Source: an uncultured virus (IMG/VR IMGVR_UViG_3300021962_006479)
Taxonomy: Duplodnaviria; Heunggongvirae; Uroviricota; Caudoviricetes
DNA: 64,000 nt
Direction: 5' to 3' (one strand)
IMG/VR virus record: IMGVR_UViG_3300021962_006479
Positions 1-64,000 of this stretch are shown one piece after another (the stretch's first letter is position 1; every line of letters begins with the position of its first letter). The notes under the pieces are model-generated. The model had not been told where the DNA came from, ran no database searches, and saw nothing but the letters and a program-made list of their open reading frames with translations. Both the position numbers and the translations under genes were made by a program.

Positions 1-2
1 CT

Positions 3-365
3 GGTGTAGTAGCAACTGATACCGCAGGTGTTGGTACTGGTAGATTCTCACTTGCGGCCGCAGGTTATGGTACAGATAAAGCTATTTTTGGTTATGGTAG
101 TAATGGAACTAATCTTTCAATTACCAACCTAGTATCAAATACAGGCGTTGTGGCCACAGACGTCACAGGTGTTGGTACTGCTAGGCAGGGATTAGCAGCC
201 GCAGGTTATGGTACTGATAAAGCTATATTTGGATATGGAGCTGGCGTCAGTGGTGATTTATCAGTAACTAATCTAGTATCAAACACAGGTGTAGTTGGTA
301 ATAATGTTACTGGTGTAGGTACTGCTAGACGTTATCTAGCGGCCGCGGGGTATTCATTATCGTAA
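3..365 (+). CDS. C-terminal part of a kelch-like repeat virion/adhesin protein (begins before the window)
   Basis: Frame open from position 3; repeated unit GVGTAR..LAAAGYGTDKAIFGYG...TNLVSNTGVV. Confidence 0.65.
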   Translation, partial: GVVATDTAGVGTGRFSLAAAGYGTDKAIFGYGSNGTNLSITNLVSNTGVVATDVTGVGTARQGLAAAGYGTDKAIFGYGAGVSGDLSVTNLVSNTGVVGNNVTGVGTARRYLAAAGYSLS

Positions 366-511
366 ACACATTTATTATAAAGGAAACAAATTATAACAAT
401 AACTAACCCATACTTACTGTATCAATGTGTAAATCCGTTGACTAAATACATAATAGGAGATTAAATATGTCACAAATAGTGCGCTATGTGTGTTTATAAT
501 TAAAAGATACC

Positions 512-3500
512 ATGTCAATTACTAAAATCGAGCCAAATCTTGTAAATGCAAGTGCTAACTTTACGTTCAACAACGTGACGGCTACGGGTAACCTATCCTC
601 GCTCAATGCTAATCTCGGTAATCTTGCACAAGCAAACTATTTCAGCGGTAGTGGTGCTAACTTAACAAATTTACCAGCTGGTAATATATCCGGACAAGTT
701 GGTAATGCACTTATATCAGGTACTGTATATACTGCCTCACAACCAAATATAACAAGTGTTGGTACACTAACTGGATTAACAAGTACAGGTACTATTAACT
801 TAACCGGTGCAAGTAACGTGGCACTAGGTCCAGTGGGTAATGTTCGGATCACCGGTGGCTCTAATGGACAATATTTACAAACAGATGGTTCTGGTATACT
901 GTCTTGGTCTACTGTAGCTAGCGGGTCAACAAGTAATATCAGTAATGGTAATAGTAATGTTAACATTCCATCAAGTAATGGAAATGTTAATATTAGTGCT
1001 GTAGGTAATGCAAACATATTAGTTATAACTGGTACCGGTGCAAACATCACAGGCACGTTAAATGTTACCGGTAATACAACTGTTGGTAATTTAACTACTA
1101 GTGGTTCAGGTGGTAACGTTAGCAATGTTAATGTTATCTCAGCTAATACATTTATTGCTACTGGTAATATCACTTCTGGTAATGCTAATTTAGGTAATGC
1201 AGTAACAGCTAATTTCTTTATTGGATCAGGTAATAATTTAAGTAATATTCAAGGTGCAAATGTTACAGGTACTGTATCAAGTGCTACCACAGCTAGTACC
1301 GTAACTACAGCATCACAGCCAAATATTACAAGTGTAGGTACATTAAGTAGCCTATCAGCAACCGGCAATATCACTTCTGGAAATGCTAACTTAGGTAACT
1401 TAGTTACAGCTAATTTCTTTACTGGTAATGGTAGTTTATTAACTGGTATTACAGTTAGTGCTGGTAATACTATTGTAAGTGGAAATAGCAATGTACTTGT
1501 TTCTGCAAACGGCAATGTAACAACTAGCGTATCAGGTAATGCAAACATATTAGTTATAACTGGTACAGGTGTTAATGTCGCAGGCACATTAAACGTTACA
1601 GGAAATGCAACAGTTGGTAATTTAATCACAGCCGGTTCAGGTGGTAACGTTAGCAATGTTAATGTTATCTCAGCTAATACATTTATTGCTACTGGTAATA
1701 TCACTTCTGGTAATGCTAATTTAGGTAATGCAGTAACAGCTAATTTCTTTATTGGTAACTTATATGGTACAGCTAATTTAGCAACAACTGCAACAACTGC
1801 AAATTCAGTTGCAGGAGCGAATGTATCTGGACAAGTAGCTAACGCATTAGTAGCAGGTACAGTCTACACTAATGCACAACCTAATATTACATCAGTCGGT
1901 ACATTAACTGATTTAAGTATATCCGGAAATGCAGTAGTTGCTGGTAATTTAGTTGTAAGTGGAAACACTAGCTATATCAATGTAGAAACACTAACAGTTG
2001 AAGATCCTATCATTGAATTAGGTGGTGGAGTAAACGCTGCACCTCTATCAAGCAATGACGGGAAAGATAGGGGCACATTATTACATTACTACACATCAGC
2101 ACCAGTAGACGCATTTATTGGGTGGGATAATTCAAATGCAGAATTTGCGTTTGGTAGTAATGTTTCAGTATCAAGTGAAGTAGTAACTTTTAACAGCTTG
2201 GGCAATGTACGTGCCAGTTATTTCATAGGTAATGGTAGTCAACTAACAGGTATAACAGCAGCTACATCAAGTAATGCTAATTATGCTAACTATGCAGGTA
2301 ATGCGTTTAGTGTTACTGGTAGTAACGTAACCGGAGCAGTAGCTTATGCAACAACTGCAAATGCAGTAGCTGGTGCTAATGTATCCGGTAATGTAGGCAA
2401 TGCATTAAATGCATATGCAGTTGCGGGCGCAAATGTTTCTGGTCAAGTAGCTAACGCATTAGTAGCAGGTACGGTCTATACTAACGCACAGCCAAATATC
2501 ACTTCAGTTGGGACACTAACTAGTTTAGATGTTACTGGAAATATCACTTCTGGCAATGCTAACTTAGGTAACTTAGTTACAGCTAATTTCTTTACTGGTA
2601 ATGGTAGTCTATTAACTGGTATTACAGTAAGCGCAGGCAATACAATTGTAAGTGGAAATAGCAATGTATTAGTAGCCGCAAACGGCAATGTAACAACTAG
2701 TGTAGCCGGTAATGCAAATATTGTGATTGTAACTGGTACAGGTGTTAATGTTGCAGGCACATTAAACGTTACAGGAAATGCAACAGTTGGTAATTTAATC
2801 ACAGCCGGTTCAGGTGGTAACATTAGTAACGTCAATGTTATTAGTGCAAACACATTCATTGCTACTGGTAATATCACCGCCGGCAATATTAATACTACTG
2901 GCTCAGGTGGTAATATTGGTAATGCTAATGTTATCTCGGCAAATACTTTTATTGCTACTGGTAATATTACTGTAAGTAATGCTAACTTAGGCAATGCCGC
3001 AACAGCTAATTACTTCATTGGTAATCTCTATGGAACAGCTAACTTAGCTACATATGCAACAACTGCAAATGCAGTAGCAGGTGGTAATGTTTCTGGACAG
3101 GTAGCTAACGCATTAGTAGCCGGCACAGTATATACAAATGCTCAACCAAACATTACGTCAGTTGGTACATTAACAAGTTTAGGTGTTACCGGTAATATCA
3201 CATCCGGTAATGCTAATTTAGGTAATTTGGTTACAGCTAATTTCTTTACTGGTAATGGGATATATTTAACTGGTATCACTACTGCAGGATTATCAAATGG
3301 CAATAGTAATGTAAATATCCCAAGTGCTAACGGTAATATTTTAGTAACAGTAGCAGGTAATGCAAATATTGTATCATTTACTGGTGTGGGATTAAGTACT
3401 GGTTTAGGTTCTATAACTAGACCGGCAAACGTTAGCGCTAACTCACCGTTGTATGCTGTGAGTAATATAGATGCACCACCAATCTCAATTCAAAATAGAT

Positions 3501-4693
3501 TTGCAACAGGTTATTCGTCAGTAGATGCCTTTAACTCCAGCAATGTATATATGGGGTCGTTTGGAGCGGCAAACCCGAGTGCAACCCTAGTACCTGCATT
3601 AGCAAATATGGTATATCTTTCTGGCTCTGCTAGTGCAACAGGGGTAGGTTTATATGCAGTTAACGGTAATGTAACATTAAGTGCTTCTAGTAATGCAAAT
3701 ATTGTAGTTGTAACTGGCACTGGTGCAAACATTACAGGTACTGCTAATATTAGTGGTAACTTAACTGCTGCTAACTTAGGTGGCCCATTAGCCAATGGTA
3801 ATAGTAATGTAAGAATTGCTACTTCAAATGGTAATATCAATTTAACAGCAGTGGGTAATACTGTAATGGTAGTTACTGGTACTGGTGCAAATATTTCAGG
3901 TACATTAGATGTAACAGGTAATTTAACTGCCGGTAATATTATTACTGCAGGTGGTAATGTATCTAATGTCAATGTTATTTCAGCTAATACCTTTATTGCG
4001 TCTGGTAATATAACTGGTGGTAATGCTAATTTAGGTAATACAACTACCGCTAATTTCTTTATTGGTAGTGGTAATAATTTAAGTAACATACAAGGTGCAA
4101 ATGTAACTGGTGCTGTTGGTTTAGCAACATTTGCTACAACTGCCAATGCAATAGCCGGAGCGAATATCTCTGGTCAAGTAAGTAACGCATTAGTTTCAGG
4201 TACAGTATACACTAATGCACAGCCAAATATAACTAGTATAGGATCATTAACTGGTTTAACAGTAAGTAATGCATCTGGTGTAGTTGATTTTACAACTACC
4301 GCTAACGTTACATTGGGGGCTATCGCTAATTTACATATATCTGGTGGTACAGCAAATTATGTGCTTAACACAGATGGTGCAGGTAACTTAAGTTGGGTAG
4401 CACCACCTGGTGGTGCAAATGTAACAGTAGATAACTTTACTGGTAATGGTGTACAAACAATATTTACTTTAAGCACTACTCCAATTGGCATAAATCAAAC
4501 TAGTGTTAACTATAATGGAGCTACAGTATTGCGTACTGATTATACATTAGCTAACGCTAATATTACATTTAGTAGTGCACCTGAAAATGGTAGTTTAATT
4601 GAAGTAACCACTATAAATCTCACTTCCGGTGGAGGTGGTGGAGGAATAACAGCACAAGATTTATTAAGCCCGTTCTTATTAATGGGAGCATAA
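512..4693 (+). CDS. Long Asn/Gly/Thr-rich repeat tail-fibre-like protein (1393 aa)
   Basis: Recurrent modules AQPNITSVGTL, GNANLGN..ANFF.G, SNGNSNVNI, GQYLQTDGSG; lies in a structural gene block. Confidence 0.8.
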   Translation: MSITKIEPNLVNASANFTFNNVTATGNLSSLNANLGNLAQANYFSGSGANLTNLPAGNISGQVGNALISGTVYTASQPNITSVGTLTGLTSTGTINLTGASNVALGPVGNVRITGGSNGQYLQTDGSGILSWSTVASGSTSNISNGNSNVNIPSSNGNVNISAVGNANILVITGTGANITGTLNVTGNTTVGNLTTSGSGGNVSNVNVISANTFIATGNITSGNANLGNAVTANFFIGSGNNLSNIQGANVTGTVSSATTASTVTTASQPNITSVGTLSSLSATGNITSGNANLGNLVTANFFTGNGSLLTGITVSAGNTIVSGNSNVLVSANGNVTTSVSGNANILVITGTGVNVAGTLNVTGNATVGNLITAGSGGNVSNVNVISANTFIATGNITSGNANLGNAVTANFFIGNLYGTANLATTATTANSVAGANVSGQVANALVAGTVYTNAQPNITSVGTLTDLSISGNAVVAGNLVVSGNTSYINVETLTVEDPIIELGGGVNAAPLSSNDGKDRGTLLHYYTSAPVDAFIGWDNSNAEFAFGSNVSVSSEVVTFNSLGNVRASYFIGNGSQLTGITAATSSNANYANYAGNAFSVTGSNVTGAVAYATTANAVAGANVSGNVGNALNAYAVAGANVSGQVANALVAGTVYTNAQPNITSVGTLTSLDVTGNITSGNANLGNLVTANFFTGNGSLLTGITVSAGNTIVSGNSNVLVAANGNVTTSVAGNANIVIVTGTGVNVAGTLNVTGNATVGNLITAGSGGNISNVNVISANTFIATGNITAGNINTTGSGGNIGNANVISANTFIATGNITVSNANLGNAATANYFIGNLYGTANLATYATTANAVAGGNVSGQVANALVAGTVYTNAQPNITSVGTLTSLGVTGNITSGNANLGNLVTANFFTGNGIYLTGITTAGLSNGNSNVNIPSANGNILVTVAGNANIVSFTGVGLSTGLGSITRPANVSANSPLYAVSNIDAPPISIQNRFATGYSSVDAFNSSNVYMGSFGAANPSATLVPALANMVYLSGSASATGVGLYAVNGNVTLSASSNANIVVVTGTGANITGTANISGNLTAANLGGPLANGNSNVRIATSNGNINLTAVGNTVMVVTGTGANISGTLDVTGNLTAGNIITAGGNVSNVNVISANTFIASGNITGGNANLGNTTTANFFIGSGNNLSNIQGANVTGAVGLATFATTANAIAGANISGQVSNALVSGTVYTNAQPNITSIGSLTGLTVSNASGVVDFTTTANVTLGAIANLHISGGTANYVLNTDGAGNLSWVAPPGGANVTVDNFTGNGVQTIFTLSTTPIGINQTSVNYNGATVLRTDYTLANANITFSSAPENGSLIEVTTINLTSGGGGGGITAQDLLSPFLLMGA
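1103..1755 (+). repeat. Identical 122-nt direct repeat in the fibre gene (1103-1224 and 1634-1755)
   Basis: Direct comparison of the two copies. Confidence 0.85.
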
Positions 4694-4702
4694 GGAAATA
4701 AC

Positions 4703-5032
4703 ATGGCAATCACATATAAAGTTTTAGGGCAAAGTAACCCAGCAGCAAATACAAATACAGATTTGTATACAGTACCAGCATCGACTTCAGCAGTGTGTAG
4801 TACAATTGTAATTTGTAATCAGGCAGCAAGTGCCGCAACATTTCGTGTAGCAGTAAGACCAGCTGGAGCATCAATTGGAGCTTCACAGTATATTTCATAT
4901 GATACTAACGTGAATGCTAATGATAGTATTACAATGACTATTGGTATTACATTAGCAACAACAGATGTAGTTACAGTAAGAGCTAATACAACTACAGTAA
5001 GTTTTAGTTTATTTGGGTCAGAGTTAACATGA
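4703..5032 (+). CDS. Small fibre-associated structural protein (109 aa)
   Basis: AAGGA RBS; beta-rich; located between fibre genes; ends FSLFGSELT. Confidence 0.65.
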   Translation: MAITYKVLGQSNPAANTNTDLYTVPASTSAVCSTIVICNQAASAATFRVAVRPAGASIGASQYISYDTNVNANDSITMTIGITLATTDVVTVRANTTTVSFSLFGSELT

Positions 5033-8000
5033 GTATAACCTCAGTTGTAAATGACCTTGTAACTAGCGTAAGTGTCATTAACGCATTAAAACCTTTACCT
5101 CCAACTATAACTAGTTATAGTGTTGGTGGATTAGATGATACTGCACTAGATCCAGCTGGTGGACAAACAGTACAAATAAACGGTACTGGCTTTTTACCGG
5201 GTGCAACAATCACATTTGATGGTAGTGCTGTAGCAGTAGTTACGTATGTTAGTCCAAATCGGTTAACCTTTACAAGCCCAGCAAAAAGTGCAGGCACATA
5301 TACAATTTACGCAGTAAATCCCGATGGAGGTACCGCAATATTTATTCCTGGTATCATTTATAGTGTGTTACCAACTTGGACAACAAGTGCAGGTACATTA
5401 GGTAGTTATTATGAGACAACAAGTATATCAAACACTGTTGTAGCTTCTGGTGATGCACCAATAACTTATTCATTATTTTCTGGTTCATTACCGACTGGTT
5501 CTACATTATATGCTAATGGTGTTATAACTGGTACAGCTCCGATAGATAGTAGTAGCACAACATATTCATTTACGATACAAGCAACTGATGCTCAATTACA
5601 AGATAGTACTAGAAGTTTTAGTTTAACGATTAATACTGATGCTGTTACCTGGGTTAGTCCAGCAAATAATACAACATATACAAGTGCGGTAGATAGTGCT
5701 ATAGCTAATGTAACATTAAGTGCGACTGATGCCGCTGGTTATGCTGTTAGTTATAGTGCTAATGCACTACCAACTGGATTGAGTTTAAGTGGTGCTAATA
5801 TATCTGGTACACCAACGGTAATAGCTGATAGTAGTACATTGTTAACAGCTACGGCTGCGACAACAAATCGTACTGCTGTGAGAACTATCAATTGGAGTAT
5901 TACAGTAGCGAATGATCCATACTTTGAGTATAATACATTATTGATACCGGGAGCAAGCACAACATTCGTAGATGATGCAAGTACAAATAACTTTGCAGTA
6001 ACTATTAATGGTGATACAAAGCCGAACAATTTTAATCCATACACACCGGGCTATTATAGTAATTATTTTGATGGTACACAAGATGGTTTATTGACGCCGG
6101 CTGGATCTGGAAATCTTGTAAATACTGATTTTACATGGGAGGCTTGGGTTAATTTCTCATCATTAGCATCAGCTTCTTGTATTATAGGATCTGGTACTTC
6201 CGACAGAACAATTTTATATTATGATACAACGAATGGATTAACATATGTTGTTGCTAGATCGGGTGGCAATCAAGTATTAATTCAACAAGGATCAACTAGT
6301 GGTTGGGCTGTGGGTACTTGGTATCATGTAGCAGTTGTTAGAAGTGGTAATAACTATACAATATATAGAAACGGTGTTTCAATAGCGACAGGAACTAGTG
6401 CATATGCTCAATCTGATCTAAGCCAAGGGTTAAGTGTTGGTTATTCCAACGTTGCCGCAAGTGAACTAACAGTAACTGGATACATTTCAAATGCTAGAGT
6501 AGTTAACGGAACAGCAGTATATACATCTGCATTTACTCCTTCAACAATACCATTAACAGCTATATCAGGTACCCGATTATTAACTTGTCAGAGTAATCGT
6601 TTTATAGATAACAGTACAAACAACTTTACTTTAACAGTTTATGGTAATACATCAATAAGTGCATTTGACCCATTCATACCAAACACATCTTATAGTAGTT
6701 ATGGTAGTGGATACTTTGATGGTACTGGGGATTATATAAAGGCACCCGCCAATGCAGCCCTTTCATTTGATGCGGACTTTTGCATAGAGTGTTGGGTTAA
6801 CACATCTACAATTTCATTGGATCCATACGGCCGAAGACTTTGGTCTTTTGGATCAGGGTCCGGAACCTACCTAGACGCATTGTTTTATGATGGCAGCGGG
6901 ATTACATCAAACCTGTGCATACAAGTTCCTAGTGCAGGGATTGTTATTACAGGTACAATACCGGTAGCCAATAGTCAATGGAATCATGTTGCATTAACTC
7001 GTTCTGGATCTTCAATGAAGTTATTTGTAAATGGTGTACAGAGTGGCAGTACATATACAACCGCCGGTGCATATTCAGCTGGTGCTACCAATGGCATGTA
7101 TATCGGTTGTTTGGGTGAAGGTGTTGGTGGATTCTTTTTAGGATCTATTACTGATTTGCGTGTAGTTAAAGGTACAGCAGTATATACAACAACATTCACC
7201 CCACCCTCAGCACCCTTAACCGCTATAGCAAATACAAGTTTATTAACATTACAAAACAATCAACCAGTAAACAATAGTACTTTCTTAGATAACAGTACAA
7301 ACAACTTTTTAGTTACACGTGCTGGTAATGCTACTCAAGGTACATTTAGTCCTTATGGTGGTAACTGGTCTGCATCTTTAAATGGTACAACTGATTACTT
7401 ATCTACTCCATATAATACTGCATTTGATTTTAATACTGGTAATTTTACCGTGGAGTGTTGGTTTAATCATACTGGTGCAAATTTTGCTAACTATCCAATG
7501 TTATTTGGTCTTGCAACAGGTTCAAATTCTGCACGTAGTTACTATTTTTACATAGATCCTTCAGGATTTTTAAACTTTAGTATGTACCCAGATGGAGTTA
7601 CTGTGACTTTACTTACAGCAACTACTGCTTGTACACGTAATGTGTGGAATCATACTGCTCTAGTTAGAAGCAGTGGTACAACAAAAATTTATTTAAATGG
7701 CGTTGTTGTAGCTACTGCCGCTAATCAAAATTTTCAACCTTATTTAAATGCTGGTTCCTTTTTTAACATTGGCAGAGAAGCATCATTTAATGGTTCTTAC
7801 TTTCCAGGGTATATTTCAAATTTTCGTATAGTAAAAGGCACAGCATTATATACAACTACATTTACACCACCTACAACACCACTAACACCAATAACAAATA
7901 CTGTTTTATTAACCTGCCAATCATCTCGTTTTATAGATAACAGTATAAACAACTTTACTATTACAAAAGCCGGTGATACTAGTGTACAACGATTTAGTCC

Positions 8001-9861
8001 ATTCAATCCATCATCAGTAACCCCAACAAGTTATAGTGGTTATTTTGATGGTACGGGGGATTATGTTAGTGCTCCATATAGTGCTGGCGGGCAATTAGGT
8101 AGTAATAATTTCACAATTGAATTTTGGGCATATTTTTCAAGTGTTGCATCTGGGCAACAATTACTTAGTGCATATCAAAGTGGATCAACTATAAATTACG
8201 CCCTTTACACAGCCTCAACTGGTACTCTAAACTACTACCTAAGTTCAAACGGTAGCACATGGAATATTGCAAGTGGGGTATCTTTTGGTAATATTTCAGT
8301 AAATACTTGGATTCATGTAGCGTTGGTAAGAAACGGAAGCACTTTTACTCCATATCTAAACGGTGTTGCTGGTACTACATCTACAAGCGCATCAGCAATT
8401 TATACAAATACTTCACCTACAATTATTGGAGCTGCCGTTAATCCAACAGTTAATTCACCATTTACAGGTTATATATCCAACCTACGAATTGTTAATGGGA
8501 CAGCCGTCTATACCGCAACATTCACCCCACCGACAAGCCCACTAACAGCAATTGCGAATACAAGTTTATTAACCTGTCAATCACCAACATTTATAGATAA
8601 CAGTACAAACAACTTTACGATTACTGCCGCAGGGGATAGTAAACCAACAATACAAAACCCATTTGGGTTTACTAGTGCAACAACTAATGGCTATACACCA
8701 AGTACAATAGGTGGTAGTGGTTATTTTGATGGTACTGGGGACAATTTAATAACTCCCAATAATTCAGCACTAGCACTTGGTGCTGGGGATTTTACTGTAG
8801 AAGCAAATTTCTATTTAACCACAAGTAATACGGCCCAGTGTATTCTAGATTTTAGAACTGCTGCGGGGTCTAGTACTGGATTCTTTTTAGGTATTGTTGA
8901 CTCTGGTAAAATTCAAGTATGGAATGGCGGTAGTGCAATTTTATCTAATGCAATTGTTACAACAGGCAGATGGTATCACTTAGCAATAGTTAGAAAATCT
9001 ACTACTTTAACAGCGTACTTAGATGGAGTAGCAGTGGCTACCAATACAAGCTCATCAACTAATTTTACTGATAATAGATGTAGTATTGGAAGTAGCCCAG
9101 TTGACGCTGATGTAAAAATCACAGGTTACTTGTCAGATGTGCGTGTTGTAAAAGGTACCGCAGTATATATTTCAAATTTCGTACCACCTACACAACCACT
9201 AACCGCAGTACAAAATACAGTATTACTAACTAATATGACCAGTGCAGGTATATACGATGCCGCAATGATGAATAACATGGAAACTGTTGCTGATGCTAAA
9301 CTAAGTACAGCAGTAAGTAAGTTTGGCGGAAGTAGTATGAGTTTTGATGGCACCGGTGATTATCTGATACTACCTGCAGGACAAACAGGTGCATTTAACA
9401 CAGGTAACTTTACTATTGAGTTTTGGTTTTATGCCACTACTGTTGCTATAGCAAATCAAGCTTTTATAGCGCAACGAACCGGTGATACGGTAGCCGTTAT
9501 TGGCTGGAGTATACGTCTTGGAACATCCACATTTGCTGCCGATATATCTAATGGGTCAACTAACTATACTCTTACACATCAAACGGCAGTATCTGCAAAT
9601 AGTTGGAATCACGGTGCCTTAGTTAGATCGGGCACTTCAATAACACTTTATTTAAATGGTGTAGCTAATTCATCTCCACAGACAGTAGCATCTAATTACA
9701 TTCTGAATGGATCTGGTAGTACCATATACATAGGATATGCATCCTCTGGATCAGTAATTTCCTCGTTTAATGGTTACATGGATGACCTCAGAATAACAAA
9801 AGGTTATGCACGTTATACAAGTAACTTCACCCCACCAACAAGTGCATTTCAGCTCTTTTAA
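5029..9861 (+). CDS. IPT/TIG + Ig-like + multiple LamG/concanavalin-A-like domain adhesin (1610 aa)
   Basis: About six repeats of YFDGTGDY...DFT.E.W...W.HVA.VR.G...Y.NG...GYISN.R.V.G.A.Y; N-terminal GGQTVQINGTGF. Confidence 0.85.
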   Translation: MSITSVVNDLVTSVSVINALKPLPPTITSYSVGGLDDTALDPAGGQTVQINGTGFLPGATITFDGSAVAVVTYVSPNRLTFTSPAKSAGTYTIYAVNPDGGTAIFIPGIIYSVLPTWTTSAGTLGSYYETTSISNTVVASGDAPITYSLFSGSLPTGSTLYANGVITGTAPIDSSSTTYSFTIQATDAQLQDSTRSFSLTINTDAVTWVSPANNTTYTSAVDSAIANVTLSATDAAGYAVSYSANALPTGLSLSGANISGTPTVIADSSTLLTATAATTNRTAVRTINWSITVANDPYFEYNTLLIPGASTTFVDDASTNNFAVTINGDTKPNNFNPYTPGYYSNYFDGTQDGLLTPAGSGNLVNTDFTWEAWVNFSSLASASCIIGSGTSDRTILYYDTTNGLTYVVARSGGNQVLIQQGSTSGWAVGTWYHVAVVRSGNNYTIYRNGVSIATGTSAYAQSDLSQGLSVGYSNVAASELTVTGYISNARVVNGTAVYTSAFTPSTIPLTAISGTRLLTCQSNRFIDNSTNNFTLTVYGNTSISAFDPFIPNTSYSSYGSGYFDGTGDYIKAPANAALSFDADFCIECWVNTSTISLDPYGRRLWSFGSGSGTYLDALFYDGSGITSNLCIQVPSAGIVITGTIPVANSQWNHVALTRSGSSMKLFVNGVQSGSTYTTAGAYSAGATNGMYIGCLGEGVGGFFLGSITDLRVVKGTAVYTTTFTPPSAPLTAIANTSLLTLQNNQPVNNSTFLDNSTNNFLVTRAGNATQGTFSPYGGNWSASLNGTTDYLSTPYNTAFDFNTGNFTVECWFNHTGANFANYPMLFGLATGSNSARSYYFYIDPSGFLNFSMYPDGVTVTLLTATTACTRNVWNHTALVRSSGTTKIYLNGVVVATAANQNFQPYLNAGSFFNIGREASFNGSYFPGYISNFRIVKGTALYTTTFTPPTTPLTPITNTVLLTCQSSRFIDNSINNFTITKAGDTSVQRFSPFNPSSVTPTSYSGYFDGTGDYVSAPYSAGGQLGSNNFTIEFWAYFSSVASGQQLLSAYQSGSTINYALYTASTGTLNYYLSSNGSTWNIASGVSFGNISVNTWIHVALVRNGSTFTPYLNGVAGTTSTSASAIYTNTSPTIIGAAVNPTVNSPFTGYISNLRIVNGTAVYTATFTPPTSPLTAIANTSLLTCQSPTFIDNSTNNFTITAAGDSKPTIQNPFGFTSATTNGYTPSTIGGSGYFDGTGDNLITPNNSALALGAGDFTVEANFYLTTSNTAQCILDFRTAAGSSTGFFLGIVDSGKIQVWNGGSAILSNAIVTTGRWYHLAIVRKSTTLTAYLDGVAVATNTSSSTNFTDNRCSIGSSPVDADVKITGYLSDVRVVKGTAVYISNFVPPTQPLTAVQNTVLLTNMTSAGIYDAAMMNNMETVADAKLSTAVSKFGGSSMSFDGTGDYLILPAGQTGAFNTGNFTIEFWFYATTVAIANQAFIAQRTGDTVAVIGWSIRLGTSTFAADISNGSTNYTLTHQTAVSANSWNHGALVRSGTSITLYLNGVANSSPQTVASNYILNGSGSTIYIGYASSGSVISSFNGYMDDLRITKGYARYTSNFTPPTSAFQLF

Positions 9862-9911
9862 TGTAATACAATCAATGATTATGCTACTAAATATAGTATA
9901 GGAAATAAAAA

Positions 9912-10265
9912 ATGAGTCATTTTGCACAAATAGATGAAAATAACATCGTTACACAAGTAATCGTAATAGAACAAGATGTGGTAGATACAGGTCTATTTGG
10001 AGATCCAAATAGCTGGATTCAAACAAGCTATAACACATCTGGAGGTGTACATACTCAAGGTGGTACACCATTACGTAAAAATTATGCTGGTATAGGCTAT
10101 ACATATGATAATACTAGAGATGCATTTATTCCACCAAAACCATATAATAGTTGGGTATTAAATGAAACTACATGCTTATGGGAAGCGCCTATACCAATGC
10201 CAGATGATGATAAAATGTATAGTTGGGATGAAGAAACAACATCTTGGATTGAAATAACTGTGTAA
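9912..10265 (+). CDS. Tail-fibre assembly/chaperone-like protein
   Basis: MSHFAQID...RKNYAGIGYTYD..RDAFIPPKPY.SW...W.AP..MP....Y.WDE motif; follows the fibre gene. Confidence 0.65.
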   Translation: MSHFAQIDENNIVTQVIVIEQDVVDTGLFGDPNSWIQTSYNTSGGVHTQGGTPLRKNYAGIGYTYDNTRDAFIPPKPYNSWVLNETTCLWEAPIPMPDDDKMYSWDEETTSWIEITV

Positions 10266-10344
10266 CTGTTACAAAACAAATTGGATTAAATACATACATG
10301 GGGTTATAAAATTAATCCAATTATACTAATAAGAGAAACAATGC

Positions 10345-13300
10345 ATGGCAATTACAAAATTACAACCGTTCAATTTAGATACAACCGCTAATTACACCTT
10401 TGCCAATATTACCACAACTAATGCTAATTTAGGAAATGCGGCTACAGCTAATTTCTTTGTAGGTAATGGTAGCTTATTAACGGGTATTACAGTAAGCGCA
10501 GGTAATAGTATTGTTAATGGCAATAGCAATGTAACGGTAGCAGCCAATGGCAATGTAACGACAAGTGTTGCAGGAAACAGTAATATATTCATTGTTACTG
10601 GCACCGGCGTAAATGTATCCGGTACACTAAACAGTACCGGTAATGCTAATGTAGGCAATTTGGGTGCCACAGATGTACTAGCAACAACATTGGGTGGTTC
10701 ACTAACAACGGCAGCTCAACCAAATATAACCTCAATTGGTACATTAAGTAGTTTAAGTGTAAGTGGTAATATCACATCTGGTAATGCTAATTTGGGTAAC
10801 GCAGTCTCAGCTAATTACTTTATTGGTAATTTATATGGTACAGCTAACTCAGCAACTACAGCCGGTACTGTAACGACCGCGGCACAACCAAATATAACAA
10901 GTGTCGGCACACTAACTGGTTTAACAAGTACAGGTACTGCTAACTTAATTGGTGCAAGTAATGTATCATTAGGTCCAGTCGGTAATGTAAAAATTACAGG
11001 TGGAAGTAATGGTCAATATTTACAAACAGACGGTTCTGGTGTATTATCTTGGTCTACCGTAAATAGTGGTTCTACAAGCAATATTAGTAATGGAAATAGT
11101 AATGTAAATATTCCATCAGCAAATGGCAATGTAAACATTAGTGCAGTTGGTAATGCAAATATCTTAATAGTTACTGGAACTGGCGTTAATGTTGCGGGTA
11201 CATTAAATGTAACCGGTAATGCTACTGTTGGTAATATAGTTACATCCGGATCCGGTGGTAACGTTAGCAATGTTAACGTTATATCAGCAAATACATTTGT
11301 CGCTAGTGGCAACATTACAGCTAATAACTTTATTGCAGGTAATGGTACAGGTGGTAATATCACCAATGCAAATGTCATCTCAGCTAATACATTTACTGCG
11401 TCAGGTAACATTACATCAGGTAATGCTAATTTAGGTAATGCCGCATCAGCTAATTACTTTATTGGTAACTTCTATGGTACAGCTAACTCAGCAACTACAG
11501 CAACTACAGCAGGCACAGTAACAACTGCGGCACAACCAAATATAACAAGTGTTGGATCATTGCTTGGTTTGACAGTAAGCAATTCATCCGGGGTTGTTAA
11601 TTTATCTAATACTGCTAATGTATCTTTGGGTGTAGTAGGTAATGTTCGTATCACGGGTGGAAGTAATGGTCAATATTTACAGACAGATGGGACAGGAACA
11701 TTAACATGGTCTACAGTAACCTCTGGTTCTACAAGTAACATTAGTAATGGAAATAGTAATGTAAATATTCCAAGTGCTAATGGCAATGTAAACATTAGTG
11801 CCGTTGGTAATGCAAATATAGTTGTAGTTACCGGAACTGGCGCAAACATCGCAGGCACATTAAATGTAACAGGAAATGCTACAGTTGGTAATATAGTTAC
11901 ATCTGGGTCAGGAGGTAACGTTAGTAATGTTAATGTCATCTCAGCTAATACATTTATTGCAAGTGGTAATATAACAGCTAATAACTTTATTGCAGGTAAT
12001 GGTACAGGTGGTAACATTAGTAATGCAAATGTCATTAGTGCAAATACTTTTACAGCAAGTGGTAATATAACAGCCGGTAATGCTAATTTAGGTAATGCAG
12101 TAACAGCTAATTACTTTATTGGTAACTTCTATGGAACAGCCAACTCAGCATCAAGTGCAACTACAGCCGGTACTGTAACAACTGCGGCACAACCAAATAT
12201 AACTTCAGTAGGTACACTAACAAGTCTAGTAGTATCAGGTACTGGATCATTCAGTGGTAATGTAAACTTAAATAGTTTTAACATCACTAACTTAGCTACA
12301 CCAAATGCAAGTACAGATGCCGCAACTAAACAATATGTTGATGATGTTGCTCAGGGACTAAATGTACACGATGCTGTAGCAGCCGCTACTACAGATACAT
12401 TGGCAAACGTTACTAGTGGTACAATCACTTATAATAATGGATCAAGTGGAGTAGGTGCTAATTTAACTACAACCGGTACTTTTAATTTAATAGATGGTGT
12501 TAATGTTCAAACATCAGGTACTCGTATATTAGTTAAGAACGAAGCAAATGCCGTATATAATGGTATATATACATGGAGTAACGCTACTGTAATTACACGT
12601 GCAACTGATTATAATAGTGTGCCTGAAGTAGAAGCCGGCGATTTCGTATTTGTTACCGGTGGTACATTATATGATAATACCGGATGGGTACAAACAAGTA
12701 CAGTAAGTGCTATTGGTACAGTAGGCAATAATATTGAGTTCACCCAATTTAGTGGTGCTGGTACATATCAAGCAGGTACGGGATTAACATTAACTGGAAG
12801 TACTTTTAGTGTAAATGCAAATCAATCTCAAGTAACTAATGTAGGTACATTAAGTAATTTAACAGTAACAGGTAATGCTACTGTTGGTAATATTGTTACA
12901 TCTGGTTCAGGTGGTAACGTTAGCAATGTTAATGTTATTTCAGCTAATACTTTTATTGCTAGTGGTAATATCACATCTGGTAATGCTAGTTTAGGTAATG
13001 CCGCATCAGCTAATTACTTTACCGGTACGTTGACAACGGCAGCACAGCCAAATATAACAAGTGTTGGTACATTAAGTAGTTTAACTGTATCAGGTAATAT
13101 TTTACCAAGTGCTAATATTACATACAGTTTGGGTAGCGCAACACAACGTTTTAAAGATTTATATATTTCCGGTTCTACCATTGATATTAATGGTGCTACT
13201 ATAACTGCTAATGCTAGTGGAATTACATTAACTAATCCCTTAGGTGGTACATTTACTGTTGTTGGTACAGGAGCGGCGAACACATCTTCTATTGTAAATG

Positions 13301-15522
13301 GCAATAGTAATGTAGATATTCCAAGTGCTAATGGTAATGTAAACATTAGTGCAGTTGGTAATGCAAATATAGTTGTAGTTACCGGCACTGGTGCAAATAT
13401 TACAGGTACATTAAATGTATCTGGCAATACTACCTTAGGTAATAATGTAACAGCTAACTTCTTCACTGGCAATCTTTATGGTACAGCTAACCTAGCTACA
13501 TATGCAACAACTGCAAATAGTGTAGCCGGCGGAAACGTTACTGGACAAGTAGCTAATGCAGTAATAGCAGGTACTGTTTATACTGCGGCACAAGGTAATA
13601 TTACATCTGTAGGAAGCTTAACCGGATTAACAGTAAGTAATGCAACAGGTATAGTTGATTTTACAACTACCGGTAACGTTACATTGGGGGCTGTCGCTAA
13701 TTTACATATATCAGGCGGTACTGGTGGATATGTACTAAGTACTGATGGATCAGGTACACTAAGTTGGATAGCACAATCAGGTGGAGGAGGCGGTGCTTCT
13801 ATAAGTAACGGCACAAGTAATGTTAATATTGCAGCCAGTGGTGGCAATGTAACTGTTGGTGTAGGTGGCACTGCAAATGTAATGACTGTTACAAGTACCG
13901 GTGCAAATATTACTGGTAATCTATCTACTAGTGGCAACATAACTGCAGGTAATGCAAACTTAGGTAATGCAACTACCGCTAATTTCTTTATTGGTAGTGG
14001 TAATAATTTAAGTAACATTCAAGGTTCAAATGTAACTGGTACTGTACCGAGTGCAACATCTGCAACTAATGCAAGTGCGGTTCTTAATAACGTACAAACA
14101 ACCGGAACATATTATCCAACATTCATATCAGCTACTTCAAATGGTAATTATGCATTAGCAAGTAATACTGCATTTAGTGCAAACTTAGCAAATGGAGCAT
14201 TAACAGCCACAACATTTGTTGGAACATTATCAGGTTCTGCCGGCAGTGCAACTACAGCAGGTACAGTAACTGCCTCGGCACAAGGTAATATTACTAGTGT
14301 TGGTACATTAACCGGGTTAGATGTTAATGGAAACATAACTGCCGCAAATATCACGGCAAATACAGGAGTATTCACTGGTAATGGATCTGGTTTAAGTCAA
14401 TTAGCAGGTGGTAATGTAACTGGTACAGTGCCAAGTGCAACTAGTGCAACAACTGCTGGTACAGTAACAACGGCGGCACAACCAAATATAACAAGTGTTG
14501 GTACATTGACTGCGTTAACAGTTGGACCTAACAGTAGTATAACATTATCAGGTACATCAGGCTTTGTAAAAGCTAATAGTATTCAAGGTCTAGACGGTAC
14601 AGCGGCATTATTTCCATATTATGGTAGTGTTGGTGGTGCAGTCGGTGTACGTACTGACTTAACAGTTGGTGCAGGTGGCACTGGAAATCTAATTGCAAAT
14701 GCTGGCTCTGCTACATTTGGTGATGTTACTACCGTTAAAATAACCGGTGGTACTGTTGGATATGTTCTAAGAACTGATGGTGCAGGCAATTTAACTTGGG
14801 TTGCACAATCAGGTGGAGGCGGTGCTTCTATAAGTAACGGCACAAGTAATGTTAATATTGCAGCCAGTGGTGGCAATGTAACTGTTGGTGTAGGTGGCAC
14901 TGCAAATGTAATGACTATTACAACTACGGGTGTTAATGTTGCAGGAACATTACAGGTAAGTGGTCAAAGTAATTTAGGTCCAGTGGGAAATGTAGTTATC
15001 ACTGGTGGTACTGCAAATCAGTTTTTACAAACAAATGGTTCAGGTGTATTAACTTGGGCTAATGCTAGTGGAGGCGGTGGAGGCATTACTATCACAGATG
15101 ATACTACAACTAATAGTAATGCTTATTATCCTATATTATCTACTATAACTTCTGGATCATTAGCTACTGCTAACGTATCAGCCGCTGATTTATACTTTAA
15201 TCCACTCAGTGGTCAATTGAATGCTATTATATTCAATTCACTTTCTGACAAAAATAAGAAAAGTAATATAGAAATAATAACAAATGCGTTAAGTAAAGTA
15301 TTAACATTGAACGGTGTAACTTTTAATTTTATTGATAGCAATGAATCAAGTGCCGGATTGATAGCACAAGATGTTGAGAAAGTATTACCAAACGCAGTAA
15401 AACATAATAATGGTATATTATCATTAAATTATAGCGGTGTTATTGGTTTACTAGTAGAGGCAATAAAAGAACAACAATTGCAAATTGATGAATTAAAGCA
15501 ACTTATTAATAAGCAGGTGTGA
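10345..15522 (+). CDS. Long tail fibre (1725 aa) with C-terminal intramolecular chaperone (peptidase S74)
   Basis: Same repeat modules as 512-4693; DAATKQYVD; C-terminal SD..KK.NI...L.GV.F...GLIAQDVEKVLP...Y...L.EAIKEQQ. Confidence 0.85.
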   Translation: MAITKLQPFNLDTTANYTFANITTTNANLGNAATANFFVGNGSLLTGITVSAGNSIVNGNSNVTVAANGNVTTSVAGNSNIFIVTGTGVNVSGTLNSTGNANVGNLGATDVLATTLGGSLTTAAQPNITSIGTLSSLSVSGNITSGNANLGNAVSANYFIGNLYGTANSATTAGTVTTAAQPNITSVGTLTGLTSTGTANLIGASNVSLGPVGNVKITGGSNGQYLQTDGSGVLSWSTVNSGSTSNISNGNSNVNIPSANGNVNISAVGNANILIVTGTGVNVAGTLNVTGNATVGNIVTSGSGGNVSNVNVISANTFVASGNITANNFIAGNGTGGNITNANVISANTFTASGNITSGNANLGNAASANYFIGNFYGTANSATTATTAGTVTTAAQPNITSVGSLLGLTVSNSSGVVNLSNTANVSLGVVGNVRITGGSNGQYLQTDGTGTLTWSTVTSGSTSNISNGNSNVNIPSANGNVNISAVGNANIVVVTGTGANIAGTLNVTGNATVGNIVTSGSGGNVSNVNVISANTFIASGNITANNFIAGNGTGGNISNANVISANTFTASGNITAGNANLGNAVTANYFIGNFYGTANSASSATTAGTVTTAAQPNITSVGTLTSLVVSGTGSFSGNVNLNSFNITNLATPNASTDAATKQYVDDVAQGLNVHDAVAAATTDTLANVTSGTITYNNGSSGVGANLTTTGTFNLIDGVNVQTSGTRILVKNEANAVYNGIYTWSNATVITRATDYNSVPEVEAGDFVFVTGGTLYDNTGWVQTSTVSAIGTVGNNIEFTQFSGAGTYQAGTGLTLTGSTFSVNANQSQVTNVGTLSNLTVTGNATVGNIVTSGSGGNVSNVNVISANTFIASGNITSGNASLGNAASANYFTGTLTTAAQPNITSVGTLSSLTVSGNILPSANITYSLGSATQRFKDLYISGSTIDINGATITANASGITLTNPLGGTFTVVGTGAANTSSIVNGNSNVDIPSANGNVNISAVGNANIVVVTGTGANITGTLNVSGNTTLGNNVTANFFTGNLYGTANLATYATTANSVAGGNVTGQVANAVIAGTVYTAAQGNITSVGSLTGLTVSNATGIVDFTTTGNVTLGAVANLHISGGTGGYVLSTDGSGTLSWIAQSGGGGGASISNGTSNVNIAASGGNVTVGVGGTANVMTVTSTGANITGNLSTSGNITAGNANLGNATTANFFIGSGNNLSNIQGSNVTGTVPSATSATNASAVLNNVQTTGTYYPTFISATSNGNYALASNTAFSANLANGALTATTFVGTLSGSAGSATTAGTVTASAQGNITSVGTLTGLDVNGNITAANITANTGVFTGNGSGLSQLAGGNVTGTVPSATSATTAGTVTTAAQPNITSVGTLTALTVGPNSSITLSGTSGFVKANSIQGLDGTAALFPYYGSVGGAVGVRTDLTVGAGGTGNLIANAGSATFGDVTTVKITGGTVGYVLRTDGAGNLTWVAQSGGGGASISNGTSNVNIAASGGNVTVGVGGTANVMTITTTGVNVAGTLQVSGQSNLGPVGNVVITGGTANQFLQTNGSGVLTWANASGGGGGITITDDTTTNSNAYYPILSTITSGSLATANVSAADLYFNPLSGQLNAIIFNSLSDKNKKSNIEIITNALSKVLTLNGVTFNFIDSNESSAGLIAQDVEKVLPNAVKHNNGILSLNYSGVIGLLVEAIKEQQLQIDELKQLINKQV
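13786..14916 (+). repeat. Identical 102-nt direct repeat (13786-13887 and 14815-14916)
   Basis: Both copies encode GGASISNGTSNVNIAASGGNVTVGVGGTANVMT with identical codons. Confidence 0.85.
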
Positions 15523-15528
15523 TATAAA

Positions 15529-17865
15529 ATGTCAACAAATTTTAGTGTAAATGGTACTTCTTTTGACAACTATTATATATCTCAAGCGTACTTAAATCAA
15601 TTTGTTATTACTGGTTCGTTGTGGGGATGGGGAGAAAACTTCTCGGGCCTATTAGGAACTAATAATGTTATTTATAGATCCAGTCCAGTGCAAACTGCTG
15701 CGGGTGGAACAAATTGGCTAAATGCGGTAAGTGGACAACGCCATGCTGCATCTGTAAAAACTGACGGTACATTATGGACTTGGGGAATCAATAATTACGG
15801 ACAGCTAGGTAGCGGTACTACTATTAATAGATCAAGTCCAAATCAAGTTACAAGCGGCGGAACCAATTGGAGAACAGTCGCATGCGGACAAGATAATACT
15901 GCGGCAGTAAAACAAAATGGACAACTATGGACGTGGGGAAGAAATAACTATGGCCAACTAGCTATATATACAAATGGCTACAGTAGGTCTAGCCCGGTTC
16001 AAACTATTATTGGAGGAACCAATTGGGCTATAGTTACGACCGGTGTTGACTCACTCGGAGCCATAAAAACAAATAACAGTTTATGGACATGGGGTCGCAA
16101 TAATCATGGTCAGCTTGGTATTGGTAATACTGTTAATCAACAAATACCAGTGGATATAGCGGCAGGAGGTTGGAGTGAGGTAGTTACCTGCAACACCCAA
16201 ACTATCGCCTTAAAAACTGACGGTACATTATGGGGTTGGGGAAGAAATGCTAGAGGTCAACTAGGTACCAACAATACGATTAGTGTTGATTCACCGGTTC
16301 AAACTATTTCCGGAGGAACAAATTGGATACAAATTGCGACTGGTTATCAACAATCGGCAGGAATAAAAAGTGATGGAACATTGTGGCTTTGGGGCAGAAA
16401 TTCCGAAGGTCAACTCGGTAATGGTGCTAATATTGACGTATCTAGCCCGATACAAACTATTAGTTCCGGAACCAATTGGAAACAGATATATCTATGTGAT
16501 CCTTCTGCTATAGGCAGTTATGCTATTGGGGTAAAGTCAGACGGTACATTATGGACTTGGGGAACTAATAACTATGGTCAACTCGGTGATGGAACCAACA
16601 CTAGTAGATCAAGTCCGGTACAAACAATTGCAGGGGGTACAAATTGGGATTGGTCTACTAATAGGAGAAGTTCTGCTGGCAGATTTACAGCTTACGCAAT
16701 TAAAACAGATGGCACATTATGGGCATGGGGAAATGGCTCTGGAGGAGCCCTTGGCGATAACACTGGCATTAGTAAAAACAGTCCAGTACAAACTATTTCC
16801 GGCGGTAATAATTGGAGACAAGTAGCAGGTGGCAACTACAATGCATCCGCAATTAAAACAGACGGTAGATTATGGAGTTGGGGCAACAATGGTTACGGTC
16901 AACTTGGTGATAATACTACTATTTCTAGGTCTAGTCCAGTACAGACATCCAGTGCTGGAACTAATTGGAAAGACGTTCAAAAAGATAATAGTCGGGGCAA
17001 CACTACAGCCATAAAAACAGATAATACATTATGGACCTGGGGATTAGGAAGTTTTTCTCTGATAGGTGACGGTGCTCAAATAACAAGAACTACACCCACG
17101 CCTGTTGGTTCAAACGAAGCATCTGGTACTACAGCAAACGGGGTAGGTACAGATTGGAATAAGTGTATCAGGCTAGGTAGTTTCATGAATGGGGCAATAA
17201 AAATAAATGGATCGTTATATTTATGGGGAACTCAGGATAATCAGGGTCAAATGACTCAGATTCTAGTTAATGTCACAACTAATATTACTATACCTGCGGC
17301 ATGGCCAGCAGTTGCTTCCAATTGGCTACAGGTATCTATGGCTAATCAGGGCCAGCATATGGCTGCTATAAAAACAGATGGCACACTATGGACTTGGGGA
17401 AGAAACAATGAAGGACAATTAGGTGATAATAGTATAACTAGTAAATCAATCCCAGTACAAACTGTTTCGGGTGGTACTGATTGGCTTCAAGTTGCAGCCG
17501 GAAATATAAATACAGCCGCCATAAAACTAAATGGAACATTATGGACGTGGGGCTCAAATACGGATGGTGCTTTAGGAAATAATGGTACAGCTAATACATC
17601 AAGCCCGGTACAAACTATTTCAGGTGGAACAAACTGGAAATTTGTTTCTATGGGAGCTAATTTTTCAGCTGGAATAAAAACAGACGGTACCTTGTGGACC
17701 TGGGGCAAAAATACCCAAGGTCAACTAGGTAATAATACTATTATTAATAGGTCAAGCCCTATTCAAACTATTGCAGGTGGAAATAATTGGAAATCAATTT
17801 CAGTAGGTGAATATATTATGCAAGGTATATATTTCTATGATGCATATAATTTGTATCCAAGTTGA
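15529..17865 (+). CDS. RCC1/BLIP-II beta-propeller repeat protein (778 aa)
   Basis: Many repeats of IKTDGTLW.WG.N..GQLG.....SSPVQT..GGTNW. Confidence 0.9.
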   Translation: MSTNFSVNGTSFDNYYISQAYLNQFVITGSLWGWGENFSGLLGTNNVIYRSSPVQTAAGGTNWLNAVSGQRHAASVKTDGTLWTWGINNYGQLGSGTTINRSSPNQVTSGGTNWRTVACGQDNTAAVKQNGQLWTWGRNNYGQLAIYTNGYSRSSPVQTIIGGTNWAIVTTGVDSLGAIKTNNSLWTWGRNNHGQLGIGNTVNQQIPVDIAAGGWSEVVTCNTQTIALKTDGTLWGWGRNARGQLGTNNTISVDSPVQTISGGTNWIQIATGYQQSAGIKSDGTLWLWGRNSEGQLGNGANIDVSSPIQTISSGTNWKQIYLCDPSAIGSYAIGVKSDGTLWTWGTNNYGQLGDGTNTSRSSPVQTIAGGTNWDWSTNRRSSAGRFTAYAIKTDGTLWAWGNGSGGALGDNTGISKNSPVQTISGGNNWRQVAGGNYNASAIKTDGRLWSWGNNGYGQLGDNTTISRSSPVQTSSAGTNWKDVQKDNSRGNTTAIKTDNTLWTWGLGSFSLIGDGAQITRTTPTPVGSNEASGTTANGVGTDWNKCIRLGSFMNGAIKINGSLYLWGTQDNQGQMTQILVNVTTNITIPAAWPAVASNWLQVSMANQGQHMAAIKTDGTLWTWGRNNEGQLGDNSITSKSIPVQTVSGGTDWLQVAAGNINTAAIKLNGTLWTWGSNTDGALGNNGTANTSSPVQTISGGTNWKFVSMGANFSAGIKTDGTLWTWGKNTQGQLGNNTIINRSSPIQTIAGGNNWKSISVGEYIMQGIYFYDAYNLYPS

Positions 17866-17889
17866 TAAATATAATTTTAAGGAATAAAA

Positions 17890-18513
17890 ATGTTTGTAAT
17901 AGTTTATAATGGAAGAGTAATTTTAGGACCAATGATTTGGAATGCCAGGCGCTTTTCAGAAGTAATTAATGACGATTGTGAAATATCTACTGTGTTAGAT
18001 TTAAAAAATGATGACAACAAAGTTGTTACAGTTAATGATGAAATAAAAATATATCCGGTTGATAGTGAACCTAATCCTGAATATAATACAAGAACACAAT
18101 ATCTACATGGACCTTTTTGGACATTTACTGATACACATGCAATTTCTAGTATGACTGTAGAATCATATTCGTTAGAAGCTATAAGAAACTTTTTAAAACA
18201 AGAAATTGCAGATGTACGTTGGGAAAAATTACATAGTGGGGTTGAGGTAGAAATAAATGGTAATACATATAAGTTCCCCACAGATCCTTTAACAAGAATG
18301 TCTTTCCTTAATTATGTAACAGCCGGTGCTACTAATATAAATTGGAAAATAGATCAACACACTTGGATTACATTAACAAACGAACATCTATCAATAATTT
18401 TTAATAAAATAGTCGATCACTTTCAAAAATCATTTGAATGGGAATCAAATAAAAATGATGAAATTAATTTAGCAACACTTGAAACTATTGAATCTATTGT
18501 CATAAAGGAATAA
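17890..18513 (+). CDS. Fibre-associated protein, DUF4376-like
   Basis: RW.K...GV.I.G..F.TD...R motif and WK...W..L; lies among RCC1 genes. Confidence 0.55.
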   Translation: MFVIVYNGRVILGPMIWNARRFSEVINDDCEISTVLDLKNDDNKVVTVNDEIKIYPVDSEPNPEYNTRTQYLHGPFWTFTDTHAISSMTVESYSLEAIRNFLKQEIADVRWEKLHSGVEVEINGNTYKFPTDPLTRMSFLNYVTAGATNINWKIDQHTWITLTNEHLSIIFNKIVDHFQKSFEWESNKNDEINLATLETIESIVIKE

Positions 18514-18514
18514 A

Positions 18515-19738
18515 ATGCCAACTAATTTCAATTATAATGGAACTGATGTTGATAAAATATACGTAACCAAATCATACCTTATAGATAGATATCCAGAATT
18601 AGTTAATACATTTAAAATGTCTGGATTGTATCTTTGGGGTACAGGTCAATCAGGTGTATTAGGTAATAATACCTCAACAAATGTATCTAGCCCAGTACAA
18701 ACTATTGCTTCCGGTTCAAATTGGAGCCAAGTTTCGTGTGGCTCAGAAATTACAGGCTCTATAAAAACAGACGGTAGATTATGGATGTGGGGAAGTAATA
18801 ACAATGGTCAATTAGGAAATCTAAACACTACAATTCAATCAAGTCCTGTACAAACTAGTACTGGAGGCACCAATTGGAAACAAGTTTCAACTAATAACAG
18901 TACGACTGCGGCAATTAAAACAGATGGTACATTATGGACATGGGGTCTCAATAATTATGGTCAGCTTGGCCGTAATTCTATTATTAATAGTTCTAGTCCT
19001 GTTCAAACAGTTTCAGGTACAGCAATTTGGAAACAAGTATCAAATTCCGGTTTCTTTATGGGGGCTATAAAAACAGATGGTACATTATGGGTTTGGGGAA
19101 GAAACAATAATGGTCAACTTGGTACCGGTAATACTATTAATAGGTCCAGTCCAATACAAACTATTTCCGGCGGAACTAATTGGAGACTAATTTCAGCGGC
19201 TGGTGCAGCGCCCGGTGGAACAACTGGTATTATGGCAGCTATAAAAACAGATGGAACATTATGGGGTTGGGGAGAAAACTCAAACAGTCAACTAGGTATT
19301 AATACTACTCCTAGAAGTTCAAGTCCAGTGCAAACTGTTGCCGGCGGAACAAATTGGGTATCAGTTTCTGCAGGACCAACTGCCTGTGCAGGGATAAAAT
19401 CTGATGGAACATTATGGCTTTGGGGAAGAAATTTTAATGGTCAACTCGGCGGTAGTAATCCCTCTATTAATCCTGAATCTAGCCCAGTGCAATCTATATC
19501 AGGAGGCACAAATTGGAAACAAATCTCAATGGGAAACGGTCCAAGAGCTGCAATTAAAACTGACGGATCATTGTGGATTTGGGGAGATAATCAATCTGGA
19601 GCAGCCGGAGCTCCGGGTTTCTCCGCAAATATATCAAGCCCGATACAGACTATAGCTAGTGGATATAATTGGACACAATGTTCAGCATCTACCCTAGGCG
19701 TCGCCTCAATTAGAGATTTTAACATGTATAATATGTAA
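18515..19738 (+). CDS. RCC1-like beta-propeller protein (407 aa)
   Basis: About seven IKTDG.LW.WG.N repeats. Confidence 0.9.
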   Translation: MPTNFNYNGTDVDKIYVTKSYLIDRYPELVNTFKMSGLYLWGTGQSGVLGNNTSTNVSSPVQTIASGSNWSQVSCGSEITGSIKTDGRLWMWGSNNNGQLGNLNTTIQSSPVQTSTGGTNWKQVSTNNSTTAAIKTDGTLWTWGLNNYGQLGRNSIINSSSPVQTVSGTAIWKQVSNSGFFMGAIKTDGTLWVWGRNNNGQLGTGNTINRSSPIQTISGGTNWRLISAAGAAPGGTTGIMAAIKTDGTLWGWGENSNSQLGINTTPRSSSPVQTVAGGTNWVSVSAGPTACAGIKSDGTLWLWGRNFNGQLGGSNPSINPESSPVQSISGGTNWKQISMGNGPRAAIKTDGSLWIWGDNQSGAAGAPGFSANISSPIQTIASGYNWTQCSASTLGVASIRDFNMYNM

Positions 19739-19786
19739 AAATATGAATAATCATAACATATTAATTTATAATTTAGGTAATACGTA

Positions 19787-20971
19787 ATGGCAAATAACGG
19801 ATTCAAATTTAATGGACAAGACCTCGATACTGTATTAGTACCTAGAAGTTTTTTCAATCAAAGTGTATTGTGGGGGTGGGGAAGTAATTATTACGGACAA
19901 CTTGGAACTGGTACCATAGGTGATACTTACTATTCACCGGTGCAAACTAGTTCTGGAGGAATTAATTGGAAACAATCAAGTGCAGGATTTGAATTTAGTG
20001 GATCAGTTAAAGATGACGGTACATTATGGATGTGGGGACGAAATAATTATGGTCAACTTGGTGCAAGTTCAGGAACAAATCAATCAAGCCCTATTCAAAC
20101 TAGTAGTGGTGGAACAAATTGGAAAAGTGTGTCGTGTTCAACTGGTAATGGACTTGCAACAGATAAATTTACTACCGCAATTAAATCTGATGGCACATTA
20201 TGGTGTTGGGGTAGAAACACACAGGGACAACTAGGTGACAACTCAGTAACACAACGAGCAAATCCGACACAAACCATTTCAGGTGGCCCATCATGGTTTA
20301 ATGTATCAGCCGGAGGTCTTCATACGTTAGCAACTAAAACAGACGGAACGTTATGGGTATGGGGAGGTAATAATTACGGACAGCTTGGTACTAATTCAAC
20401 AATAAAAGTTTCAAGTCCAAATCAAGTTATAGGCGGCGGAACCAATTGGAATCAGATAGCAGCCGGTGCATTCACGTCGGCTGCTATAAAAACTGATGGC
20501 ACATTGTGGGTATGGGGTAGAAATTCATCTGGAGATTTAGGAAATAATACTACCATTAATCAATCAAGTCCAGTGCAAACAATAGCAAGTGGAACTAACT
20601 GGAGTAGTATTAGTAACGGAAATAGTTTCATGTTATCTATTAAAACAGATGGGACATTATGGGGTTGGGGGCGAAATGATAATGGTCAACTTGGTGATAA
20701 TACTACTATTAATAGTTCTAGTCCTGTGCAAACTGTTAGTGGAGGAACTGGTTGGAGACAGGCTTCGGCTGGATACAATTTTACCGGAGCTATAAAAACA
20801 GATGGTACATTATGGATGTGGGGAACTGGCGGTAGTGGTGAACTTGGTAATAATAGTAATATTAGTAGATCAAGTCCAGTACAAACAATAGCAAGTGGAA
20901 CTAATTGGAGTTCTATAGCAGCTGGAACAAATTTTGCTATAGGGATGATCTACCTATACGCTCCTTTTTAA
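19787..20971 (+). CDS. RCC1-like beta-propeller protein (394 aa)
   Basis: About seven IKTDG.LW.WG.N repeats. Confidence 0.9.
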   Translation: MANNGFKFNGQDLDTVLVPRSFFNQSVLWGWGSNYYGQLGTGTIGDTYYSPVQTSSGGINWKQSSAGFEFSGSVKDDGTLWMWGRNNYGQLGASSGTNQSSPIQTSSGGTNWKSVSCSTGNGLATDKFTTAIKSDGTLWCWGRNTQGQLGDNSVTQRANPTQTISGGPSWFNVSAGGLHTLATKTDGTLWVWGGNNYGQLGTNSTIKVSSPNQVIGGGTNWNQIAAGAFTSAAIKTDGTLWVWGRNSSGDLGNNTTINQSSPVQTIASGTNWSSISNGNSFMLSIKTDGTLWGWGRNDNGQLGDNTTINSSSPVQTVSGGTGWRQASAGYNFTGAIKTDGTLWMWGTGGSGELGNNSNISRSSPVQTIASGTNWSSIAAGTNFAIGMIYLYAPF

Positions 20972-20985
20972 TATTTTGTAAAAAT

Positions 20986-21015
20986 AATTAAAACGGTACG
21001 CCCGTTAATTTTTTT
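20986..21015 (+). terminator. Possible weak intrinsic terminator after the structural block
   Basis: AACGG-tacgc-CCGTT stem followed by a T run. Confidence 0.35.
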
Positions 21016-21060
21016 AATAACGTACATACTCACTAAATAACTGCTAACTGTGAGTAAATT

Positions 21061-21855
21061 ATGAAACAATTGTTTTTTTTATCGGGTATAGCTCGGTCAG
21101 GATCCACACTATTAGGATCTATTTTAAATCAAAACCCAGACATACATGTATCACCAACAAGTCCATTAATGGATATTTTTTGTCTAACTGAAGAGGTTTA
21201 CAACAAAGTAGAAGTTCAATATACGTTTGATAAAAAAACAACATTGAATAATCTTCAATATCATATACCAAGTACTTTTTATGCTAATATTAATAAACCA
21301 TATGTTATTGATAAACATCGTGGCTGGCCAAGAAATGTAACACAAATTAAAACACATATCACAGATAATCCAAAAATTATCTGTACATATAGACCTATCG
21401 CTGAAAACATTTGTTCTTTTTTAAAATTAATTGAAAAAGACCCACACAACAGTGTAGATAGGGAATTAAGAGAATTAGGACTACCATGCGATACGTATCA
21501 TAGAGCAATGAAACTTTGGTATAATTATTCAAATGACCCATACGAATCATTAAAATATGGGTTAGAACATCATAGAGACAATTTGTTAATTGTTAATTAT
21601 GATGATATAGTTAATGATACTGAAACACAAATGAAACGCATATATAATTTTCTTGGGATACCTGAATATCAACATTCATATAACAATATTTCAAATACTT
21701 GCGGAGAACAAAAGGATGATGCATGGGGATTCAAAAATCTACATAATATACGAGATACAATTACTAAAACTAGTAATGACCCTACACAAATATTAAGTAA
21801 GGATTTATTAGAATTTTTTAATAAGATTGATAATGAGTTACTGTTGGTGGGATAA
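21061..21855 (+). CDS. Sulfotransferase family protein
   Basis: PAPS-binding loop SGIARSGSTLL; DKHR; YDDIV. Confidence 0.8.
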   Translation: MKQLFFLSGIARSGSTLLGSILNQNPDIHVSPTSPLMDIFCLTEEVYNKVEVQYTFDKKTTLNNLQYHIPSTFYANINKPYVIDKHRGWPRNVTQIKTHITDNPKIICTYRPIAENICSFLKLIEKDPHNSVDRELRELGLPCDTYHRAMKLWYNYSNDPYESLKYGLEHHRDNLLIVNYDDIVNDTETQMKRIYNFLGIPEYQHSYNNISNTCGEQKDDAWGFKNLHNIRDTITKTSNDPTQILSKDLLEFFNKIDNELLLVG

Positions 21856-22401
21856 ATGAGTAAAGAAGTTAAGTTAATACATGCAGATGATTTTTTTCCA
21901 GATGATGATGCTCATAAATTATATATGATAAGTAGGAATTTACAATTTGTAGAAAAACAATATGGTTTAGAGATAGATAATTTTAATTTAGTTTTTCCGG
22001 GACTAGATCCTGTTTTTAGTAACGTGATCGGAGAAGAAGTTATTGTAGATCAGGTTCGTTCAGGTATATTCAGACGACCAATGAATTGTATTATCCATTT
22101 TGAAGAATTTGATGATTTAACTGAATGGTGTTTCATCGTAGCTCTTGAACCTACTACATTCAATTTATACAATCATTTAGAAGCCGGCCCATTAAGTAAA
22201 GTAAATGCTAGAAGTGCATTAGATGGATATAAGTTTAATTACAGAAACATGATGGAATGGGATGTATGCGTGAATATTCGATTAGAACCTAATCAAGGTG
22301 TTATTTTTAGACCTTGGTTATTCCATTCAATTGAAGATGGTCTTGTACAATATTATAGACTGATTGGTAAAAAACCAGAACAGGAAACAAATGAAAATTA
22401 A
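21856..22401 (+). CDS. 2OG-Fe(II) oxygenase-like protein (DUF6445-like)
   Basis: DDFF N-terminus, IHFE, N.GVIFRPWLFHS. Confidence 0.5.
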   Translation: MSKEVKLIHADDFFPDDDAHKLYMISRNLQFVEKQYGLEIDNFNLVFPGLDPVFSNVIGEEVIVDQVRSGIFRRPMNCIIHFEEFDDLTEWCFIVALEPTTFNLYNHLEAGPLSKVNARSALDGYKFNYRNMMEWDVCVNIRLEPNQGVIFRPWLFHSIEDGLVQYYRLIGKKPEQETNEN

Positions 22402-22942
22402 TTTAGGTAGTGGATATACTCGATTTGACGGGTATTTAAATGTAGACCACGATCCATTAGTAAATCCAGACTATATTGTTGATTTTGAACATGAACCATT
22501 GCCATTTGAAGATTCTTCAGTATCCGAAATAAGAGCGCATCATGTATTAGAACATATAGGTGATAATTTTTTAAATCTAATGAAGGAGCTTTATCGTGTA
22601 TGTAAACATGATGCGTCATTGGATATTAAATTCCCACATCATCGTTCAGATGTACAGCATATGGACCCAACTCATAAACGTACATTGACAATGGATCAGT
22701 TTCTATTATTTTCTAAATCATATAATCAATGGCATATAGAACAATTTAATTCATCTTCTGGATTTGGATTAAAGCTTAATGTAGATTTTGAAGTAGTAAA
22801 ATACAGAAATATTGCTAGACCAGTTTGGGAAGAAAGATTTAAATCCATGTCCCCGGAAGAAATACAAATGGTATCTGACAATTTTAATAATGTGTATATT
22901 GAAACACATATGTTTATGAAAGTAATAAAAAATGAAAATTAA
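22391..22942 (+). CDS. SAM-dependent methyltransferase (type 11)
   Basis: KINLGSG...LPFEDSSV.EI.AHHVLEH...DPTH; ATG at 22391. Confidence 0.8.
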   Translation: MKINLGSGYTRFDGYLNVDHDPLVNPDYIVDFEHEPLPFEDSSVSEIRAHHVLEHIGDNFLNLMKELYRVCKHDASLDIKFPHHRSDVQHMDPTHKRTLTMDQFLLFSKSYNQWHIEQFNSSSGFGLKLNVDFEVVKYRNIARPVWEERFKSMSPEEIQMVSDNFNNVYIETHMFMKVIKNEN

Positions 22943-23489
22943 TATAGGATCAGGATATAAAAAAGTACCTGGATTTGTAAATATAGATTCAAGCCCAGCA
23001 TGTAAACCGGATTACGTAGTTGATCTTGAAAAAGATGAATTTCCATTTAACGATTCTACTGTAGATGAAGTTAGGGCTATTCATATATTAGAACATCTAG
23101 GTGAAGGATTTTTTCATTGTATGAAAGAATTATATCGGGTATGTAAGAATGGTGCTACTATACATATAGAAGTACCTCATCCTAGACATGATACTTTTTT
23201 AATTGATCCGACTCATAGAAGACCAATCTATCCAGAAACATTGAATATGTTTTCTCGCAAGCACAATTTAAGAGATATTATGAACAATGGAAATGAAACT
23301 CCTGTTGCCATTATTAATAATGTGGATTTTGAAATGATAGCACATAGATTGCACTATGATCCTTATTATGAAGAAACGTTTAAAACTATGCCAGAAGAAC
23401 AAATTAATCATATTTTAAGAACAACTAATAATGTTATAGGTACTATGGAAATGATACTAAAGGTAATTAAAGATGACTCAAATAGCTAA
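22932..23489 (+). CDS. SAM-dependent methyltransferase (type 11), tandem paralog
   Basis: KINIGSG...FPFNDSTVDEV.AIHILEH...DPTH. Confidence 0.8.
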   Translation: MKINIGSGYKKVPGFVNIDSSPACKPDYVVDLEKDEFPFNDSTVDEVRAIHILEHLGEGFFHCMKELYRVCKNGATIHIEVPHPRHDTFLIDPTHRRPIYPETLNMFSRKHNLRDIMNNGNETPVAIINNVDFEMIAHRLHYDPYYEETFKTMPEEQINHILRTTNNVIGTMEMILKVIKDDSNS

Positions 23490-24786
23490 AACCCCATTAT
23501 CAACGGTTGAATTTTTTATAGACTTAAAAGAAAATAATAAAGCTAAAATTGTTTTAGATTTGCTAAAACCCTATGCTAGTACAATAGACCATATAGATCA
23601 AATTGGTAAATTATATGCCGATATTCGTGAATTCAACGACACATTAGAACTTGCTCATAAAATTTATAACTTATGTACAGATGATGAAACACGATATACT
23701 GCACGTGTAAATATTATTCGTGCCCATCTGAATTTAAATCAACCTATAGAAGCATTAGAATACATTTTGATTAATGAAAAAGAAAAACCAAATGACCACC
23801 CAAATCAAATGGATAAGGCAATGGTTTACTTTTTATTAAATCAAAAACCAATCGGTGAAAAAATACTTAGAAATATATTAACTCAACCTAGAACAAAAGA
23901 TGTTGATAAAAGAGTTACGTTTAATCTTGGTACATATGAGTTGAGTGCTGGTAATTTTAGACCAGGACTACGAAAAGTATTGCTTGCTGGTAGAGAGTTA
24001 AACATATGGGAAAGCTATAATTTACCAAAAGAAAATAATTTTACTGGCACCATAATACCCGGTAAGACTATTCTTATATGTTCTGAGGGTGGCATGGGAG
24101 ATGAAATTATATCTGTTAGATTTGCAAAACATCTCAGAGATAAAGGAATGAAACCTATATGGTATACAACAAAAGAAGATTTGGCAAGTATATTTAGACG
24201 TGCAGGTTTTGAAACAATCACGAATTTGAAAGAATATAAACCTGATTGGTTATGGTGCTACGCCATGCCCGTACCTTGTTATTTAGAACTTGAACAAGAG
24301 GACTTGTGGTATGGACCATATATTACCCCCTTACGTGTTAAAAAACAATTGCCGGGAAATAAAAAAGTTGGCATTAAAACAATGGGTAATCCTAAATATG
24401 ATCAAGACTTGCATAGAACTATTCCCTGGGAAGATACAATAAATGCTATACCAGAAGATTATACAATTTACTCGTTTCACCTTGATGAAGATTTTTATCA
24501 TCCTAGAGTAATCAATCTTAAAGATAAAATTAATTCTTGGGAAGACACTTTAGATTATATTGATCAAATGGATATTATTGTTTCTAGCTGTACATCATTG
24601 GCACATGCGGCAGCGGCAATGGATAAAAAAACATATGTATGTGTACCTATCTTAAATTATTACACTTGGGCAATACCTGGTAATTATAGCAAATGGTATA
24701 GTAACAATTTACAAATTATACGTCAAACAGAATATGATAATTGGAATTCTACTATGGCTGAATTAAAAGAATTGTTACATAAATGA
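23473..24786 (+). CDS. TPR + GT9/heptosyltransferase-like glycosyltransferase
   Basis: Helical N-terminus; EGGMGDEI..VRF; MDIIVSSCTSLAHAAAA. Confidence 0.7.
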   Translation: MTQIAKTPLSTVEFFIDLKENNKAKIVLDLLKPYASTIDHIDQIGKLYADIREFNDTLELAHKIYNLCTDDETRYTARVNIIRAHLNLNQPIEALEYILINEKEKPNDHPNQMDKAMVYFLLNQKPIGEKILRNILTQPRTKDVDKRVTFNLGTYELSAGNFRPGLRKVLLAGRELNIWESYNLPKENNFTGTIIPGKTILICSEGGMGDEIISVRFAKHLRDKGMKPIWYTTKEDLASIFRRAGFETITNLKEYKPDWLWCYAMPVPCYLELEQEDLWYGPYITPLRVKKQLPGNKKVGIKTMGNPKYDQDLHRTIPWEDTINAIPEDYTIYSFHLDEDFYHPRVINLKDKINSWEDTLDYIDQMDIIVSSCTSLAHAAAAMDKKTYVCVPILNYYTWAIPGNYSKWYSNNLQIIRQTEYDNWNSTMAELKELLHK

Positions 24787-25496
24787 TTTACACATTTGGT
24801 GATAGTTACATGTGGGGTTGGAACTTTTTTACTGATGCTAGTATAAGTGAGGACCAGCGAAAAGAACTTGTATGGCCTGCAGTTTTAGCTAAAAAGTTAA
24901 ATCAACCACTAACTGATTATTCATTACCTGCATCTAGTAATTGGAGAATCGCTAGAAAATTACAATCATTGCCTTTAACAAAAGATGATATTGTATTGAT
25001 AGGATGGACAGCGCCTACCCGTTTTGAGTTTGGCCTAGCAAACGAGTATGATATTATTCCTAATCATCCGGATATCCATTATAGGATAACAGATTTAAAT
25101 GAAGATGATGACGGAATAAGAACTAAAAGATTATCATACCATTTAATGGATCGTACAACCTGTCACTATGCTAAAAACTTTATGTGGTCAGCTTACGGGC
25201 CGTTTAATTCTGAACCTTGGTATAAAGAAATGTTCAAAGTAATGTTTACATCTTGTCAAAATGTATTAGATAAGGCAGGATGTAGGTGGTTAGCATTTGA
25301 CGTATGGTGCGACCAATGTGAAGATAATGAATTCAATGATGTAAGTAACTATATATTAAGAGGAACTAATTTGCTAAATGCTTCTAGAAATATACCAGGT
25401 AAAGAAACTGATAAAGAATATTGGTCAAAAGAAGAACATATCAATGTAGCAGATTTATTAATAAAGGAATTAAATAATGGATACTCTAACAATTAA
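24783..25496 (+). CDS. SGNH hydrolase-like protein
   Basis: FGDSYMWG block, ASSN, GWT...R. Confidence 0.55.
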   Translation: MIYTFGDSYMWGWNFFTDASISEDQRKELVWPAVLAKKLNQPLTDYSLPASSNWRIARKLQSLPLTKDDIVLIGWTAPTRFEFGLANEYDIIPNHPDIHYRITDLNEDDDGIRTKRLSYHLMDRTTCHYAKNFMWSAYGPFNSEPWYKEMFKVMFTSCQNVLDKAGCRWLAFDVWCDQCEDNEFNDVSNYILRGTNLLNASRNIPGKETDKEYWSKEEHINVADLLIKELNNGYSNN

Positions 25497-26097
25497 TAAT
25501 TTTTTACCATATCCAAATCAAGTTAGGGCTTGGGCATTACAACAAGAATTTTTAAACGCACAACAATTTACACAAAAATATAATACACATACAGATTGGC
25601 CAGGTTCAAGAACAGATCATGTATACGATCTTGATAAAATATACGGTGATAACGTACTTAATGCAGTTTCAAATATTATAACAAGAATGACAGGAAAACA
25701 AGGCCTAAGTATCAAATCTTATTTTCAGCTAACAACTGAAAATGACGGTGACAGTTGGGTACATCAAGATAATAATATTGATTATGCCGCATTATTGTAC
25801 TTGAATCCAAATGCTGACCCATCAACGGGTACAACGTTATATCGTTGCAATGATGTTGATAAATGGACAAGCTATATGAATGATCAGGCTGGGTATAATA
25901 AATTAAAACAAATTAACACAAAAGAAGATGTTGAACTATATCAACAACTATTCACCCCGGTAGATATAATTGGTAATGTGTTTAATCGGTTAGTAATATA
26001 CAAAGGTGATATCTATCATAAGTCAAATAAATATTTTGGTACTACAAAAGAAGATAGCAGACTAACTCAAGTATTTTTTATCACATTTGAGAAATAA
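25477..26097 (+). CDS. 2OG-Fe(II) oxygenase (DUF6445-like)
   Basis: WPG.R, WVHQD, YLNP, GT, NRLVIY....H.S, RLTQVFF. Confidence 0.7.
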   Translation: MDTLTINNFLPYPNQVRAWALQQEFLNAQQFTQKYNTHTDWPGSRTDHVYDLDKIYGDNVLNAVSNIITRMTGKQGLSIKSYFQLTTENDGDSWVHQDNNIDYAALLYLNPNADPSTGTTLYRCNDVDKWTSYMNDQAGYNKLKQINTKEDVELYQQLFTPVDIIGNVFNRLVIYKGDIYHKSNKYFGTTKEDSRLTQVFFITFEK

Positions 26098-26478
26098 ATG
26101 CAACACTTCAACATTTTGTCTATAAATTTAACATCTATCACAACGGATGAACCTATTGAGGATGTACCGTGTGGCACATGTACTAGATGTTGTGAATTAC
26201 TTGCTCCTAATTTAACTCCGGACGAAATTAGTTCAGGTAAATATCCACTAAGTTTAGTTACACCCACACTTGAACAACGTAATGCTAATCCTAATATAGG
26301 TCCTATAGTAACAATCTTTAAGAAAAATGGTGGAGGTTGTAATATGTTTGTAAATGGTAAATGTTCTATATATGAATATAGACCCATAGCGTGTAGACAA
26401 TTTGATTGCAGAAAAGGCCATCACCCGTCAGTAATCTCTATAGCTAATGAAAAATTTGGCAAAGTTAACGATAGTTAA
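26098..26478 (+). CDS. YkgJ-like Zn/Fe-chelating cysteine-cluster protein
   Basis: CGTCTRCC...C.MF..GKCSIYEYRP.ACR.FDC. Confidence 0.75.
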   Translation: MQHFNILSINLTSITTDEPIEDVPCGTCTRCCELLAPNLTPDEISSGKYPLSLVTPTLEQRNANPNIGPIVTIFKKNGGGCNMFVNGKCSIYEYRPIACRQFDCRKGHHPSVISIANEKFGKVNDS

Positions 26479-26532
26479 AAATAAACGGGTAATATATCTC
26501 TACTATAAATATTTTTATATCAGGAGATAAAC

Positions 26533-27324
26533 ATGACACAACGTATTCTAATTATGGGTCTGCCAGGCTCAGGCAAAACTTATCTGGCACAACACTTACT
26601 CGGTCACTTACAAACAGCTAATAAACGTGTAGCTTGGCTAAACGCAGATGATGTTCGTAAAAAATATAATGATTGGGATTTCAGCAAAGAAGGACGTATA
26701 CGTCAAAGTTTGCGTATGCGTGAACTAGCAGATGCAATGACTGATGTTGATTACGTTATATGTGACTTTGTTGCACCACTAGTTGAGATGCGTAATAACT
26801 TCAAAGCTGATTGGACTATTTGGGTAGATACAATAAAAGAGGGTCGCTATGAAGATACTAACAAAGCATTCATTCCACCAGAAGTATATGATTTCCGTAT
26901 CACCGAACAAAACTCAGAAAAATGGAGTGAGTTTATATTTGCACATCTATATGACAATAGACGCAGACCTATTTTTGATTGGAAAAAAGAAACGGTGCAA
27001 ATGCTAGGACGGTGGCAACCATGGCATGATGGTCATAGTGCATTGTTTGAACGTGCTATAAATAAGACAGGACAGGTTGTTATTCAAATACGGGACTGTC
27101 AAGGTTGGCAAGGAAGTAACCCATTTGAAATTGAAAAAGTCAAATCATTTATTAAACGTGATTTAGATCCATTATATCAAGGTCAATATGAGATTCAAGT
27201 TGTGCCAAACATTGTGAATATTACATATGGACGTGATGTTGGATATAAGATTGAACAAGAAACATTTGATGACAAAATACATGCCATAAGTGCAACAAAT
27301 ATTCGTAAATCATTGGGACTATGA
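26533..27324 (+). CDS. Adenylylsulfate-kinase-like P-loop domain fused to a HIGH-type nucleotidyltransferase domain
   Basis: GLPGSGKT, LNAD.VR; second domain GRWQPWHDGH...ISATNIR. Confidence 0.7.
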   Translation: MTQRILIMGLPGSGKTYLAQHLLGHLQTANKRVAWLNADDVRKKYNDWDFSKEGRIRQSLRMRELADAMTDVDYVICDFVAPLVEMRNNFKADWTIWVDTIKEGRYEDTNKAFIPPEVYDFRITEQNSEKWSEFIFAHLYDNRRRPIFDWKKETVQMLGRWQPWHDGHSALFERAINKTGQVVIQIRDCQGWQGSNPFEIEKVKSFIKRDLDPLYQGQYEIQVVPNIVNITYGRDVGYKIEQETFDDKIHAISATNIRKSLGL

Positions 27325-27728
27325 AAGTTTTTGTTAACGGGACATTTGATATATTGCATATAGGCCATTTGGAACTATTAAACTATGCAAAGAGTTTAGG
27401 TACATATCTTGTAGTAGCAATTGATTCCGATAACAGAGTAACAGAGAAAAAAGGCAGTGATAGACCATTCAATAAAATAGATAATAGAATAGCATTACTT
27501 AGTAACTTAAAAGCTGTTGATAAAGTATTAGTTTTTAATACAGATTTTGAATTAGAAAACATAATTGAACAATACAGTCCAGACATAATGCTAGTTGGCA
27601 GTGATTGGAAAGATAAAACAGTAATAGGGTCAGAGTATGCTAAAGAGTTAGTATTCTTTGATAGAACGATAGATGAATCAACAACAAAAACAATTGAAAA
27701 TTACATTAATAGGCGACACTTGCATTGA
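27321..27728 (+). CDS. Heptose-1-phosphate adenylyltransferase-like (RfaE domain II / HldC)
   Basis: NGTFDILHIGH, KG..RP, GSDW, STTK. Confidence 0.8.
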   Translation: MKVFVNGTFDILHIGHLELLNYAKSLGTYLVVAIDSDNRVTEKKGSDRPFNKIDNRIALLSNLKAVDKVLVFNTDFELENIIEQYSPDIMLVGSDWKDKTVIGSEYAKELVFFDRTIDESTTKTIENYINRRHLH

Positions 27729-28428
27729 TGAATATCAATATGGTACAGTAGATAGAATTAGCCCAGAAGCTCCTGTACCCGTTTTTGTTCCTAAACATAC
27801 TGATATCAAATCAGGCATGGGTAGCAATGTAAAAGAAAATCTATTAGCATTGGGATTGACTGTTTCATCTTTCTTAGGTGACCCGTCTAAAAAGAAACGC
27901 TTAATAGATGTAAAATCTAAACAACAACTAATGCGTATTGATGACGATGTGAAATCTCATCCTTGCAAATTAGACTATATATTAGAATTTATAACTGATA
28001 GTGATGCTATAGTTATTTCTGATTATGCTAAAGGCTTTGTTACAGAAGAATTGATTATTGGCATTAGACAACAGTATAATGGTCCTATCTTTGTTGATAC
28101 AAAGAAACGTGATTTAAAACTGTTTGAAGGATGTATAGTAAAGATCAATGAAACAGAGTATAATAGCAGAACTAGTGATTGTTCTAACATGGTAATCACC
28201 CATGGTGGCAGTAGTGTATCATATAATAACAAAACATTCAACGTGCCTAAAGTAGATGCATTTGATGTGTGCGGTGCAGGAGACACATTCTTATCAGCAT
28301 TGACTTATGGATATTTAACAACAAAAGATATGGAACAAGCAATATCTTTTGCTATTAAAGCTAGTTCTATTACAGTACAGCACATTGGTGTATATGCACC
28401 TACATTAAAGGAAATAAATGCGACTTGA
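27673..28428 (+). CDS. Heptose-7-phosphate kinase-like PfkB protein (RfaE domain I / HldA)
   Basis: RISPEAPVPV, ISDYAKG, DVCGAGDTF. Confidence 0.85.
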   Translation: MNQQQKQLKITLIGDTCIDEYQYGTVDRISPEAPVPVFVPKHTDIKSGMGSNVKENLLALGLTVSSFLGDPSKKKRLIDVKSKQQLMRIDDDVKSHPCKLDYILEFITDSDAIVISDYAKGFVTEELIIGIRQQYNGPIFVDTKKRDLKLFEGCIVKINETEYNSRTSDCSNMVITHGGSSVSYNNKTFNVPKVDAFDVCGAGDTFLSALTYGYLTTKDMEQAISFAIKASSITVQHIGVYAPTLKEINAT

Positions 28429-28774
28429 AGGATTTGTAGAGAAGGGTTGGGGAGCAGAAAATATCTGGGCTACCAATGATAAATATTGCGGAAAGATGTT
28501 GCACTTTAATACTGGCTCTAAATTTAGTATGCACTTTCATGCAATCAAAGATGAAACTTGGCATGTTGTATCCGGTAAGTTCAAAGTTATATGTATCAAT
28601 ACAGCAAACGCAACACAATACGAACATATATTAGAGAAGGGTGATACATGGCATAACCCACCATTATTACCGCATCAGTTAATATGTATTGAAGAGGGTG
28701 TGATTTGTGAAGTTAGTACACCCGATAGTGTAGAAGATAATTATAGAATACTACCCGGAGATAGTCAAAAATGA
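28418..28774 (+). CDS. Cupin, mannose-6-phosphate isomerase/sugar isomerase-like
   Basis: KGWG.E, SMHFH..KDETW, EVSTPD. Confidence 0.75.
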   Translation: MRLEGFVEKGWGAENIWATNDKYCGKMLHFNTGSKFSMHFHAIKDETWHVVSGKFKVICINTANATQYEHILEKGDTWHNPPLLPHQLICIEEGVICEVSTPDSVEDNYRILPGDSQK

Positions 28775-29064
28775 AATATATTGTAGATATAGATGGTACA
28801 ATATGTACTACAACCAATGGTGATTATGCTAATGCTGAACCTTATCTATCACGTATACAACATTTTAATATGTTATATGATGCTGGTAATGAGATACATT
28901 ATTGGACAGCACGTGGTGCTAATAGTGGAAAAAATTGGGATAACCTTACATTAATGCAATTAGCTGATTGGGGTGTAAAGTATACAACTGCTAAGTCGGG
29001 TAAGCCTGCATATGATATTTGGATTGATGATAAAGCATTTAACGTAGGTACATATTTTAAATGA
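28771..29064 (+). CDS. HAD-family phosphatase (capsule/heptose pathway type)
   Basis: DIDGT, WTARG, GKP..D..IDDK. Confidence 0.75.
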   Translation: MKYIVDIDGTICTTTNGDYANAEPYLSRIQHFNMLYDAGNEIHYWTARGANSGKNWDNLTLMQLADWGVKYTTAKSGKPAYDIWIDDKAFNVGTYFK

Positions 29065-29837
29065 AAATATTATTAACAGGGCATAAAGGCTTTATAGGCA
29101 GTTATATGCTTAAAGCACTAGCAGAGCATGATGTTACTACATATGAGTGGTCGGATGGCATTAGACCTAGTGTAATAGATTTTAATTGGGTAATTCATAT
29201 GGGTGGAATCAGTAGCACAACCGAACGTGATATTGATAAGATACTTAGACAGAACACAGAGTTTAGCATAGACTTATATGAAGAATGTAAAACATTTGGA
29301 GTTAATATGCAATATTCTAGTAGTGCAAGTGTGTATGGATTGGGTACAGATTTTACTGAAACTGCTCCAGTTGATCCAAGAAATCCTTATGCCTGGAGCA
29401 AGTATTTATTTGAGAGATATGTAGAAAAACATCCTACAGGAAGTATAGTACAAGGATTTAGATACTTTAATGTATATGCATTAAATGGTATAGGAGAAGA
29501 GCACAAAGATAAACAAGCAAGCCCCTTCAGTCAGTTTTATCAGCAATCAAAGACGGGGGAAATTAGTGTATTTGAAAATAGTGCAGAACATAAGAGAGAT
29601 TTTGTTCCTGTAGAAGATGTAATAGATATTCACTTAAAGTTTTTAAATGTGAAAGAATCCGGGATATTTAATGTAGGTAGTGGGAAACCTATGAGTTTCT
29701 TGGATATAGCAAACACTTTCAATGTTAAAGTAGTTGAAATTCCGATTCCAGAGATATTGAAAAACAATTATCAGAAATACACATGTGCTGATATGACTAA
29801 AACAAGGAAAACGCTAGCTAATATTGAAAATAGATAA
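29061..29837 (+). CDS. hldD: ADP-L-glycero-D-manno-heptose-6-epimerase-like NAD-dependent epimerase
   Basis: TGHKGFIG, SSTTE, SSASVYG, YAWSK, RYFNVY, RDF, YQKYTCAD. Confidence 0.75.
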   Translation: MKILLTGHKGFIGSYMLKALAEHDVTTYEWSDGIRPSVIDFNWVIHMGGISSTTERDIDKILRQNTEFSIDLYEECKTFGVNMQYSSSASVYGLGTDFTETAPVDPRNPYAWSKYLFERYVEKHPTGSIVQGFRYFNVYALNGIGEEHKDKQASPFSQFYQQSKTGEISVFENSAEHKRDFVPVEDVIDIHLKFLNVKESGIFNVGSGKPMSFLDIANTFNVKVVEIPIPEILKNNYQKYTCADMTKTRKTLANIENR

Positions 29838-29848
29838 GTAGTTATCTA

Positions 29849-30283
29849 ATGAACTCATTTCAATCGTCTTACGACAATAGATTACAAAGCTGGTATAATT
29901 TACGCAATCAAATCAAAGATTTTGATTTAGATCAACAATGTGTAGAAATAGACAAATGGTGGCAACGTGCCCCATTAGTTAACCATTATTTACATCCAAT
30001 TGATTTACCCACATGGCCCGGTCCTTGGGAACTTTTGGTAGAAAACACCTATTGTACGCTTGCAAGAGGTCTAGGAATGTGTTATACTCTACTATTAATG
30101 GATATTACTGATATAGAGTTTGTGTTAGCTACTGATTCTCAAGGAGATGATGTTTCATTAGTTATAGTATATGATACCTATGTACTTAATTATTGGCCTA
30201 ACACTGTACAAACCAATAAAACAACAGATTTTACGCTATCAACCCGAATAAGTATAGACTCATTGAAAGAAAAAATAAGATGA
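29849..30283 (+). CDS. Conserved phage protein (weak transglutaminase-like cysteine motif)
   Basis: WPGPWEL...YC..ARGLGMCYTL. Confidence 0.5.
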   Translation: MNSFQSSYDNRLQSWYNLRNQIKDFDLDQQCVEIDKWWQRAPLVNHYLHPIDLPTWPGPWELLVENTYCTLARGLGMCYTLLLMDITDIEFVLATDSQGDDVSLVIVYDTYVLNYWPNTVQTNKTTDFTLSTRISIDSLKEKIR

Positions 30284-30918
30284 ATCAGTTTTATGTTTAT
30301 GCGTATTTACGAGAAGATGGTACCCCTTACTATATAGGTAAGGGTAAGGATAAAAGGGCTTGGACAAAAGCTAAAAATGAAATAGGCAAACCAACAGATA
30401 TATCACGTATTGTTATATTACAAGAAAATTTAACTGATACCGAAGCAAAGGAACATGAAATTAATTTAATAAAAACATATGGTAGGATAGATTTGGGTAC
30501 GGGAATTTTAAGAAATAAAACTAATGGAGGAGATGGTGTTCGTTTGATTGGAAAACAAAATGGTATGTTTGGAAGAACAAAAGAAAAACACCATGCATAT
30601 GGTAAAAAACGACCAGACATGACCGGAGAACACAATCCCATGCATGGTAAAAAAAGAGAAGAACATCCGGCATATGGCTATAAGCATACTTCCGAAAGTA
30701 GAGATGCTATAAAGTTATCAAAAGTAGGAGTTAAACGAATAAATTTTGATCAATCAGGATCAAAAAACCCAATGTATGGTAAAACAGGAGAAAATAATCC
30801 TAACTATGGTAAAAAACTCTCAAAGAAAAAATGTGACGCCTGTGGCATATTAGCAAGTATTGGTATGTTTAATAGATGGCATCTTAACGGAAAATGTCAA
30901 AATAAAAATAAAAGGTAA
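30280..30918 (+). CDS. GIY-YIG homing endonuclease with NUMOD3 repeats
   Basis: YVYAY...PYYIGKG..R, N.T.GG.G, repeated G..NPMYGK; immediately upstream of nrdA. Confidence 0.8.
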   Translation: MNQFYVYAYLREDGTPYYIGKGKDKRAWTKAKNEIGKPTDISRIVILQENLTDTEAKEHEINLIKTYGRIDLGTGILRNKTNGGDGVRLIGKQNGMFGRTKEKHHAYGKKRPDMTGEHNPMHGKKREEHPAYGYKHTSESRDAIKLSKVGVKRINFDQSGSKNPMYGKTGENNPNYGKKLSKKKCDACGILASIGMFNRWHLNGKCQNKNKR

Positions 30919-30921
30919 TAA

Positions 30922-33243
30922 ATGAATATTAGTATTATTAAACGAAGTGGGAAAAAAGAACCATTAATGATAGAAAAATGGCAAGCACAGGTTGCTACAG
31001 TGTGCAAAGGAATAGCAGATGTTAGTCCATCGATGGTGGAAATTAAAAGTCAACTACATTTCTATGATGGAATAACCACAAAAGAGATAGATGAAATTAC
31101 GTTACGTGCTGTAGTTGACTTGATTGACGTAGAAAACAATCCAGATGTAGGACATACAAACTATCAATATGTAGCAGGTAAACAACGTTTATCTATGTTG
31201 AGAAAATCAGTATACGGCAACTATGAACCTCCCCGTCTTTATGATATTGTAGTAACTAATGTAGCTACAGGATTATATACGCCAGAACTACTAGAATGGT
31301 ATAGTGAAGATGATTGGAACAAGATGGATGACATGCTTGACCATTCTAAAGATGAACAATATAGTTATGCCGCCATTGAGCAATTAATTGAAAAATATCT
31401 TGTTCGTAATCGTTCAACAAAACAAACATATGAAACACCTCAAATTAGATACATGGTTGCAGCCGCTACAGTTTTTCATAAAGAAGAACCTAATAACGCC
31501 CGTATGCGTTATATTAAAGAATATTACAATGCAGCCAGTGATGGGTTGTTCACTCTTGCTACTCCTGTTCTCGCTGGTCTTGGGACTCCTACTAAACAGT
31601 TTAGTAGTTGCGTACTTATCCGCAGTGACGACGATCTGGATAGCATATTTGCTTCTGGTGAGATGATGGCAAAGTATGCTAGCAAACGTGCTGGCATAGG
31701 CTTAGAAATTGGTAGACTACGACCATTAGGCAGTCCTATTCGTGGTGGCGAGATTATGCACACCGGCATGATTCCGTTCTTAAAGAAATGGTTCGGTGAC
31801 TTAAGAAGTTGCAGTCAAGGAGGTATTCGTAATGCAAGTGCTACTGTATTTTATCCCATTTGGCATCATCAGTTTGATGATCTTATCGTACTTAAAAACA
31901 ATCAAGGAACCGACGAAACACGTGTCAGGTTCATGGACTATGGGGTTGTTCTTAGTGCATTCTTCTGGAGAAGATTTAAAAACAAAGAACAAATAACCTT
32001 CTTTGATCCTAATGAAGTTCCTGATCTTTACCAAGCTTTCTATTCAAATACTGAATTGTTTGAAGAATTATACATTAAATATGAAAAACGTAAAGACTTA
32101 AGAAAGAAAACAATGAGTGCTGAAGAAGTATTCAAGTCGGGCATTCTTAAAGAACGAACAGATACAGGTCGTATCTACTTAGTGTTCGTTGACAATGTTA
32201 TGAATCAAGGACCATTTGATCCTGAATATCATACAATTTACCAGAGTAACTTATGCTGTGAAATTCTTTTACCTACTAAATCCTTTAAACGTCTGGATGA
32301 CAGCGATGGTCGTATCGCTCTTTGCACATTGGGCAGTATCAATTGGGGTGCGTTCCGTAACCCAGAAGATATGCGCCGTGCTTGTCGCATATTGCATCGT
32401 AGCCTCAATAACATTCTTGACTATCAAGACTTTCTATCCATTCAGTCTAAACTATCAAACGATGAAATCAGACCTCTCGGAATTGGAATTACTAATCTTG
32501 CATACTGGCACGCCAAACGAAGTCTCAGATACGGAGAAAAAGATTCCCTGGCTGAAGTCAAGACGTGGATGGAACATCTATCCTTCTACTTAACTGAAGC
32601 AAGTGTAGAACTAGCACAAGAACGTGGTCGTTGCGAACATAGCGATAAAACACGTTATGGGCAAGGTATCTTTCCTTGGGAATTACGTGCCAATGGTGTA
32701 AACGAATTAACTAACTTTGATCCAGAACTTAACTGGGAAGGATTACGTGCTATGATGCGTAGTTATGGTGTCCGTAATGCTACACAAATGGCTGTGGCTC
32801 CTGTAGAATCTAGTTCAGTAGTTATCAACAGTACTAATGGCATTGAAATGCCAATGAGTTTGATATCAGTAAAAGAAAGTAAAGCAGGAAGTTTTGTGCA
32901 AGTTGTTCCCGAATATCATAAATTGAAACATAAATATCAATTGATGTGGGATCAAAAAGATTGTGATGGTTATTTAAAGACCGCGGCAGTTATTGCAGCC
33001 TATGTAGATCAATCAATATCAACTAATACATTCTATAACCCTGCACATTTCCCTGAACGTAAAGTTCCAACAACATTGATTGCTAAGAACTTGATGCAGG
33101 CACATATGTGGGGATTAAAAACATTCTACTATAGCTTGATTAACAAAGCAGGTAGTAAGAGCCAAGATGAAACTGTATTAGATTTGCCTAGTGGCTTTAA
33201 TGATATAGATGAAGAAGAGGATTGCTTAGCCTGCAAATTATAA
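30922..33243 (+). CDS. nrdA: Class Ia ribonucleotide reductase alpha subunit
   Basis: ATP cone, TP.LAG, SSCVL, QSNLCCEI, APVESSS, C-terminal CLACKL. Confidence 0.95.
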   Translation: MNISIIKRSGKKEPLMIEKWQAQVATVCKGIADVSPSMVEIKSQLHFYDGITTKEIDEITLRAVVDLIDVENNPDVGHTNYQYVAGKQRLSMLRKSVYGNYEPPRLYDIVVTNVATGLYTPELLEWYSEDDWNKMDDMLDHSKDEQYSYAAIEQLIEKYLVRNRSTKQTYETPQIRYMVAAATVFHKEEPNNARMRYIKEYYNAASDGLFTLATPVLAGLGTPTKQFSSCVLIRSDDDLDSIFASGEMMAKYASKRAGIGLEIGRLRPLGSPIRGGEIMHTGMIPFLKKWFGDLRSCSQGGIRNASATVFYPIWHHQFDDLIVLKNNQGTDETRVRFMDYGVVLSAFFWRRFKNKEQITFFDPNEVPDLYQAFYSNTELFEELYIKYEKRKDLRKKTMSAEEVFKSGILKERTDTGRIYLVFVDNVMNQGPFDPEYHTIYQSNLCCEILLPTKSFKRLDDSDGRIALCTLGSINWGAFRNPEDMRRACRILHRSLNNILDYQDFLSIQSKLSNDEIRPLGIGITNLAYWHAKRSLRYGEKDSLAEVKTWMEHLSFYLTEASVELAQERGRCEHSDKTRYGQGIFPWELRANGVNELTNFDPELNWEGLRAMMRSYGVRNATQMAVAPVESSSVVINSTNGIEMPMSLISVKESKAGSFVQVVPEYHKLKHKYQLMWDQKDCDGYLKTAAVIAAYVDQSISTNTFYNPAHFPERKVPTTLIAKNLMQAHMWGLKTFYYSLINKAGSKSQDETVLDLPSGFNDIDEEEDCLACKL

Positions 33244-33893
33244 TGTTAGAAACAATTTGTGATATTATGGTAGACGCTTATAAGCGTAATTGGATTACTA
33301 GTCGTGACGGCAATGTAAGTATTCGCCATCATGACCGTGACCATTTTTACATCACACCCAGTGGTGTGCGTAAGCAGACAATGCAACCTGATCAATTTAA
33401 GAAGATTGGCATTGAACAAGGCTACTATGACCAACCTCCTAAACCATACTATTCTTGGAAAGAATTGGCATATACAGACATTAGTGAGAAACTAAAACCT
33501 AGTGGAGAAATACCACTACACTTTGGTTTACAACGAGAATTAGGACAACACGCCAATGATGTAAGAGTTGTAGTTCATTTACACCCTACTTATTGTATTG
33601 CGGCAATGCATGCCGGTATTGATTTAAACACAATATGTGATTCATTCCCTGAACTCAATCGTTATACTAAAGTAGCACCAAATGTAGGTGATGTTCCTCC
33701 CATCAGTCAAGAATTAGCAGATAAGTGTCATAAGAATTTACAGTTAGATAAAGACGGCAATATTGCTTATGATATTGTAGGCATTAAAGGACACGGTGTA
33801 GTTGCCATTGACACAAGCCCATGGCGTGCTTACGAGCATATAGAAAGATTAGAACACATTTGCAAGATTGTACTTGCTTCAGGTAAATTTTAA
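33243..33893 (+). CDS. Class II aldolase/adducin family protein
   Basis: DGNVS, ITPSG, PSGE...H, VVHLHP, GHG; ATG overlaps the nrdA stop. Confidence 0.85.
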   Translation: MLETICDIMVDAYKRNWITSRDGNVSIRHHDRDHFYITPSGVRKQTMQPDQFKKIGIEQGYYDQPPKPYYSWKELAYTDISEKLKPSGEIPLHFGLQRELGQHANDVRVVVHLHPTYCIAAMHAGIDLNTICDSFPELNRYTKVAPNVGDVPPISQELADKCHKNLQLDKDGNIAYDIVGIKGHGVVAIDTSPWRAYEHIERLEHICKIVLASGKF

Positions 33894-33903
33894 GGAGAAA
33901 ACT

Positions 33904-34593
33904 ATGTTTGAAACAACTTATCAAAATGGAATATCATATCGTTCCGCCAGCGAAATTAACTCAGCAATGGGTCGTGTCTATGGACATATGAGTATTGCTG
34001 TTATTGTATCAATGTTTGTCAGTTACTTTGTAGGCACTAGCCCAGAGTTGCTACAATTATTTTTTACAGGCTGGACAAAGTGGCTTGTGATTTTCTCACC
34101 ACTATTAGCTATCTTTGGTGTTAGCTATGTATTAGCTAACAATCCAAGTAAAAGTATAGCACAATTATGTTTACATGGCTTTGCCGCATTAATGGGATTA
34201 AGCTTTGCTACAATCTTTGCGGTATTCACTATGGGTAGTATTGTGTCAGCATTTATGGGTGCAGGTATCTTATTTGGTGTTATGAGTGGTTATGGCTACT
34301 TTACTAAACAAAGTTTAGATAGTGTTGGTAAGTTTATGATTGTAGGATTGATTGCTATCATCATTGCCAGCATTGTTAATATCTTTATTGGCAGTACAGT
34401 TATGCAGATGGTAATTAGTGCATTAGCTATTATCATCTTTCTTGGATTAACTGCATATGACACACAAAAGATCCGTGAAGAACTAAGTGTACAAGCTAAT
34501 GACGTTGCAGAAGTACGTGGTGCATTAACACTATATATGGACTTTATTAATCTGTTTATAAATCTATTACAACTGTTTGGTGATAGAAAATAA
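33904..34593 (+). CDS. Bax inhibitor-1/YccA family membrane protein
   Basis: About seven TM segments, YDTQKI, ALTLYMDFINLF; AAGGAG RBS. Confidence 0.85.
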   Translation: MFETTYQNGISYRSASEINSAMGRVYGHMSIAVIVSMFVSYFVGTSPELLQLFFTGWTKWLVIFSPLLAIFGVSYVLANNPSKSIAQLCLHGFAALMGLSFATIFAVFTMGSIVSAFMGAGILFGVMSGYGYFTKQSLDSVGKFMIVGLIAIIIASIVNIFIGSTVMQMVISALAIIIFLGLTAYDTQKIREELSVQANDVAEVRGALTLYMDFINLFINLLQLFGDRK

Positions 34594-34625
34594 ATGGCGA
34601 ATGAACGAATAAAAAGAAAGAAAAT

Positions 34626-35726
34626 ATGAGTAAACAACAATACAACCTACACACTAAGACAGATTATTTGAATAGAAAAATGTTTTTGGATCCGGAAGGT
34701 CCCGTAACCATTCAAAGATTTGAAGAAGTAAAATATAAAAAGATTGCAGACTTTGAAACAACGGCCCGTGGTTTCTTTTGGGTCCCAGAAGAAATTTCTC
34801 TAACCAAGGATGCCAATGATTTCAAAGATGCAAGTGACGCAGTAAAACATATCTTTACCAGTAACCTATTGCGTCAAACAGCATTAGATAGTTTACAAGG
34901 ACGTGCACCTAGTCAAGTGTTTACTCCAGTAGTAAGTTTACCTGAATTAGAAGCATTGATATACAATTGGTCATTCTTTGAAACTAACATTCATAGTCGT
35001 AGCTATAGTCATATCATTCGTAATATCTATAACGTACCTAAAGATGTATTCAATACTATCCATGACACAAAAGAGATTGTTGACATGGCAAGTAGTGTTG
35101 GCAGATATTATGATGAATTACACAAAGTAAATTGTCGTAAAGAGTTGGATGAAAATGTTAATGAAAAAGAACATATCAAAGCAATTTATATGGCACTACA
35201 TGCCAGTTACGCATTAGAAGCATTTAGATTTATGGTATCATTTGCTACATCGTTAGCAATGGTTGAAAACAAAATCTTTATTGGTAATGGCAACATTATC
35301 AGTTTAATTCTCCAAGATGAATTGTTACATAAAGGCTGGACTGCCTACCTTATCAATCAAGTAGTTAAAGAAGATAGTCGTTTTGCACAAGTTAAATCAG
35401 AGTGTGAAAGTGAAGTCTATCAACTTTATATGGATGTGATTAAAGAAGAAAAAGATTGGGCAGATTATTTGTTTAAGATGGGTCCGGTTATTGGATTAAA
35501 TGCCGCAGTATTAAAAGACTTTGTTGATTATACTGCTGTAGGTGCATTGAAAGAAATTGGAATAAGATATAACAATCCTGCCCCAAAGAGTACACCTATC
35601 CCCTGGTTCACTAAACATAGTGATACCAGTAAGAAACAATCTGCATTGCAGGAAACTGAATCAACAAATTACGTTATAGGCGTAATGTCAGAATCATTAA
35701 ACTATGATGATTTACCAAATATTTAA
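34626..35726 (+). CDS. nrdB: Class Ia ribonucleotide reductase beta subunit
   Basis: FW.PEE, LDS.Q, ETNIHSRSY, LEA.RF..SF, DE.LH. Confidence 0.95.
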   Translation: MSKQQYNLHTKTDYLNRKMFLDPEGPVTIQRFEEVKYKKIADFETTARGFFWVPEEISLTKDANDFKDASDAVKHIFTSNLLRQTALDSLQGRAPSQVFTPVVSLPELEALIYNWSFFETNIHSRSYSHIIRNIYNVPKDVFNTIHDTKEIVDMASSVGRYYDELHKVNCRKELDENVNEKEHIKAIYMALHASYALEAFRFMVSFATSLAMVENKIFIGNGNIISLILQDELLHKGWTAYLINQVVKEDSRFAQVKSECESEVYQLYMDVIKEEKDWADYLFKMGPVIGLNAAVLKDFVDYTAVGALKEIGIRYNNPAPKSTPIPWFTKHSDTSKKQSALQETESTNYVIGVMSESLNYDDLPNI

Positions 35727-35738
35727 GGAGAATAAAAA

Positions 35739-35969
35739 ATGAAAGCAGTTATTTGGTCGAAGTACCATTGTCCCTACTGTGACCAAGCAAAAGCCTTGTT
35801 ACATCAAAAGGGTATTCCGTTTGAAGAAAAGAAAATTGGAGACGGATATACCAAAGAAGAATTGCTAGAAGCAATCCCGTCAGCAAGAACAGTACCCCAA
35901 ATCATTTTAGATGGTGAATTGATTGGTGGATTTAATGAACTTAAACAATTTTTAACAAAGGCAACGTAG
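35739..35969 (+). CDS. Glutaredoxin
   Basis: CPYC, RTVPQI, IGG. Confidence 0.92.
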   Translation: MKAVIWSKYHCPYCDQAKALLHQKGIPFEEKKIGDGYTKEELLEAIPSARTVPQIILDGELIGGFNELKQFLTKAT

Positions 35970-36554
35970 TTATTTAAACTTGCACTTATTACCATGTGAT
36001 CTAGCAAAGTTCCTTATGTCCACCTCTTTATTGCAATGTGGACATATTTTTTTAGGTACTGATTTTCCGTACATGGGATTCTTTTCACCCTTATTAGCAC
36101 ACTGTGGTAGTTTATATCCTGACTTGCCTTTATTCCATACAGTCTTGCCTAACATTTTTAATCTTCTCTTTTCAACACATGCATTGGATTGTTTTCTACC
36201 AATTGCTTTAGCTCTAATCAATTCCTTTGATTCTGACCGCATAATTGATCCAATCTTTCTACCTGCCCCGGAACCTGTTTCCGGTATCTTGTTGGCCCAA
36301 ATTTTATTACCAAAATCATCTTGTGCGTTTACTATATTCCATTTAGAACTATATAATATTCCCCAACTTACTATTTCAGCCTTATCGGTAGTTTGTAATA
36401 AAACTTCAGTATGGACTTCATAACCATGTTTCTTTAAATGAATTTTCCAGTCAGTACCTGATCCTGGATATAGGTGAGGATTTTGTTTAGTGTAACCGAA
36501 ATATTTAAGACCTGTCTTTTTATGGGTCTTGATATATAGTGAATAAATACTCAT
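35970..36554 (-). CDS. GIY-YIG-like homing endonuclease with NUMOD3 tail
   Basis: LYIKTH..TGLKYFG...Y.GSG..W; NPMYGK; terminal CPHC..H...C; inverted insertion with its own TATAAATA. Confidence 0.75.
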   Translation of the reverse strand: MSIYSLYIKTHKKTGLKYFGYTKQNPHLYPGSGTDWKIHLKKHGYEVHTEVLLQTTDKAEIVSWGILYSSKWNIVNAQDDFGNKIWANKIPETGSGAGRKIGSIMRSESKELIRAKAIGRKQSNACVEKRRLKMLGKTVWNKGKSGYKLPQCANKGEKNPMYGKSVPKKICPHCNKEVDIRNFARSHGNKCKFK

Positions 36555-36622
36555 GCTGATTGCTCTCCATAGCGTTAGAGTAGTTGGGAACTCTAATTCC
36601 GCGAACTACACTATTATTTATA
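36555..36622 (-). promoter_or_regulatory. T4-type late promoter TATAAATA plus structured 5' leader of the endonuclease gene
   Basis: TATTTATA at 36615-36622 on +; leader hairpin GUAGUU-GGAA/UUCC-AACUAC. Confidence 0.6.
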
Positions 36623-36636
36623 CACAAAGGATAAAA

Positions 36637-36942
36637 ATGAAATTTATAACAGGGTCGGTCATGACAATAAAAATGAATAGTGGAGAAGAGTTAATAGCTA
36701 AAGTGACTAGTGTATCCGATGAAAATGGGTTCATCACTATTGAAGAACCAGTATCTATTGCCCCATCACAACAGGGTATGCAAATGATTCCAAGCATTTT
36801 CACTGCAAATCCGAAGGGTGAATTTAAGCTAAATACTACTAATGTTGCAATGTATGCAGAAACAGATGATAGTATTAAAGATAAGTACCTAGAAGCAACA
36901 ACTGGTATTAAAGTACCTAGTAAAAAAATCGTATTGGGATAA
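36637..36942 (+). CDS. Sm-like domain phage protein
   Basis: IKMNSGEELIAKV...TGIKVP; AAGGA RBS. Confidence 0.6.
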   Translation: MKFITGSVMTIKMNSGEELIAKVTSVSDENGFITIEEPVSIAPSQQGMQMIPSIFTANPKGEFKLNTTNVAMYAETDDSIKDKYLEATTGIKVPSKKIVLG

Positions 36943-36943
36943 A

Positions 36944-37228
36944 ATGGCAAAATTAAGTCGTGTGGGAGATGCAAATCAAGAGGGTGGCACTATAATTCGT
37001 GGTGCTAGCACTGTATTTGCAAATGGAATTCAAGTTGGATTACATGTTAGTCAGATTACACCACACGCGCCATGGAGTAGAAAAGGACATCCGCCGCATA
37101 AGGCAGCAACAACTACTGATGGTAGTCCAACTGTTTTTTGTGAGGGGGTACCAGTACTTAGAGTAGGATCAGGAAACACTTGCGGTCATAGTATCGTACA
37201 AGGTAGTCCTGATGTGTTTGTCCCATGA
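36944..37228 (+). CDS. PAAR spike protein
   Basis: SRVGD, GS.TVF..G.P..R.G...CGH....GS.DVF. Confidence 0.88.
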   Translation: MAKLSRVGDANQEGGTIIRGASTVFANGIQVGLHVSQITPHAPWSRKGHPPHKAATTTDGSPTVFCEGVPVLRVGSGNTCGHSIVQGSPDVFVP

Positions 37229-38313
37229 GTGATACAGGAAAACAAAGCCCATTAGGTGTTAATACATTAAGTTCACTATTACAAAATATTGGATTTAATA
37301 TTAACCCTATTATGATAGACTTTACTGGTTCTAGTACCAGTGTGTCATCTGCTACACAATTAGGTAAAATTGTTAATGACACTTGTTTACGATTACTAAC
37401 ATATTCAATCAATGATGCGTATAGTAGAGGACAAGTTAATAGTACAACCTATAACAATTTAATATCCATTGGTTCTACTACTATACCTGCATTAGGTAAT
37501 AGTCCACCATCAACATTTAATTGGAGTGGATATCCCAATTGGGCTAGCAATTACACATATACTAATGAAGTAACACGTTGGGGTTATGTGAGATTGTTTG
37601 CATTACAGGGTTATAACGAATTTAATTACAATAGCGGTTTATCAGCCGATGCCGGAGCATATAAAGATTTCTTATCTGGCTTTATGTCAACTTGCAGTTT
37701 TATTGAATCTAGTAATGATGCTATACTAGCAGTAAACAATTCACAAGAATTTTTAGATGGTACATATAGTAATATGGACGATTTAACTACGGGTGATATT
37801 ACTGGTGTTAGTGTAGCAACTACTATATTTGGTCAAGATTTAATTGCCAGTGGAAAAGCAATAAATTTACAAACAATTGCTACATTTGGTTTGCCTAGTA
37901 ATCTATTATTTACTCTACAGAAAAATAATGCTATTACTAAATCAGTAAGTCTTGCACTAATTGCAAGCAATATAACGGTATCAGAGTTAGAACAGATATT
38001 AGGTAATATTTCATCTGTAACCAAAGAACAAGAACGTAAGATATACGGAGCATTTGGTATTATTTTAGGACAAGATTTAAAAGATATATTAGTATCATTA
38101 AATTGTAAGACAGTTGGTTTAGAATCATTAGCAGATTTATTAAATCCATTAAAGTTATTTCCTAATAGCTATGCAACATTAACAGTTCCAGTGTATAATA
38201 CAATTGGTGGACCTGCTAATAGTAAAATATATTATCCTATATATGTTAATGATGGATTGAATAGTCAGCTAAGATCACCTACAGCAGTACAACAAAATGG
38301 AGTAGTAATTTAA
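37225..38313 (+). CDS. Putative baseplate/virion structural protein
   Basis: Long ORF translationally coupled to PAAR; no diagnostic motif. Confidence 0.45.
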   Translation: MSDTGKQSPLGVNTLSSLLQNIGFNINPIMIDFTGSSTSVSSATQLGKIVNDTCLRLLTYSINDAYSRGQVNSTTYNNLISIGSTTIPALGNSPPSTFNWSGYPNWASNYTYTNEVTRWGYVRLFALQGYNEFNYNSGLSADAGAYKDFLSGFMSTCSFIESSNDAILAVNNSQEFLDGTYSNMDDLTTGDITGVSVATTIFGQDLIASGKAINLQTIATFGLPSNLLFTLQKNNAITKSVSLALIASNITVSELEQILGNISSVTKEQERKIYGAFGIILGQDLKDILVSLNCKTVGLESLADLLNPLKLFPNSYATLTVPVYNTIGGPANSKIYYPIYVNDGLNSQLRSPTAVQQNGVVI

Positions 38314-39830
38314 TGGCCGGCATTTTTCAAAATCTTAGATTAACTTCAGAACGTAATGACATGGATGCACCTGCTAGCAATGCGTATGAAACTACCACAG
38401 CTAGTACAAATGTTGCTCAATCTAGTACAGAACAGATTACACAACCTAATCCATTAACTGTACAAGCCATACCACAAGGGTTTGGTGCATATTTAGATGG
38501 TATATTGCCACCTGATATTGCTAAAGCGGCTGGATCATTTAGTGTATCAATGCAACAGATTAAAAACATTTCTAGTGTGCCTATTGAAAAGTTTGCACAA
38601 GTAGTTAATAGTTTAGAAACAAATAAAAACTTAAATGTGAATGGTACTAGTGTGCCAACTGATACTACATTAGCAACTCAAGGATTAGCCTTAATTGCAT
38701 TAGGTAATGGTCCATATGGTACGTACACAATGAGTAATTTCTTAGGATGTATGAGTGGATTACCTTATCTTGGTATAGATATCGACGGTTTAATAAAGAA
38801 CGTACAAACAACTACACTGTCTGACATTTATAAAAATATATATCTAGCAGTTACATGGGAACAGGCTACTGCTACATGGAATGGTACATCTTTTACTTAC
38901 ACTAATAAAGGTGGTGGATATGCAAGCGCACCCACCGTAACTGTAGGTGGTAATCCAGCAACTGCTATAATAGGTACTGATTCTACGGATATAACTACAT
39001 ATGGTAGGATTATATCTATTAGTTATTCAGGTGCAGCCGGTACTGTAGTAATAAATCCTCCTCCCGGTGGTGGTTGGCCAACCATGAATACAGTTATTCA
39101 AAGTTATATTGATGCTGCCAACGCTGAGATACTATCAATTAAAAATAGTCAGCCGGCTTTAGCACAACAGTTAATTACTAATTGGGAACTTACTGGAACA
39201 TTATTATCAGTAGAACAACGTGCAATTGCCACAGGTATGACAATAGGTGTACCTAACAGTTCACCAAGCTATTTAAGAGAACCAACGATAGCGGCATTTC
39301 CTAGTACACAATATGCTTTTGTAGATAGTATACCACGATATGCTACATTTACTCAACCGCATATGTATTCACAAACCTTAGAAGCTATTGCTAATTATAA
39401 TACTGTTGGCGGAAGAAGTATAGTAGCAATGTTACGTGAATCTCGTAATCAAGCTAGATTGCAAGAAGCCGGTATACCGGTAGATAACAACATAGCTAAC
39501 AAATTAACTAAACAACAAGAATCAGAGTTAATTGCTAATGGAATATTAGGCGGCAGTGTACCTGCAACATTAGCAACTGAAATTGGATCACCCGTACCTT
39601 TTGGATATTATGATCCAGTTGATGACCGTTATTATAGTGATGGTGTTGCAATAGATATAGGTGAAGCAGTTGAGCCGGGTAGTTTTGCAGGATCAAGATA
39701 TAGTAATTTAATACCACCTCAGCTATCAGTAATATATGCATCTGACATATTATTACCTGCAACTTATTCTGTACAAGAAGCAATAGACGAAGTAATTCGT
39801 TGCAATTGCGATTGTTGGGATAACATTTAA
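38313..39830 (+). CDS. Putative baseplate/virion structural protein
   Basis: T.KGGGY.SAPTVTV motif; C-terminal CNCDCW. Confidence 0.45.
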   Translation: MAGIFQNLRLTSERNDMDAPASNAYETTTASTNVAQSSTEQITQPNPLTVQAIPQGFGAYLDGILPPDIAKAAGSFSVSMQQIKNISSVPIEKFAQVVNSLETNKNLNVNGTSVPTDTTLATQGLALIALGNGPYGTYTMSNFLGCMSGLPYLGIDIDGLIKNVQTTTLSDIYKNIYLAVTWEQATATWNGTSFTYTNKGGGYASAPTVTVGGNPATAIIGTDSTDITTYGRIISISYSGAAGTVVINPPPGGGWPTMNTVIQSYIDAANAEILSIKNSQPALAQQLITNWELTGTLLSVEQRAIATGMTIGVPNSSPSYLREPTIAAFPSTQYAFVDSIPRYATFTQPHMYSQTLEAIANYNTVGGRSIVAMLRESRNQARLQEAGIPVDNNIANKLTKQQESELIANGILGGSVPATLATEIGSPVPFGYYDPVDDRYYSDGVAIDIGEAVEPGSFAGSRYSNLIPPQLSVIYASDILLPATYSVQEAIDEVIRCNCDCWDNI

Positions 39831-39866
39831 ATTCCATAGCTTAGAAATAAGCAGAAAGGATAAATT

Positions 39867-40463
39867 ATGAATTTAAGCCAACCTATTAAAATTTTAATAG
39901 CATTATTGTTTTTAACAATTGTTTTTATAATTGACCAAATGACAAATGTAGTAGAAACTAATTTAATAATAGCAGAAACTAAAATTGCAAAAGCAGTAGA
40001 TCCAAATCAATTAACATGTATGGCTAAGAATATATTTTATGAAGCAGGTAGTGAATCATTAAATGGGCAAGCGGCAGTAGCACGTGTTGTAATGAATAGA
40101 ATAGCACATGGCTTTGGCAAAGATCCATGCGCTGTAATATATCAAGCATCACATGTAGATAGACTAATAGACGATGAAATGCAAAAGGTAAAACTATGTC
40201 AGTTTAGTTGGGTATGTGAGGGGAAAGGTGAGCCAAATAAAAACAGCACAAGATATAAACAAGCAGAACAAGTAGCATACGATGTATTAGCACATGATGC
40301 ATATACTGATGTAGTACCAAAATCAACACTATTTTTTCACAATTTAAGTGTAGACCCATTGTGGCCTTATAAACAAGTAGCAAAAATTGGCAATCATATA
40401 TTCTACAGTAAGGCTAAAAAGCCTACCCAAAAGATTATAGTTAAATCAGAAAATGATATATAA
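39867..40463 (+). CDS. SleB-like cell-wall hydrolase (Hydrolase_2)
   Basis: CMA.NI.YEA..E...GQ.AVA.VV.NR, CQFSW, IGNHIFY; N-terminal TM. Confidence 0.9.
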   Translation: MNLSQPIKILIALLFLTIVFIIDQMTNVVETNLIIAETKIAKAVDPNQLTCMAKNIFYEAGSESLNGQAAVARVVMNRIAHGFGKDPCAVIYQASHVDRLIDDEMQKVKLCQFSWVCEGKGEPNKNSTRYKQAEQVAYDVLAHDAYTDVVPKSTLFFHNLSVDPLWPYKQVAKIGNHIFYSKAKKPTQKIIVKSENDI

Positions 40464-40469
40464 TAGCTA

Positions 40470-40946
40470 ATGAGTGACAAACCAAATTCAGCTAATGGTG
40501 TCAGTAGTTATGATTCTACTGGTACAGGTTCACTAATTCATTTCTTTAACCGTAATGTAACACCTTATGCTACAGAAAGTAGTGGACCTAAGTTTGATTT
40601 AGTTCCTGTTGAAAAGCATAAAGATATTATGCTTAATGTTGCTAGATTACACGCCAAACAAGAATATGATAGAATAATGGAACTGGTAAATGTGTTACAA
40701 AAACAAGCAGAACAGATTAAACATAGATTAGATTTAACTGATATGGTTCATGCCGCAAAATACGACTTTCAATTAGCAAATGGTAATATATATTGGTTGT
40801 TGTTTGATACACGTAAACAGTTTACTAGATTAAGTATTCATGGACCCAATGATTGGTCTGCTGGTAAACCAGTTGATTACGAATATATATGTAAAGTTAA
40901 ATGGTTAGGTGATCACACTTGGATAGAGGTAGAAGATGATAAATAA
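40470..40946 (+). CDS. DUF2452-like protein
   Basis: Coiled coil followed by AKY.F....G..Y.L, LS..GP.DW, D.TW. Confidence 0.55.
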   Translation: MSDKPNSANGVSSYDSTGTGSLIHFFNRNVTPYATESSGPKFDLVPVEKHKDIMLNVARLHAKQEYDRIMELVNVLQKQAEQIKHRLDLTDMVHAAKYDFQLANGNIYWLLFDTRKQFTRLSIHGPNDWSAGKPVDYEYICKVKWLGDHTWIEVEDDK

Positions 40947-41505
40947 AAGTCCAGAAAAAGGTACATTTCAAATTAAATCTCAATTAAAGCGTGTTGAAGA
41001 GGGCACCAAAACACCCGAATTAGCACAAGAAATGATTAAATTCTATGAGGAATGGCACCAGCAAACTCTTGAACTTGAAGAAACTGATGAGTGGAAAAAA
41101 GATAACATGGAGTATGACCTACGTAGTACGCAATGGATCATTGACAAAGTTAAAGGTGATGAAGTATATGCACAAAATTTGTATGCCTCTATGTGTAACA
41201 ATGATTTTACTAAGAATGATGTATGGCCAATCTTAACTGAGAAAAAGTGGAGTTGTAGTTGGAGACATGCTGGTGGTATCATTGCTGATATGCAAGAGAA
41301 GGGCGATTACATTGATTGGTATTGTAGTGGTATCAGAGATAGTAAGATATTAGATGATGATGAATTTCGTGCCCTTACAAAAGAACAACAAGAATACTAT
41401 ATACAAAGTAAGAAGTTTGTACCTGAAAGTGTAGTAACTGATGAGATAAGAGAAGATTTGTTGAAATTAGGTTGGATAGTAATAGACAATACTGATGAAC
41501 ACTAA
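40936..41505 (+). CDS. Conserved hypothetical phage protein
   Basis: YAQNLY..MCNN, SWR.AGG.IAD, DWYCSG. Confidence 0.55.
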   Translation: MINKSPEKGTFQIKSQLKRVEEGTKTPELAQEMIKFYEEWHQQTLELEETDEWKKDNMEYDLRSTQWIIDKVKGDEVYAQNLYASMCNNDFTKNDVWPILTEKKWSCSWRHAGGIIADMQEKGDYIDWYCSGIRDSKILDDDEFRALTKEQQEYYIQSKKFVPESVVTDEIREDLLKLGWIVIDNTDEH

Positions 41506-41532
41506 ATACAGTACATACAAGGAGAACTCATT

Positions 41533-41649
41533 ATGTTAGAAACATTATTTTGGTTAGCACTAGGTGCATTTATTGGTTGGAATTTCCCACAGCCTCAGTT
41601 TGCAAAGAATATACAAGCAAAAATTTTGACTATGTTCAAAAAAGATTAA
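41533..41649 (+). CDS. 38-aa single-TM small protein (absent from ORF track)
   Basis: AAGGAG RBS, upstream ACTAAATA; MLETLFWLALGAFIGWNFPQPQFAK... Confidence 0.6.
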   Translation: MLETLFWLALGAFIGWNFPQPQFAKNIQAKILTMFKKD

Positions 41650-41687
41650 TAAAGGACTAAATAATAGAACACAACGAAAGTCCTATT

Positions 41688-42377
41688 ATGCTAACTAAAA
41701 TTTGCGAACATTGTAATATCAAATTTACATTACCCAATCTACATCAAAAAAATTTAAAAAGAAGGTTTTGTGGACCAATTTGTTCTAGACGATGGGCAGC
41801 AAATAATCGTACTGAATCCTGGAAAGAAAAGAATAGTATAGCTAAACAAGGAGAAAACAATCCAATGTTTGGAGTAAGACAGACTAATAGTAATAGCCTT
41901 GCTAATCTAACTAGAAGTGCATGGACCGGAAAACAGCAATCAGTAGAGTCAAACAAAAAACGATCTAATACACTAACTGGCAAAATAGTAACTGAGCAGT
42001 CTATACAAAAACGTAAGGATACCTGTATTGCTAAAGGTCTTTGGTGGAAACCAGATGATCCTGAATATTTAGAATTTAAAAAGTATCGTAGAAAAGTTTA
42101 TTATTGGACTTCAAAAAACGATTTAACTATGTTAGCAAACTTTGATAAAAGAAGCAAAACTGAGTATCATTTGGATCATAAATATAGTATATCAGAAGGA
42201 TTTAAAAACAAAGTTTCTCCCAATATTATTGGTAGTGTATATAATTTAGAATTTTTATTGAGTACTGATAATGTAAGAAAAGGGACTAAATGTTCCATAA
42301 CATTGGAGAAATTATATGAGTTATTCGCCGCAGTTGATAGACCATTACGAAAACCCAAGAAATGTGGGAAGTTTTAG
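41688..42377 (+). CDS. HNH-like homing endonuclease with Zn-binding N-terminus and NUMOD3
   Basis: CEHC..FCGPIC, GENNPMFG, YHLDH...NL......N..K; overlaps the iscU start by 62 nt. Confidence 0.65.
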   Translation: MLTKICEHCNIKFTLPNLHQKNLKRRFCGPICSRRWAANNRTESWKEKNSIAKQGENNPMFGVRQTNSNSLANLTRSAWTGKQQSVESNKKRSNTLTGKIVTEQSIQKRKDTCIAKGLWWKPDDPEYLEFKKYRRKVYYWTSKNDLTMLANFDKRSKTEYHLDHKYSISEGFKNKVSPNIIGSVYNLEFLLSTDNVRKGTKCSITLEKLYELFAAVDRPLRKPKKCGKF

Positions 42378-42705
42378 TAAAGATGAGGATGATGTAGGTA
42401 CAGGTATGGTAGGAGCCCCTGCATGCGGGGATGTAATGAAGTTACAGATTAAAGTAAATAAAGAAACAGGAATAATAACAGATGCCAAATTTAAAACATA
42501 TGGGTGTGGGTCGGCAATTGCTTCTTCAAGTCTTGTCACAGACTGGGTCAAAGGTAAAACATTGGATGAAGCTTCATCCATTAAAAACTCCCAGATCGCA
42601 GACGAACTTGCCCTCCCCCCAGTCAAAATCCACTGCAGTATCCTCGCCGAAGACGCCATCAAAGCCGCAGTAGAAGATTATAGAAAGAAATATAATGGCC
42701 AATGA
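42316..42705 (+). CDS. iscU: Fe-S cluster scaffold IscU
   Basis: DHYENPRNVG, GAPACGDVM, FKTYGCGSAIASSS, LPPVKIHCS. Confidence 0.95.
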   Translation: MSYSPQLIDHYENPRNVGSFSKDEDDVGTGMVGAPACGDVMKLQIKVNKETGIITDAKFKTYGCGSAIASSSLVTDWVKGKTLDEASSIKNSQIADELALPPVKIHCSILAEDAIKAAVEDYRKKYNGQ

Positions 42706-42997
42706 ATTAGCAAAATTTTTAAACTCACAACGCCGTCATCGGGATGAAACAGCAGTTAAGAAACAAGTTAAGATAGCAAAAGCACATGGGTTAACACATA
42801 AAGATAAAGCAATAAAAGAACCACACCGTTTAGCAAAACATCATGTTATGGATTGTGGTAATAAAGAATGTTATATATGTGGTAACCCACGCAGGTCACA
42901 TAAAGATAAACTAACAGCACAAGAGAAACGTTTATTTCAGGATATTGAAAAAACAACAGATAAACACAGTAATGGATTAAAACCCACTGATGAATGA
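42695..42997 (+). CDS. Basic Cys/His protein, hypothetical
   Basis: H..DCG...C..CGNPRR. Confidence 0.55.
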   Translation: MANELAKFLNSQRRHRDETAVKKQVKIAKAHGLTHKDKAIKEPHRLAKHHVMDCGNKECYICGNPRRSHKDKLTAQEKRLFQDIEKTTDKHSNGLKPTDE

Positions 42998-43018
42998 TTT
43001 ACACACAAAGGAGAAACT

Positions 43019-43483
43019 ATGTCAGAAACTATAACTAGCCTACAAGGGGCACTAGCCGGTGAAAGCCAAGCACATGTAAAATATAAATATTTTGCAAAAA
43101 TAGCACGTGCTGAAGGATATGAGGATATTGCAAAACATTTTGAGCATACAGCAGACCAAGAGCTACTACATGCCTGGGGTCATTTAGAATTGCTTATTAA
43201 GAAGCCAGATACTAAACAATGTTTAGAGATGGCAATTGAAGGTGAAACTTATGAATTTCAAGTTATGTATCCTGAGTTTCGTGAGATTGCAGAATTTGAA
43301 GGCAATTTACTTGCGGCAAAAGAAGCACAACATCAAATTGAAGAATCACAGCGTCATGCTAGTGAGTTTCAAGAAATACTAAAGAAAGCTGAAAAGCGTT
43401 TTGCGGCTCTTGCTAAAGTAGAGAAGCGCCATGCTGAAGCATATCAAGTTAAACTTGATGAACTAACAAAGGGAGCAGTATAA
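43019..43483 (+). CDS. Rubrerythrin
   Basis: AGESQA..KY..FA..A..EG, E..HA, GE.YE...MYP.F, E..H. Confidence 0.9.
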   Translation: MSETITSLQGALAGESQAHVKYKYFAKIARAEGYEDIAKHFEHTADQELLHAWGHLELLIKKPDTKQCLEMAIEGETYEFQVMYPEFREIAEFEGNLLAAKEAQHQIEESQRHASEFQEILKKAEKRFAALAKVEKRHAEAYQVKLDELTKGAV

Positions 43484-43611
43484 TGGATCATGTATGCGTA
43501 ATTTGTGGACATGTCCACGATGAAGAAACAGAAGGTAAATGGGATGATTTGCCAGAAGACTTTCCTTGCCCAGAGTGCGGTGGTTTTAAAGCTGATTACG
43601 AAACTATTTAA
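43483..43611 (+). CDS. Rubredoxin (42 aa, absent from ORF track)
   Basis: CVICG...W.DLPEDF.CPECG; ATG overlaps the rubrerythrin stop. Confidence 0.9.
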   Translation: MDHVCVICGHVHDEETEGKWDDLPEDFPCPECGGFKADYETI

Positions 43612-43617
43612 GAACTG

Positions 43618-44484
43618 ATGAATTTACAGAGTGGCTATTTAACTTGGTCTGGTACCGGCTCAAGTTGGTGTGTAAACATCAACTCGGTAAGTCGCCCCAT
43701 TAAATCTTTTTATGAAGAAACTGTACTAGTAGCTGAAAAAATTTGGGCAGAAAAACAAGGAAAAATTCATTTATGTTATAGTGGGGGTCTTGATAGCGAA
43801 TATGTACTAGCTGTGTTTAGGACTTTGGGTATGCCGATATCTCCTGTGATTATGCGTACACAATATAATCACCATGATATACAATATGCATTTAAATATT
43901 GTGATGAAAATAGCATTACTCCAATTATTATTGATTTAGATTATGATAAGTTTGTAGAGTCCGGTGAATTTTTAAAAATTGCAACAGAGTATAAAATAGC
44001 CGCATACCAAATGCCTAGCAATTTGTGGTTACTTACTCAACTAGAAGGAACAGTTATTACCGGTGATTCTGACCCTCACTTACTATTAGACATTAATGGC
44101 AAATGGTATGTAGATGAGATAGAACCTATATATAGACAATTTGATTTCTTTAAAAAAAATAATATACACGGTACACCTTTCTTTTTAAGTTATAATTCTG
44201 AACAATACTTTGCATTCCTTACTGACCCTACAATGTTATTATTAGCAAGTAATCGTATATCAGGTAAGACAGGATCTTACTCAAGTAAAGTTTATGTTTA
44301 TAATAATCAAGTTAAATTTAAATTAGAGCAACGACAAAAGCAACATGGATATGAAGTTGTAGAAAAAAGTCCAATATTCAATCATCCCGATATTCAATTA
44401 GTTAAAAGTTGGAAAGATAAATGGTGGGGGTCAAGTAATCATGAGTATTTTGATTTGATAGAAAGATTGTCATGGACACAGTAG
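43618..44484 (+). CDS. PP-loop (adenine nucleotide alpha hydrolase / N-type ATP pyrophosphatase) protein 1
   Basis: LCYSGGLDSE. Confidence 0.7.
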   Translation: MNLQSGYLTWSGTGSSWCVNINSVSRPIKSFYEETVLVAEKIWAEKQGKIHLCYSGGLDSEYVLAVFRTLGMPISPVIMRTQYNHHDIQYAFKYCDENSITPIIIDLDYDKFVESGEFLKIATEYKIAAYQMPSNLWLLTQLEGTVITGDSDPHLLLDINGKWYVDEIEPIYRQFDFFKKNNIHGTPFFLSYNSEQYFAFLTDPTMLLLASNRISGKTGSYSSKVYVYNNQVKFKLEQRQKQHGYEVVEKSPIFNHPDIQLVKSWKDKWWGSSNHEYFDLIERLSWTQ

Positions 44485-45002
44485 TAATGATAACACTCTC
44501 TAAAGAAAATAAAGATAAATTTGTTGACATGCTTAAACGTGCATTGATTGATAAGTTTGGAGAAGAGATTCCAGAAAATTACAATTATACTCACCCATGG
44601 AGCTTGTTAAGTTTATTAAGGGATGATGCAATTGATACGTATCAATTATTGTATGTTAATGAGAAATTTTGGACTGCAACTGGTGGCATAGTCAGAGAGT
44701 TCAACGGTAATAAAGTATATCAGGCGGTGTTTCGTGGTTTTTCCGATGCTGATAATAGGCATAAGGGTTTAGGTGTAAAATCATATACACACCTTCATAA
44801 TACTAAATACCAAATTGAAAGAGCCAAAGAGTTAGGTTGTCATAGTGTAATTATTTCATTTAATGATTACAATTATAAACTTTTTGAATTAACAAAAAAA
44901 TATATGTTACCTAAGGCATTGCCCGAACACACCTTTACTGCGTCATCCAAACCTATAATGTTTAATGGTGTAGAACAATGGTTGTTAACATTAGAGCTAT
45001 GA
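44472..45002 (+). CDS. Possible GNAT-fold acyltransferase
   Basis: R.KGLG motif and A.ELG....I..N..N. Confidence 0.4.
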   Translation: MDTVVMITLSKENKDKFVDMLKRALIDKFGEEIPENYNYTHPWSLLSLLRDDAIDTYQLLYVNEKFWTATGGIVREFNGNKVYQAVFRGFSDADNRHKGLGVKSYTHLHNTKYQIERAKELGCHSVIISFNDYNYKLFELTKKYMLPKALPEHTFTASSKPIMFNGVEQWLLTLEL

Positions 45003-45014
45003 ATAAATAGTAAC

Positions 45015-45722
45015 ATGACATACAAACAAAAACTCATTATAACACAGATTTATTTACATATTTTATTTGTAATAGGGTTATTATATTACCCGTGGTACAT
45101 AACAATACCCACACTTGTTCTATCGCAGATTTTATATGTTGGGTTGTGTGGTACTATGCTATTCCATAGAACAGTATCACATAAAAATGACATTCATCCG
45201 TTAGCTGAAAAAATACTAGTAACGTTATCTTGGTTAGGTGCAACCTCATCTGCATTAGCTTGGGCAGGTGTCCATAGAAAACATCATAGATATAGTGACA
45301 CAGAAAAAGACCCACATAGTCCTAAGTTTATGGGACGTTTTAGAGCATATTGGCAAATGTCAGATAATGACAAAGATATTGTAAAATATGTTCCTGACTT
45401 GCTAAGAAAACCATTATATCTGTTTCAACACAAATACTATTTTCATGTATTGTATTCTATTCACCTATTAGGATTAATCTTTTTACCATTGAAATGGTAT
45501 TGGATATTACTTGTAGTGCCCGGAGTACTAATGTGGTTAGGTGGAAGTTTAATTAACATATTCTGCCATGACAAGAACGGACCCACAAATGTACCAGTAT
45601 TAGGATTCTTAAACGGAGGTGAAGGTTGGCACAAAAACCATCACGACCAACCTGCTAATCCGTCATTTAGACACTGGGCTGATTGGGGTGGACATTTCCA
45701 TTCGTTACTTAAGGTCAAATAA
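45015..45722 (+). CDS. Membrane fatty-acid desaturase (delta-9-like)
   Basis: His boxes HRTVSH, HRKHH..SD...DPHSP, GEGWHKNHH. Confidence 0.9.
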   Translation: MTYKQKLIITQIYLHILFVIGLLYYPWYITIPTLVLSQILYVGLCGTMLFHRTVSHKNDIHPLAEKILVTLSWLGATSSALAWAGVHRKHHRYSDTEKDPHSPKFMGRFRAYWQMSDNDKDIVKYVPDLLRKPLYLFQHKYYFHVLYSIHLLGLIFLPLKWYWILLVVPGVLMWLGGSLINIFCHDKNGPTNVPVLGFLNGGEGWHKNHHDQPANPSFRHWADWGGHFHSLLKVK

Positions 45723-45723
45723 A

Positions 45724-46443
45724 ATGACACAAAAAATAAAACATTTATTACCAACCTATAGTATTTTAGAACATTTGAAATTAGATTCAACCTTACTTTC
45801 TGAACTACAAACCTGTGTACGTAATTTAGAAACAGAGTTCAAGTCTGCACTGAAAGTAAACAAAAAGTTATGCGGAGTACATTATGATTTAACTAATGAT
45901 GTTTATAAAAACTTCTTTCAAATAAGTCTAACCGATAGCGAATTACCAAACGAAGAAGTCTCTATTGATGAGTTAGAAATGATAGCTAAAGACTTTCATA
46001 AAGAGGGTAAGATTAAAGGCATGCGTCAAAAAAAGATGTTAAGTACCGACGTAAGTAGTATTCATAATGAAGCAACATTTGTTCATAAAACGGAAATCTA
46101 CAAAAAATATGCAACTATATTTGATAAAGTTTTGAGCAAATTTAAAGGTACACCTACTAGAATTCGTTTAGTAAAATTAGAAGCAGGTAATAATATTACC
46201 CCACATATTGATTATGACCCTAGTTACGCAGTTAGAATTATCATTCCTATATTCGCTGAACCAGAGTGTGTTAACTTGTTTTGGGTTAAAAATAATATTG
46301 AATCAGTATTGTTTACTCCAGGAAATGCATACTTCTTGAATACTGGGTATAAACATGCAGTAACTAATTTTAGTAAGCATGATAGATATACTTTTATGAT
46401 ATCTATCAATGGCACTGAAGATATTAATCATTTATTAACATGA
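45724..46443 (+). CDS. Asp/Asn beta-hydroxylase-like 2OG-Fe(II) oxygenase
   Basis: R...L..G..I.PHID, NTG.KH.V.N....R. Confidence 0.75.
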   Translation: MTQKIKHLLPTYSILEHLKLDSTLLSELQTCVRNLETEFKSALKVNKKLCGVHYDLTNDVYKNFFQISLTDSELPNEEVSIDELEMIAKDFHKEGKIKGMRQKKMLSTDVSSIHNEATFVHKTEIYKKYATIFDKVLSKFKGTPTRIRLVKLEAGNNITPHIDYDPSYAVRIIIPIFAEPECVNLFWVKNNIESVLFTPGNAYFLNTGYKHAVTNFSKHDRYTFMISINGTEDINHLLT

Positions 46444-47567
46444 CACTTGGACATTATACCGTTAACGGTGAAATATTTCATAGCAAAAGCAAAGCGGCAT
46501 ACAAAGCATCAGAAAGTAAATCTCCATTAAAATGGTATTTTTATGATGAGATTTGGTTTGATTTGTATGAAAATTATAGGAAATCTCCTATATACATACC
46601 GCCGTTGGATGAACTATATAAACAACGAGCACACCAGTTGAGAGACAAATATGATTATTTGATTTTAAATTATAGTGGCGGTGCAGACAGTCATAATGTT
46701 TTAATGTCATTTCTATCTAATAACATAAAATTAGATGAAATATATGTTCAGCGTAGTTCTACAGTTGATGAAAAGATATATACTCCAAATAAGGCAGATT
46801 TGACAGCCGCAAATCTGTTTAGCGAATGGGACTTCACAATTAAACCTACATTAGAGTGGATAGCCAAAGAGTACCCTGATATTAAAATAAACATACATGA
46901 TATTTTTCAAACACAATCCTTAAAGGTATATGATGATATAGGTGATAGAGCCGGGCATTATTTAGGTGTTTTTGAAATATTAAGACAATCATCATATTCT
47001 GATTCAATACAAAAATGTTTAGATAAAGGTAAAACTGTAGCAGACATTTACGGGATAGACAAACCTCATCTTGTAATTAAAGAAAATACGTTATTTGGAT
47101 TCTTCACAGACGGTGCTGTTAATGTTGCCAATAAGATATATTCATCAGATACTAACGCTTCTACTGAATTATTTTATTGGTCAGTAGATTGTCCTTTAAT
47201 TTTCTATGCACAGGCTAGAGCTATATTAGAACAATTAAATAAAGATCCTACTAATAGAGCACTATTTGAGGTTAAACGATTAATATCATCGGCAACACAT
47301 GATGAAAGTAGAAACTTTTTTATACCCATAATTTATAATACATGGGACTATAAATTTCAAGTAGGAAAAACTAGTGAACTTTCTACTATGGGCCGTACTA
47401 GAGATTTGATATACTTAAACCATAATGATTTTAAATCATACAAAGAGAGATGGGATTATAACTTTTCAAGTTGGTATTCAACTATAGATGTAAACTTATT
47501 AACGTTTAATCATACCTGTCAGCGTATTTGTATATCGCCGTGGGTTAAAATAGGAAATTTAATATGA
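46440..47567 (+). CDS. PP-loop protein 2
   Basis: LY.QRA.QLRD.YDYLIL.YSGGADS.N, G.DKP, E.FYWS. Confidence 0.75.
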   Translation: MTLGHYTVNGEIFHSKSKAAYKASESKSPLKWYFYDEIWFDLYENYRKSPIYIPPLDELYKQRAHQLRDKYDYLILNYSGGADSHNVLMSFLSNNIKLDEIYVQRSSTVDEKIYTPNKADLTAANLFSEWDFTIKPTLEWIAKEYPDIKINIHDIFQTQSLKVYDDIGDRAGHYLGVFEILRQSSYSDSIQKCLDKGKTVADIYGIDKPHLVIKENTLFGFFTDGAVNVANKIYSSDTNASTELFYWSVDCPLIFYAQARAILEQLNKDPTNRALFEVKRLISSATHDESRNFFIPIIYNTWDYKFQVGKTSELSTMGRTRDLIYLNHNDFKSYKERWDYNFSSWYSTIDVNLLTFNHTCQRICISPWVKIGNLI

Positions 47568-48466
47568 TAAAAAAAATATTAATCGTAGTTGCTATGTTAT
47601 TAGTAACTACAATGTCACACTCATTTGACTTAACAAAAGAACCAATTAAAGTTGTTATACCGTTTTCTCCGGGAGGCGGAGTAGATGCTACATTCAAAAG
47701 TATTATGAACTATGCTACTAAACATAATATAAAATTAGTTCCTGTATACAGGCCCGGCGCAGAGGGATTGATAGGTATGAATGAATTAGCTAAGTCAAAA
47801 AATGACGGGTATACAGTTGGAATAGTTACTACCGGTAACATCGCTATATATAGAATGAAAAATAACACAGATAATATTAAACCTATAATAGGAATTAGAA
47901 ATGCACCAATAGCATTGATTGTAAATGCTAAATCCCCTATTAAAACATTAGCCGATTATGAAAATGCAATAAAGAATGATCCAAAGTTTAGTTTTGGATT
48001 TGCCGCACCTGCGCAAAGAATGTATTTCAGTCAATTAACTGAATTAATGAAGATAAGAAATGAACCCATTAATATAGCATACAAGGGTGGTTCAAATGTT
48101 ATAACAGATTTATTGGGGGGTCATATTACATCTGCATTACTACCGTATAATATTATATCAACATATGCAGATACAGACACCATTAGAATAATTGCTATTA
48201 ACTCATCAACGGTGCCAAAAAATAGTCCAAATTCAATGTTATTGCAAAAACATTATGTTCAATGGGAAGATTTTGACTGGTATTGTTTGATTACACCGCC
48301 GGACACAACTACTGAAGTAATAAAAGCTTGGACTATTTTTATTAATCAATACCTTAACGATCCTGCAACATTGGATGAATTTAAAAGAGATAACATTGAA
48401 TTAGTTTCTAGTGATCCGCAAAAAGCGGAAGAGACGGTTAAGACATTCATCGCAAAGTCTTATTAA
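47564..48466 (+). CDS. Bug/TctC-family extracytoplasmic solute-binding protein
   Basis: Signal peptide, P.KVVIPFSPGGGVD, RPGA.G.IG, DGYT, YKGG....DLLGGH. Confidence 0.85.
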   Translation: MIKKILIVVAMLLVTTMSHSFDLTKEPIKVVIPFSPGGGVDATFKSIMNYATKHNIKLVPVYRPGAEGLIGMNELAKSKNDGYTVGIVTTGNIAIYRMKNNTDNIKPIIGIRNAPIALIVNAKSPIKTLADYENAIKNDPKFSFGFAAPAQRMYFSQLTELMKIRNEPINIAYKGGSNVITDLLGGHITSALLPYNIISTYADTDTIRIIAINSSTVPKNSPNSMLLQKHYVQWEDFDWYCLITPPDTTTEVIKAWTIFINQYLNDPATLDEFKRDNIELVSSDPQKAEETVKTFIAKSY

Positions 48467-48480
48467 CACTGATTTGTATA

Positions 48481-48777
48481 TTAAACAATATTTTCTTTGA
48501 TTCTCACAATTGAATTATTAGCTTCATACGCATTGCGTCCGACAATATATTCTACTATTAATGGATCCGTTTTATATCTAACAAATGATTCCTCATTTAT
48601 AAATGTCACTTCTTTGGTCAATATATCTGTACTATTAGATGATTCATTACTAATAGTGACTAATGACATTATTCCTGTATTTATGTAGGTTTCATTTAAA
48701 TGTGTTTCCAGCGAAGGATCTTTTGGATACCATTCAATATTGACATTTTTTATAGTAACAATACGATATTTGTACAT
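48481..48777 (-). CDS. Small hypothetical protein (98 aa)
   Basis: AAGGA RBS and upstream GATAAATA on the minus strand. Confidence 0.55.
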   Translation of the reverse strand: MYKYRIVTIKNVNIEWYPKDPSLETHLNETYINTGIMSLVTISNESSNSTDILTKEVTFINEESFVRYKTDPLIVEYIVGRNAYEANNSIVRIKENIV

Positions 48778-48842
48778 TGCTATTCCTTTTATTAATAATG
48801 TATTTATCATCACTAAATAATTAACTCACAAAGGAATCTTAG

Positions 48843-49748
48843 ATGATTAAAATACTTGTATTATTAACCGTGTTATTAAATATAACTACTTCTGCACATG
48901 CCGAATGGATACCAGATAAAAACAAAACAGTTGCAGTTATAAGTGGCCATGGACCGGGCGGAACAACACATCTTGTTGCAACTTGGTTTGAGAGATTTTT
49001 ATCATCAAAAGGTATAACTGCATTTGTTGATGTTAAACAAGGGGCTAAAGGACAAATAGCAACAGCACATTTAAGTCAACAACAACCCAATGGATATTCA
49101 TTACTAATGACATTGGGTCTAGGAATGATGGTTCACCCTGATGAGGCCGCATATATGTCAAAAAAGCATTCATATAAAGATTTTGAACTTATCACTATAG
49201 TTGGTAAAGTACCTTCGTTCTTAGTTACACGGTCTGATAACTCGGTTAAAACCATCAATCAATTAATAGCTTTACCTAGAAAGAAGATTAGTATTGCATA
49301 TTCAACCGAGACACAAGAAATTTTAGCTAAAACTCTTGCAAAAACCTTAAATCATGATGTAGTGGTTGTACCCTACAAAAACAATAGTGATGTGACAAGA
49401 GACTTATTAGGTGGCATAATTGACTATGCAATATCAACACAGGCTTCAACTGGTACTTATATTCAACAAGGAAAAATGGTAGCAATTGCAACTACTGCTT
49501 CAGGAACTAATGTACCTGAGTTCAGCTCAAAAATTAATCCATTGGGTAAAGATTTTGGTGCATTAATAGGGATCGTAGTTCCAAAAGGAACACCACCTCA
49601 TGTAATAAATTTTTATACTGACATATCTAAAGAGTTCATACAAACTCACAAATCAAAATTTAATGAGGTTTACTTAAATAGTTCTGATGCAATGTTTGGT
49701 CAAAAAGAGTTCCTACGAGAATTAATGTTTTTAGAATCTTTGCTCTAA
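48843..49748 (+). CDS. Bug/TctC-family extracytoplasmic solute-binding protein 2
   Basis: Signal peptide, GPGG.T, GA.G.IA, PNGY.L, PYK......DLLGG.ID, PKGTP. Confidence 0.8.
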   Translation: MIKILVLLTVLLNITTSAHAEWIPDKNKTVAVISGHGPGGTTHLVATWFERFLSSKGITAFVDVKQGAKGQIATAHLSQQQPNGYSLLMTLGLGMMVHPDEAAYMSKKHSYKDFELITIVGKVPSFLVTRSDNSVKTINQLIALPRKKISIAYSTETQEILAKTLAKTLNHDVVVVPYKNNSDVTRDLLGGIIDYAISTQASTGTYIQQGKMVAIATTASGTNVPEFSSKINPLGKDFGALIGIVVPKGTPPHVINFYTDISKEFIQTHKSKFNEVYLNSSDAMFGQKEFLRELMFLESLL

Positions 49749-49749
49749 T

Positions 49750-50910
49750 ATGTTTACCAAATATGGATATTACTTAGTAGGAGAAGAAAAACATTATAGC
49801 TGTATGTTAGCGCACATTGCAGCCTCAAAAAATAAACAACCAATATATTGGTTTTATCATGAGGATATCTTTGAAAAGGTAAACAGAGAACATTTAGGAA
49901 AATTTCCTCTAGATTTTTTCTATAAGCAACGAGCGTTACAACTAAGAGATGCGTATGACTATCTTATACTAAACTACAGTGGTGGTTCAGATAGTCATAA
50001 CATTTTGATGACTTACCTTAACAATAACATTAAGTTAGATCAAATAACAGTCAGACTACCTTTTAGTGCGTTAAATAATAATATTCATAAACCAAATCAA
50101 AACGATACTTCACAATTAAACCGATACAGCGAATGGGATTTTACAATAAAACCAATGCTTGAATGGGTATCAACAAATCATCCGTATACTAAAATAGTAT
50201 TATTAGATTGGTTAGATGAATCTGCTATGAATTCTTTAAAAGAAGATTCGTTTATAGATCCTAGGGGTGGTTACTTTTTAGGTAGTATGCTTAGGTCTGC
50301 TAACTTTGCGGTGGATCCAGGTGAACGAGAGATGTTAGATAAAGGAAAAAGTGTAGCTCTAATGTGGGGAATCGATAAACCTAGACTAATATCGTTAGGA
50401 ACAGAATCCGGCGATAAAGTCTATATGAATCTTAAAGATAAGCCAATGGTTATATCAAGTCCTACAATTCACAATCCTAATGGTACTGAGTATTTTTATT
50501 GGTCACCTGACATGCCAGAGTTAGCATGGGAAATGGCATACAAAACTTTTAAATTTTTTGACATTAACAAAGATTTAAGATATGTAATTCAAAAGATGCC
50601 TGGTCAAGGTCATACAGTTGGACATGCCAAGTGGCAAAAATTTTGTGACCTGACAGGTACAGTATTGTACTCAACATGGGATAAAAATAAGTTTCAAGTA
50701 GAAAAACCTTCATGGGGTATAAAAAGCGATATGCGACCGGGTGATGTAATAATTGAAACGTTACCTGAGCTTGCTGATCTAAAGGCAAAATGGAGATATT
50801 ATTGGAAATCATACGATAACATGTTAGACCGTTCTATCCCTAGTATTATGGAAAATGGAGAGTTTTTACCTACTGCTACAAAATGGCATTATTTAGGAAC
50901 ATATTCTTAA
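49750..50910 (+). CDS. PP-loop protein 3 (paralog of 46440-47567)
   Basis: YKQRALQLRDAYDYLILNYSGGSDSHN, GIDKP, EYFYWSP. Confidence 0.75.
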   Translation: MFTKYGYYLVGEEKHYSCMLAHIAASKNKQPIYWFYHEDIFEKVNREHLGKFPLDFFYKQRALQLRDAYDYLILNYSGGSDSHNILMTYLNNNIKLDQITVRLPFSALNNNIHKPNQNDTSQLNRYSEWDFTIKPMLEWVSTNHPYTKIVLLDWLDESAMNSLKEDSFIDPRGGYFLGSMLRSANFAVDPGEREMLDKGKSVALMWGIDKPRLISLGTESGDKVYMNLKDKPMVISSPTIHNPNGTEYFYWSPDMPELAWEMAYKTFKFFDINKDLRYVIQKMPGQGHTVGHAKWQKFCDLTGTVLYSTWDKNKFQVEKPSWGIKSDMRPGDVIIETLPELADLKAKWRYYWKSYDNMLDRSIPSIMENGEFLPTATKWHYLGTYS

Positions 50911-50927
50911 CTACAACAAATAAAAAA

Positions 50928-52388
50928 ATGATTATATTATTCAATGAAAGTCCTAACGTGCCTAACAGATCCATTGGGATTTATAGGATCGCCACAGTAT
51001 TACGCAGACAGGGTTTAGAGGTAGAAGTGATAGATTACCTATCACACTGGGATCTAGATATATTGTTTAAATATCTAGATAGTATTGAAAACATTGAATG
51101 GTTTGGATTCAGTACTAAGTTCTATCAACCCGGATTTAGTGTACAAAGTTATCTAACACAACGAAATATAGAAGGTTCAGGATTATTCACTCGTTTTTCT
51201 GTAGAAGGAGAAAACAAATTAATTTCATATATAAAAAGTAGAAAGAAAAAACTTGTATTGGGCGGTCCTAACGCAGAACTAGTTAGACACATGACAAGTG
51301 ATTTTGATATTGTATGTATGGGATATTCCGATGTCTCTGTAATTGCAATACATAATTATCTGGTTAACAACGGTACTTTGATTAGTGAATCATATAACGG
51401 AATGCAAGTGGTAAACAGTGATCGTGATTACCCGATAACTGATTTGTCCGATCTAGAAACAAACTATGATTATACTGATTTTATAAGTGACAATGAAGTA
51501 TTTCCTATAGAGATAGGTAGAGGTTGCATTTTTCATTGTGCTTTTTGTGAATTTGCCCATCTGGGTAAAAAACTAGGAACCTACATTCGTGATAAAGAAA
51601 GTATTAAAAGAGATATAGTAGATAGGTACACCCAGTATGGATCTACTAGATTTATTTTTGTAGACGATACATTTAACGATAGCATTGAAAAAATGCAAAT
51701 GATTAAAGAAATTAGAGAAGAAACTAACATTGATTTTCAATTTTGGGCATATTGTAGATTAGATTTGCTTGCATCCAAAACTGAACAAGTTGATTTAATT
51801 TCTGAAATAGGTTGGAGGTCAATGACATTTGGTGTTGAAACTTTCAACCGAGATAGTGGTAAGGCTGTTGGTAAAGGAGCTGATCCCAACAAATTAAAAT
51901 CATTTTTATTACAATTAAGAGAACGATTTCCCGATAATAAATTTCAAATTAATTTAATATTAGGCCTACCCCATGACACTGAAGAAACTGCAAGAGATAC
52001 AGTTCAATGGTTCATTGATAATCCTACGCTTACTCAACATGTAAAAGTTGGTTCTTTGGGAATTCGTAATTCAGAAGGTAGAATGTTCTCTAGTAAGTTT
52101 GCATCCAATCCAGAAAAATATGGATATACAATTACTAACAAAATTTTATACAAAAATTTGCAGTGGAAAACAGAACATATGTCAAACTCATCAGCTTCTA
52201 AATTAGCAAGTGAACTTCAAACTAAATTTAATGAATCAATAAAAGGCTTGTATGATAATAAAAATCCTATAACAGAAATGAGGGAAGAACCAGTGGTTGT
52301 AATAGACGATGAAGGTAAAGTTCATAATAATTTAAGATACATAATAAAAACCTATATTGCAAAAAAGCTTGCCCACAGACAAATTTAA
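50928..52388 (+). CDS. B12-binding-domain radical SAM protein
   Basis: G.YRIAT.LR..G, GGP, E.GRGCIFHCAFC (CxxxCxxC), DDTFND, FG.ET. Confidence 0.85.
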   Translation: MIILFNESPNVPNRSIGIYRIATVLRRQGLEVEVIDYLSHWDLDILFKYLDSIENIEWFGFSTKFYQPGFSVQSYLTQRNIEGSGLFTRFSVEGENKLISYIKSRKKKLVLGGPNAELVRHMTSDFDIVCMGYSDVSVIAIHNYLVNNGTLISESYNGMQVVNSDRDYPITDLSDLETNYDYTDFISDNEVFPIEIGRGCIFHCAFCEFAHLGKKLGTYIRDKESIKRDIVDRYTQYGSTRFIFVDDTFNDSIEKMQMIKEIREETNIDFQFWAYCRLDLLASKTEQVDLISEIGWRSMTFGVETFNRDSGKAVGKGADPNKLKSFLLQLRERFPDNKFQINLILGLPHDTEETARDTVQWFIDNPTLTQHVKVGSLGIRNSEGRMFSSKFASNPEKYGYTITNKILYKNLQWKTEHMSNSSASKLASELQTKFNESIKGLYDNKNPITEMREEPVVVIDDEGKVHNNLRYIIKTYIAKKLAHRQI

Positions 52389-52432
52389 CAATAAGTATTA
52401 AAAAATAATTGCAAAAATGGGCGAACGAAAGT

Positions 52433-52461
52433 TTGACATTAATTCAAAACCGTGCTATACT
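52433..52461 (+). promoter_or_regulatory. sigma70-type promoter
   Basis: TTGACA-N17-TATACT. Confidence 0.8.
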
Positions 52462-52537
52462 TCAGCATGAATTGAGAAAAGGTGTAAAAAACATCCGTTG
52501 TTTACACTAATTTAAAACCAGGACTAAATAAAAGACT

Positions 52538-52675
52538 ATGATGAATAAAACTTGTAACATGTTGAAACATACCGGACAGTGGCTGTCATTAGCCAGTGTA
52601 TCCTTTGTACCAGCATATCCAACAAGTATTCGCGGCAATAATGATTCACAAGAACATGGCCCGGGGACTAGGTAA
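52538..52675 (+). CDS. Putative attenuator leader peptide (45 aa) MMNKTCNMLKHTGQWLSLASVSFVPAYPTSIRGNNDSQEHGPGTR
   Basis: Starts 7 nt after ACTAAATA; all 20 amino acids, 33 distinct codons; stop codon inside the antiterminator stem. Confidence 0.7.
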   Translation: MMNKTCNMLKHTGQWLSLASVSFVPAYPTSIRGNNDSQEHGPGTR

Positions 52676-52713
52676 CAAGTTAACATCATAACTACATTTA
52701 TCTAACCCCTGGG
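52660..52713 (+). promoter_or_regulatory. Antiterminator hairpin
   Basis: CCCGGGG/CCCTGGG + TAGGTAA/TTATCTA + AGTTA/TAACT; sequesters the 5' strand of the terminator. Confidence 0.7.
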
Positions 52714-52743
52714 AACTAAAAAGTCTCAGGGGTTTTTGCTTTT
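52704..52743 (+). terminator. Intrinsic terminator (attenuator)
   Basis: AACCCCTGGGA/TCTCAGGGGTT stem followed by TTTTTGCTTTT. Confidence 0.85.
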
Positions 52744-52754
52744 ACAGAGAGGAT

Positions 52755-52783
52755 TTGACAATAAATGGATGAACAGATACAAT
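52755..52783 (+). promoter_or_regulatory. sigma70-type promoter
   Basis: TTGACA-N17-TACAAT. Confidence 0.7.
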
Positions 52784-52932
52784 ACAAAACTTCTGAAAAC
52801 AAACAAGATTGGTTTAGCAATCATGTTTTGACTAAGGAACAAGTAGCACAGTTGATAGAAAATAAACTTGAACGTGCTAGAGTCCATCATGAGGCTACTA
52901 AGAAAGTTAACCAACTGACTTACACTGATTGA
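52765..52932 (+). CDS. Possible 55-aa protein MDEQIQYKTSENKQDWFSNHVLTKEQVAQLIENKLERARVHHEATKKVNQLTYTD
   Basis: Open frame right after the attenuator with GAGGA upstream; overlaps a sigma70 promoter. Confidence 0.4.
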   Translation: MDEQIQYKTSENKQDWFSNHVLTKEQVAQLIENKLERARVHHEATKKVNQLTYTD

Positions 52933-52933
52933 T

Positions 52934-53079
52934 GACAGCGTGAATAGGCAACGAGAGCCGTAATACAGCGCAAAATGTATAGAATGGGCGGACAGTATAT
53001 ATGAAAGCATGGAGACAACATGTTAGTAAGACTACTGGGTAGGGTATTGACCCTATCATGTCGTGTAGAGATACACGGC
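52934..53079 (+). ncRNA. Unnamed structured RNA A
   Basis: Hairpins GGC/GCC, ATACA/TGTAT, CAGTA/TACTG enclosing AGCATG/CATGTT, TAGGGT/ACCCTA, GTCGTGTA-GAGA-TACACGGC. Confidence 0.5.
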
Positions 53080-53160
53080 ATTCTAAAGCATACATAGTGG
53101 AAAATAAGGCCAAGAGGGCAACTTTGATGACTAGAGTGTACTATGTGTGTTTTAGAATGC
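53078..53160 (+). repeat. 21-bp inverted repeat abutting the first tRNA (putative processing stem)
   Basis: 53078-53098 pairs with 53140-53160 (two G-U pairs). Confidence 0.75.
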
Positions 53161-53235
53161 GACCGTAACTCAGTGGATTAGAGTACCTGTCTACGAAATA
53201 GGGAGTCGGAGGTTCAAGTCCTTCCGGTCGCACCA
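53159..53235 (+). tRNA. tRNA-Arg(ACG)
   Basis: Cloverleaf, loop ctACGaa, encoded CCA. Confidence 0.92.
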
Positions 53236-53241
53236 ATATAT

Positions 53242-53317
53242 GGGACCATAGCTCAGTCGGTAGAGCAGCGGACTTTTAATCCGTTGGTCGGGCGTTCGAA
53301 CCGCCCTGGTCCTACCA
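53242..53317 (+). tRNA. tRNA-Lys(TTT)
   Basis: Cloverleaf, ctTTTaa, CCA. Confidence 0.93.
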
Positions 53318-53325
53318 TAATAAAA

Positions 53326-53417
53326 GGAAACGTGGCAGAGCCCGGTTTAATGCACCTGACTTGAAATCAGACGGATCAGCAATGGTCCCGTGAGTTCGAA
53401 TCTCACCGTTTCTACCA
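53326..53417 (+). tRNA. tRNA-Ser(TGA)
   Basis: Long variable arm, ctTGAaa, CCA. Confidence 0.9.
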
Positions 53418-53423
53418 ATATAC

Positions 53424-53500
53424 GGTGCTTGTCGTCAAGCGGTTAAGACCTCGGATTGTGATTCCGATATGCGTGGGTTCAAATCCCATCAAGCACCCCA
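53424..53500 (+). tRNA. tRNA-His(GTG)
   Basis: G-1:C73, ttGTGat, CCA. Confidence 0.92.
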
Positions 53501-53501
53501 T

Positions 53502-53576
53502 GGATGTATAGCACAAGGGTAGTGCAATTCCTTCATACGGAATAGGTTAGTAGTTCAAATCTACTTACATCCACCA
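53502..53576 (+). tRNA. tRNA-Met(CAT), elongator-like
   Basis: ttCATac loop, paired G1-C72, CCA. Confidence 0.82.
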
Positions 53577-53580
53577 ATTC

Positions 53581-53655
53581 ACCGCTATAGCTCAGTGGTA
53601 GAGCACCGCCTTGATAAGGCGTAGGTCTCTGGTTCAAATCCAGGTGGCGGTACCA
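53581..53655 (+). tRNA. tRNA-Ile(GAT)
   Basis: ttGATaa, CCA. Confidence 0.9.
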
Positions 53656-54217
53656 ATTCTGTTATCGTAGATAACAACTCATTATAGTTAGAAGGTTTAG
53701 GAACAATATAATAATTTACATCATTTATTTTGGGTAAGTCTTCGTAATATAAGTCTAAATCAAACTTAATAGGTGCTGAGTTTAATCTATAATTTGCGTA
53801 TTTAATATATAAAATATTTTGTTTAATTTTTGCTATATCAATGTTAAGAGTGTCAACTAAATTTAGTTGATCGGTGTTTCTAAAATGCCACTTAAAATCT
53901 CTTTCAGTCGCAATGTAAAAACTTGCAATTTGTTCAACAATATTTTTTCTTCTAATTCTTATTTTATAAGAATTTTCAATAAGATAATTGGATATATCGC
54001 TTCTGTATCTATTTAAATGGATATAATGGAATTTAAGAATAAAGTTTTTTGACTGAGAGAAATAATCATAAAAGTCAGTCATTTCTTTGCCGCCGGTGTA
54101 ATCAGGTTCTTTAAAGTAAGGCACGTCACACAAAGTTTGTAGATATGAACCTAACACTGAACTTCCTGTTCTAGGTGATGAAATAATTAAGATTGGGGTT
54201 TTTGTAATATTAAACAT
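53585..54217 (-). CDS. Sulfotransferase-like protein inserted antisense in the tRNA array
   Basis: SSPRTGSS, R.N...Q.AS, YED; C-terminus reads through antisense tRNA-Ile. Confidence 0.7.
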   Translation of the reverse strand: MFNITKTPILIISSPRTGSSVLGSYLQTLCDVPYFKEPDYTGGKEMTDFYDYFSQSKNFILKFHYIHLNRYRSDISNYLIENSYKIRIRRKNIVEQIASFYIATERDFKWHFRNTDQLNLVDTLNIDIAKIKQNILYIKYANYRLNSAPIKFDLDLYYEDLPKINDVNYYIVPKPSNYNELLSTITELVPPPGFEPETYALSRRCSTTEL

Positions 54218-54237
54218 CAATTATTTAGCAAGATTAT

Positions 54238-54311
54238 TGGGGGTTAGTTAAATGGCATAACATCGGATTTTGATTCCGAGATCACAAGTTCGATTCTTGT
54301 ACCCTCTGCCA
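54238..54311 (+). tRNA. tRNA-Gln(TTG)
   Basis: ttTTGat, G73, CCA. Confidence 0.9.
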
Positions 54312-54315
54312 GTTA

Positions 54316-54465
54316 TGGGATAGACGATAGGTTTGAGTCCCTGTCAATCTAGTCACAGTGGGGTTAACTGTGATGACACTATAGTATGATTGACGGGTGT
54401 GTAAACTTGCCTATACGAGACAATCTAACGAGGCTTATTAACAATAAGATAGTTAGGCTCCCACC
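54316..54465 (+). ncRNA. Unnamed structured RNA B
   Basis: TGGGA/TCCCA closing stem; ATAGG/CCTAT; CCC.GTCAATC/GATTGACGGG; TCACAGT/ACTGTGA; CTAAC..CTTATT/AATAAG..GTTAG. Confidence 0.6.
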
Positions 54466-54471
54466 TTTATA

Positions 54472-54546
54472 GGGTCCTTAGTTCAATGGATAGAATACGA
54501 TGCTTCGAACTTCGGGATGTAGGTTCAATTCCTGCAGGACCCGCCA
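54472..54546 (+). tRNA. tRNA-Arg(TCG)
   Basis: ctTCGaa (one T-T mismatch in the anticodon stem), CCA. Confidence 0.85.
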
Positions 54547-54593
54547 TATGGCATTAAATACAATTAGTGATAATAACAGAAAAGGAGTACTAC

Positions 54594-55154
54594 ATGGCTG
54601 TTCTAGCACTAGATATCTCGGGAGTTCCCCGGCAATGGATATCAAATGATGACGCAATTACCTATAAAGCAAAAGATGCCATAGCATGGTCAATGGGTAA
54701 TATTGTGGCTAAATATCGCGGTGGTATACAAAACGACGGTACATTAAGCTACTTAGAAGCATCTAGTATCATCGCTATCAAAGGTCACGGATTTAATCCA
54801 TACAAACATGCATGTGTAGCATTAAGCAATAAAACATTGTTCGGTCGTGACCGTCATGTATGTGCATACTGCGGTGAACACTTTCCTAACTATCATATGT
54901 TAAGTAGAGACCATATTGTTCCAAAAAGCAAAGGTGGTGAAAACACTTGGATGAATGTTGTTACTGCTTGTAAAGATTGTAACAGCAAAAAAGGTCATAA
55001 AAGTTTAAAAGAAGTACGTATGGAATTGCTTTATTCTCCGTACGTACCTTCACATTATGAAAATATGATATTACAACATAGAACAATACTTGCTGACCAA
55101 ATGGAATATTTGTTAGCAGGAGTACCCAAACATTCTAGGATTTGGCAGAATTAG
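54594..55154 (+). CDS. HNH endonuclease
   Basis: LF.RD...CAYCG, DHIVP.SKGG...W.N.V.AC..CN..K; AAGGAG RBS. Confidence 0.9.
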   Translation: MAVLALDISGVPRQWISNDDAITYKAKDAIAWSMGNIVAKYRGGIQNDGTLSYLEASSIIAIKGHGFNPYKHACVALSNKTLFGRDRHVCAYCGEHFPNYHMLSRDHIVPKSKGGENTWMNVVTACKDCNSKKGHKSLKEVRMELLYSPYVPSHYENMILQHRTILADQMEYLLAGVPKHSRIWQN

Positions 55155-55155
55155 G

Positions 55156-55184
55156 TTGACATAAAAGTTTTCCTATGATACAAT
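55156..55184 (+). promoter_or_regulatory. sigma70-type promoter
   Basis: TTGACA-N17-TACAAT. Confidence 0.75.
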
Positions 55185-55201
55185 ACGCTTAAATAAAATA
55201 T

Positions 55202-55276
55202 GCCGACTTAGCACAGTGGTAGTGCAATCGCCTTGTAAGCGATAGGTCATCAGTTCGAATCCGATAGTCGGCACCA
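55202..55276 (+). tRNA. tRNA-Thr(TGT)
   Basis: ctTGTaa, CCA. Confidence 0.92.
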
Positions 55277-55283
55277 AAATTAT

Positions 55284-55359
55284 TCTCCTATAGCTCAGTC
55301 GGTAGAGCGTTTGACTGTTAATCAAAATGTCCGTGGTTCGAGCCCACGTAGGGGAGCCA
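55284..55359 (+). tRNA. tRNA-Asn(GTT)
   Basis: ctGTTaa, G73, CCA. Confidence 0.93.
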
Positions 55360-55369
55360 ATCAAATACT

Positions 55370-55444
55370 CTGGCGTTAGTATAATGGATCATACAGTAGC
55401 CTTCTAAGCTATCAATAGAGGTTCGATTCCTCTACGCCGGACCA
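55370..55444 (+). tRNA. tRNA-Arg(TCT)
   Basis: ctTCTaa, CCA. Confidence 0.9.
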
Positions 55445-56031
55445 TCAACATTTTCTAGTAGTAATCGCCATTCATCACTACTGTAGTGGTAATCGTCTAA
55501 TACTTCTAACATTCTAGAAAAAACTATTAAACCTCTTTTGTGGTTAATTACTTCATTATGAAGTCCTAATACTTGTTTATCAACAACCAACTTTAGTAAG
55601 TTCTCGCCTTCTTTTTTTAATCTAATCTTGTTAGAAATAATATTATATTTGGCGATTAATTCATTACATTCTACAATAGCATCTGTTGTCAGTTGATGTA
55701 ATGCACGGATCTCAATTTTCATTTTTAATATTAAATCATCAAACTCTGGATTAATATGTTGAATAAAATGTGAAACCATAACAGATAATCTGCCCATAAC
55801 TTCACTGTCGATGTTAATATTATTGTAATGATCGCCGGTTGAATCATAGTGTTTACGTTTAATTGGATCACTCAACACTTCATATGCGAATTTAATTTGT
55901 TTGAACTTTTCCACATCTCCTCCTTTATCAGGATGATGTAATTGTGCTAAAATTTTGTATTTTTGTTTGATTTCTTCAGACGTACAATTTTTGGGTAATT
56001 TTAGTTCATCATATAAGGTAGGTTGTTCCAT
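55432..56031 (-). CDS. DnaJ/J-domain protein
   Basis: LY..L......EIK..Y..LA...HPDK.GD...F..I..AYEVLSD...R..YD. Confidence 0.9.
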   Translation of the reverse strand: MEQPTLYDELKLPKNCTSEEIKQKYKILAQLHHPDKGGDVEKFKQIKFAYEVLSDPIKRKHYDSTGDHYNNINIDSEVMGRLSVMVSHFIQHINPEFDDLILKMKIEIRALHQLTTDAIVECNELIAKYNIISNKIRLKKEGENLLKLVVDKQVLGLHNEVINHKRGLIVFSRMLEVLDDYHYSSDEWRLLLENVDGPA

Positions 56032-56085
56032 AAGAATATTTATCATCAAGTATTTTATGTAGTATTAAGTACTAAAATCGTAAAT

Positions 56086-56114
56086 TTGACAATAAATCCT
56101 CAATCTGCTATACT
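56086..56114 (+). promoter_or_regulatory. sigma70-type promoter P1 of a tandem pair
   Basis: TTGACA-N17-TATACT. Confidence 0.8.
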
Positions 56115-56167
56115 CTATGTATAGATTGATTGAACAAGTTCTTGGAAACAGAGACACAAAAAAGAAT

Positions 56168-56196
56168 TTGACAATAAATGGTAGTTATGATACAAT
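56168..56196 (+). promoter_or_regulatory. sigma70-type promoter P2 of a tandem pair
   Basis: TTGACA-N17-TACAAT. Confidence 0.8.
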
Positions 56197-56236
56197 CATA
56201 GCATGAGTTGAAAAAGTCATCGCACTAATCAACAAA

Positions 56237-56247
56237 GTTCTTTAAAA
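56237..56247 (+). promoter_or_regulatory. boxA-like antitermination site
   Basis: GTTCTTTAAAA versus the rrn boxA consensus GCTCTTTAACA, just downstream of the promoters. Confidence 0.6.
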
Positions 56248-56283
56248 TTTAATTTTTCATATAGCCCTGTTTAAGTTACAGGG

Positions 56284-56502
56284 ACTATATGTAAACATAT
56301 TAAGGGTTACCTGATCCGTTAGGTACTCTATGGAAGCATAACCAGTTGACGGACTGGCTTCGCATAGAGTACAAGAAGCGTACCGACAATAGCAATATTG
56401 TTTAACGTGACGGGCAGTTAGGCAGTAATGACGAATGACATTGCATCAGTAGACGGTACTGATTATTTGTTTAATAGTTCCCATAGTGTGTTTTCATATA
56501 GT
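56284..56502 (+). ncRNA. Unnamed structured RNA C inside a long processing stalk
   Basis: 56284-56306 pairs with 56480-56502; internal GTACTCTATG/CATAGAGTAC, CCAGT/ACTGG, ACAATA-GCAA-TATTGT, ATCAGTA/TACTGAT. Confidence 0.65.
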
Positions 56503-56503
56503 G

Positions 56504-56631
56504 TGTTATTAGTTTTGCTGATGTAAGCCATTGAGTAAACGTCAACTCTAAGTAACTATGTATATAAACGGTACGTCCAGCTGGCAATTCCGTTGAGCAT
56601 AGCAAATAGTGCGTCAGCAAAACTAATAACA
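56504..56631 (+). ncRNA. Unnamed RNA D closed by a 21-bp inverted repeat
   Basis: 56504-56524 pairs with 56611-56631; inner CTATG/CATAG and AACGG/CCGTT. Confidence 0.6.
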
Positions 56632-56632
56632 T

Positions 56633-56707
56633 GGAGCATTCGTCTATCGGTTAGGACATTAGGTTTTCATCCTAAGAAGAGGAGTTCGATTCTCCTATGC
56701 TCTTCCA
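56633..56707 (+). tRNA. tRNA-Glu(TTC)
   Basis: ttTTCat, CCA. Confidence 0.9.
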
Positions 56708-56709
56708 AA

Positions 56710-56896
56710 GAATCCCGTTACTATTTTCGTTAAAATAGCGTTTGATTAATGATAGAGATCCGGTGGCAGAAGACCGTTAGCGAGTTAATTACTCTGAATC
56801 TGATAGGCAGTATCTCTCTGCACACAGACGTTAGAATAAAAGAGATGGACAGAGTAACCGCTCAATTAAGGGCTGGCATGGAAACCAGTAGCTTAT
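56710..56896 (+). ncRNA. Unnamed structured RNA E
   Basis: CTATTTT/AAAATAG, CGGT/ACCG, AGCG/CGCT, TTACTCTG/CAGAGTAA, ATCTCT/AGAGAT, CTGG/CCAG. Confidence 0.55.
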
Positions 56897-56904
56897 ACTA
56901 ATAC

Positions 56905-57026
56905 ATAACATAGATGTATACAACAACCCTAATATTATACACATCTATGTTATACTAATTTTTGAGTTACATCGCCCTGACACTTCTCTCAGTAATGAGA
57001 CACTAGGTCTTGCAACCGTAACTCAT
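56905..57026 (+). repeat. Two hairpins: ATAACATAGATGT/ACATCTATGTTAT and TGAGTTAC/GTAACTCA
   Basis: Visible inverted repeats between RNA E and tRNA-Tyr. Confidence 0.55.
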
Positions 57027-57029
57027 CTT

Positions 57030-57114
57030 GGAGATGAAGCATCAATGGTGATGCAGTGGACTGTAAATCCGCCGCCTTATGGCACGACTGGTTCGATCCC
57101 AGTAATCTCCACCA
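57030..57114 (+). tRNA. tRNA-Tyr(GTA)
   Basis: ctGTAaa, long variable arm, CCA. Confidence 0.9.
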
Positions 57115-57187
57115 AGAATATAGGAGAGTCGCTGGGCAGGCGTACTCTTAATCGACCTAGGCCAAAGGGGTGTCCTATTCTACTTAT

Positions 57188-57264
57188 GCACCGTTAGCGC
57201 AGTTGGTTAGCGCACCGCCCTGTCACGGCGGGGGTCAGGGGTTCGAGTCCCCTACGGTGCGCCA
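57188..57264 (+). tRNA. tRNA-Asp(GTC)
   Basis: ctGTCac, G73, CCA. Confidence 0.93.
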
Positions 57265-57271
57265 AGTATTA

Positions 57272-57359
57272 GGAGAGTTGGGTGAGTGGTTAAACCAGCA
57301 GATTGCTAATCTGTCATCCAGAAATGGGTGCGTGGGTTCGAATCCCACACTCTCCACCA
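57272..57359 (+). tRNA. tRNA-Ser(GCT)
   Basis: ttGCTaa, long variable arm, CCA. Confidence 0.92.
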
Positions 57360-57363
57360 GAAC

Positions 57364-57557
57364 GTTCCGGGTGTCTCCGGATAGTGTGACCCACACGATG
57401 AGAAGTAGTGTGACAACTACGGGTGGTAGTCTTTAAACCGAAAGGCCGCTGGCAGTGCGAGAACGGTCCCTGTCGGGAAGCGGGTGGAAGGAGTGTGTGA
57501 TGGGTATGATAGCGTCATATCTTGATACTCTATAATTACCGCCGGGGGATGCAGAGC
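57364..57557 (+). ncRNA. Unnamed GC-rich multibranched RNA F
   Basis: GTGTCTCC/GGGGATGC, GTGTG/CACAC, GTAGT/ACTAC, GGTGGTAGT/ATTACCGCC, CC-GAAA-GG, CCGCT/AGCGG, GGGTATGA/TCATATCT. Confidence 0.7.
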
Positions 57558-57562
57558 AATAT

Positions 57563-57640
57563 GCATCGGTGGCAGAGTGGTCAAATGCAACGGATTGCAA
57601 ATCCGTAAAATCGTCAGTTCAAATCTGACCCGATGCTCCA
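57563..57640 (+). tRNA. tRNA-Cys(GCA)
   Basis: ttGCAaa, U73, CCA. Confidence 0.92.
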
Positions 57641-57658
57641 AATTATATAAATAGTTGT

Positions 57659-57847
57659 ATGATAGTACAAAGTATATCTACAGCTTGGGACATGGTTAAT
57701 AACCAACAGAGACTTACTGTATATAAAGATATAAATGATCCTGTAACTAATAAACAAATTATTGAAGTTGTACAATATCTGTACAATATAGTAGGTGAAA
57801 TAGAACCTACTCATAGTAAAGGTCAAAACATAGATACAAAATCATAA
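57659..57847 (+). CDS. Small hypothetical protein (62 aa)
   Basis: TATAAATA 5 nt upstream of the ATG. Confidence 0.6.
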   Translation: MIVQSISTAWDMVNNQQRLTVYKDINDPVTNKQIIEVVQYLYNIVGEIEPTHSKGQNIDTKS

Positions 57848-57851
57848 ACTT

Positions 57852-57925
57852 ATCTCCCTAATGTAATGGCAGCATACCGGTCTCCAAAACCGTTAGTCAA
57901 GGTTCGAGTCCTTGGGGGGATGCCA
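57852..57925 (+). tRNA. tRNA-Trp(CCA)
   Basis: ctCCAaa, G73, CCA. Confidence 0.9.
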
Positions 57926-57961
57926 AAATTATCAGGCATGCTTGCACTATATAAATAATGC

Positions 57962-58444
57962 ATGTCTAAAAAAAAGAAAACAATTCCCATAGTTGATGCT
58001 AACACTTTAGAGAAAACTAAACCTGTTATAGATAGAAAATGTGATGGTTGTACCGCATGTTGTGAAGGTTGGTTAAGCGGTGAAGCATACGGTCACCATT
58101 TTTTTAACGGAATGCCTTGCCATTACAAAGGTAGTAATGGCTGTACAATATACAATGATAGACCTGAAAATCCTTGCGTATCTTATAAATGTGCATGGTT
58201 AATGCATCCAGAAATATTTCCTGAATGGATGAAACCTAGTCAATCTAAAGTATTGATGAATGTTAGTGAACAGCATGGACACTATTTTCTCAATCTTATA
58301 GAAATGGGTCAAAAGATGGATTCAAAACTATTGTCTTATATTATAATGCAATACCTGCAAGGAAAGATACCAAACGTAAGATGGCAAGTAGATGGTGCAT
58401 GGTATACGATAGGTTCTACTGAATTTGTACAATCTATGAAGTAA
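57962..58444 (+). CDS. YkgJ-like Cys-cluster protein
   Basis: CDGCTACC...C......CTIY.DRP..PC..Y.C.WL. Confidence 0.75.
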   Translation: MSKKKKTIPIVDANTLEKTKPVIDRKCDGCTACCEGWLSGEAYGHHFFNGMPCHYKGSNGCTIYNDRPENPCVSYKCAWLMHPEIFPEWMKPSQSKVLMNVSEQHGHYFLNLIEMGQKMDSKLLSYIIMQYLQGKIPNVRWQVDGAWYTIGSTEFVQSMK

Positions 58445-58449
58445 TAATT

Positions 58450-58542
58450 GCCCCTGTAGTTTAATGGTTAAAACGGCGGATTTATATCCCGTAAGCAACA
58501 GATAATTGGTTCATCCGAGTTCGACTCTCGGCGGGGGTACCA
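58450..58542 (+). tRNA. tRNA with UAU anticodon (nominally Ile) and a long variable arm
   Basis: GCCCCTG/CGGGGGT acceptor, A73, ttTATat loop, 22-nt variable region, CCGAG-TTCGACT-CTCGG T arm. Confidence 0.8.
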
Positions 58543-58548
58543 AATAAA

Positions 58549-58577
58549 TTGACAACATATCTTAATTGATATATAAT
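58549..58577 (+). promoter_or_regulatory. sigma70-type promoter
   Basis: TTGACA-N17-TATAAT, perfect consensus. Confidence 0.85.
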
Positions 58578-58585
58578 AAGAACAT

Positions 58586-58662
58586 GCGCTTATAGCTCAG
58601 TGGTTAGTAGCAGCGGCCTCATAAGCCGTTGGTCCCTGGTTCAAATCCAGGTGGGCGCACCA
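58586..58662 (+). tRNA. tRNA(CAT), Ile2/lysidine-type likely
   Basis: ctCATaa; body resembles bacterial ileX-type tRNAs; CCA. Confidence 0.75.
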
Positions 58663-58664
58663 AA

Positions 58665-58829
58665 TTACAATGAATGAATAAAATCTAATGCCGGTTCAAT
58701 ATTGGTAAAAAATTTTATTACAGTTGTATTGGATTGTAAATTGTGTACAAGGATGTAACACACAGCATCGTCGGTCATTGATAAGTGTATCAATAATCCC
58801 GTAGCTGTGATAGCGTCATATGTATGCAT
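58665..58829 (-). CDS. Small hypothetical protein (54 aa)
   Basis: ATG 4 nt after TAAATA on the minus strand. Confidence 0.5.
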   Translation of the reverse strand: MHTYDAITATGLLIHLSMTDDAVCYILVHNLQSNTTVIKFFTNIEPALDFIHSL

Positions 58830-58842
58830 AAAGTATTTATGA

Positions 58843-58866
58843 GCGGGGTTCGTATAGTGGTAAAAC
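58843..58866 (+). pseudogene. 5' fragment of a tRNA-Gly-like gene
   Basis: GCGGGGTTCGTATAGTGGTAAAAC looks like an acceptor 5' strand plus D arm; truncated before the GIY-YIG gene. Confidence 0.5.
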
Positions 58867-58897
58867 AGCAGATTACACATTATTGATAAATAAATGT

Positions 58898-59440
58898 ATG
58901 AAATACTATTATTACATATACCAAATTACTAATTTGTTAGACAACAAAATTTATATAGGCACTCATAAAACTAAGAATTTAAATGATGGTTACATGGGAT
59001 CCGGTAAAATCTTAAATTATGCAAAAGACAAATATGGAATTGAAAATTTTAAAAAAGATATTTTAGAATATTTTGATACAGCAGAAGAAATGTTTGCTAG
59101 GGAAAAAGAACTTGTAAATGATGAATTCCTATTAAGGGAAGATGTTTACAATATTCGTAGAGGTGGTTTTGGTGGCTTCGATTATATAAACAAGTCGGGT
59201 ATGCCTAAGATGTTAGGTAAACACCATAGTCAAGAAACCAGAGATAGGTTGTCAGAAGTCTTGATTGCAAGACGTAAGAATGGTACAGCACCTAAAATGA
59301 CCGATGAAGTTCGTATGAATATTTCAGAATCTAAATTAGGTACAAAATATAAATCAAGACCACCAAAGTCAGAAGAACATAAAAGAAAGATATCAGATGC
59401 TATTAAGAAAAAATGGCAAGAAAAGGATCAACGCGGGTGA
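58898..59440 (+). CDS. GIY-YIG (Seg-like) homing endonuclease with NUMOD3
   Basis: YIYQITN....KIYIG.H......Y.GSG, YG.ENF.K.IL, YN...GG; stop codon inside tRNA-Gly. Confidence 0.88.
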   Translation: MKYYYYIYQITNLLDNKIYIGTHKTKNLNDGYMGSGKILNYAKDKYGIENFKKDILEYFDTAEEMFAREKELVNDEFLLREDVYNIRRGGFGGFDYINKSGMPKMLGKHHSQETRDRLSEVLIARRKNGTAPKMTDEVRMNISESKLGTKYKSRPPKSEEHKRKISDAIKKKWQEKDQRG

Positions 59441-59508
59441 AGTGTTTTTGGTTACACGTCTGCCTTCCAAGCAGAAATAGACGAGTTCGACTCTCGCCTC
59501 CCGCTCCA
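59433..59508 (+). tRNA. tRNA-Gly(TCC)
   Basis: ctTCCaa, U73, CCA; T-T mismatch in the acceptor stem. Confidence 0.85.
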
Positions 59509-59585
59509 ATAACAAGGCTTGGACCTCTGTGATAACTAACCGGTAAATGATTATTATACGTCTGAGTTCTTCTAACCCAAAATGT

Positions 59586-59631
59586 TTGACAGTATATGAT
59601 TATTGTTATATACTATGTATGTTCTTTAAAA
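59586..59631 (+). promoter_or_regulatory. sigma70-type promoter followed by a boxA-like site
   Basis: TTGACA-N17-TATACT (59586-59614), then TGTTCTTTAAAA (59620-59631). Confidence 0.7.
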
Positions 59632-59640
59632 AGTTTAATT

Positions 59641-59725
59641 GCTCTGGTGGTGTAATTGGTAGCCACGCTGGTCTTAGAAGCCAGTGCCGAAAGGCGTGTC
59701 GGTTCGAGTCCGACCTGGAGCACCA
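59641..59725 (+). tRNA. tRNA-Leu(TAG)
   Basis: ctTAGaa, long variable arm, CCA. Confidence 0.92.
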
Positions 59726-59730
59726 AAGTT

Positions 59731-59895
59731 ATGATAACAGAGTATAAGGTTATAAATGCTAGTTATGATGAATTTCATAAACTAGTAGCAGAATTATTGT
59801 CTGAAGGCTGGCAACCGCAAGGTGGTGTCAGTGTGGTTCGTAGTTGGTATGCATTAAACCCAACTACATATTACTTTCAGGCATTTGTGAGATAA
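59731..59895 (+). CDS. Small protein, DUF1737-like (54 aa)
   Basis: YKV.....F...V...L.EGW.P.GGV......YFQA. Confidence 0.6.
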   Translation: MITEYKVINASYDEFHKLVAELLSEGWQPQGGVSVVRSWYALNPTTYYFQAFVR

Positions 59896-59896
59896 T

Positions 59897-59981
59897 GCGA
59901 GTGTGGTGAAATAGGTAGACACAAGAGACTTAAAATCTCTCGCCGAAAGGTGTGCCGGTTCGATTCCGGCCACTCGTACCA
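59897..59981 (+). tRNA. tRNA-Leu(TAA)
   Basis: ctTAAaa, long variable arm, CCA. Confidence 0.92.
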
Positions 59982-59986
59982 AATTA

Positions 59987-60062
59987 GGGGGATTAGCTCA
60001 GTTGGGAGAGCGGTTGCTTTGCAAGCAATAGGTCGCAGGTTCGATCCCTGTATCCTCCACCA
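59987..60062 (+). tRNA. tRNA-Ala(TGC)
   Basis: G3-U70, ttTGCaa, CCA. Confidence 0.93.
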
Positions 60063-60080
60063 GATATGATAAATAGTATT

Positions 60081-60257
60081 ATGCGAGTAAAAATTTTAAT
60101 AAATGATAAAATTTATAAAACAATAACTGTTACGGGTGATAGCTATCAACCCAAAGACTATTGGCAAGAAATAAATATTGCCAAAGCAAACGGTTTGCTA
60201 TCAGACTTCAACGTTGAAGACGGACTCAAGGTTGAGTTTCGTCCTATTGTAGCATAA
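60081..60257 (+). CDS. Small hypothetical protein
   Basis: GATAAATA 5 nt upstream of the ATG. Confidence 0.55.
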   Translation: MRVKILINDKIYKTITVTGDSYQPKDYWQEINIAKANGLLSDFNVEDGLKVEFRPIVA

Positions 60258-60280
60258 ATTCACATCATAACAATATATAC

Positions 60281-60355
60281 CGTGGGGTGGAGAAGTAGTA
60301 ACTCATCAGTCTCATAAGCTGAAGATCGGCGGTGCGAATCCGTCCCCCGCAACCA
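60281..60355 (+). tRNA. Initiator-type tRNA-fMet(CAT), atypical
   Basis: C1xA72 mismatch; anticodon stem TCAGT/GCTGA lacks the three G-C pairs; T loop TGCGAAT. Confidence 0.8.
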
Positions 60356-60404
60356 ACCATTAAGAAAGCGAGGTCAATATGCGATTTTAGATAAGGAGAA
60401 CTTT

Positions 60405-60725
60405 ATGTCTAGAACGTACAAAGATCGTCCCAGTAAACTCAGATTCCCTGAAGAAGATTGGGATTACAAATATTACCTCATTGGTAATCGTAAGTATATT
60501 GACTATTTACAATACCCCGGGGTTTTAACAAAAAAGAAAAAAAAAGTTGATACAGAGTATCACTGGATGAGCACTCCCATGTGGTGGGTTCGTGAAATGA
60601 TGAATCAACCACAACGAGCAAAAGGTCGTCAGTGGGAGAAAATTGTATTGAATGTAGATATCAATGATTTGGATATCATTGATTACCCTAGTGTGAGCCG
60701 TAAGCCACACTGGTACTACTGGTAA
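60405..60725 (+). CDS. Hypothetical phage protein
   Basis: AAGGAG RBS; MSRTYKDRP... Confidence 0.6.
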   Translation: MSRTYKDRPSKLRFPEEDWDYKYYLIGNRKYIDYLQYPGVLTKKKKKVDTEYHWMSTPMWWVREMMNQPQRAKGRQWEKIVLNVDINDLDIIDYPSVSRKPHWYYW

Positions 60726-60732
60726 GAATATT

Positions 60733-60810
60733 CGGAGTGTAGCGCAGTCTGGTTAGCGCATCTGCTTTGGGAGCAGAGGGTCGTGAGTTCGAATCCCACC
60801 ATTCCGACCA
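60733..60810 (+). tRNA. tRNA-Pro(TGG)
   Basis: ttTGGga, CCA. Confidence 0.92.
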
Positions 60811-60832
60811 ATTTAATTAAAAAGGAAATATT

Positions 60833-60997
60833 ATGACATGCAGAGGATATGATGCGAAAGCAGTGAAAGTTTCAAAGACAGTTAAACGTGCCGCGGCAAA
60901 AATTCGTGACGCACATGAACGTGGTGCATTCATTCGCAGTTTTGCTGTGATTGAACAAAGTAATTCACGTGGTTCTGGAAAGACTAATAACAAATGA
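60833..60997 (+). CDS. 54-aa basic protein MTCRGYDAKAVKVSK... (absent from ORF track)
   Basis: AAGGA RBS; ATGA coupling to the next ORF. Confidence 0.6.
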   Translation: MTCRGYDAKAVKVSKTVKRAAAKIRDAHERGAFIRSFAVIEQSNSRGSGKTNNK

Positions 60998-61173
60998 GTA
61001 AGGGTTCTAGTCCAAGACCATTTAGTGTCCCATTAAAGACATTTGATAGTAACTTTGACTTAATCTTTCGTAAGCCTGATCCAAGAATTGTTGAGGATCA
61101 CAAAAACGAAGATGATGAATTTGAACGTATTGTTAGTGAAACAAAAGTTAAAGATAGCACACAGGGTGGTTAA
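60994..61173 (+). CDS. 59-aa protein MSKGSSPRPFSV... (absent from ORF track)
   Basis: ATGA overlap with the upstream ORF. Confidence 0.6.
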   Translation: MSKGSSPRPFSVPLKTFDSNFDLIFRKPDPRIVEDHKNEDDEFERIVSETKVKDSTQGG

Positions 61174-61183
61174 ATAGAATAAG

Positions 61184-61258
61184 GCATCGATAGCTCAGGG
61201 GTAGAGCGTCTCCTTTACACGGAGAGGGTCCGCGGTTCGAAACCGTGTCGATGTACCA
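61184..61258 (+). tRNA. tRNA-Val(TAC)
   Basis: ttTACac, CCA. Confidence 0.92.
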
Positions 61259-61272
61259 AATAGGAATAATAT

Positions 61273-61422
61273 ATGCCAATGTATGAAACAACAGTTAGAA
61301 CACCACAAGGTGATACTAAAGATCGTGTGTATGCACCGACCGTACAAGAAGCTAAAAAGCTTTTTGAACAACGACATGGACCACGTAATGTACCATATAT
61401 ACCACATGTTATTCCAAGTTAA
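61273..61422 (+). CDS. 49-aa protein MPMYETTVRTPQG... (absent from ORF track)
   Basis: AGGA RBS; exactly fills the spacer between two tRNAs. Confidence 0.6.
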   Translation: MPMYETTVRTPQGDTKDRVYAPTVQEAKKLFEQRHGPRNVPYIPHVIPS

Positions 61423-61423
61423 T

Positions 61424-61499
61424 GCGGGCGTAGCTCAGTTGGTAGAGCATTACCTTGCCAAGGTAAATGTCGAGAGTTCGAGCCTCTTCGCCCGCTCCA
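61424..61499 (+). tRNA. tRNA-Gly(GCC)
   Basis: ttGCCaa, U73, CCA. Confidence 0.93.
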
Positions 61500-61509
61500 A
61501 GGAATTTTA

Positions 61510-62046
61510 ATGGCACATCAACAACAATTTAACTATATACAAAAACTAAAACTTCTGTACCCTACACATTTTTTTAATGTCAATGTACTTGAAGTAGGTA
61601 GTCTCAATATCAATGGCTCAATACGAATGTTTTTTAGTCATTGCCAATACTTAGGTATTGACGTTGGACAGGGTAGAGATGTTGATTTAGTATGTGAAGG
61701 TCAAACCTTAGATCATCCTGATAATACATATGATACAGTGGGTAGCTGTGAATGTTTTGAACACAATCCTTATTGGGTAGAAACATTTGTAAACATGCAT
61801 CGTATGACAAAGCCAGGTGGATTGATATTTATGACATGTGCTACAACAGGTAGACCCGAGCATGGTACTACACGTACATCACCTAGCGATAGTCCATTGA
61901 CTATAGACAAAGGTTGGGACTACTACAAGAATCTAACTGAAAAAGATTTCAGGGATAACCTAGACATTGATAAGATGTTTAGTTCGCACACATTTGAAGT
62001 GGGTTCACCTCATTGTGATTTGTATTTTTATGGAATTAAAAGGTAA
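61510..62046 (+). CDS. SAM-dependent methyltransferase (type 11)
   Basis: VLEVGS..INGS, GID...G.DVD, ECFEH, KPGG. Confidence 0.85.
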   Translation: MAHQQQFNYIQKLKLLYPTHFFNVNVLEVGSLNINGSIRMFFSHCQYLGIDVGQGRDVDLVCEGQTLDHPDNTYDTVGSCECFEHNPYWVETFVNMHRMTKPGGLIFMTCATTGRPEHGTTRTSPSDSPLTIDKGWDYYKNLTEKDFRDNLDIDKMFSSHTFEVGSPHCDLYFYGIKR

Positions 62047-62048
62047 AT

Positions 62049-62282
62049 ATGTCAGAATCTAGAGCAAGATATTCAAGTGAAGAAGCCGCCAGTATGATCG
62101 GCAATCGATTCGATTTAGTTCTCATTGCCTCACAAAGGGTAAGAGAATTGAAACGTGGACATCGTTCTACACTTAACACTAAAGCAGGTCCAACTGTAAC
62201 TGCATTACAAGAAATTGAAGCAGGATTAGTTGGTCGTGAATACTTAAAAAGAGTTAGAGAAAATCTACGTCCAAACAAATAA
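62049..62282 (+). CDS. rpoZ: RNA polymerase omega subunit-like protein
   Basis: NRFDLVLIAS.R.REL, P.VTAL.EI..G. Confidence 0.85.
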   Translation: MSESRARYSSEEAASMIGNRFDLVLIASQRVRELKRGHRSTLNTKAGPTVTALQEIEAGLVGREYLKRVRENLRPNK

Positions 62283-62297
62283 CTTATAAGTTTTAAT

Positions 62298-62329
62298 AAA
62301 GGTTAGAGTGTAAAAACTCTAACCTTTTT
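62298..62329 (+). terminator. Intrinsic terminator
   Basis: AAAGGTTAGAGT/ACTCTAACCTTT stem followed by T residues. Confidence 0.8.
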
Positions 62330-62468
62330 CCATATCCACTGTGGTAATATATGTTGTAAGTTCTTAACCTAATATCTTTATGTAAAAAGACAATTGTGCG
62401 ATAATTTAATTATCAATTTTGTAAGTATATACGGTAGTACTAGTACTACTAATTAATGGGAAAATATT

Positions 62469-62813
62469 GTGAATCAGTCAATAAGTAAAAGTAGAGAGTT
62501 AGTATTAAGATATGATGCTGAGTTTTGTGAGGATACAGGCTGCTGTAATTCTTGCATGATGTATAGTAATTATACTGCTACAGCCACAGACGAATATATC
62601 GGAGTAAATAGCACTAGTTTAGTAACTGTTACATTGCCCATAGGTATAACAGGCAGACAGTATATCATTAAAGAAGAACGTGGCAACGGTACTGGTAAAG
62701 TAAACGTGCAAGGTACTGGTGCTGAAACTATTGATGGTAGCCCTTTCAAGCAGTTGACTGCTAACGCAAGTTTAACAGTGGTCTTCCGTGCAGGACAATG
62801 GCGTATAATTTAA
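62469..62813 (+). CDS. Hypothetical protein resembling a fibre/baseplate beta domain
   Basis: VTLP....G..Y.IK......V.......IDG...L.......W. Confidence 0.45.
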   Translation: MNQSISKSRELVLRYDAEFCEDTGCCNSCMMYSNYTATATDEYIGVNSTSLVTVTLPIGITGRQYIIKEERGNGTGKVNVQGTGAETIDGSPFKQLTANASLTVVFRAGQWRII

Positions 62814-62819
62814 TTAAAC

Positions 62820-63611
62820 ATGCTAGTACTTAAATCTAAGTACCGTGTAAGGCAAGACCCAAGCGATTGGCGTGACTTGCCTTACACCTTTAAAAGGGAA
62901 CCATTACGTGATGTAGTTGACTTACGTAAATGGGCTAGTCCTATTGAAAGTCAAGGTCATTTGGGAAGTTGTACTGGTCAAGCAGTTGTGGGTGCATATG
63001 AGTTAATGATGAACAAACAAGACCCTAGTAAGTTTGTCGACCTAAGTAGATTGTTTGTGTATTACAATGCACGAATGATTGAAGATGTTGTTAGTGAAGA
63101 TGTAGGTGCATACGTGCGTGATGCCATCAAAGCTGTACAACAATATGGTGTATGCAAAGAAGATTTGTGGCCATACTTAATAGAAGATTTTTCAGTTCCT
63201 CCTAGTGTTAGATGCTATGAAGATGCTAAAAATAGAACCATTAAAAATTACTATCGTATCTCTACCCTAGAAGATACATTAGACGCACTAAATAAAGAAT
63301 ACCCTGTAGTTTTTAGTATGCATGTATACAACTCATTTGATGACCTATATGATTCTGGTAATACTATAAAAATGCCAGAAAAAAATGAAGCTCTATTAGG
63401 AGCACATGCTATGACGTTTGTCGGTTATGACCTGAACAAAAAATTATTTTTAGTTAGAAATAGTTTTGGAAAATACTGGGGACTTAACGGATACTGCTAC
63501 ATGCCCTTTGAATACATGCGAAATGAAGTCATGGACTGTTGGATTTTTGATATAGATATAGATAACAGTTTGCCCAAAAACAGTAGACAACAAAGACAAT
63601 TTATACTATAA
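62820..63611 (+). CDS. Papain-like cysteine peptidase (C1)
   Basis: VDLR, QG.LGSC, LSRLF.YY, GAHAM..VGY, VRNSFG..WG..GY. Confidence 0.9.
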   Translation: MLVLKSKYRVRQDPSDWRDLPYTFKREPLRDVVDLRKWASPIESQGHLGSCTGQAVVGAYELMMNKQDPSKFVDLSRLFVYYNARMIEDVVSEDVGAYVRDAIKAVQQYGVCKEDLWPYLIEDFSVPPSVRCYEDAKNRTIKNYYRISTLEDTLDALNKEYPVVFSMHVYNSFDDLYDSGNTIKMPEKNEALLGAHAMTFVGYDLNKKLFLVRNSFGKYWGLNGYCYMPFEYMRNEVMDCWIFDIDIDNSLPKNSRQQRQFIL

Positions 63612-63612
63612 T
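63584..63612 (+). promoter_or_regulatory. sigma70-type promoter for the downstream RNA
   Basis: TAGACA-N17-TATAAT. Confidence 0.65.
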
Positions 63613-63616
63613 AAGA

Positions 63617-63931
63617 ACACTCGGGTTACTCTTCTCCGTTAACGAAGGCGTAATTGCGGTAACGATAACTGCACAGTGCTTAGGATCTACTGCAAGGCTT
63701 CAATTTAGGGGCAATTTGAGAAATCACTAAGGCAGAGCATAACTGTCTAAATGTAGATATGTAGGACGGAACCTTAAACCCATGTCAGGGCTTGGTAGTG
63801 CTAGTAGCTGACACACTAAATTTATAAGCTAAATAGTCTTGCACCCCTAGCCAAACAACCGCATACAGTCATAATGACTCGTTCCTTTATCTTAATACTA
63901 TAATATACATTTAGCGCATCTAGGGTGTGTT
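63617..63931 (+). ncRNA. Unnamed ~310-nt pseudoknotted RNA G
   Basis: Terminal ACACTC/GGGTGT stem; TGCGGT/ACCGCA; crossing helices TGCAAGGCT/AGTCTTGCA and TAGGGG/CCCCTA; no ORF. Confidence 0.6.
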
Positions 63932-63940
63932 TTACTGCGC

Positions 63941-63969
63941 TTGACAATAATTCCCAAAAGATGTATAAT
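63941..63969 (+). promoter_or_regulatory. sigma70-type early promoter
   Basis: TTGACA-N17-TATAAT, then GAGG RBS and an ATG near the window end. Confidence 0.85.
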
Positions 63970-64000
63970 ACACACAGAGGTAAAATATGATGAACAAACT

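Follow-up and report, generated by a model that had tools for sequence, protein, structure and literature searches.

A probable attenuator with a leader peptide of all 20 amino acids ahead of tRNA genes in an uncultured lake phage

In the trp model of attenuation the position of a ribosome on the leader selects between a terminator and an antiterminator. T-box riboswitches bind one uncharged tRNA directly by RNA-RNA contacts, and no translation is needed. For the tRNA genes themselves, initiation and processing are regarded as the points of control.

In the mycobacterial whiB7 system, following the sections cited here from PMC10274678, the uORF ends before an intrinsic terminator, and efficient translation leads to termination, while stalling leads to an antiterminator and read-through. 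The residues present determine which starvations are sensed, one Trp codon being sufficient for Trp starvation; the uORF is enriched in alanine, its amino-acid set varies (that of M. tuberculosis is without several), and whiB7 encodes the transcription factor of a stress regulon (PMC10274678, same sections). The toiL uORF of the E. coli topAI-yjhQ transcript is described, in the part of PMC12121999 drawn on here, as sensing ribosome-targeting antibiotics at specific codons. The purpose of phage tRNA arrays is debated between codon compensation and escape from tRNA-targeting defences, in the passages cited from PMC10264068 and PMC11555353.

Here we analyze a locus in a window of 64,000 nucleotides from an uncultured lake phage (IMG/VR IMGVR_UViG_3300021962_006479), which probably carries a switch in which slow decoding at any codon lets transcription continue towards tRNA genes. 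Literature searches found no published account of such an element.

The leader ORF and the signals before it

The features of the leader region are as follows.

52433..52461, + strand: sigma-70-type promoter of the leader transcript (TTGACA-17-TATACT, 11 of 12 matches)
52481..52508, + strand: predicted 5'-UTR hairpin (GGTGTAAA...TTTACACT), which forms in both the MFE and the centroid structure when the full transcript is folded
52516..52531, + strand: conserved 16-mer (AACCAGGACTAAATAA), with the core AGGACTAAATA at 52520-52530
52538..52675, + strand: leader ORF, the putative sensor, of 45 codons and TAA, with 20 amino-acid kinds and 33 codons
52616..52636, + strand: nucleotide-conserved block in the leader ORF (TATCCAACAAGTATTCGCGGC, codons Y-P-T-S-I-R-G)

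The conceptual translation of the leader ORF is MMNKTCNMLKHTGQWLSLASVSFVPAYPTSIRGNNDSQEHGPGTR. The sequence-only reading had described a 45-codon ORF with 20 amino acids, 33 codons and a list of synonymous sets, all of which were recounted and found present: Gly GGA/GGC/GGG, Leu TTG/CTG/TTA, Ser TCA/TCC/AGT, Thr ACT/ACC/ACA, Gln CAG/CAA, Pro CCA/CCG, Ala GCC/GCA and Arg CGC/AGG. Nineteen kinds are reached at codon 36, and the twentieth, Glu, at codon 39. Among the 75 window ORFs of 40-50 aa only this one has 20 kinds and five have 19, and 20 kinds occur in 52 of 9601 sliding 45-aa stretches of the window's real proteins. Judged within the window alone the all-20 leader is thus unusual but not decisive; it is the family data given below that make the case decisive. 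Neither the leader peptide nor the 55-aa ORF downstream belongs to a Pfam family.

Codon choice in the conserved block is narrow. The S-I-R codons were restricted to AGY, ATY and CGY in 67 of 78 ORFs, and the usage in these 67 was 59 AGT and 8 AGC, 64 and 3 for the two ATY codons, and 56 CGC and 11 CGT. The block at 52616-52636 is not accounted for by any conserved pairing.

The 16-mer before the ORF contains an SD-like AGGA 14 nt from the ATG, compared with a spacing of about 7-8 nt in other window genes, and a CTAAATA late-promoter-like box 7 nt from the ATG; the CTAAATA sequence recurs in the window 18-24 nt upstream of the start codons of the genes at 9912, 21061, 41688 and 48843. At least 120 IMG/VR stretches hold the exact 16-mer. 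When 26 family members were found by an unrelated pattern, 15 carried it exactly and 11 with 1-3 nt changes, the core being intact in 10 of these 11 and altered by a single change in the remaining one. Among 81 distinct upstream regions from relatives, 68 had a promoter of the form TTGACN-16..18-TAnnnT 40-55 nt before the 16-mer. In the region of the 5'-UTR hairpin the sequences of relatives differ, yet pairing is also possible there as judged by eye.

A phage family whose leader peptides keep all 20 amino acids

The element is a member of a large family in uncultured T4-like phages (IMG/VR), which was searched with fully specified DNA patterns from the window and also by HMMER without any DNA pattern. 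Of 123 matches to the 16-mer, 109 were followed by a homologous ORF of 35-70 codons starting 19-23 nt after the start of the 16-mer, and the remaining 14 were unrelated sequence. The expectation of a conserved ORF with diverging sequence was borne out, since the frame was open in 109 of 109 homologous loci despite indels. Searches of 50,697 records of cultured phages gave no match to the region, to the adjacent radical-SAM protein, to the 55-aa ORF, to the leader peptide (E up to 1) or to the structured AACGAG RNA described below.

All 20 kinds of amino acid were present in 63 of the 70 distinct complete peptides of 43-58 aa, and 19 kinds in the other 7; in 51 further HMMER representatives at 50% identity there were 20 kinds in 40, 19 in 9 and 18 in 2. 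Random draws from the family composition gave 2.6 peptides with 20 kinds per 70 (maximum 8 in 500 runs), and the composition of the window proteome gave 0.3 per 70. Shuffling within alignment columns raised the figure to 17.7 per 70 (sd 3.3, maximum 29 in 2000), and tree-simulated evolution with per-column frequencies to about 18 per 70 (maximum 48), the observed 63 being reached in 0 of 400 simulations at each of three rates. Matched control ORFs behaved differently from the leader: a neighbouring small ORF had between 13 and 18 kinds in 30 of 30 instances, only 5 of 244 other ORFs of 43-58 aa in these loci reached 20 kinds, and the all-20 property was confined to the reading frame of the leader.

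Rare residues that were lost from their usual place turned up elsewhere. In the 5 peptides missing the usual Trp, a Trp was found at another position in all 5, compared with an extra Trp in 7 of 116 (Fisher p = 4e-6), and in the 23 peptides missing the usual Cys, another Cys was found in 15, against 5 of 98. There is no enrichment of a single residue; with 20 kinds present, the rare ones stand at about one copy per peptide (means of 1.00 for Cys, 1.04 for Trp and 1.10 for His). All-20 completeness is thus kept by selection.

The pN/pS of the leader was 0.38-0.70, with near-flat differences between codon positions, compared with 0.15 for the adjacent radical-SAM gene; the peptide sequence itself is weakly constrained. 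The conserved H, W and P-(T)-S-I-R-G positions, together with a pN/pS below 1, show some constraint beyond composition.

Codon choice is also dispersed. In tests that count related sequences as independent, the leaders covered 28.55 of 32 decoding groups as against 26.7 ± 0.15 under synonymous resampling; the share of leaders using both Leu boxes was 94% against an expected 69%, and the corresponding shares were 100% against 85% for the two Ser boxes, 85% against 59% for the two Arg boxes and 100% against 86% for Gly Y and R codons together. The diversity of amino acids and codons noticed in the window sequence therefore holds across the family, exceeds every null run and is far beyond chance.

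Mutually exclusive hairpins and the genes downstream

Two predicted hairpins overlap at the end of the leader.

52660..52713, + strand: predicted antiterminator hairpin, its 5' strand formed by the final ORF codons and the stop
52705..52743, + strand: predicted intrinsic terminator (ACCCCTGGGA / TCTCAGGGGT, 9-nt loop, TTTTTGCTTTT)

The fold proposed from the window sequence, a 19-bp hairpin sharing a strand with the terminator, was reproduced. The antiterminator has 7 + 7 + 5 = 19 pairs and a free energy of -23.0 kcal/mol (z = -4.0), and none of 200 shuffles folded as well. The terminator arms (52705-52714 and 52724-52733) are followed by TTTTTGCTTTT, and the hairpin forms in the whole-transcript fold; with a 9-nt loop it escaped a simple pattern scan. 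The 3' strand of the antiterminator, 52707-52713, is part of the 5' arm of the terminator, and pairs either with 52660-52666 or with 52724-52730, so that the two folds are mutually exclusive.

Covariation had been suggested as a check of both hairpins, and compensatory changes were seen in each. In 77 relatives 98.1% of terminator cells were paired, with changes on both sides at 5 of 10 pairs; among 500 shuffles, none equalled the terminator in paired share, in covariation score or in cells with changes on both sides, and a single one had as many as 5 such pairs. An analogous antiterminator hairpin was the MFE structure in 79 of 79 relatives. A covariance-model alignment of 44 antiterminator sequences (39 distinct) had 93.2% of cells paired and changes on both sides at 9 of 19 pairs, values that none of 500 shuffles equalled, the alignment being fitted to the model. 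Matches were kept at E <= 0.005, a cut-off set after the model search gave opposite-strand matches to the near-palindromic hairpin; it left out most long-ORF relatives, in which the antiterminator is supported by single-sequence folds only. RNAalifold on plain MAFFT alignments of the antiterminator returned 5 and 7 invariant pairs and no covariation, and these alignments were replaced by the covariance model because registers differ between subfamilies and there is little variation within them.

Taken alone the antiterminator was more stable than the terminator in 77 of 79 relatives (mean -24.0 versus -16.6 kcal/mol). With the 3' segment free, equilibrium folding gave the terminator in 49 of the 79 relatives and the antiterminator in 27, and 3 had neither hairpin. 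When a ribosome was placed on the stop codon the terminator formed in 63 of 79 and the antiterminator was still possible in 16, which are presumably long-ORF forms with the stop in the apical loop. Equilibrium folding, whether or not a ribosome footprint is imposed, does not separate the two states cleanly. The distance from the stop codon to the terminator arm had a median of 29 nt (sd 2.0, n = 79) while ORF length spans 43-58 codons, and in 76 of 79 relatives the stop lay 7-15 nt (short forms) or 30-36 nt (long forms) past the start of the antiterminator strand. In these predicted folds a ribosome at the end of the leader would block the antiterminator and not the terminator, as in leader attenuators.

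No pause or anti-antiterminator hairpin of the 1:2 type was found by RNAalifold on a MAFFT-based alignment of 41 window-type leaders, an approach that a weak structure could escape; it returned only one 3-pair hairpin and no partner for the antiterminator strand. The sensor part showed no conserved structure, and the first 120 nt of the ORF no conserved pairing. With no 1:2-type hairpin, the default without translation would therefore be read-through, unlike that of trp. An Rfam cmscan of 51500-64000 (E up to 1) reported tRNAs and noise and nothing within 52430-52750, neither a T-box nor another cis-regulator.

The region beyond the terminator contains the following features.

52755..52783, + strand: second sigma-70-type promoter (TTGACA-17-TACAAT), which bypasses the terminator
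52765..52932, + strand: 55-codon ORF, with an ATG that falls within the 52755 promoter, after the -35 box and ahead of the -10 box
52925..53100, + strand: conserved structured RNA in the interval between the switch and the first tRNA, in 52 distinct loci
53159..61499, + strand: 27 tRNA genes with 25 distinct anticodons, interspersed with homing-endonuclease and other ORFs

ARAGORN found 26 of the tRNA genes, and the 27th, tRNA-Tyr GUA at 57030-57111, came from Rfam; the homing-endonuclease ORFs have HNH and GIY-YIG domains. By manual count, codons of the leader are cognate to 23 of the 25 anticodons. The position at the head of a tRNA array, noted first in the window, proved general: tRNA genes lay downstream on the same strand in 51 of 54 family loci with at least 1200 nt of flank, and upstream of the element in 0 of 73. 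The structured RNA has an invariant AACGAG loop (52950-52955) and an invariant GGGCGG (52986-52991), with compensatory changes at 4 of 6 predicted pairs, and had no match in Rfam. The 55-codon ORF has tblastn relatives in 42 loci.

The sequence-only reading had cautioned that promoters bypass the terminator. In the window the 52755 promoter does bypass the switch, and its sequence also follows the terminator in many window-type relatives. The caution does not extend to the compact relatives, in which leader, terminator, AACGAG RNA and tRNAs form one apparent unit without the 55-codon ORF and without such a promoter before the first tRNA; in the stretch from the terminator to the first tRNA, 10 of the 12 loci scanned (8 compact relatives, L001 and L024) had no match to a strict sigma-70 pattern. 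Logan contigs from RNA libraries, which are presence data only, covered 52806-52997 in four runs, with no near-identical contig over the leader; a contig of a relative with 15 differences (run X1) covered 52563-52682 and resumed at 52753.

Proposed mechanism, alternatives and relation to known systems

The sequence-only reading had interpreted the locus as an attenuator, and every comparative test that it proposed supports this interpretation. We consider it probable, though by no means certain, that the element is a ribosome-mediated attenuator through which the state of the entire aminoacyl-tRNA pool decides whether extra transcription proceeds towards the tRNA genes, and the leader peptide is best read as a "pangram" of the genetic code. 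From its anatomy we infer how the leader would be translated, with what timing and to what response. The transcript would begin from the 52433 promoter, with the CTAAATA box immediately upstream of the ATG as a possible second start. A ribosome would then read the 45-codon leader, meeting each amino acid mostly once or twice and sampling about 28 of the 32 tRNA decoding groups. If it kept pace it would have arrived at the final codons or the stop (52660-52675) when RNA polymerase is transcribing 52705-52743; with the CCCGGGG...TAGGTAA strand held in the ribosome, the terminator hairpin would form and the transcript would end at the T run. If a matching aminoacyl-tRNA were scarce, the ribosome would be delayed at an earlier codon, and the more stable antiterminator (52660-52713) would form first and sequester the 5' arm of the terminator, so that the polymerase would go on to transcribe the conserved small RNA and the tRNA genes. 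The outcome would be demand-driven extra transcription of the phage's own tRNA genes.

The proposal that a stall at almost any codon opens the switch is weakened for the end of the leader. The 20 kinds precede the antiterminator strand in 66 of 79 leaders with a margin of 6 nt, but no more than 6-12 nt separates the strand from the last kinds, which are Glu in the window and Glu, Gln or Asp among relatives, and a ribosome stalled there may mask the strand rather than free it. The leading edge of a ribosome is taken as 12 nt beyond the A-site codon; with this value the zone in which a stall would be effective holds 20 kinds in 17 of 79 leaders, 19 in 36 and 18 in 23, and with a 9-nt edge it holds 20 kinds in 36 of 79. 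The kinds usually too close are Glu (in the window), Gln and Asp. The strong 52755 promoter also weighs against a regulated array in the window, because it transcribes the array regardless. The long 14-nt spacing of the SD-like AGGA, the equilibrium folds, the read-through default and the signs of constraint on the peptide beyond its composition count against the attenuator reading as well.

A more specific version of the proposal is possible but doubtful. The leader would mirror the phage tRNA set codon by codon, each tRNA species having one test codon, with feedback until all of about 25 isoacceptors suffice, and since any single depleted tRNA would open the switch, it would act as an inducible countermeasure to anticodon nucleases of the host and other tRNA-depleting defences; late in infection a nearly leaderless mRNA might arise from the CTAAATA box.

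It is also conceivable, if not very likely, that translation is sensed but the main output is not tRNA supply, being instead the terminated RNA of about 270 nt or the peptide, either of which could act in trans, or that read-through chiefly benefits the 55-codon ORF or the AACGAG RNA. The 52755 promoter already drives the array; the 52765 ATG lies between its -35 and -10 boxes, upstream of the expected start site, and would for that reason be carried by read-through transcripts only; and in 52 distinct loci the switch is followed by the AACGAG RNA. Attenuator RNAs and peptides acting in trans are known, as in the cited sections on rnTrpL and peTrpL (PMC6614838, PMC7298713). However, compact relatives keep the leader, the terminator, the AACGAG RNA and the tRNAs with neither the 55-codon ORF nor the second promoter, the ATG of that ORF is not conserved (L001), and a trans-acting peptide would have no need of 20 kinds with shifting positions. 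An ordinary small-protein gene, with the hairpin as an extended or mRNA-stabilising 3' structure and the 20 kinds as a by-product of the complexity of a conserved peptide, is unlikely. Such a gene would account for the conservation of the ORF, in which certain H, W, P, S, I, R and G positions hardly vary, for a pN/pS below 1 and for the promoter and terminator of its own, but not for rare residues that reappear elsewhere once lost, for 20 kinds far above the tree-aware and column nulls, or for synonymous choices that keep to tRNA decoding groups and are over-dispersed. Its pN/pS of 0.4-0.7 stands against 0.15 for a real neighbouring gene, the hairpin and the terminator have a common strand and both covary, the spacing from stop to terminator is fixed, and the peptide has neither a Pfam family nor a match among the 50,697 cultured-phage records.

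Two further explanations were considered. A non-coding structured RNA with an incidental open frame is very improbable: nucleotide conservation is strong in the 16-mer and in the block at 52616-52636, third positions included, but a frame of 43-58 codons stays open in 109 of 109 loci despite indels, the all-20 property is found only in that frame, and the first 120 nt of the ORF have no conserved pairing, nor the leader an Rfam match. A RiPP precursor was considered since a radical-SAM gene (PF04055) lies immediately upstream of the ORF, as does a gene whose SGGSDS motif we take to be a PP-loop motif. We rejected this reading as scarcely credible: the radical-SAM gene rarely co-occurs, being upstream in 7 of 109 family loci of the tblastn set (3 of the 7 being the window's contig itself or a sequence identical with it), the genes that come after the element are tRNAs in 51 of 54 loci, and a separate promoter precedes the ORF.

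If the whole-pool attenuator is real, a ribosome-read attenuator before tRNA genes would be a new control logic, in which decoding capacity is set by a direct decoding test, and large phage tRNA arrays could be demand-driven rather than only constitutive codon-usage patches, which bears on the debate between codon compensation and defence escape. Should the codon-by-codon version also hold, this would be the first known translational regulator of tRNA genes, and it would monitor decoding capacity as a natural all-purpose sensor. Clear cases in which selection acts on peptide composition and not on sequence are rare, and the family is one of them; the compact cassette of about 300 nt with sigma-70-type promoters could possibly serve in laboratory bacteria as a generic reporter for any amino-acid or tRNA limitation.

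The element resembles the enterobacterial leader attenuators (trpL, hisL, leuL, thrL, pheL and the ilv leaders) in that the 5' part of the transcript carries a short leader ORF and an intrinsic terminator stands ahead of the regulated genes, with an antiterminator of which one strand is common with the terminator and the other lies at the end of the ORF, so that ribosome position would select the fold. It has no sequence relationship to them. The main departure is that no amino acid occurs in a run or in excess: the enterobacterial leaders, of 14-32 codons, repeat a single regulatory amino acid or a few of them in runs, whereas the phage leaders have 43-58 codons with every amino acid in about one to a few copies. 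The former also have a 1:2 pause or anti-antiterminator hairpin, of which none was found here, and control biosynthetic enzymes, while in the latter tRNA genes lie downstream and the carrier is a phage.

With the whiB7 uORF, as described in the sections cited, the phage leader would share the choice between terminator and antiterminator by translation efficiency, and the sufficiency of one Trp codon there favours the principle that a residue present once can be sensed. It differs in that its completeness is under selection and its target is tRNA supply; no whiB7 gene follows, the carrier is a phage, Ala makes up 6.7% of residues in the family peptides, and host and sequence are unrelated. The toiL uORF, compared by its partial description only, is alike in reporting general translation stress through ribosome stalling but is not tied to tRNA genes or to amino-acid completeness. 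The T-box likewise couples the state of the tRNA pool to terminator read-through by a choice between antiterminator and terminator; the phage element, which has no Rfam match, differs from it in that it would read all tRNAs through the ribosome.

A conserved unit of leader ORF, hairpins and tRNA genes

The window's phage is uncultured and T4-like, encoding baseplate wedge and tail-fibre proteins, ribonucleotide reductase and homing endonucleases; IMG/VR contig 3300021963_005690 corresponds to the window. Among 50,697 deposited phage records no match was found to the region, the radical-SAM protein, the 55-codon ORF, the leader peptide (E up to 1) or the structured AACGAG RNA downstream, and the peptide matched no Pfam family. 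The following features were located.

52433 and 52755, plus strand: sigma-70-type promoters (promoter scan)
52524-52530: CTAAATA site (motif scan), also at 442, 9887, 21033, 41502, 41657 and 48813
52538-52675, plus strand: leader ORF, 45 codons and TAA, 20 amino-acid kinds, 33 different codons
52925-53100: unnamed structured (AACGAG) RNA between switch and first tRNA, also at 8199-8370 of L001, a related locus, and at 50 other loci
54567-55154: HNH endonuclease interrupting the tRNA array (domain search)
55432-56049, minus strand: DnaJ-domain protein interrupting the array (domain search)
58883-59440: GIY-YIG/NUMOD3 endonuclease interrupting the array (domain search)
61510-62046: methyltransferase interrupting the array (domain search)

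These counts bore out the ORF of 45 codons, 33 of them different, with all 20 amino acids (the last, Glu, at codon 39) that the sequence-only reading had described; its synonymous sets were all present and both its promoters were located. Its 27 downstream tRNA genes were reached as 26 from ARAGORN plus tRNA-Tyr GUA (57030-57111). ORFs on both strands break up the array (53585-62046), which contains further perfect sigma-70-type promoters at 55156, 56086, 56168, 58549 and 59586. Upstream of the switch lies an enzyme island (45015-52388) encoding a fatty-acid desaturase, an Asp/Arg hydroxylase-like protein, two TctC-like binding proteins, an SGGSDS-motif protein and a radical-SAM protein.

Exact copies of the 16 bases preceding the ATG (52516-52531) were found in at least 120 IMG/VR stretches. 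Among the matches listed, a homologous ORF follows 19-23 nt on in 109 of 123, the remaining 14 being unrelated sequence; where the downstream flank reaches 1200 nt or more, 51 of 54 loci have same-strand tRNA genes downstream (median 487 nt past the stop), and no tRNA was found upstream in any of the 73 loci whose upstream flank is 1000 nt or longer. The radical-SAM gene lies upstream in only 7 of the listed loci, of which 3 are either the window's own contig or identical with it. This indicates that the ORF has the tRNA array, not the enzymes, as its conserved partner. One relative, whose radical-SAM protein is 79% identical, has the same arrangement with an ORF of 57 codons. Of 81 distinct upstream regions, 68 carry a sigma-70-type promoter ahead of the element. 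Promoter, all-20 ("pangram") ORF, antiterminator and terminator, with tRNA genes behind them, are shown to be a conserved transcription unit. In L001 three tandem sigma-70-type promoters (7455-7680) stand ahead of one leader, with a similar start region, CATGAATTGAGAAA..., after each of them; the promoter module has been duplicated there.

The T4-type late promoter box is TATAAATA, which we take the window's CTAAATA to resemble, and CTAAATA is not over-represented in the window overall (20 found, 24.6 expected). It lies 18-24 nt 5' of four gene ATGs (9912, 21061, 41688 and 48843) and, at 442 and 41502, farther upstream of two more genes, a normal SD following it at all six. Throughout the family the copy at the leader is separated from the ATG by only 5-8 nt, so that a late transcript would begin 0-3 nt before the AUG and, judged from this spacing, late-transcribed leader mRNA would be nearly leaderless.

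The AACGAG RNA forms a hairpin whose loop, AACGAG (52950-52955), is invariant, and has an invariant GGGCGG (52986-52991) 30-40 nt beyond the loop, both in 52/52 distinct loci, with compensatory changes in 4 of 6 predicted pairs. It had no Rfam match and was not found among cultured phages; it may be a small RNA released by processing, or may serve as a signal for processing the tRNA precursor. Assembled RNA-library contigs with 0-3 differences (four runs, three studies) span 52806-52997, all ending at 52987-52997, with depth in run X1 highest at 52942-52978; one relative's contig covers 52563-52682 and resumes at 52753. These contigs show the window's phage to be present in RNA libraries and point to an abundant RNA lying beyond the switch; they are uninformative on the switch itself.

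Amino-acid and codon composition of the leader

The sequence-only reading had proposed comparing the leader's diversity with random expectation and size-matched ORFs. Among the matches listed, 63 of the 70 distinct complete leader peptides (43-58 aa) contained 20 amino-acid kinds and 7 contained 19, beyond every null. Draws from the family's pooled composition gave 2.6 per 70 with all 20 (maximum 8, 500 runs), the window proteome composition 0.3, and shuffling of alignment columns among sequences 17.7 (sd 3.3, maximum 29 in 2000). A tree-aware null with per-column frequencies on the family tree gave about 18 per 70 (sd 5-10, maximum 48), and 0/400 simulations reached 63 at each of three rates. 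All 20 kinds occurred in 52/9601 45-aa and 209/9421 57-aa windows of the window's real proteins and in 5/244 other 43-58-aa ORFs at the same loci, and the conserved small ORF next door had at most 18 kinds (30 distinct sequences).

An independent sample came from a HMMER profile search of 1.84 billion representative proteins (56 matches), from which an unrelated 464-aa repeat protein, an N-terminal fragment and a match with an aberrant tail were dropped and upstream extensions reading through the 16-mer were trimmed. The 51 additional peptides had 20 kinds in 40 cases, 19 in 9 and 18 in 2. In the combined 121 peptides the usual Trp was absent from 5, all with Trp elsewhere, compared with an extra Trp in 7/116 of the others (p = 4e-6); where the usual Cys was absent, Cys occurred elsewhere in 15/23, compared with 5/98. 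The same test for His, inflated by an alignment split, was set aside. Mean copies per leader were 1.00 for Cys, 1.04 for Trp and 1.10 for His. Leader peptides are under selection to hold all 20 amino acids.

Codon use was also more diverse than expected: leaders average 28.55 of 32 decoding groups (tRNA-level codon groups) and 36.5 distinct codons, whereas synonymous resampling of the same peptides gave 26.7 ± 0.15 groups under family or phage-gene usage and 33.1 or 31.3 codons, respectively, with 0/300 resamplings attaining the observed values, an effect whose size is overstated because related sequences are counted as independent. Both boxes were used for Leu in 94% of leaders (expected 69%), for Ser in 100% (85%) and for Arg in 85% (59%), and both Gly halves in 100% (86%). 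The rarest groups among 78 leaders were Leu CUY (22), Val GUY (22), Arg CGR (24) and Pro CCY (47); all except Arg CGR are without a matching tRNA in the window's phage. By our own count the window's leader has cognate codons for 23 of the 25 array anticodons, only Arg-UCG and Ile-UAU being missing. The conserved S-I-R positions use AGY, ATY and CGY codons only, and GC3 is 0.37 in leaders compared with 0.20 in phage genes. The direction of codon choice, its size overstated by kinship, fits a tRNA-level sensor rather than an amino-acid-level one alone.

Structure and geometry of the two hairpins

The RNA 52640-52716 was predicted to fold into the 19-pair hairpin noted earlier at the leader end (-23.0 kcal/mol, z = -4.0; 0/200 shuffles equal), which was still preferred locally when the terminator 3' arm was added. 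Folding the whole 278-nt transcript instead gave the intrinsic terminator claimed behind the leader (arms 52705-52714 and 52724-52733, then a T run). Both structures use 52707-52713 and cannot coexist.

Covariation, proposed earlier as a check, was found in both hairpins. For the terminator (77 sequences) 98.1% of cells are paired and 5/10 pairs changed on both sides; 0/500 shuffles matched the paired share, both-side-changed cells or covariation score, 1/500 reached 5 pairs, and slid controls were 22-70% paired. The antiterminator is the minimum-energy fold in 79/79 relatives (-17 to -39 kcal/mol; segment up to the terminator's 5' arm). With a covariance model built on 18 window-type sequences, 44 matches (39 distinct) were aligned; in this alignment, fitted to the model and leaving out most long-ORF relatives, 93.2% of cells are paired and 9/19 pairs changed on both sides (0/500 shuffles at the observed level; slid controls 32-57%). 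In the relative L088 the terminator arm CCCCTGAG faces ORF strand CTCGGGG, a C-G pair having turned U-A, and the middle stem differs by subfamily (TAGGTAA/TTATCTA, GGAATAA/TTATTTT, TTTCATA/TATGAAA). Both hairpins are structurally conserved.

Each taken alone, the antiterminator is the stabler in 77/79 (mean -24.0 compared with -16.6 kcal/mol). ORF length varies (43-58 codons, sd 15 nt), and the gap from stop to terminator arm has a median of 29 nt (sd 2.0, range 21-33, n=79). The stop lies 7-15 nt past the start of the antiterminator strand in short forms, including the window, and 30-36 nt past it, in the apical loop, in long forms, with outliers in 3/79 (23, 43 and 49 nt). All kinds are complete before this strand in 66/79 (6-nt margin), so that codons overlapping the hairpin bring no new kind.

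Proposed mechanism and comparison with known systems

By analogy with trp-type attenuation and whiB7, the most likely mechanism is a leader-peptide attenuator gating the downstream tRNA array. A ribosome no more than about 70 nt behind the polymerase would sit on 52660-52675 while 52705-52743 is made, and the terminator would form; one held at any earlier codon would leave the antiterminator free to form first, and the polymerase would read through. Since no anti-antiterminator was found (no conserved pairing in the first 120 nt of the ORF), read-through would be the default without translation.

In the eight compact relatives, which have neither the 55-codon ORF nor the second promoter, a strict scan found no sigma-70 pattern in the stretch from the terminator to the first tRNA, whose start is 333-364 nt past the leader stop; in them the array appears to be under the switch's direct control. 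In the window a promoter and the 55-codon ORF are inserted behind the terminator, so the switch would add to a constitutive level; the caveat that the 52755 promoter bypasses the terminator holds in the window. This ORF has its ATG at 52765, inside the spacer that separates the -35 box of that promoter from its -10 box (ORF and promoter together span 52755-52932), and hence only transcripts reading through the terminator would include this ATG. L001 does not share it, but the protein's middle part is conserved in 42 loci. It is unlikely that the leader senses translation for another output, such as an RNA or peptide that acts in trans, or control of either the 55-codon ORF or the small RNA.

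Several observations count against the attenuator. Equilibrium folds of the 79 are ambiguous (terminator 49, antiterminator 27, neither 3), and with a ribosome on the stop the antiterminator strands remain free in 16/79, taken to be long forms. The AGGA-to-ATG spacing is 14 nt at the leader compared with about 7-8 nt at other genes. If a stalled ribosome covers 12 nt past the A-site codon, all 20 kinds fall in the effective zone in only 17/79 leaders, and at 9 nt in 36/79, with Glu (codon 39 in the window), Gln and Asp too near the antiterminator strand. Some conserved positions and a 21-nt block (52616-52636, TATCCAACAAGTATTCGCGGC), conserved at nucleotide level including third positions, stand on the same side; no conserved pairing partner was found for the block, which may mark a site of polymerase pausing or supply a fixed set of test codons.

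Pairwise pN/pS of the leader is 0.38 between sequences sharing 90-99% of their nucleotides and 0.55-0.70 between less similar ones, with differences spread almost flat across codon positions; the adjacent radical-SAM gene has 0.15, with 0.19, 0.08 and 0.46 at positions 1, 2 and 3. The pattern suggests that composition is held and sequence is free apart from some conserved positions. That the leader is an ordinary small protein is quite improbable, a non-coding RNA with an incidental frame very improbable, and a RiPP precursor scarcely credible.

The preferred reading, a leader-peptide attenuator, follows the established trp-type model. The phage element resembles such attenuators in structure and in the mode of working proposed here, but they have regulatory-codon enrichment, which it lacks, and a 1:2 hairpin, none being found in it. 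Literature searches turned up no report of phage tRNA arrays being controlled by a leader peptide or an attenuator. The nearest concept is the whiB7 uORF, whose composition determines the starvations sensed and which in M. smegmatis lacks only Cys (PMC10274678). According to that account completeness is not conserved there and the target is a transcription factor, whereas in the phage element completeness is under selection and tRNA genes lie downstream.
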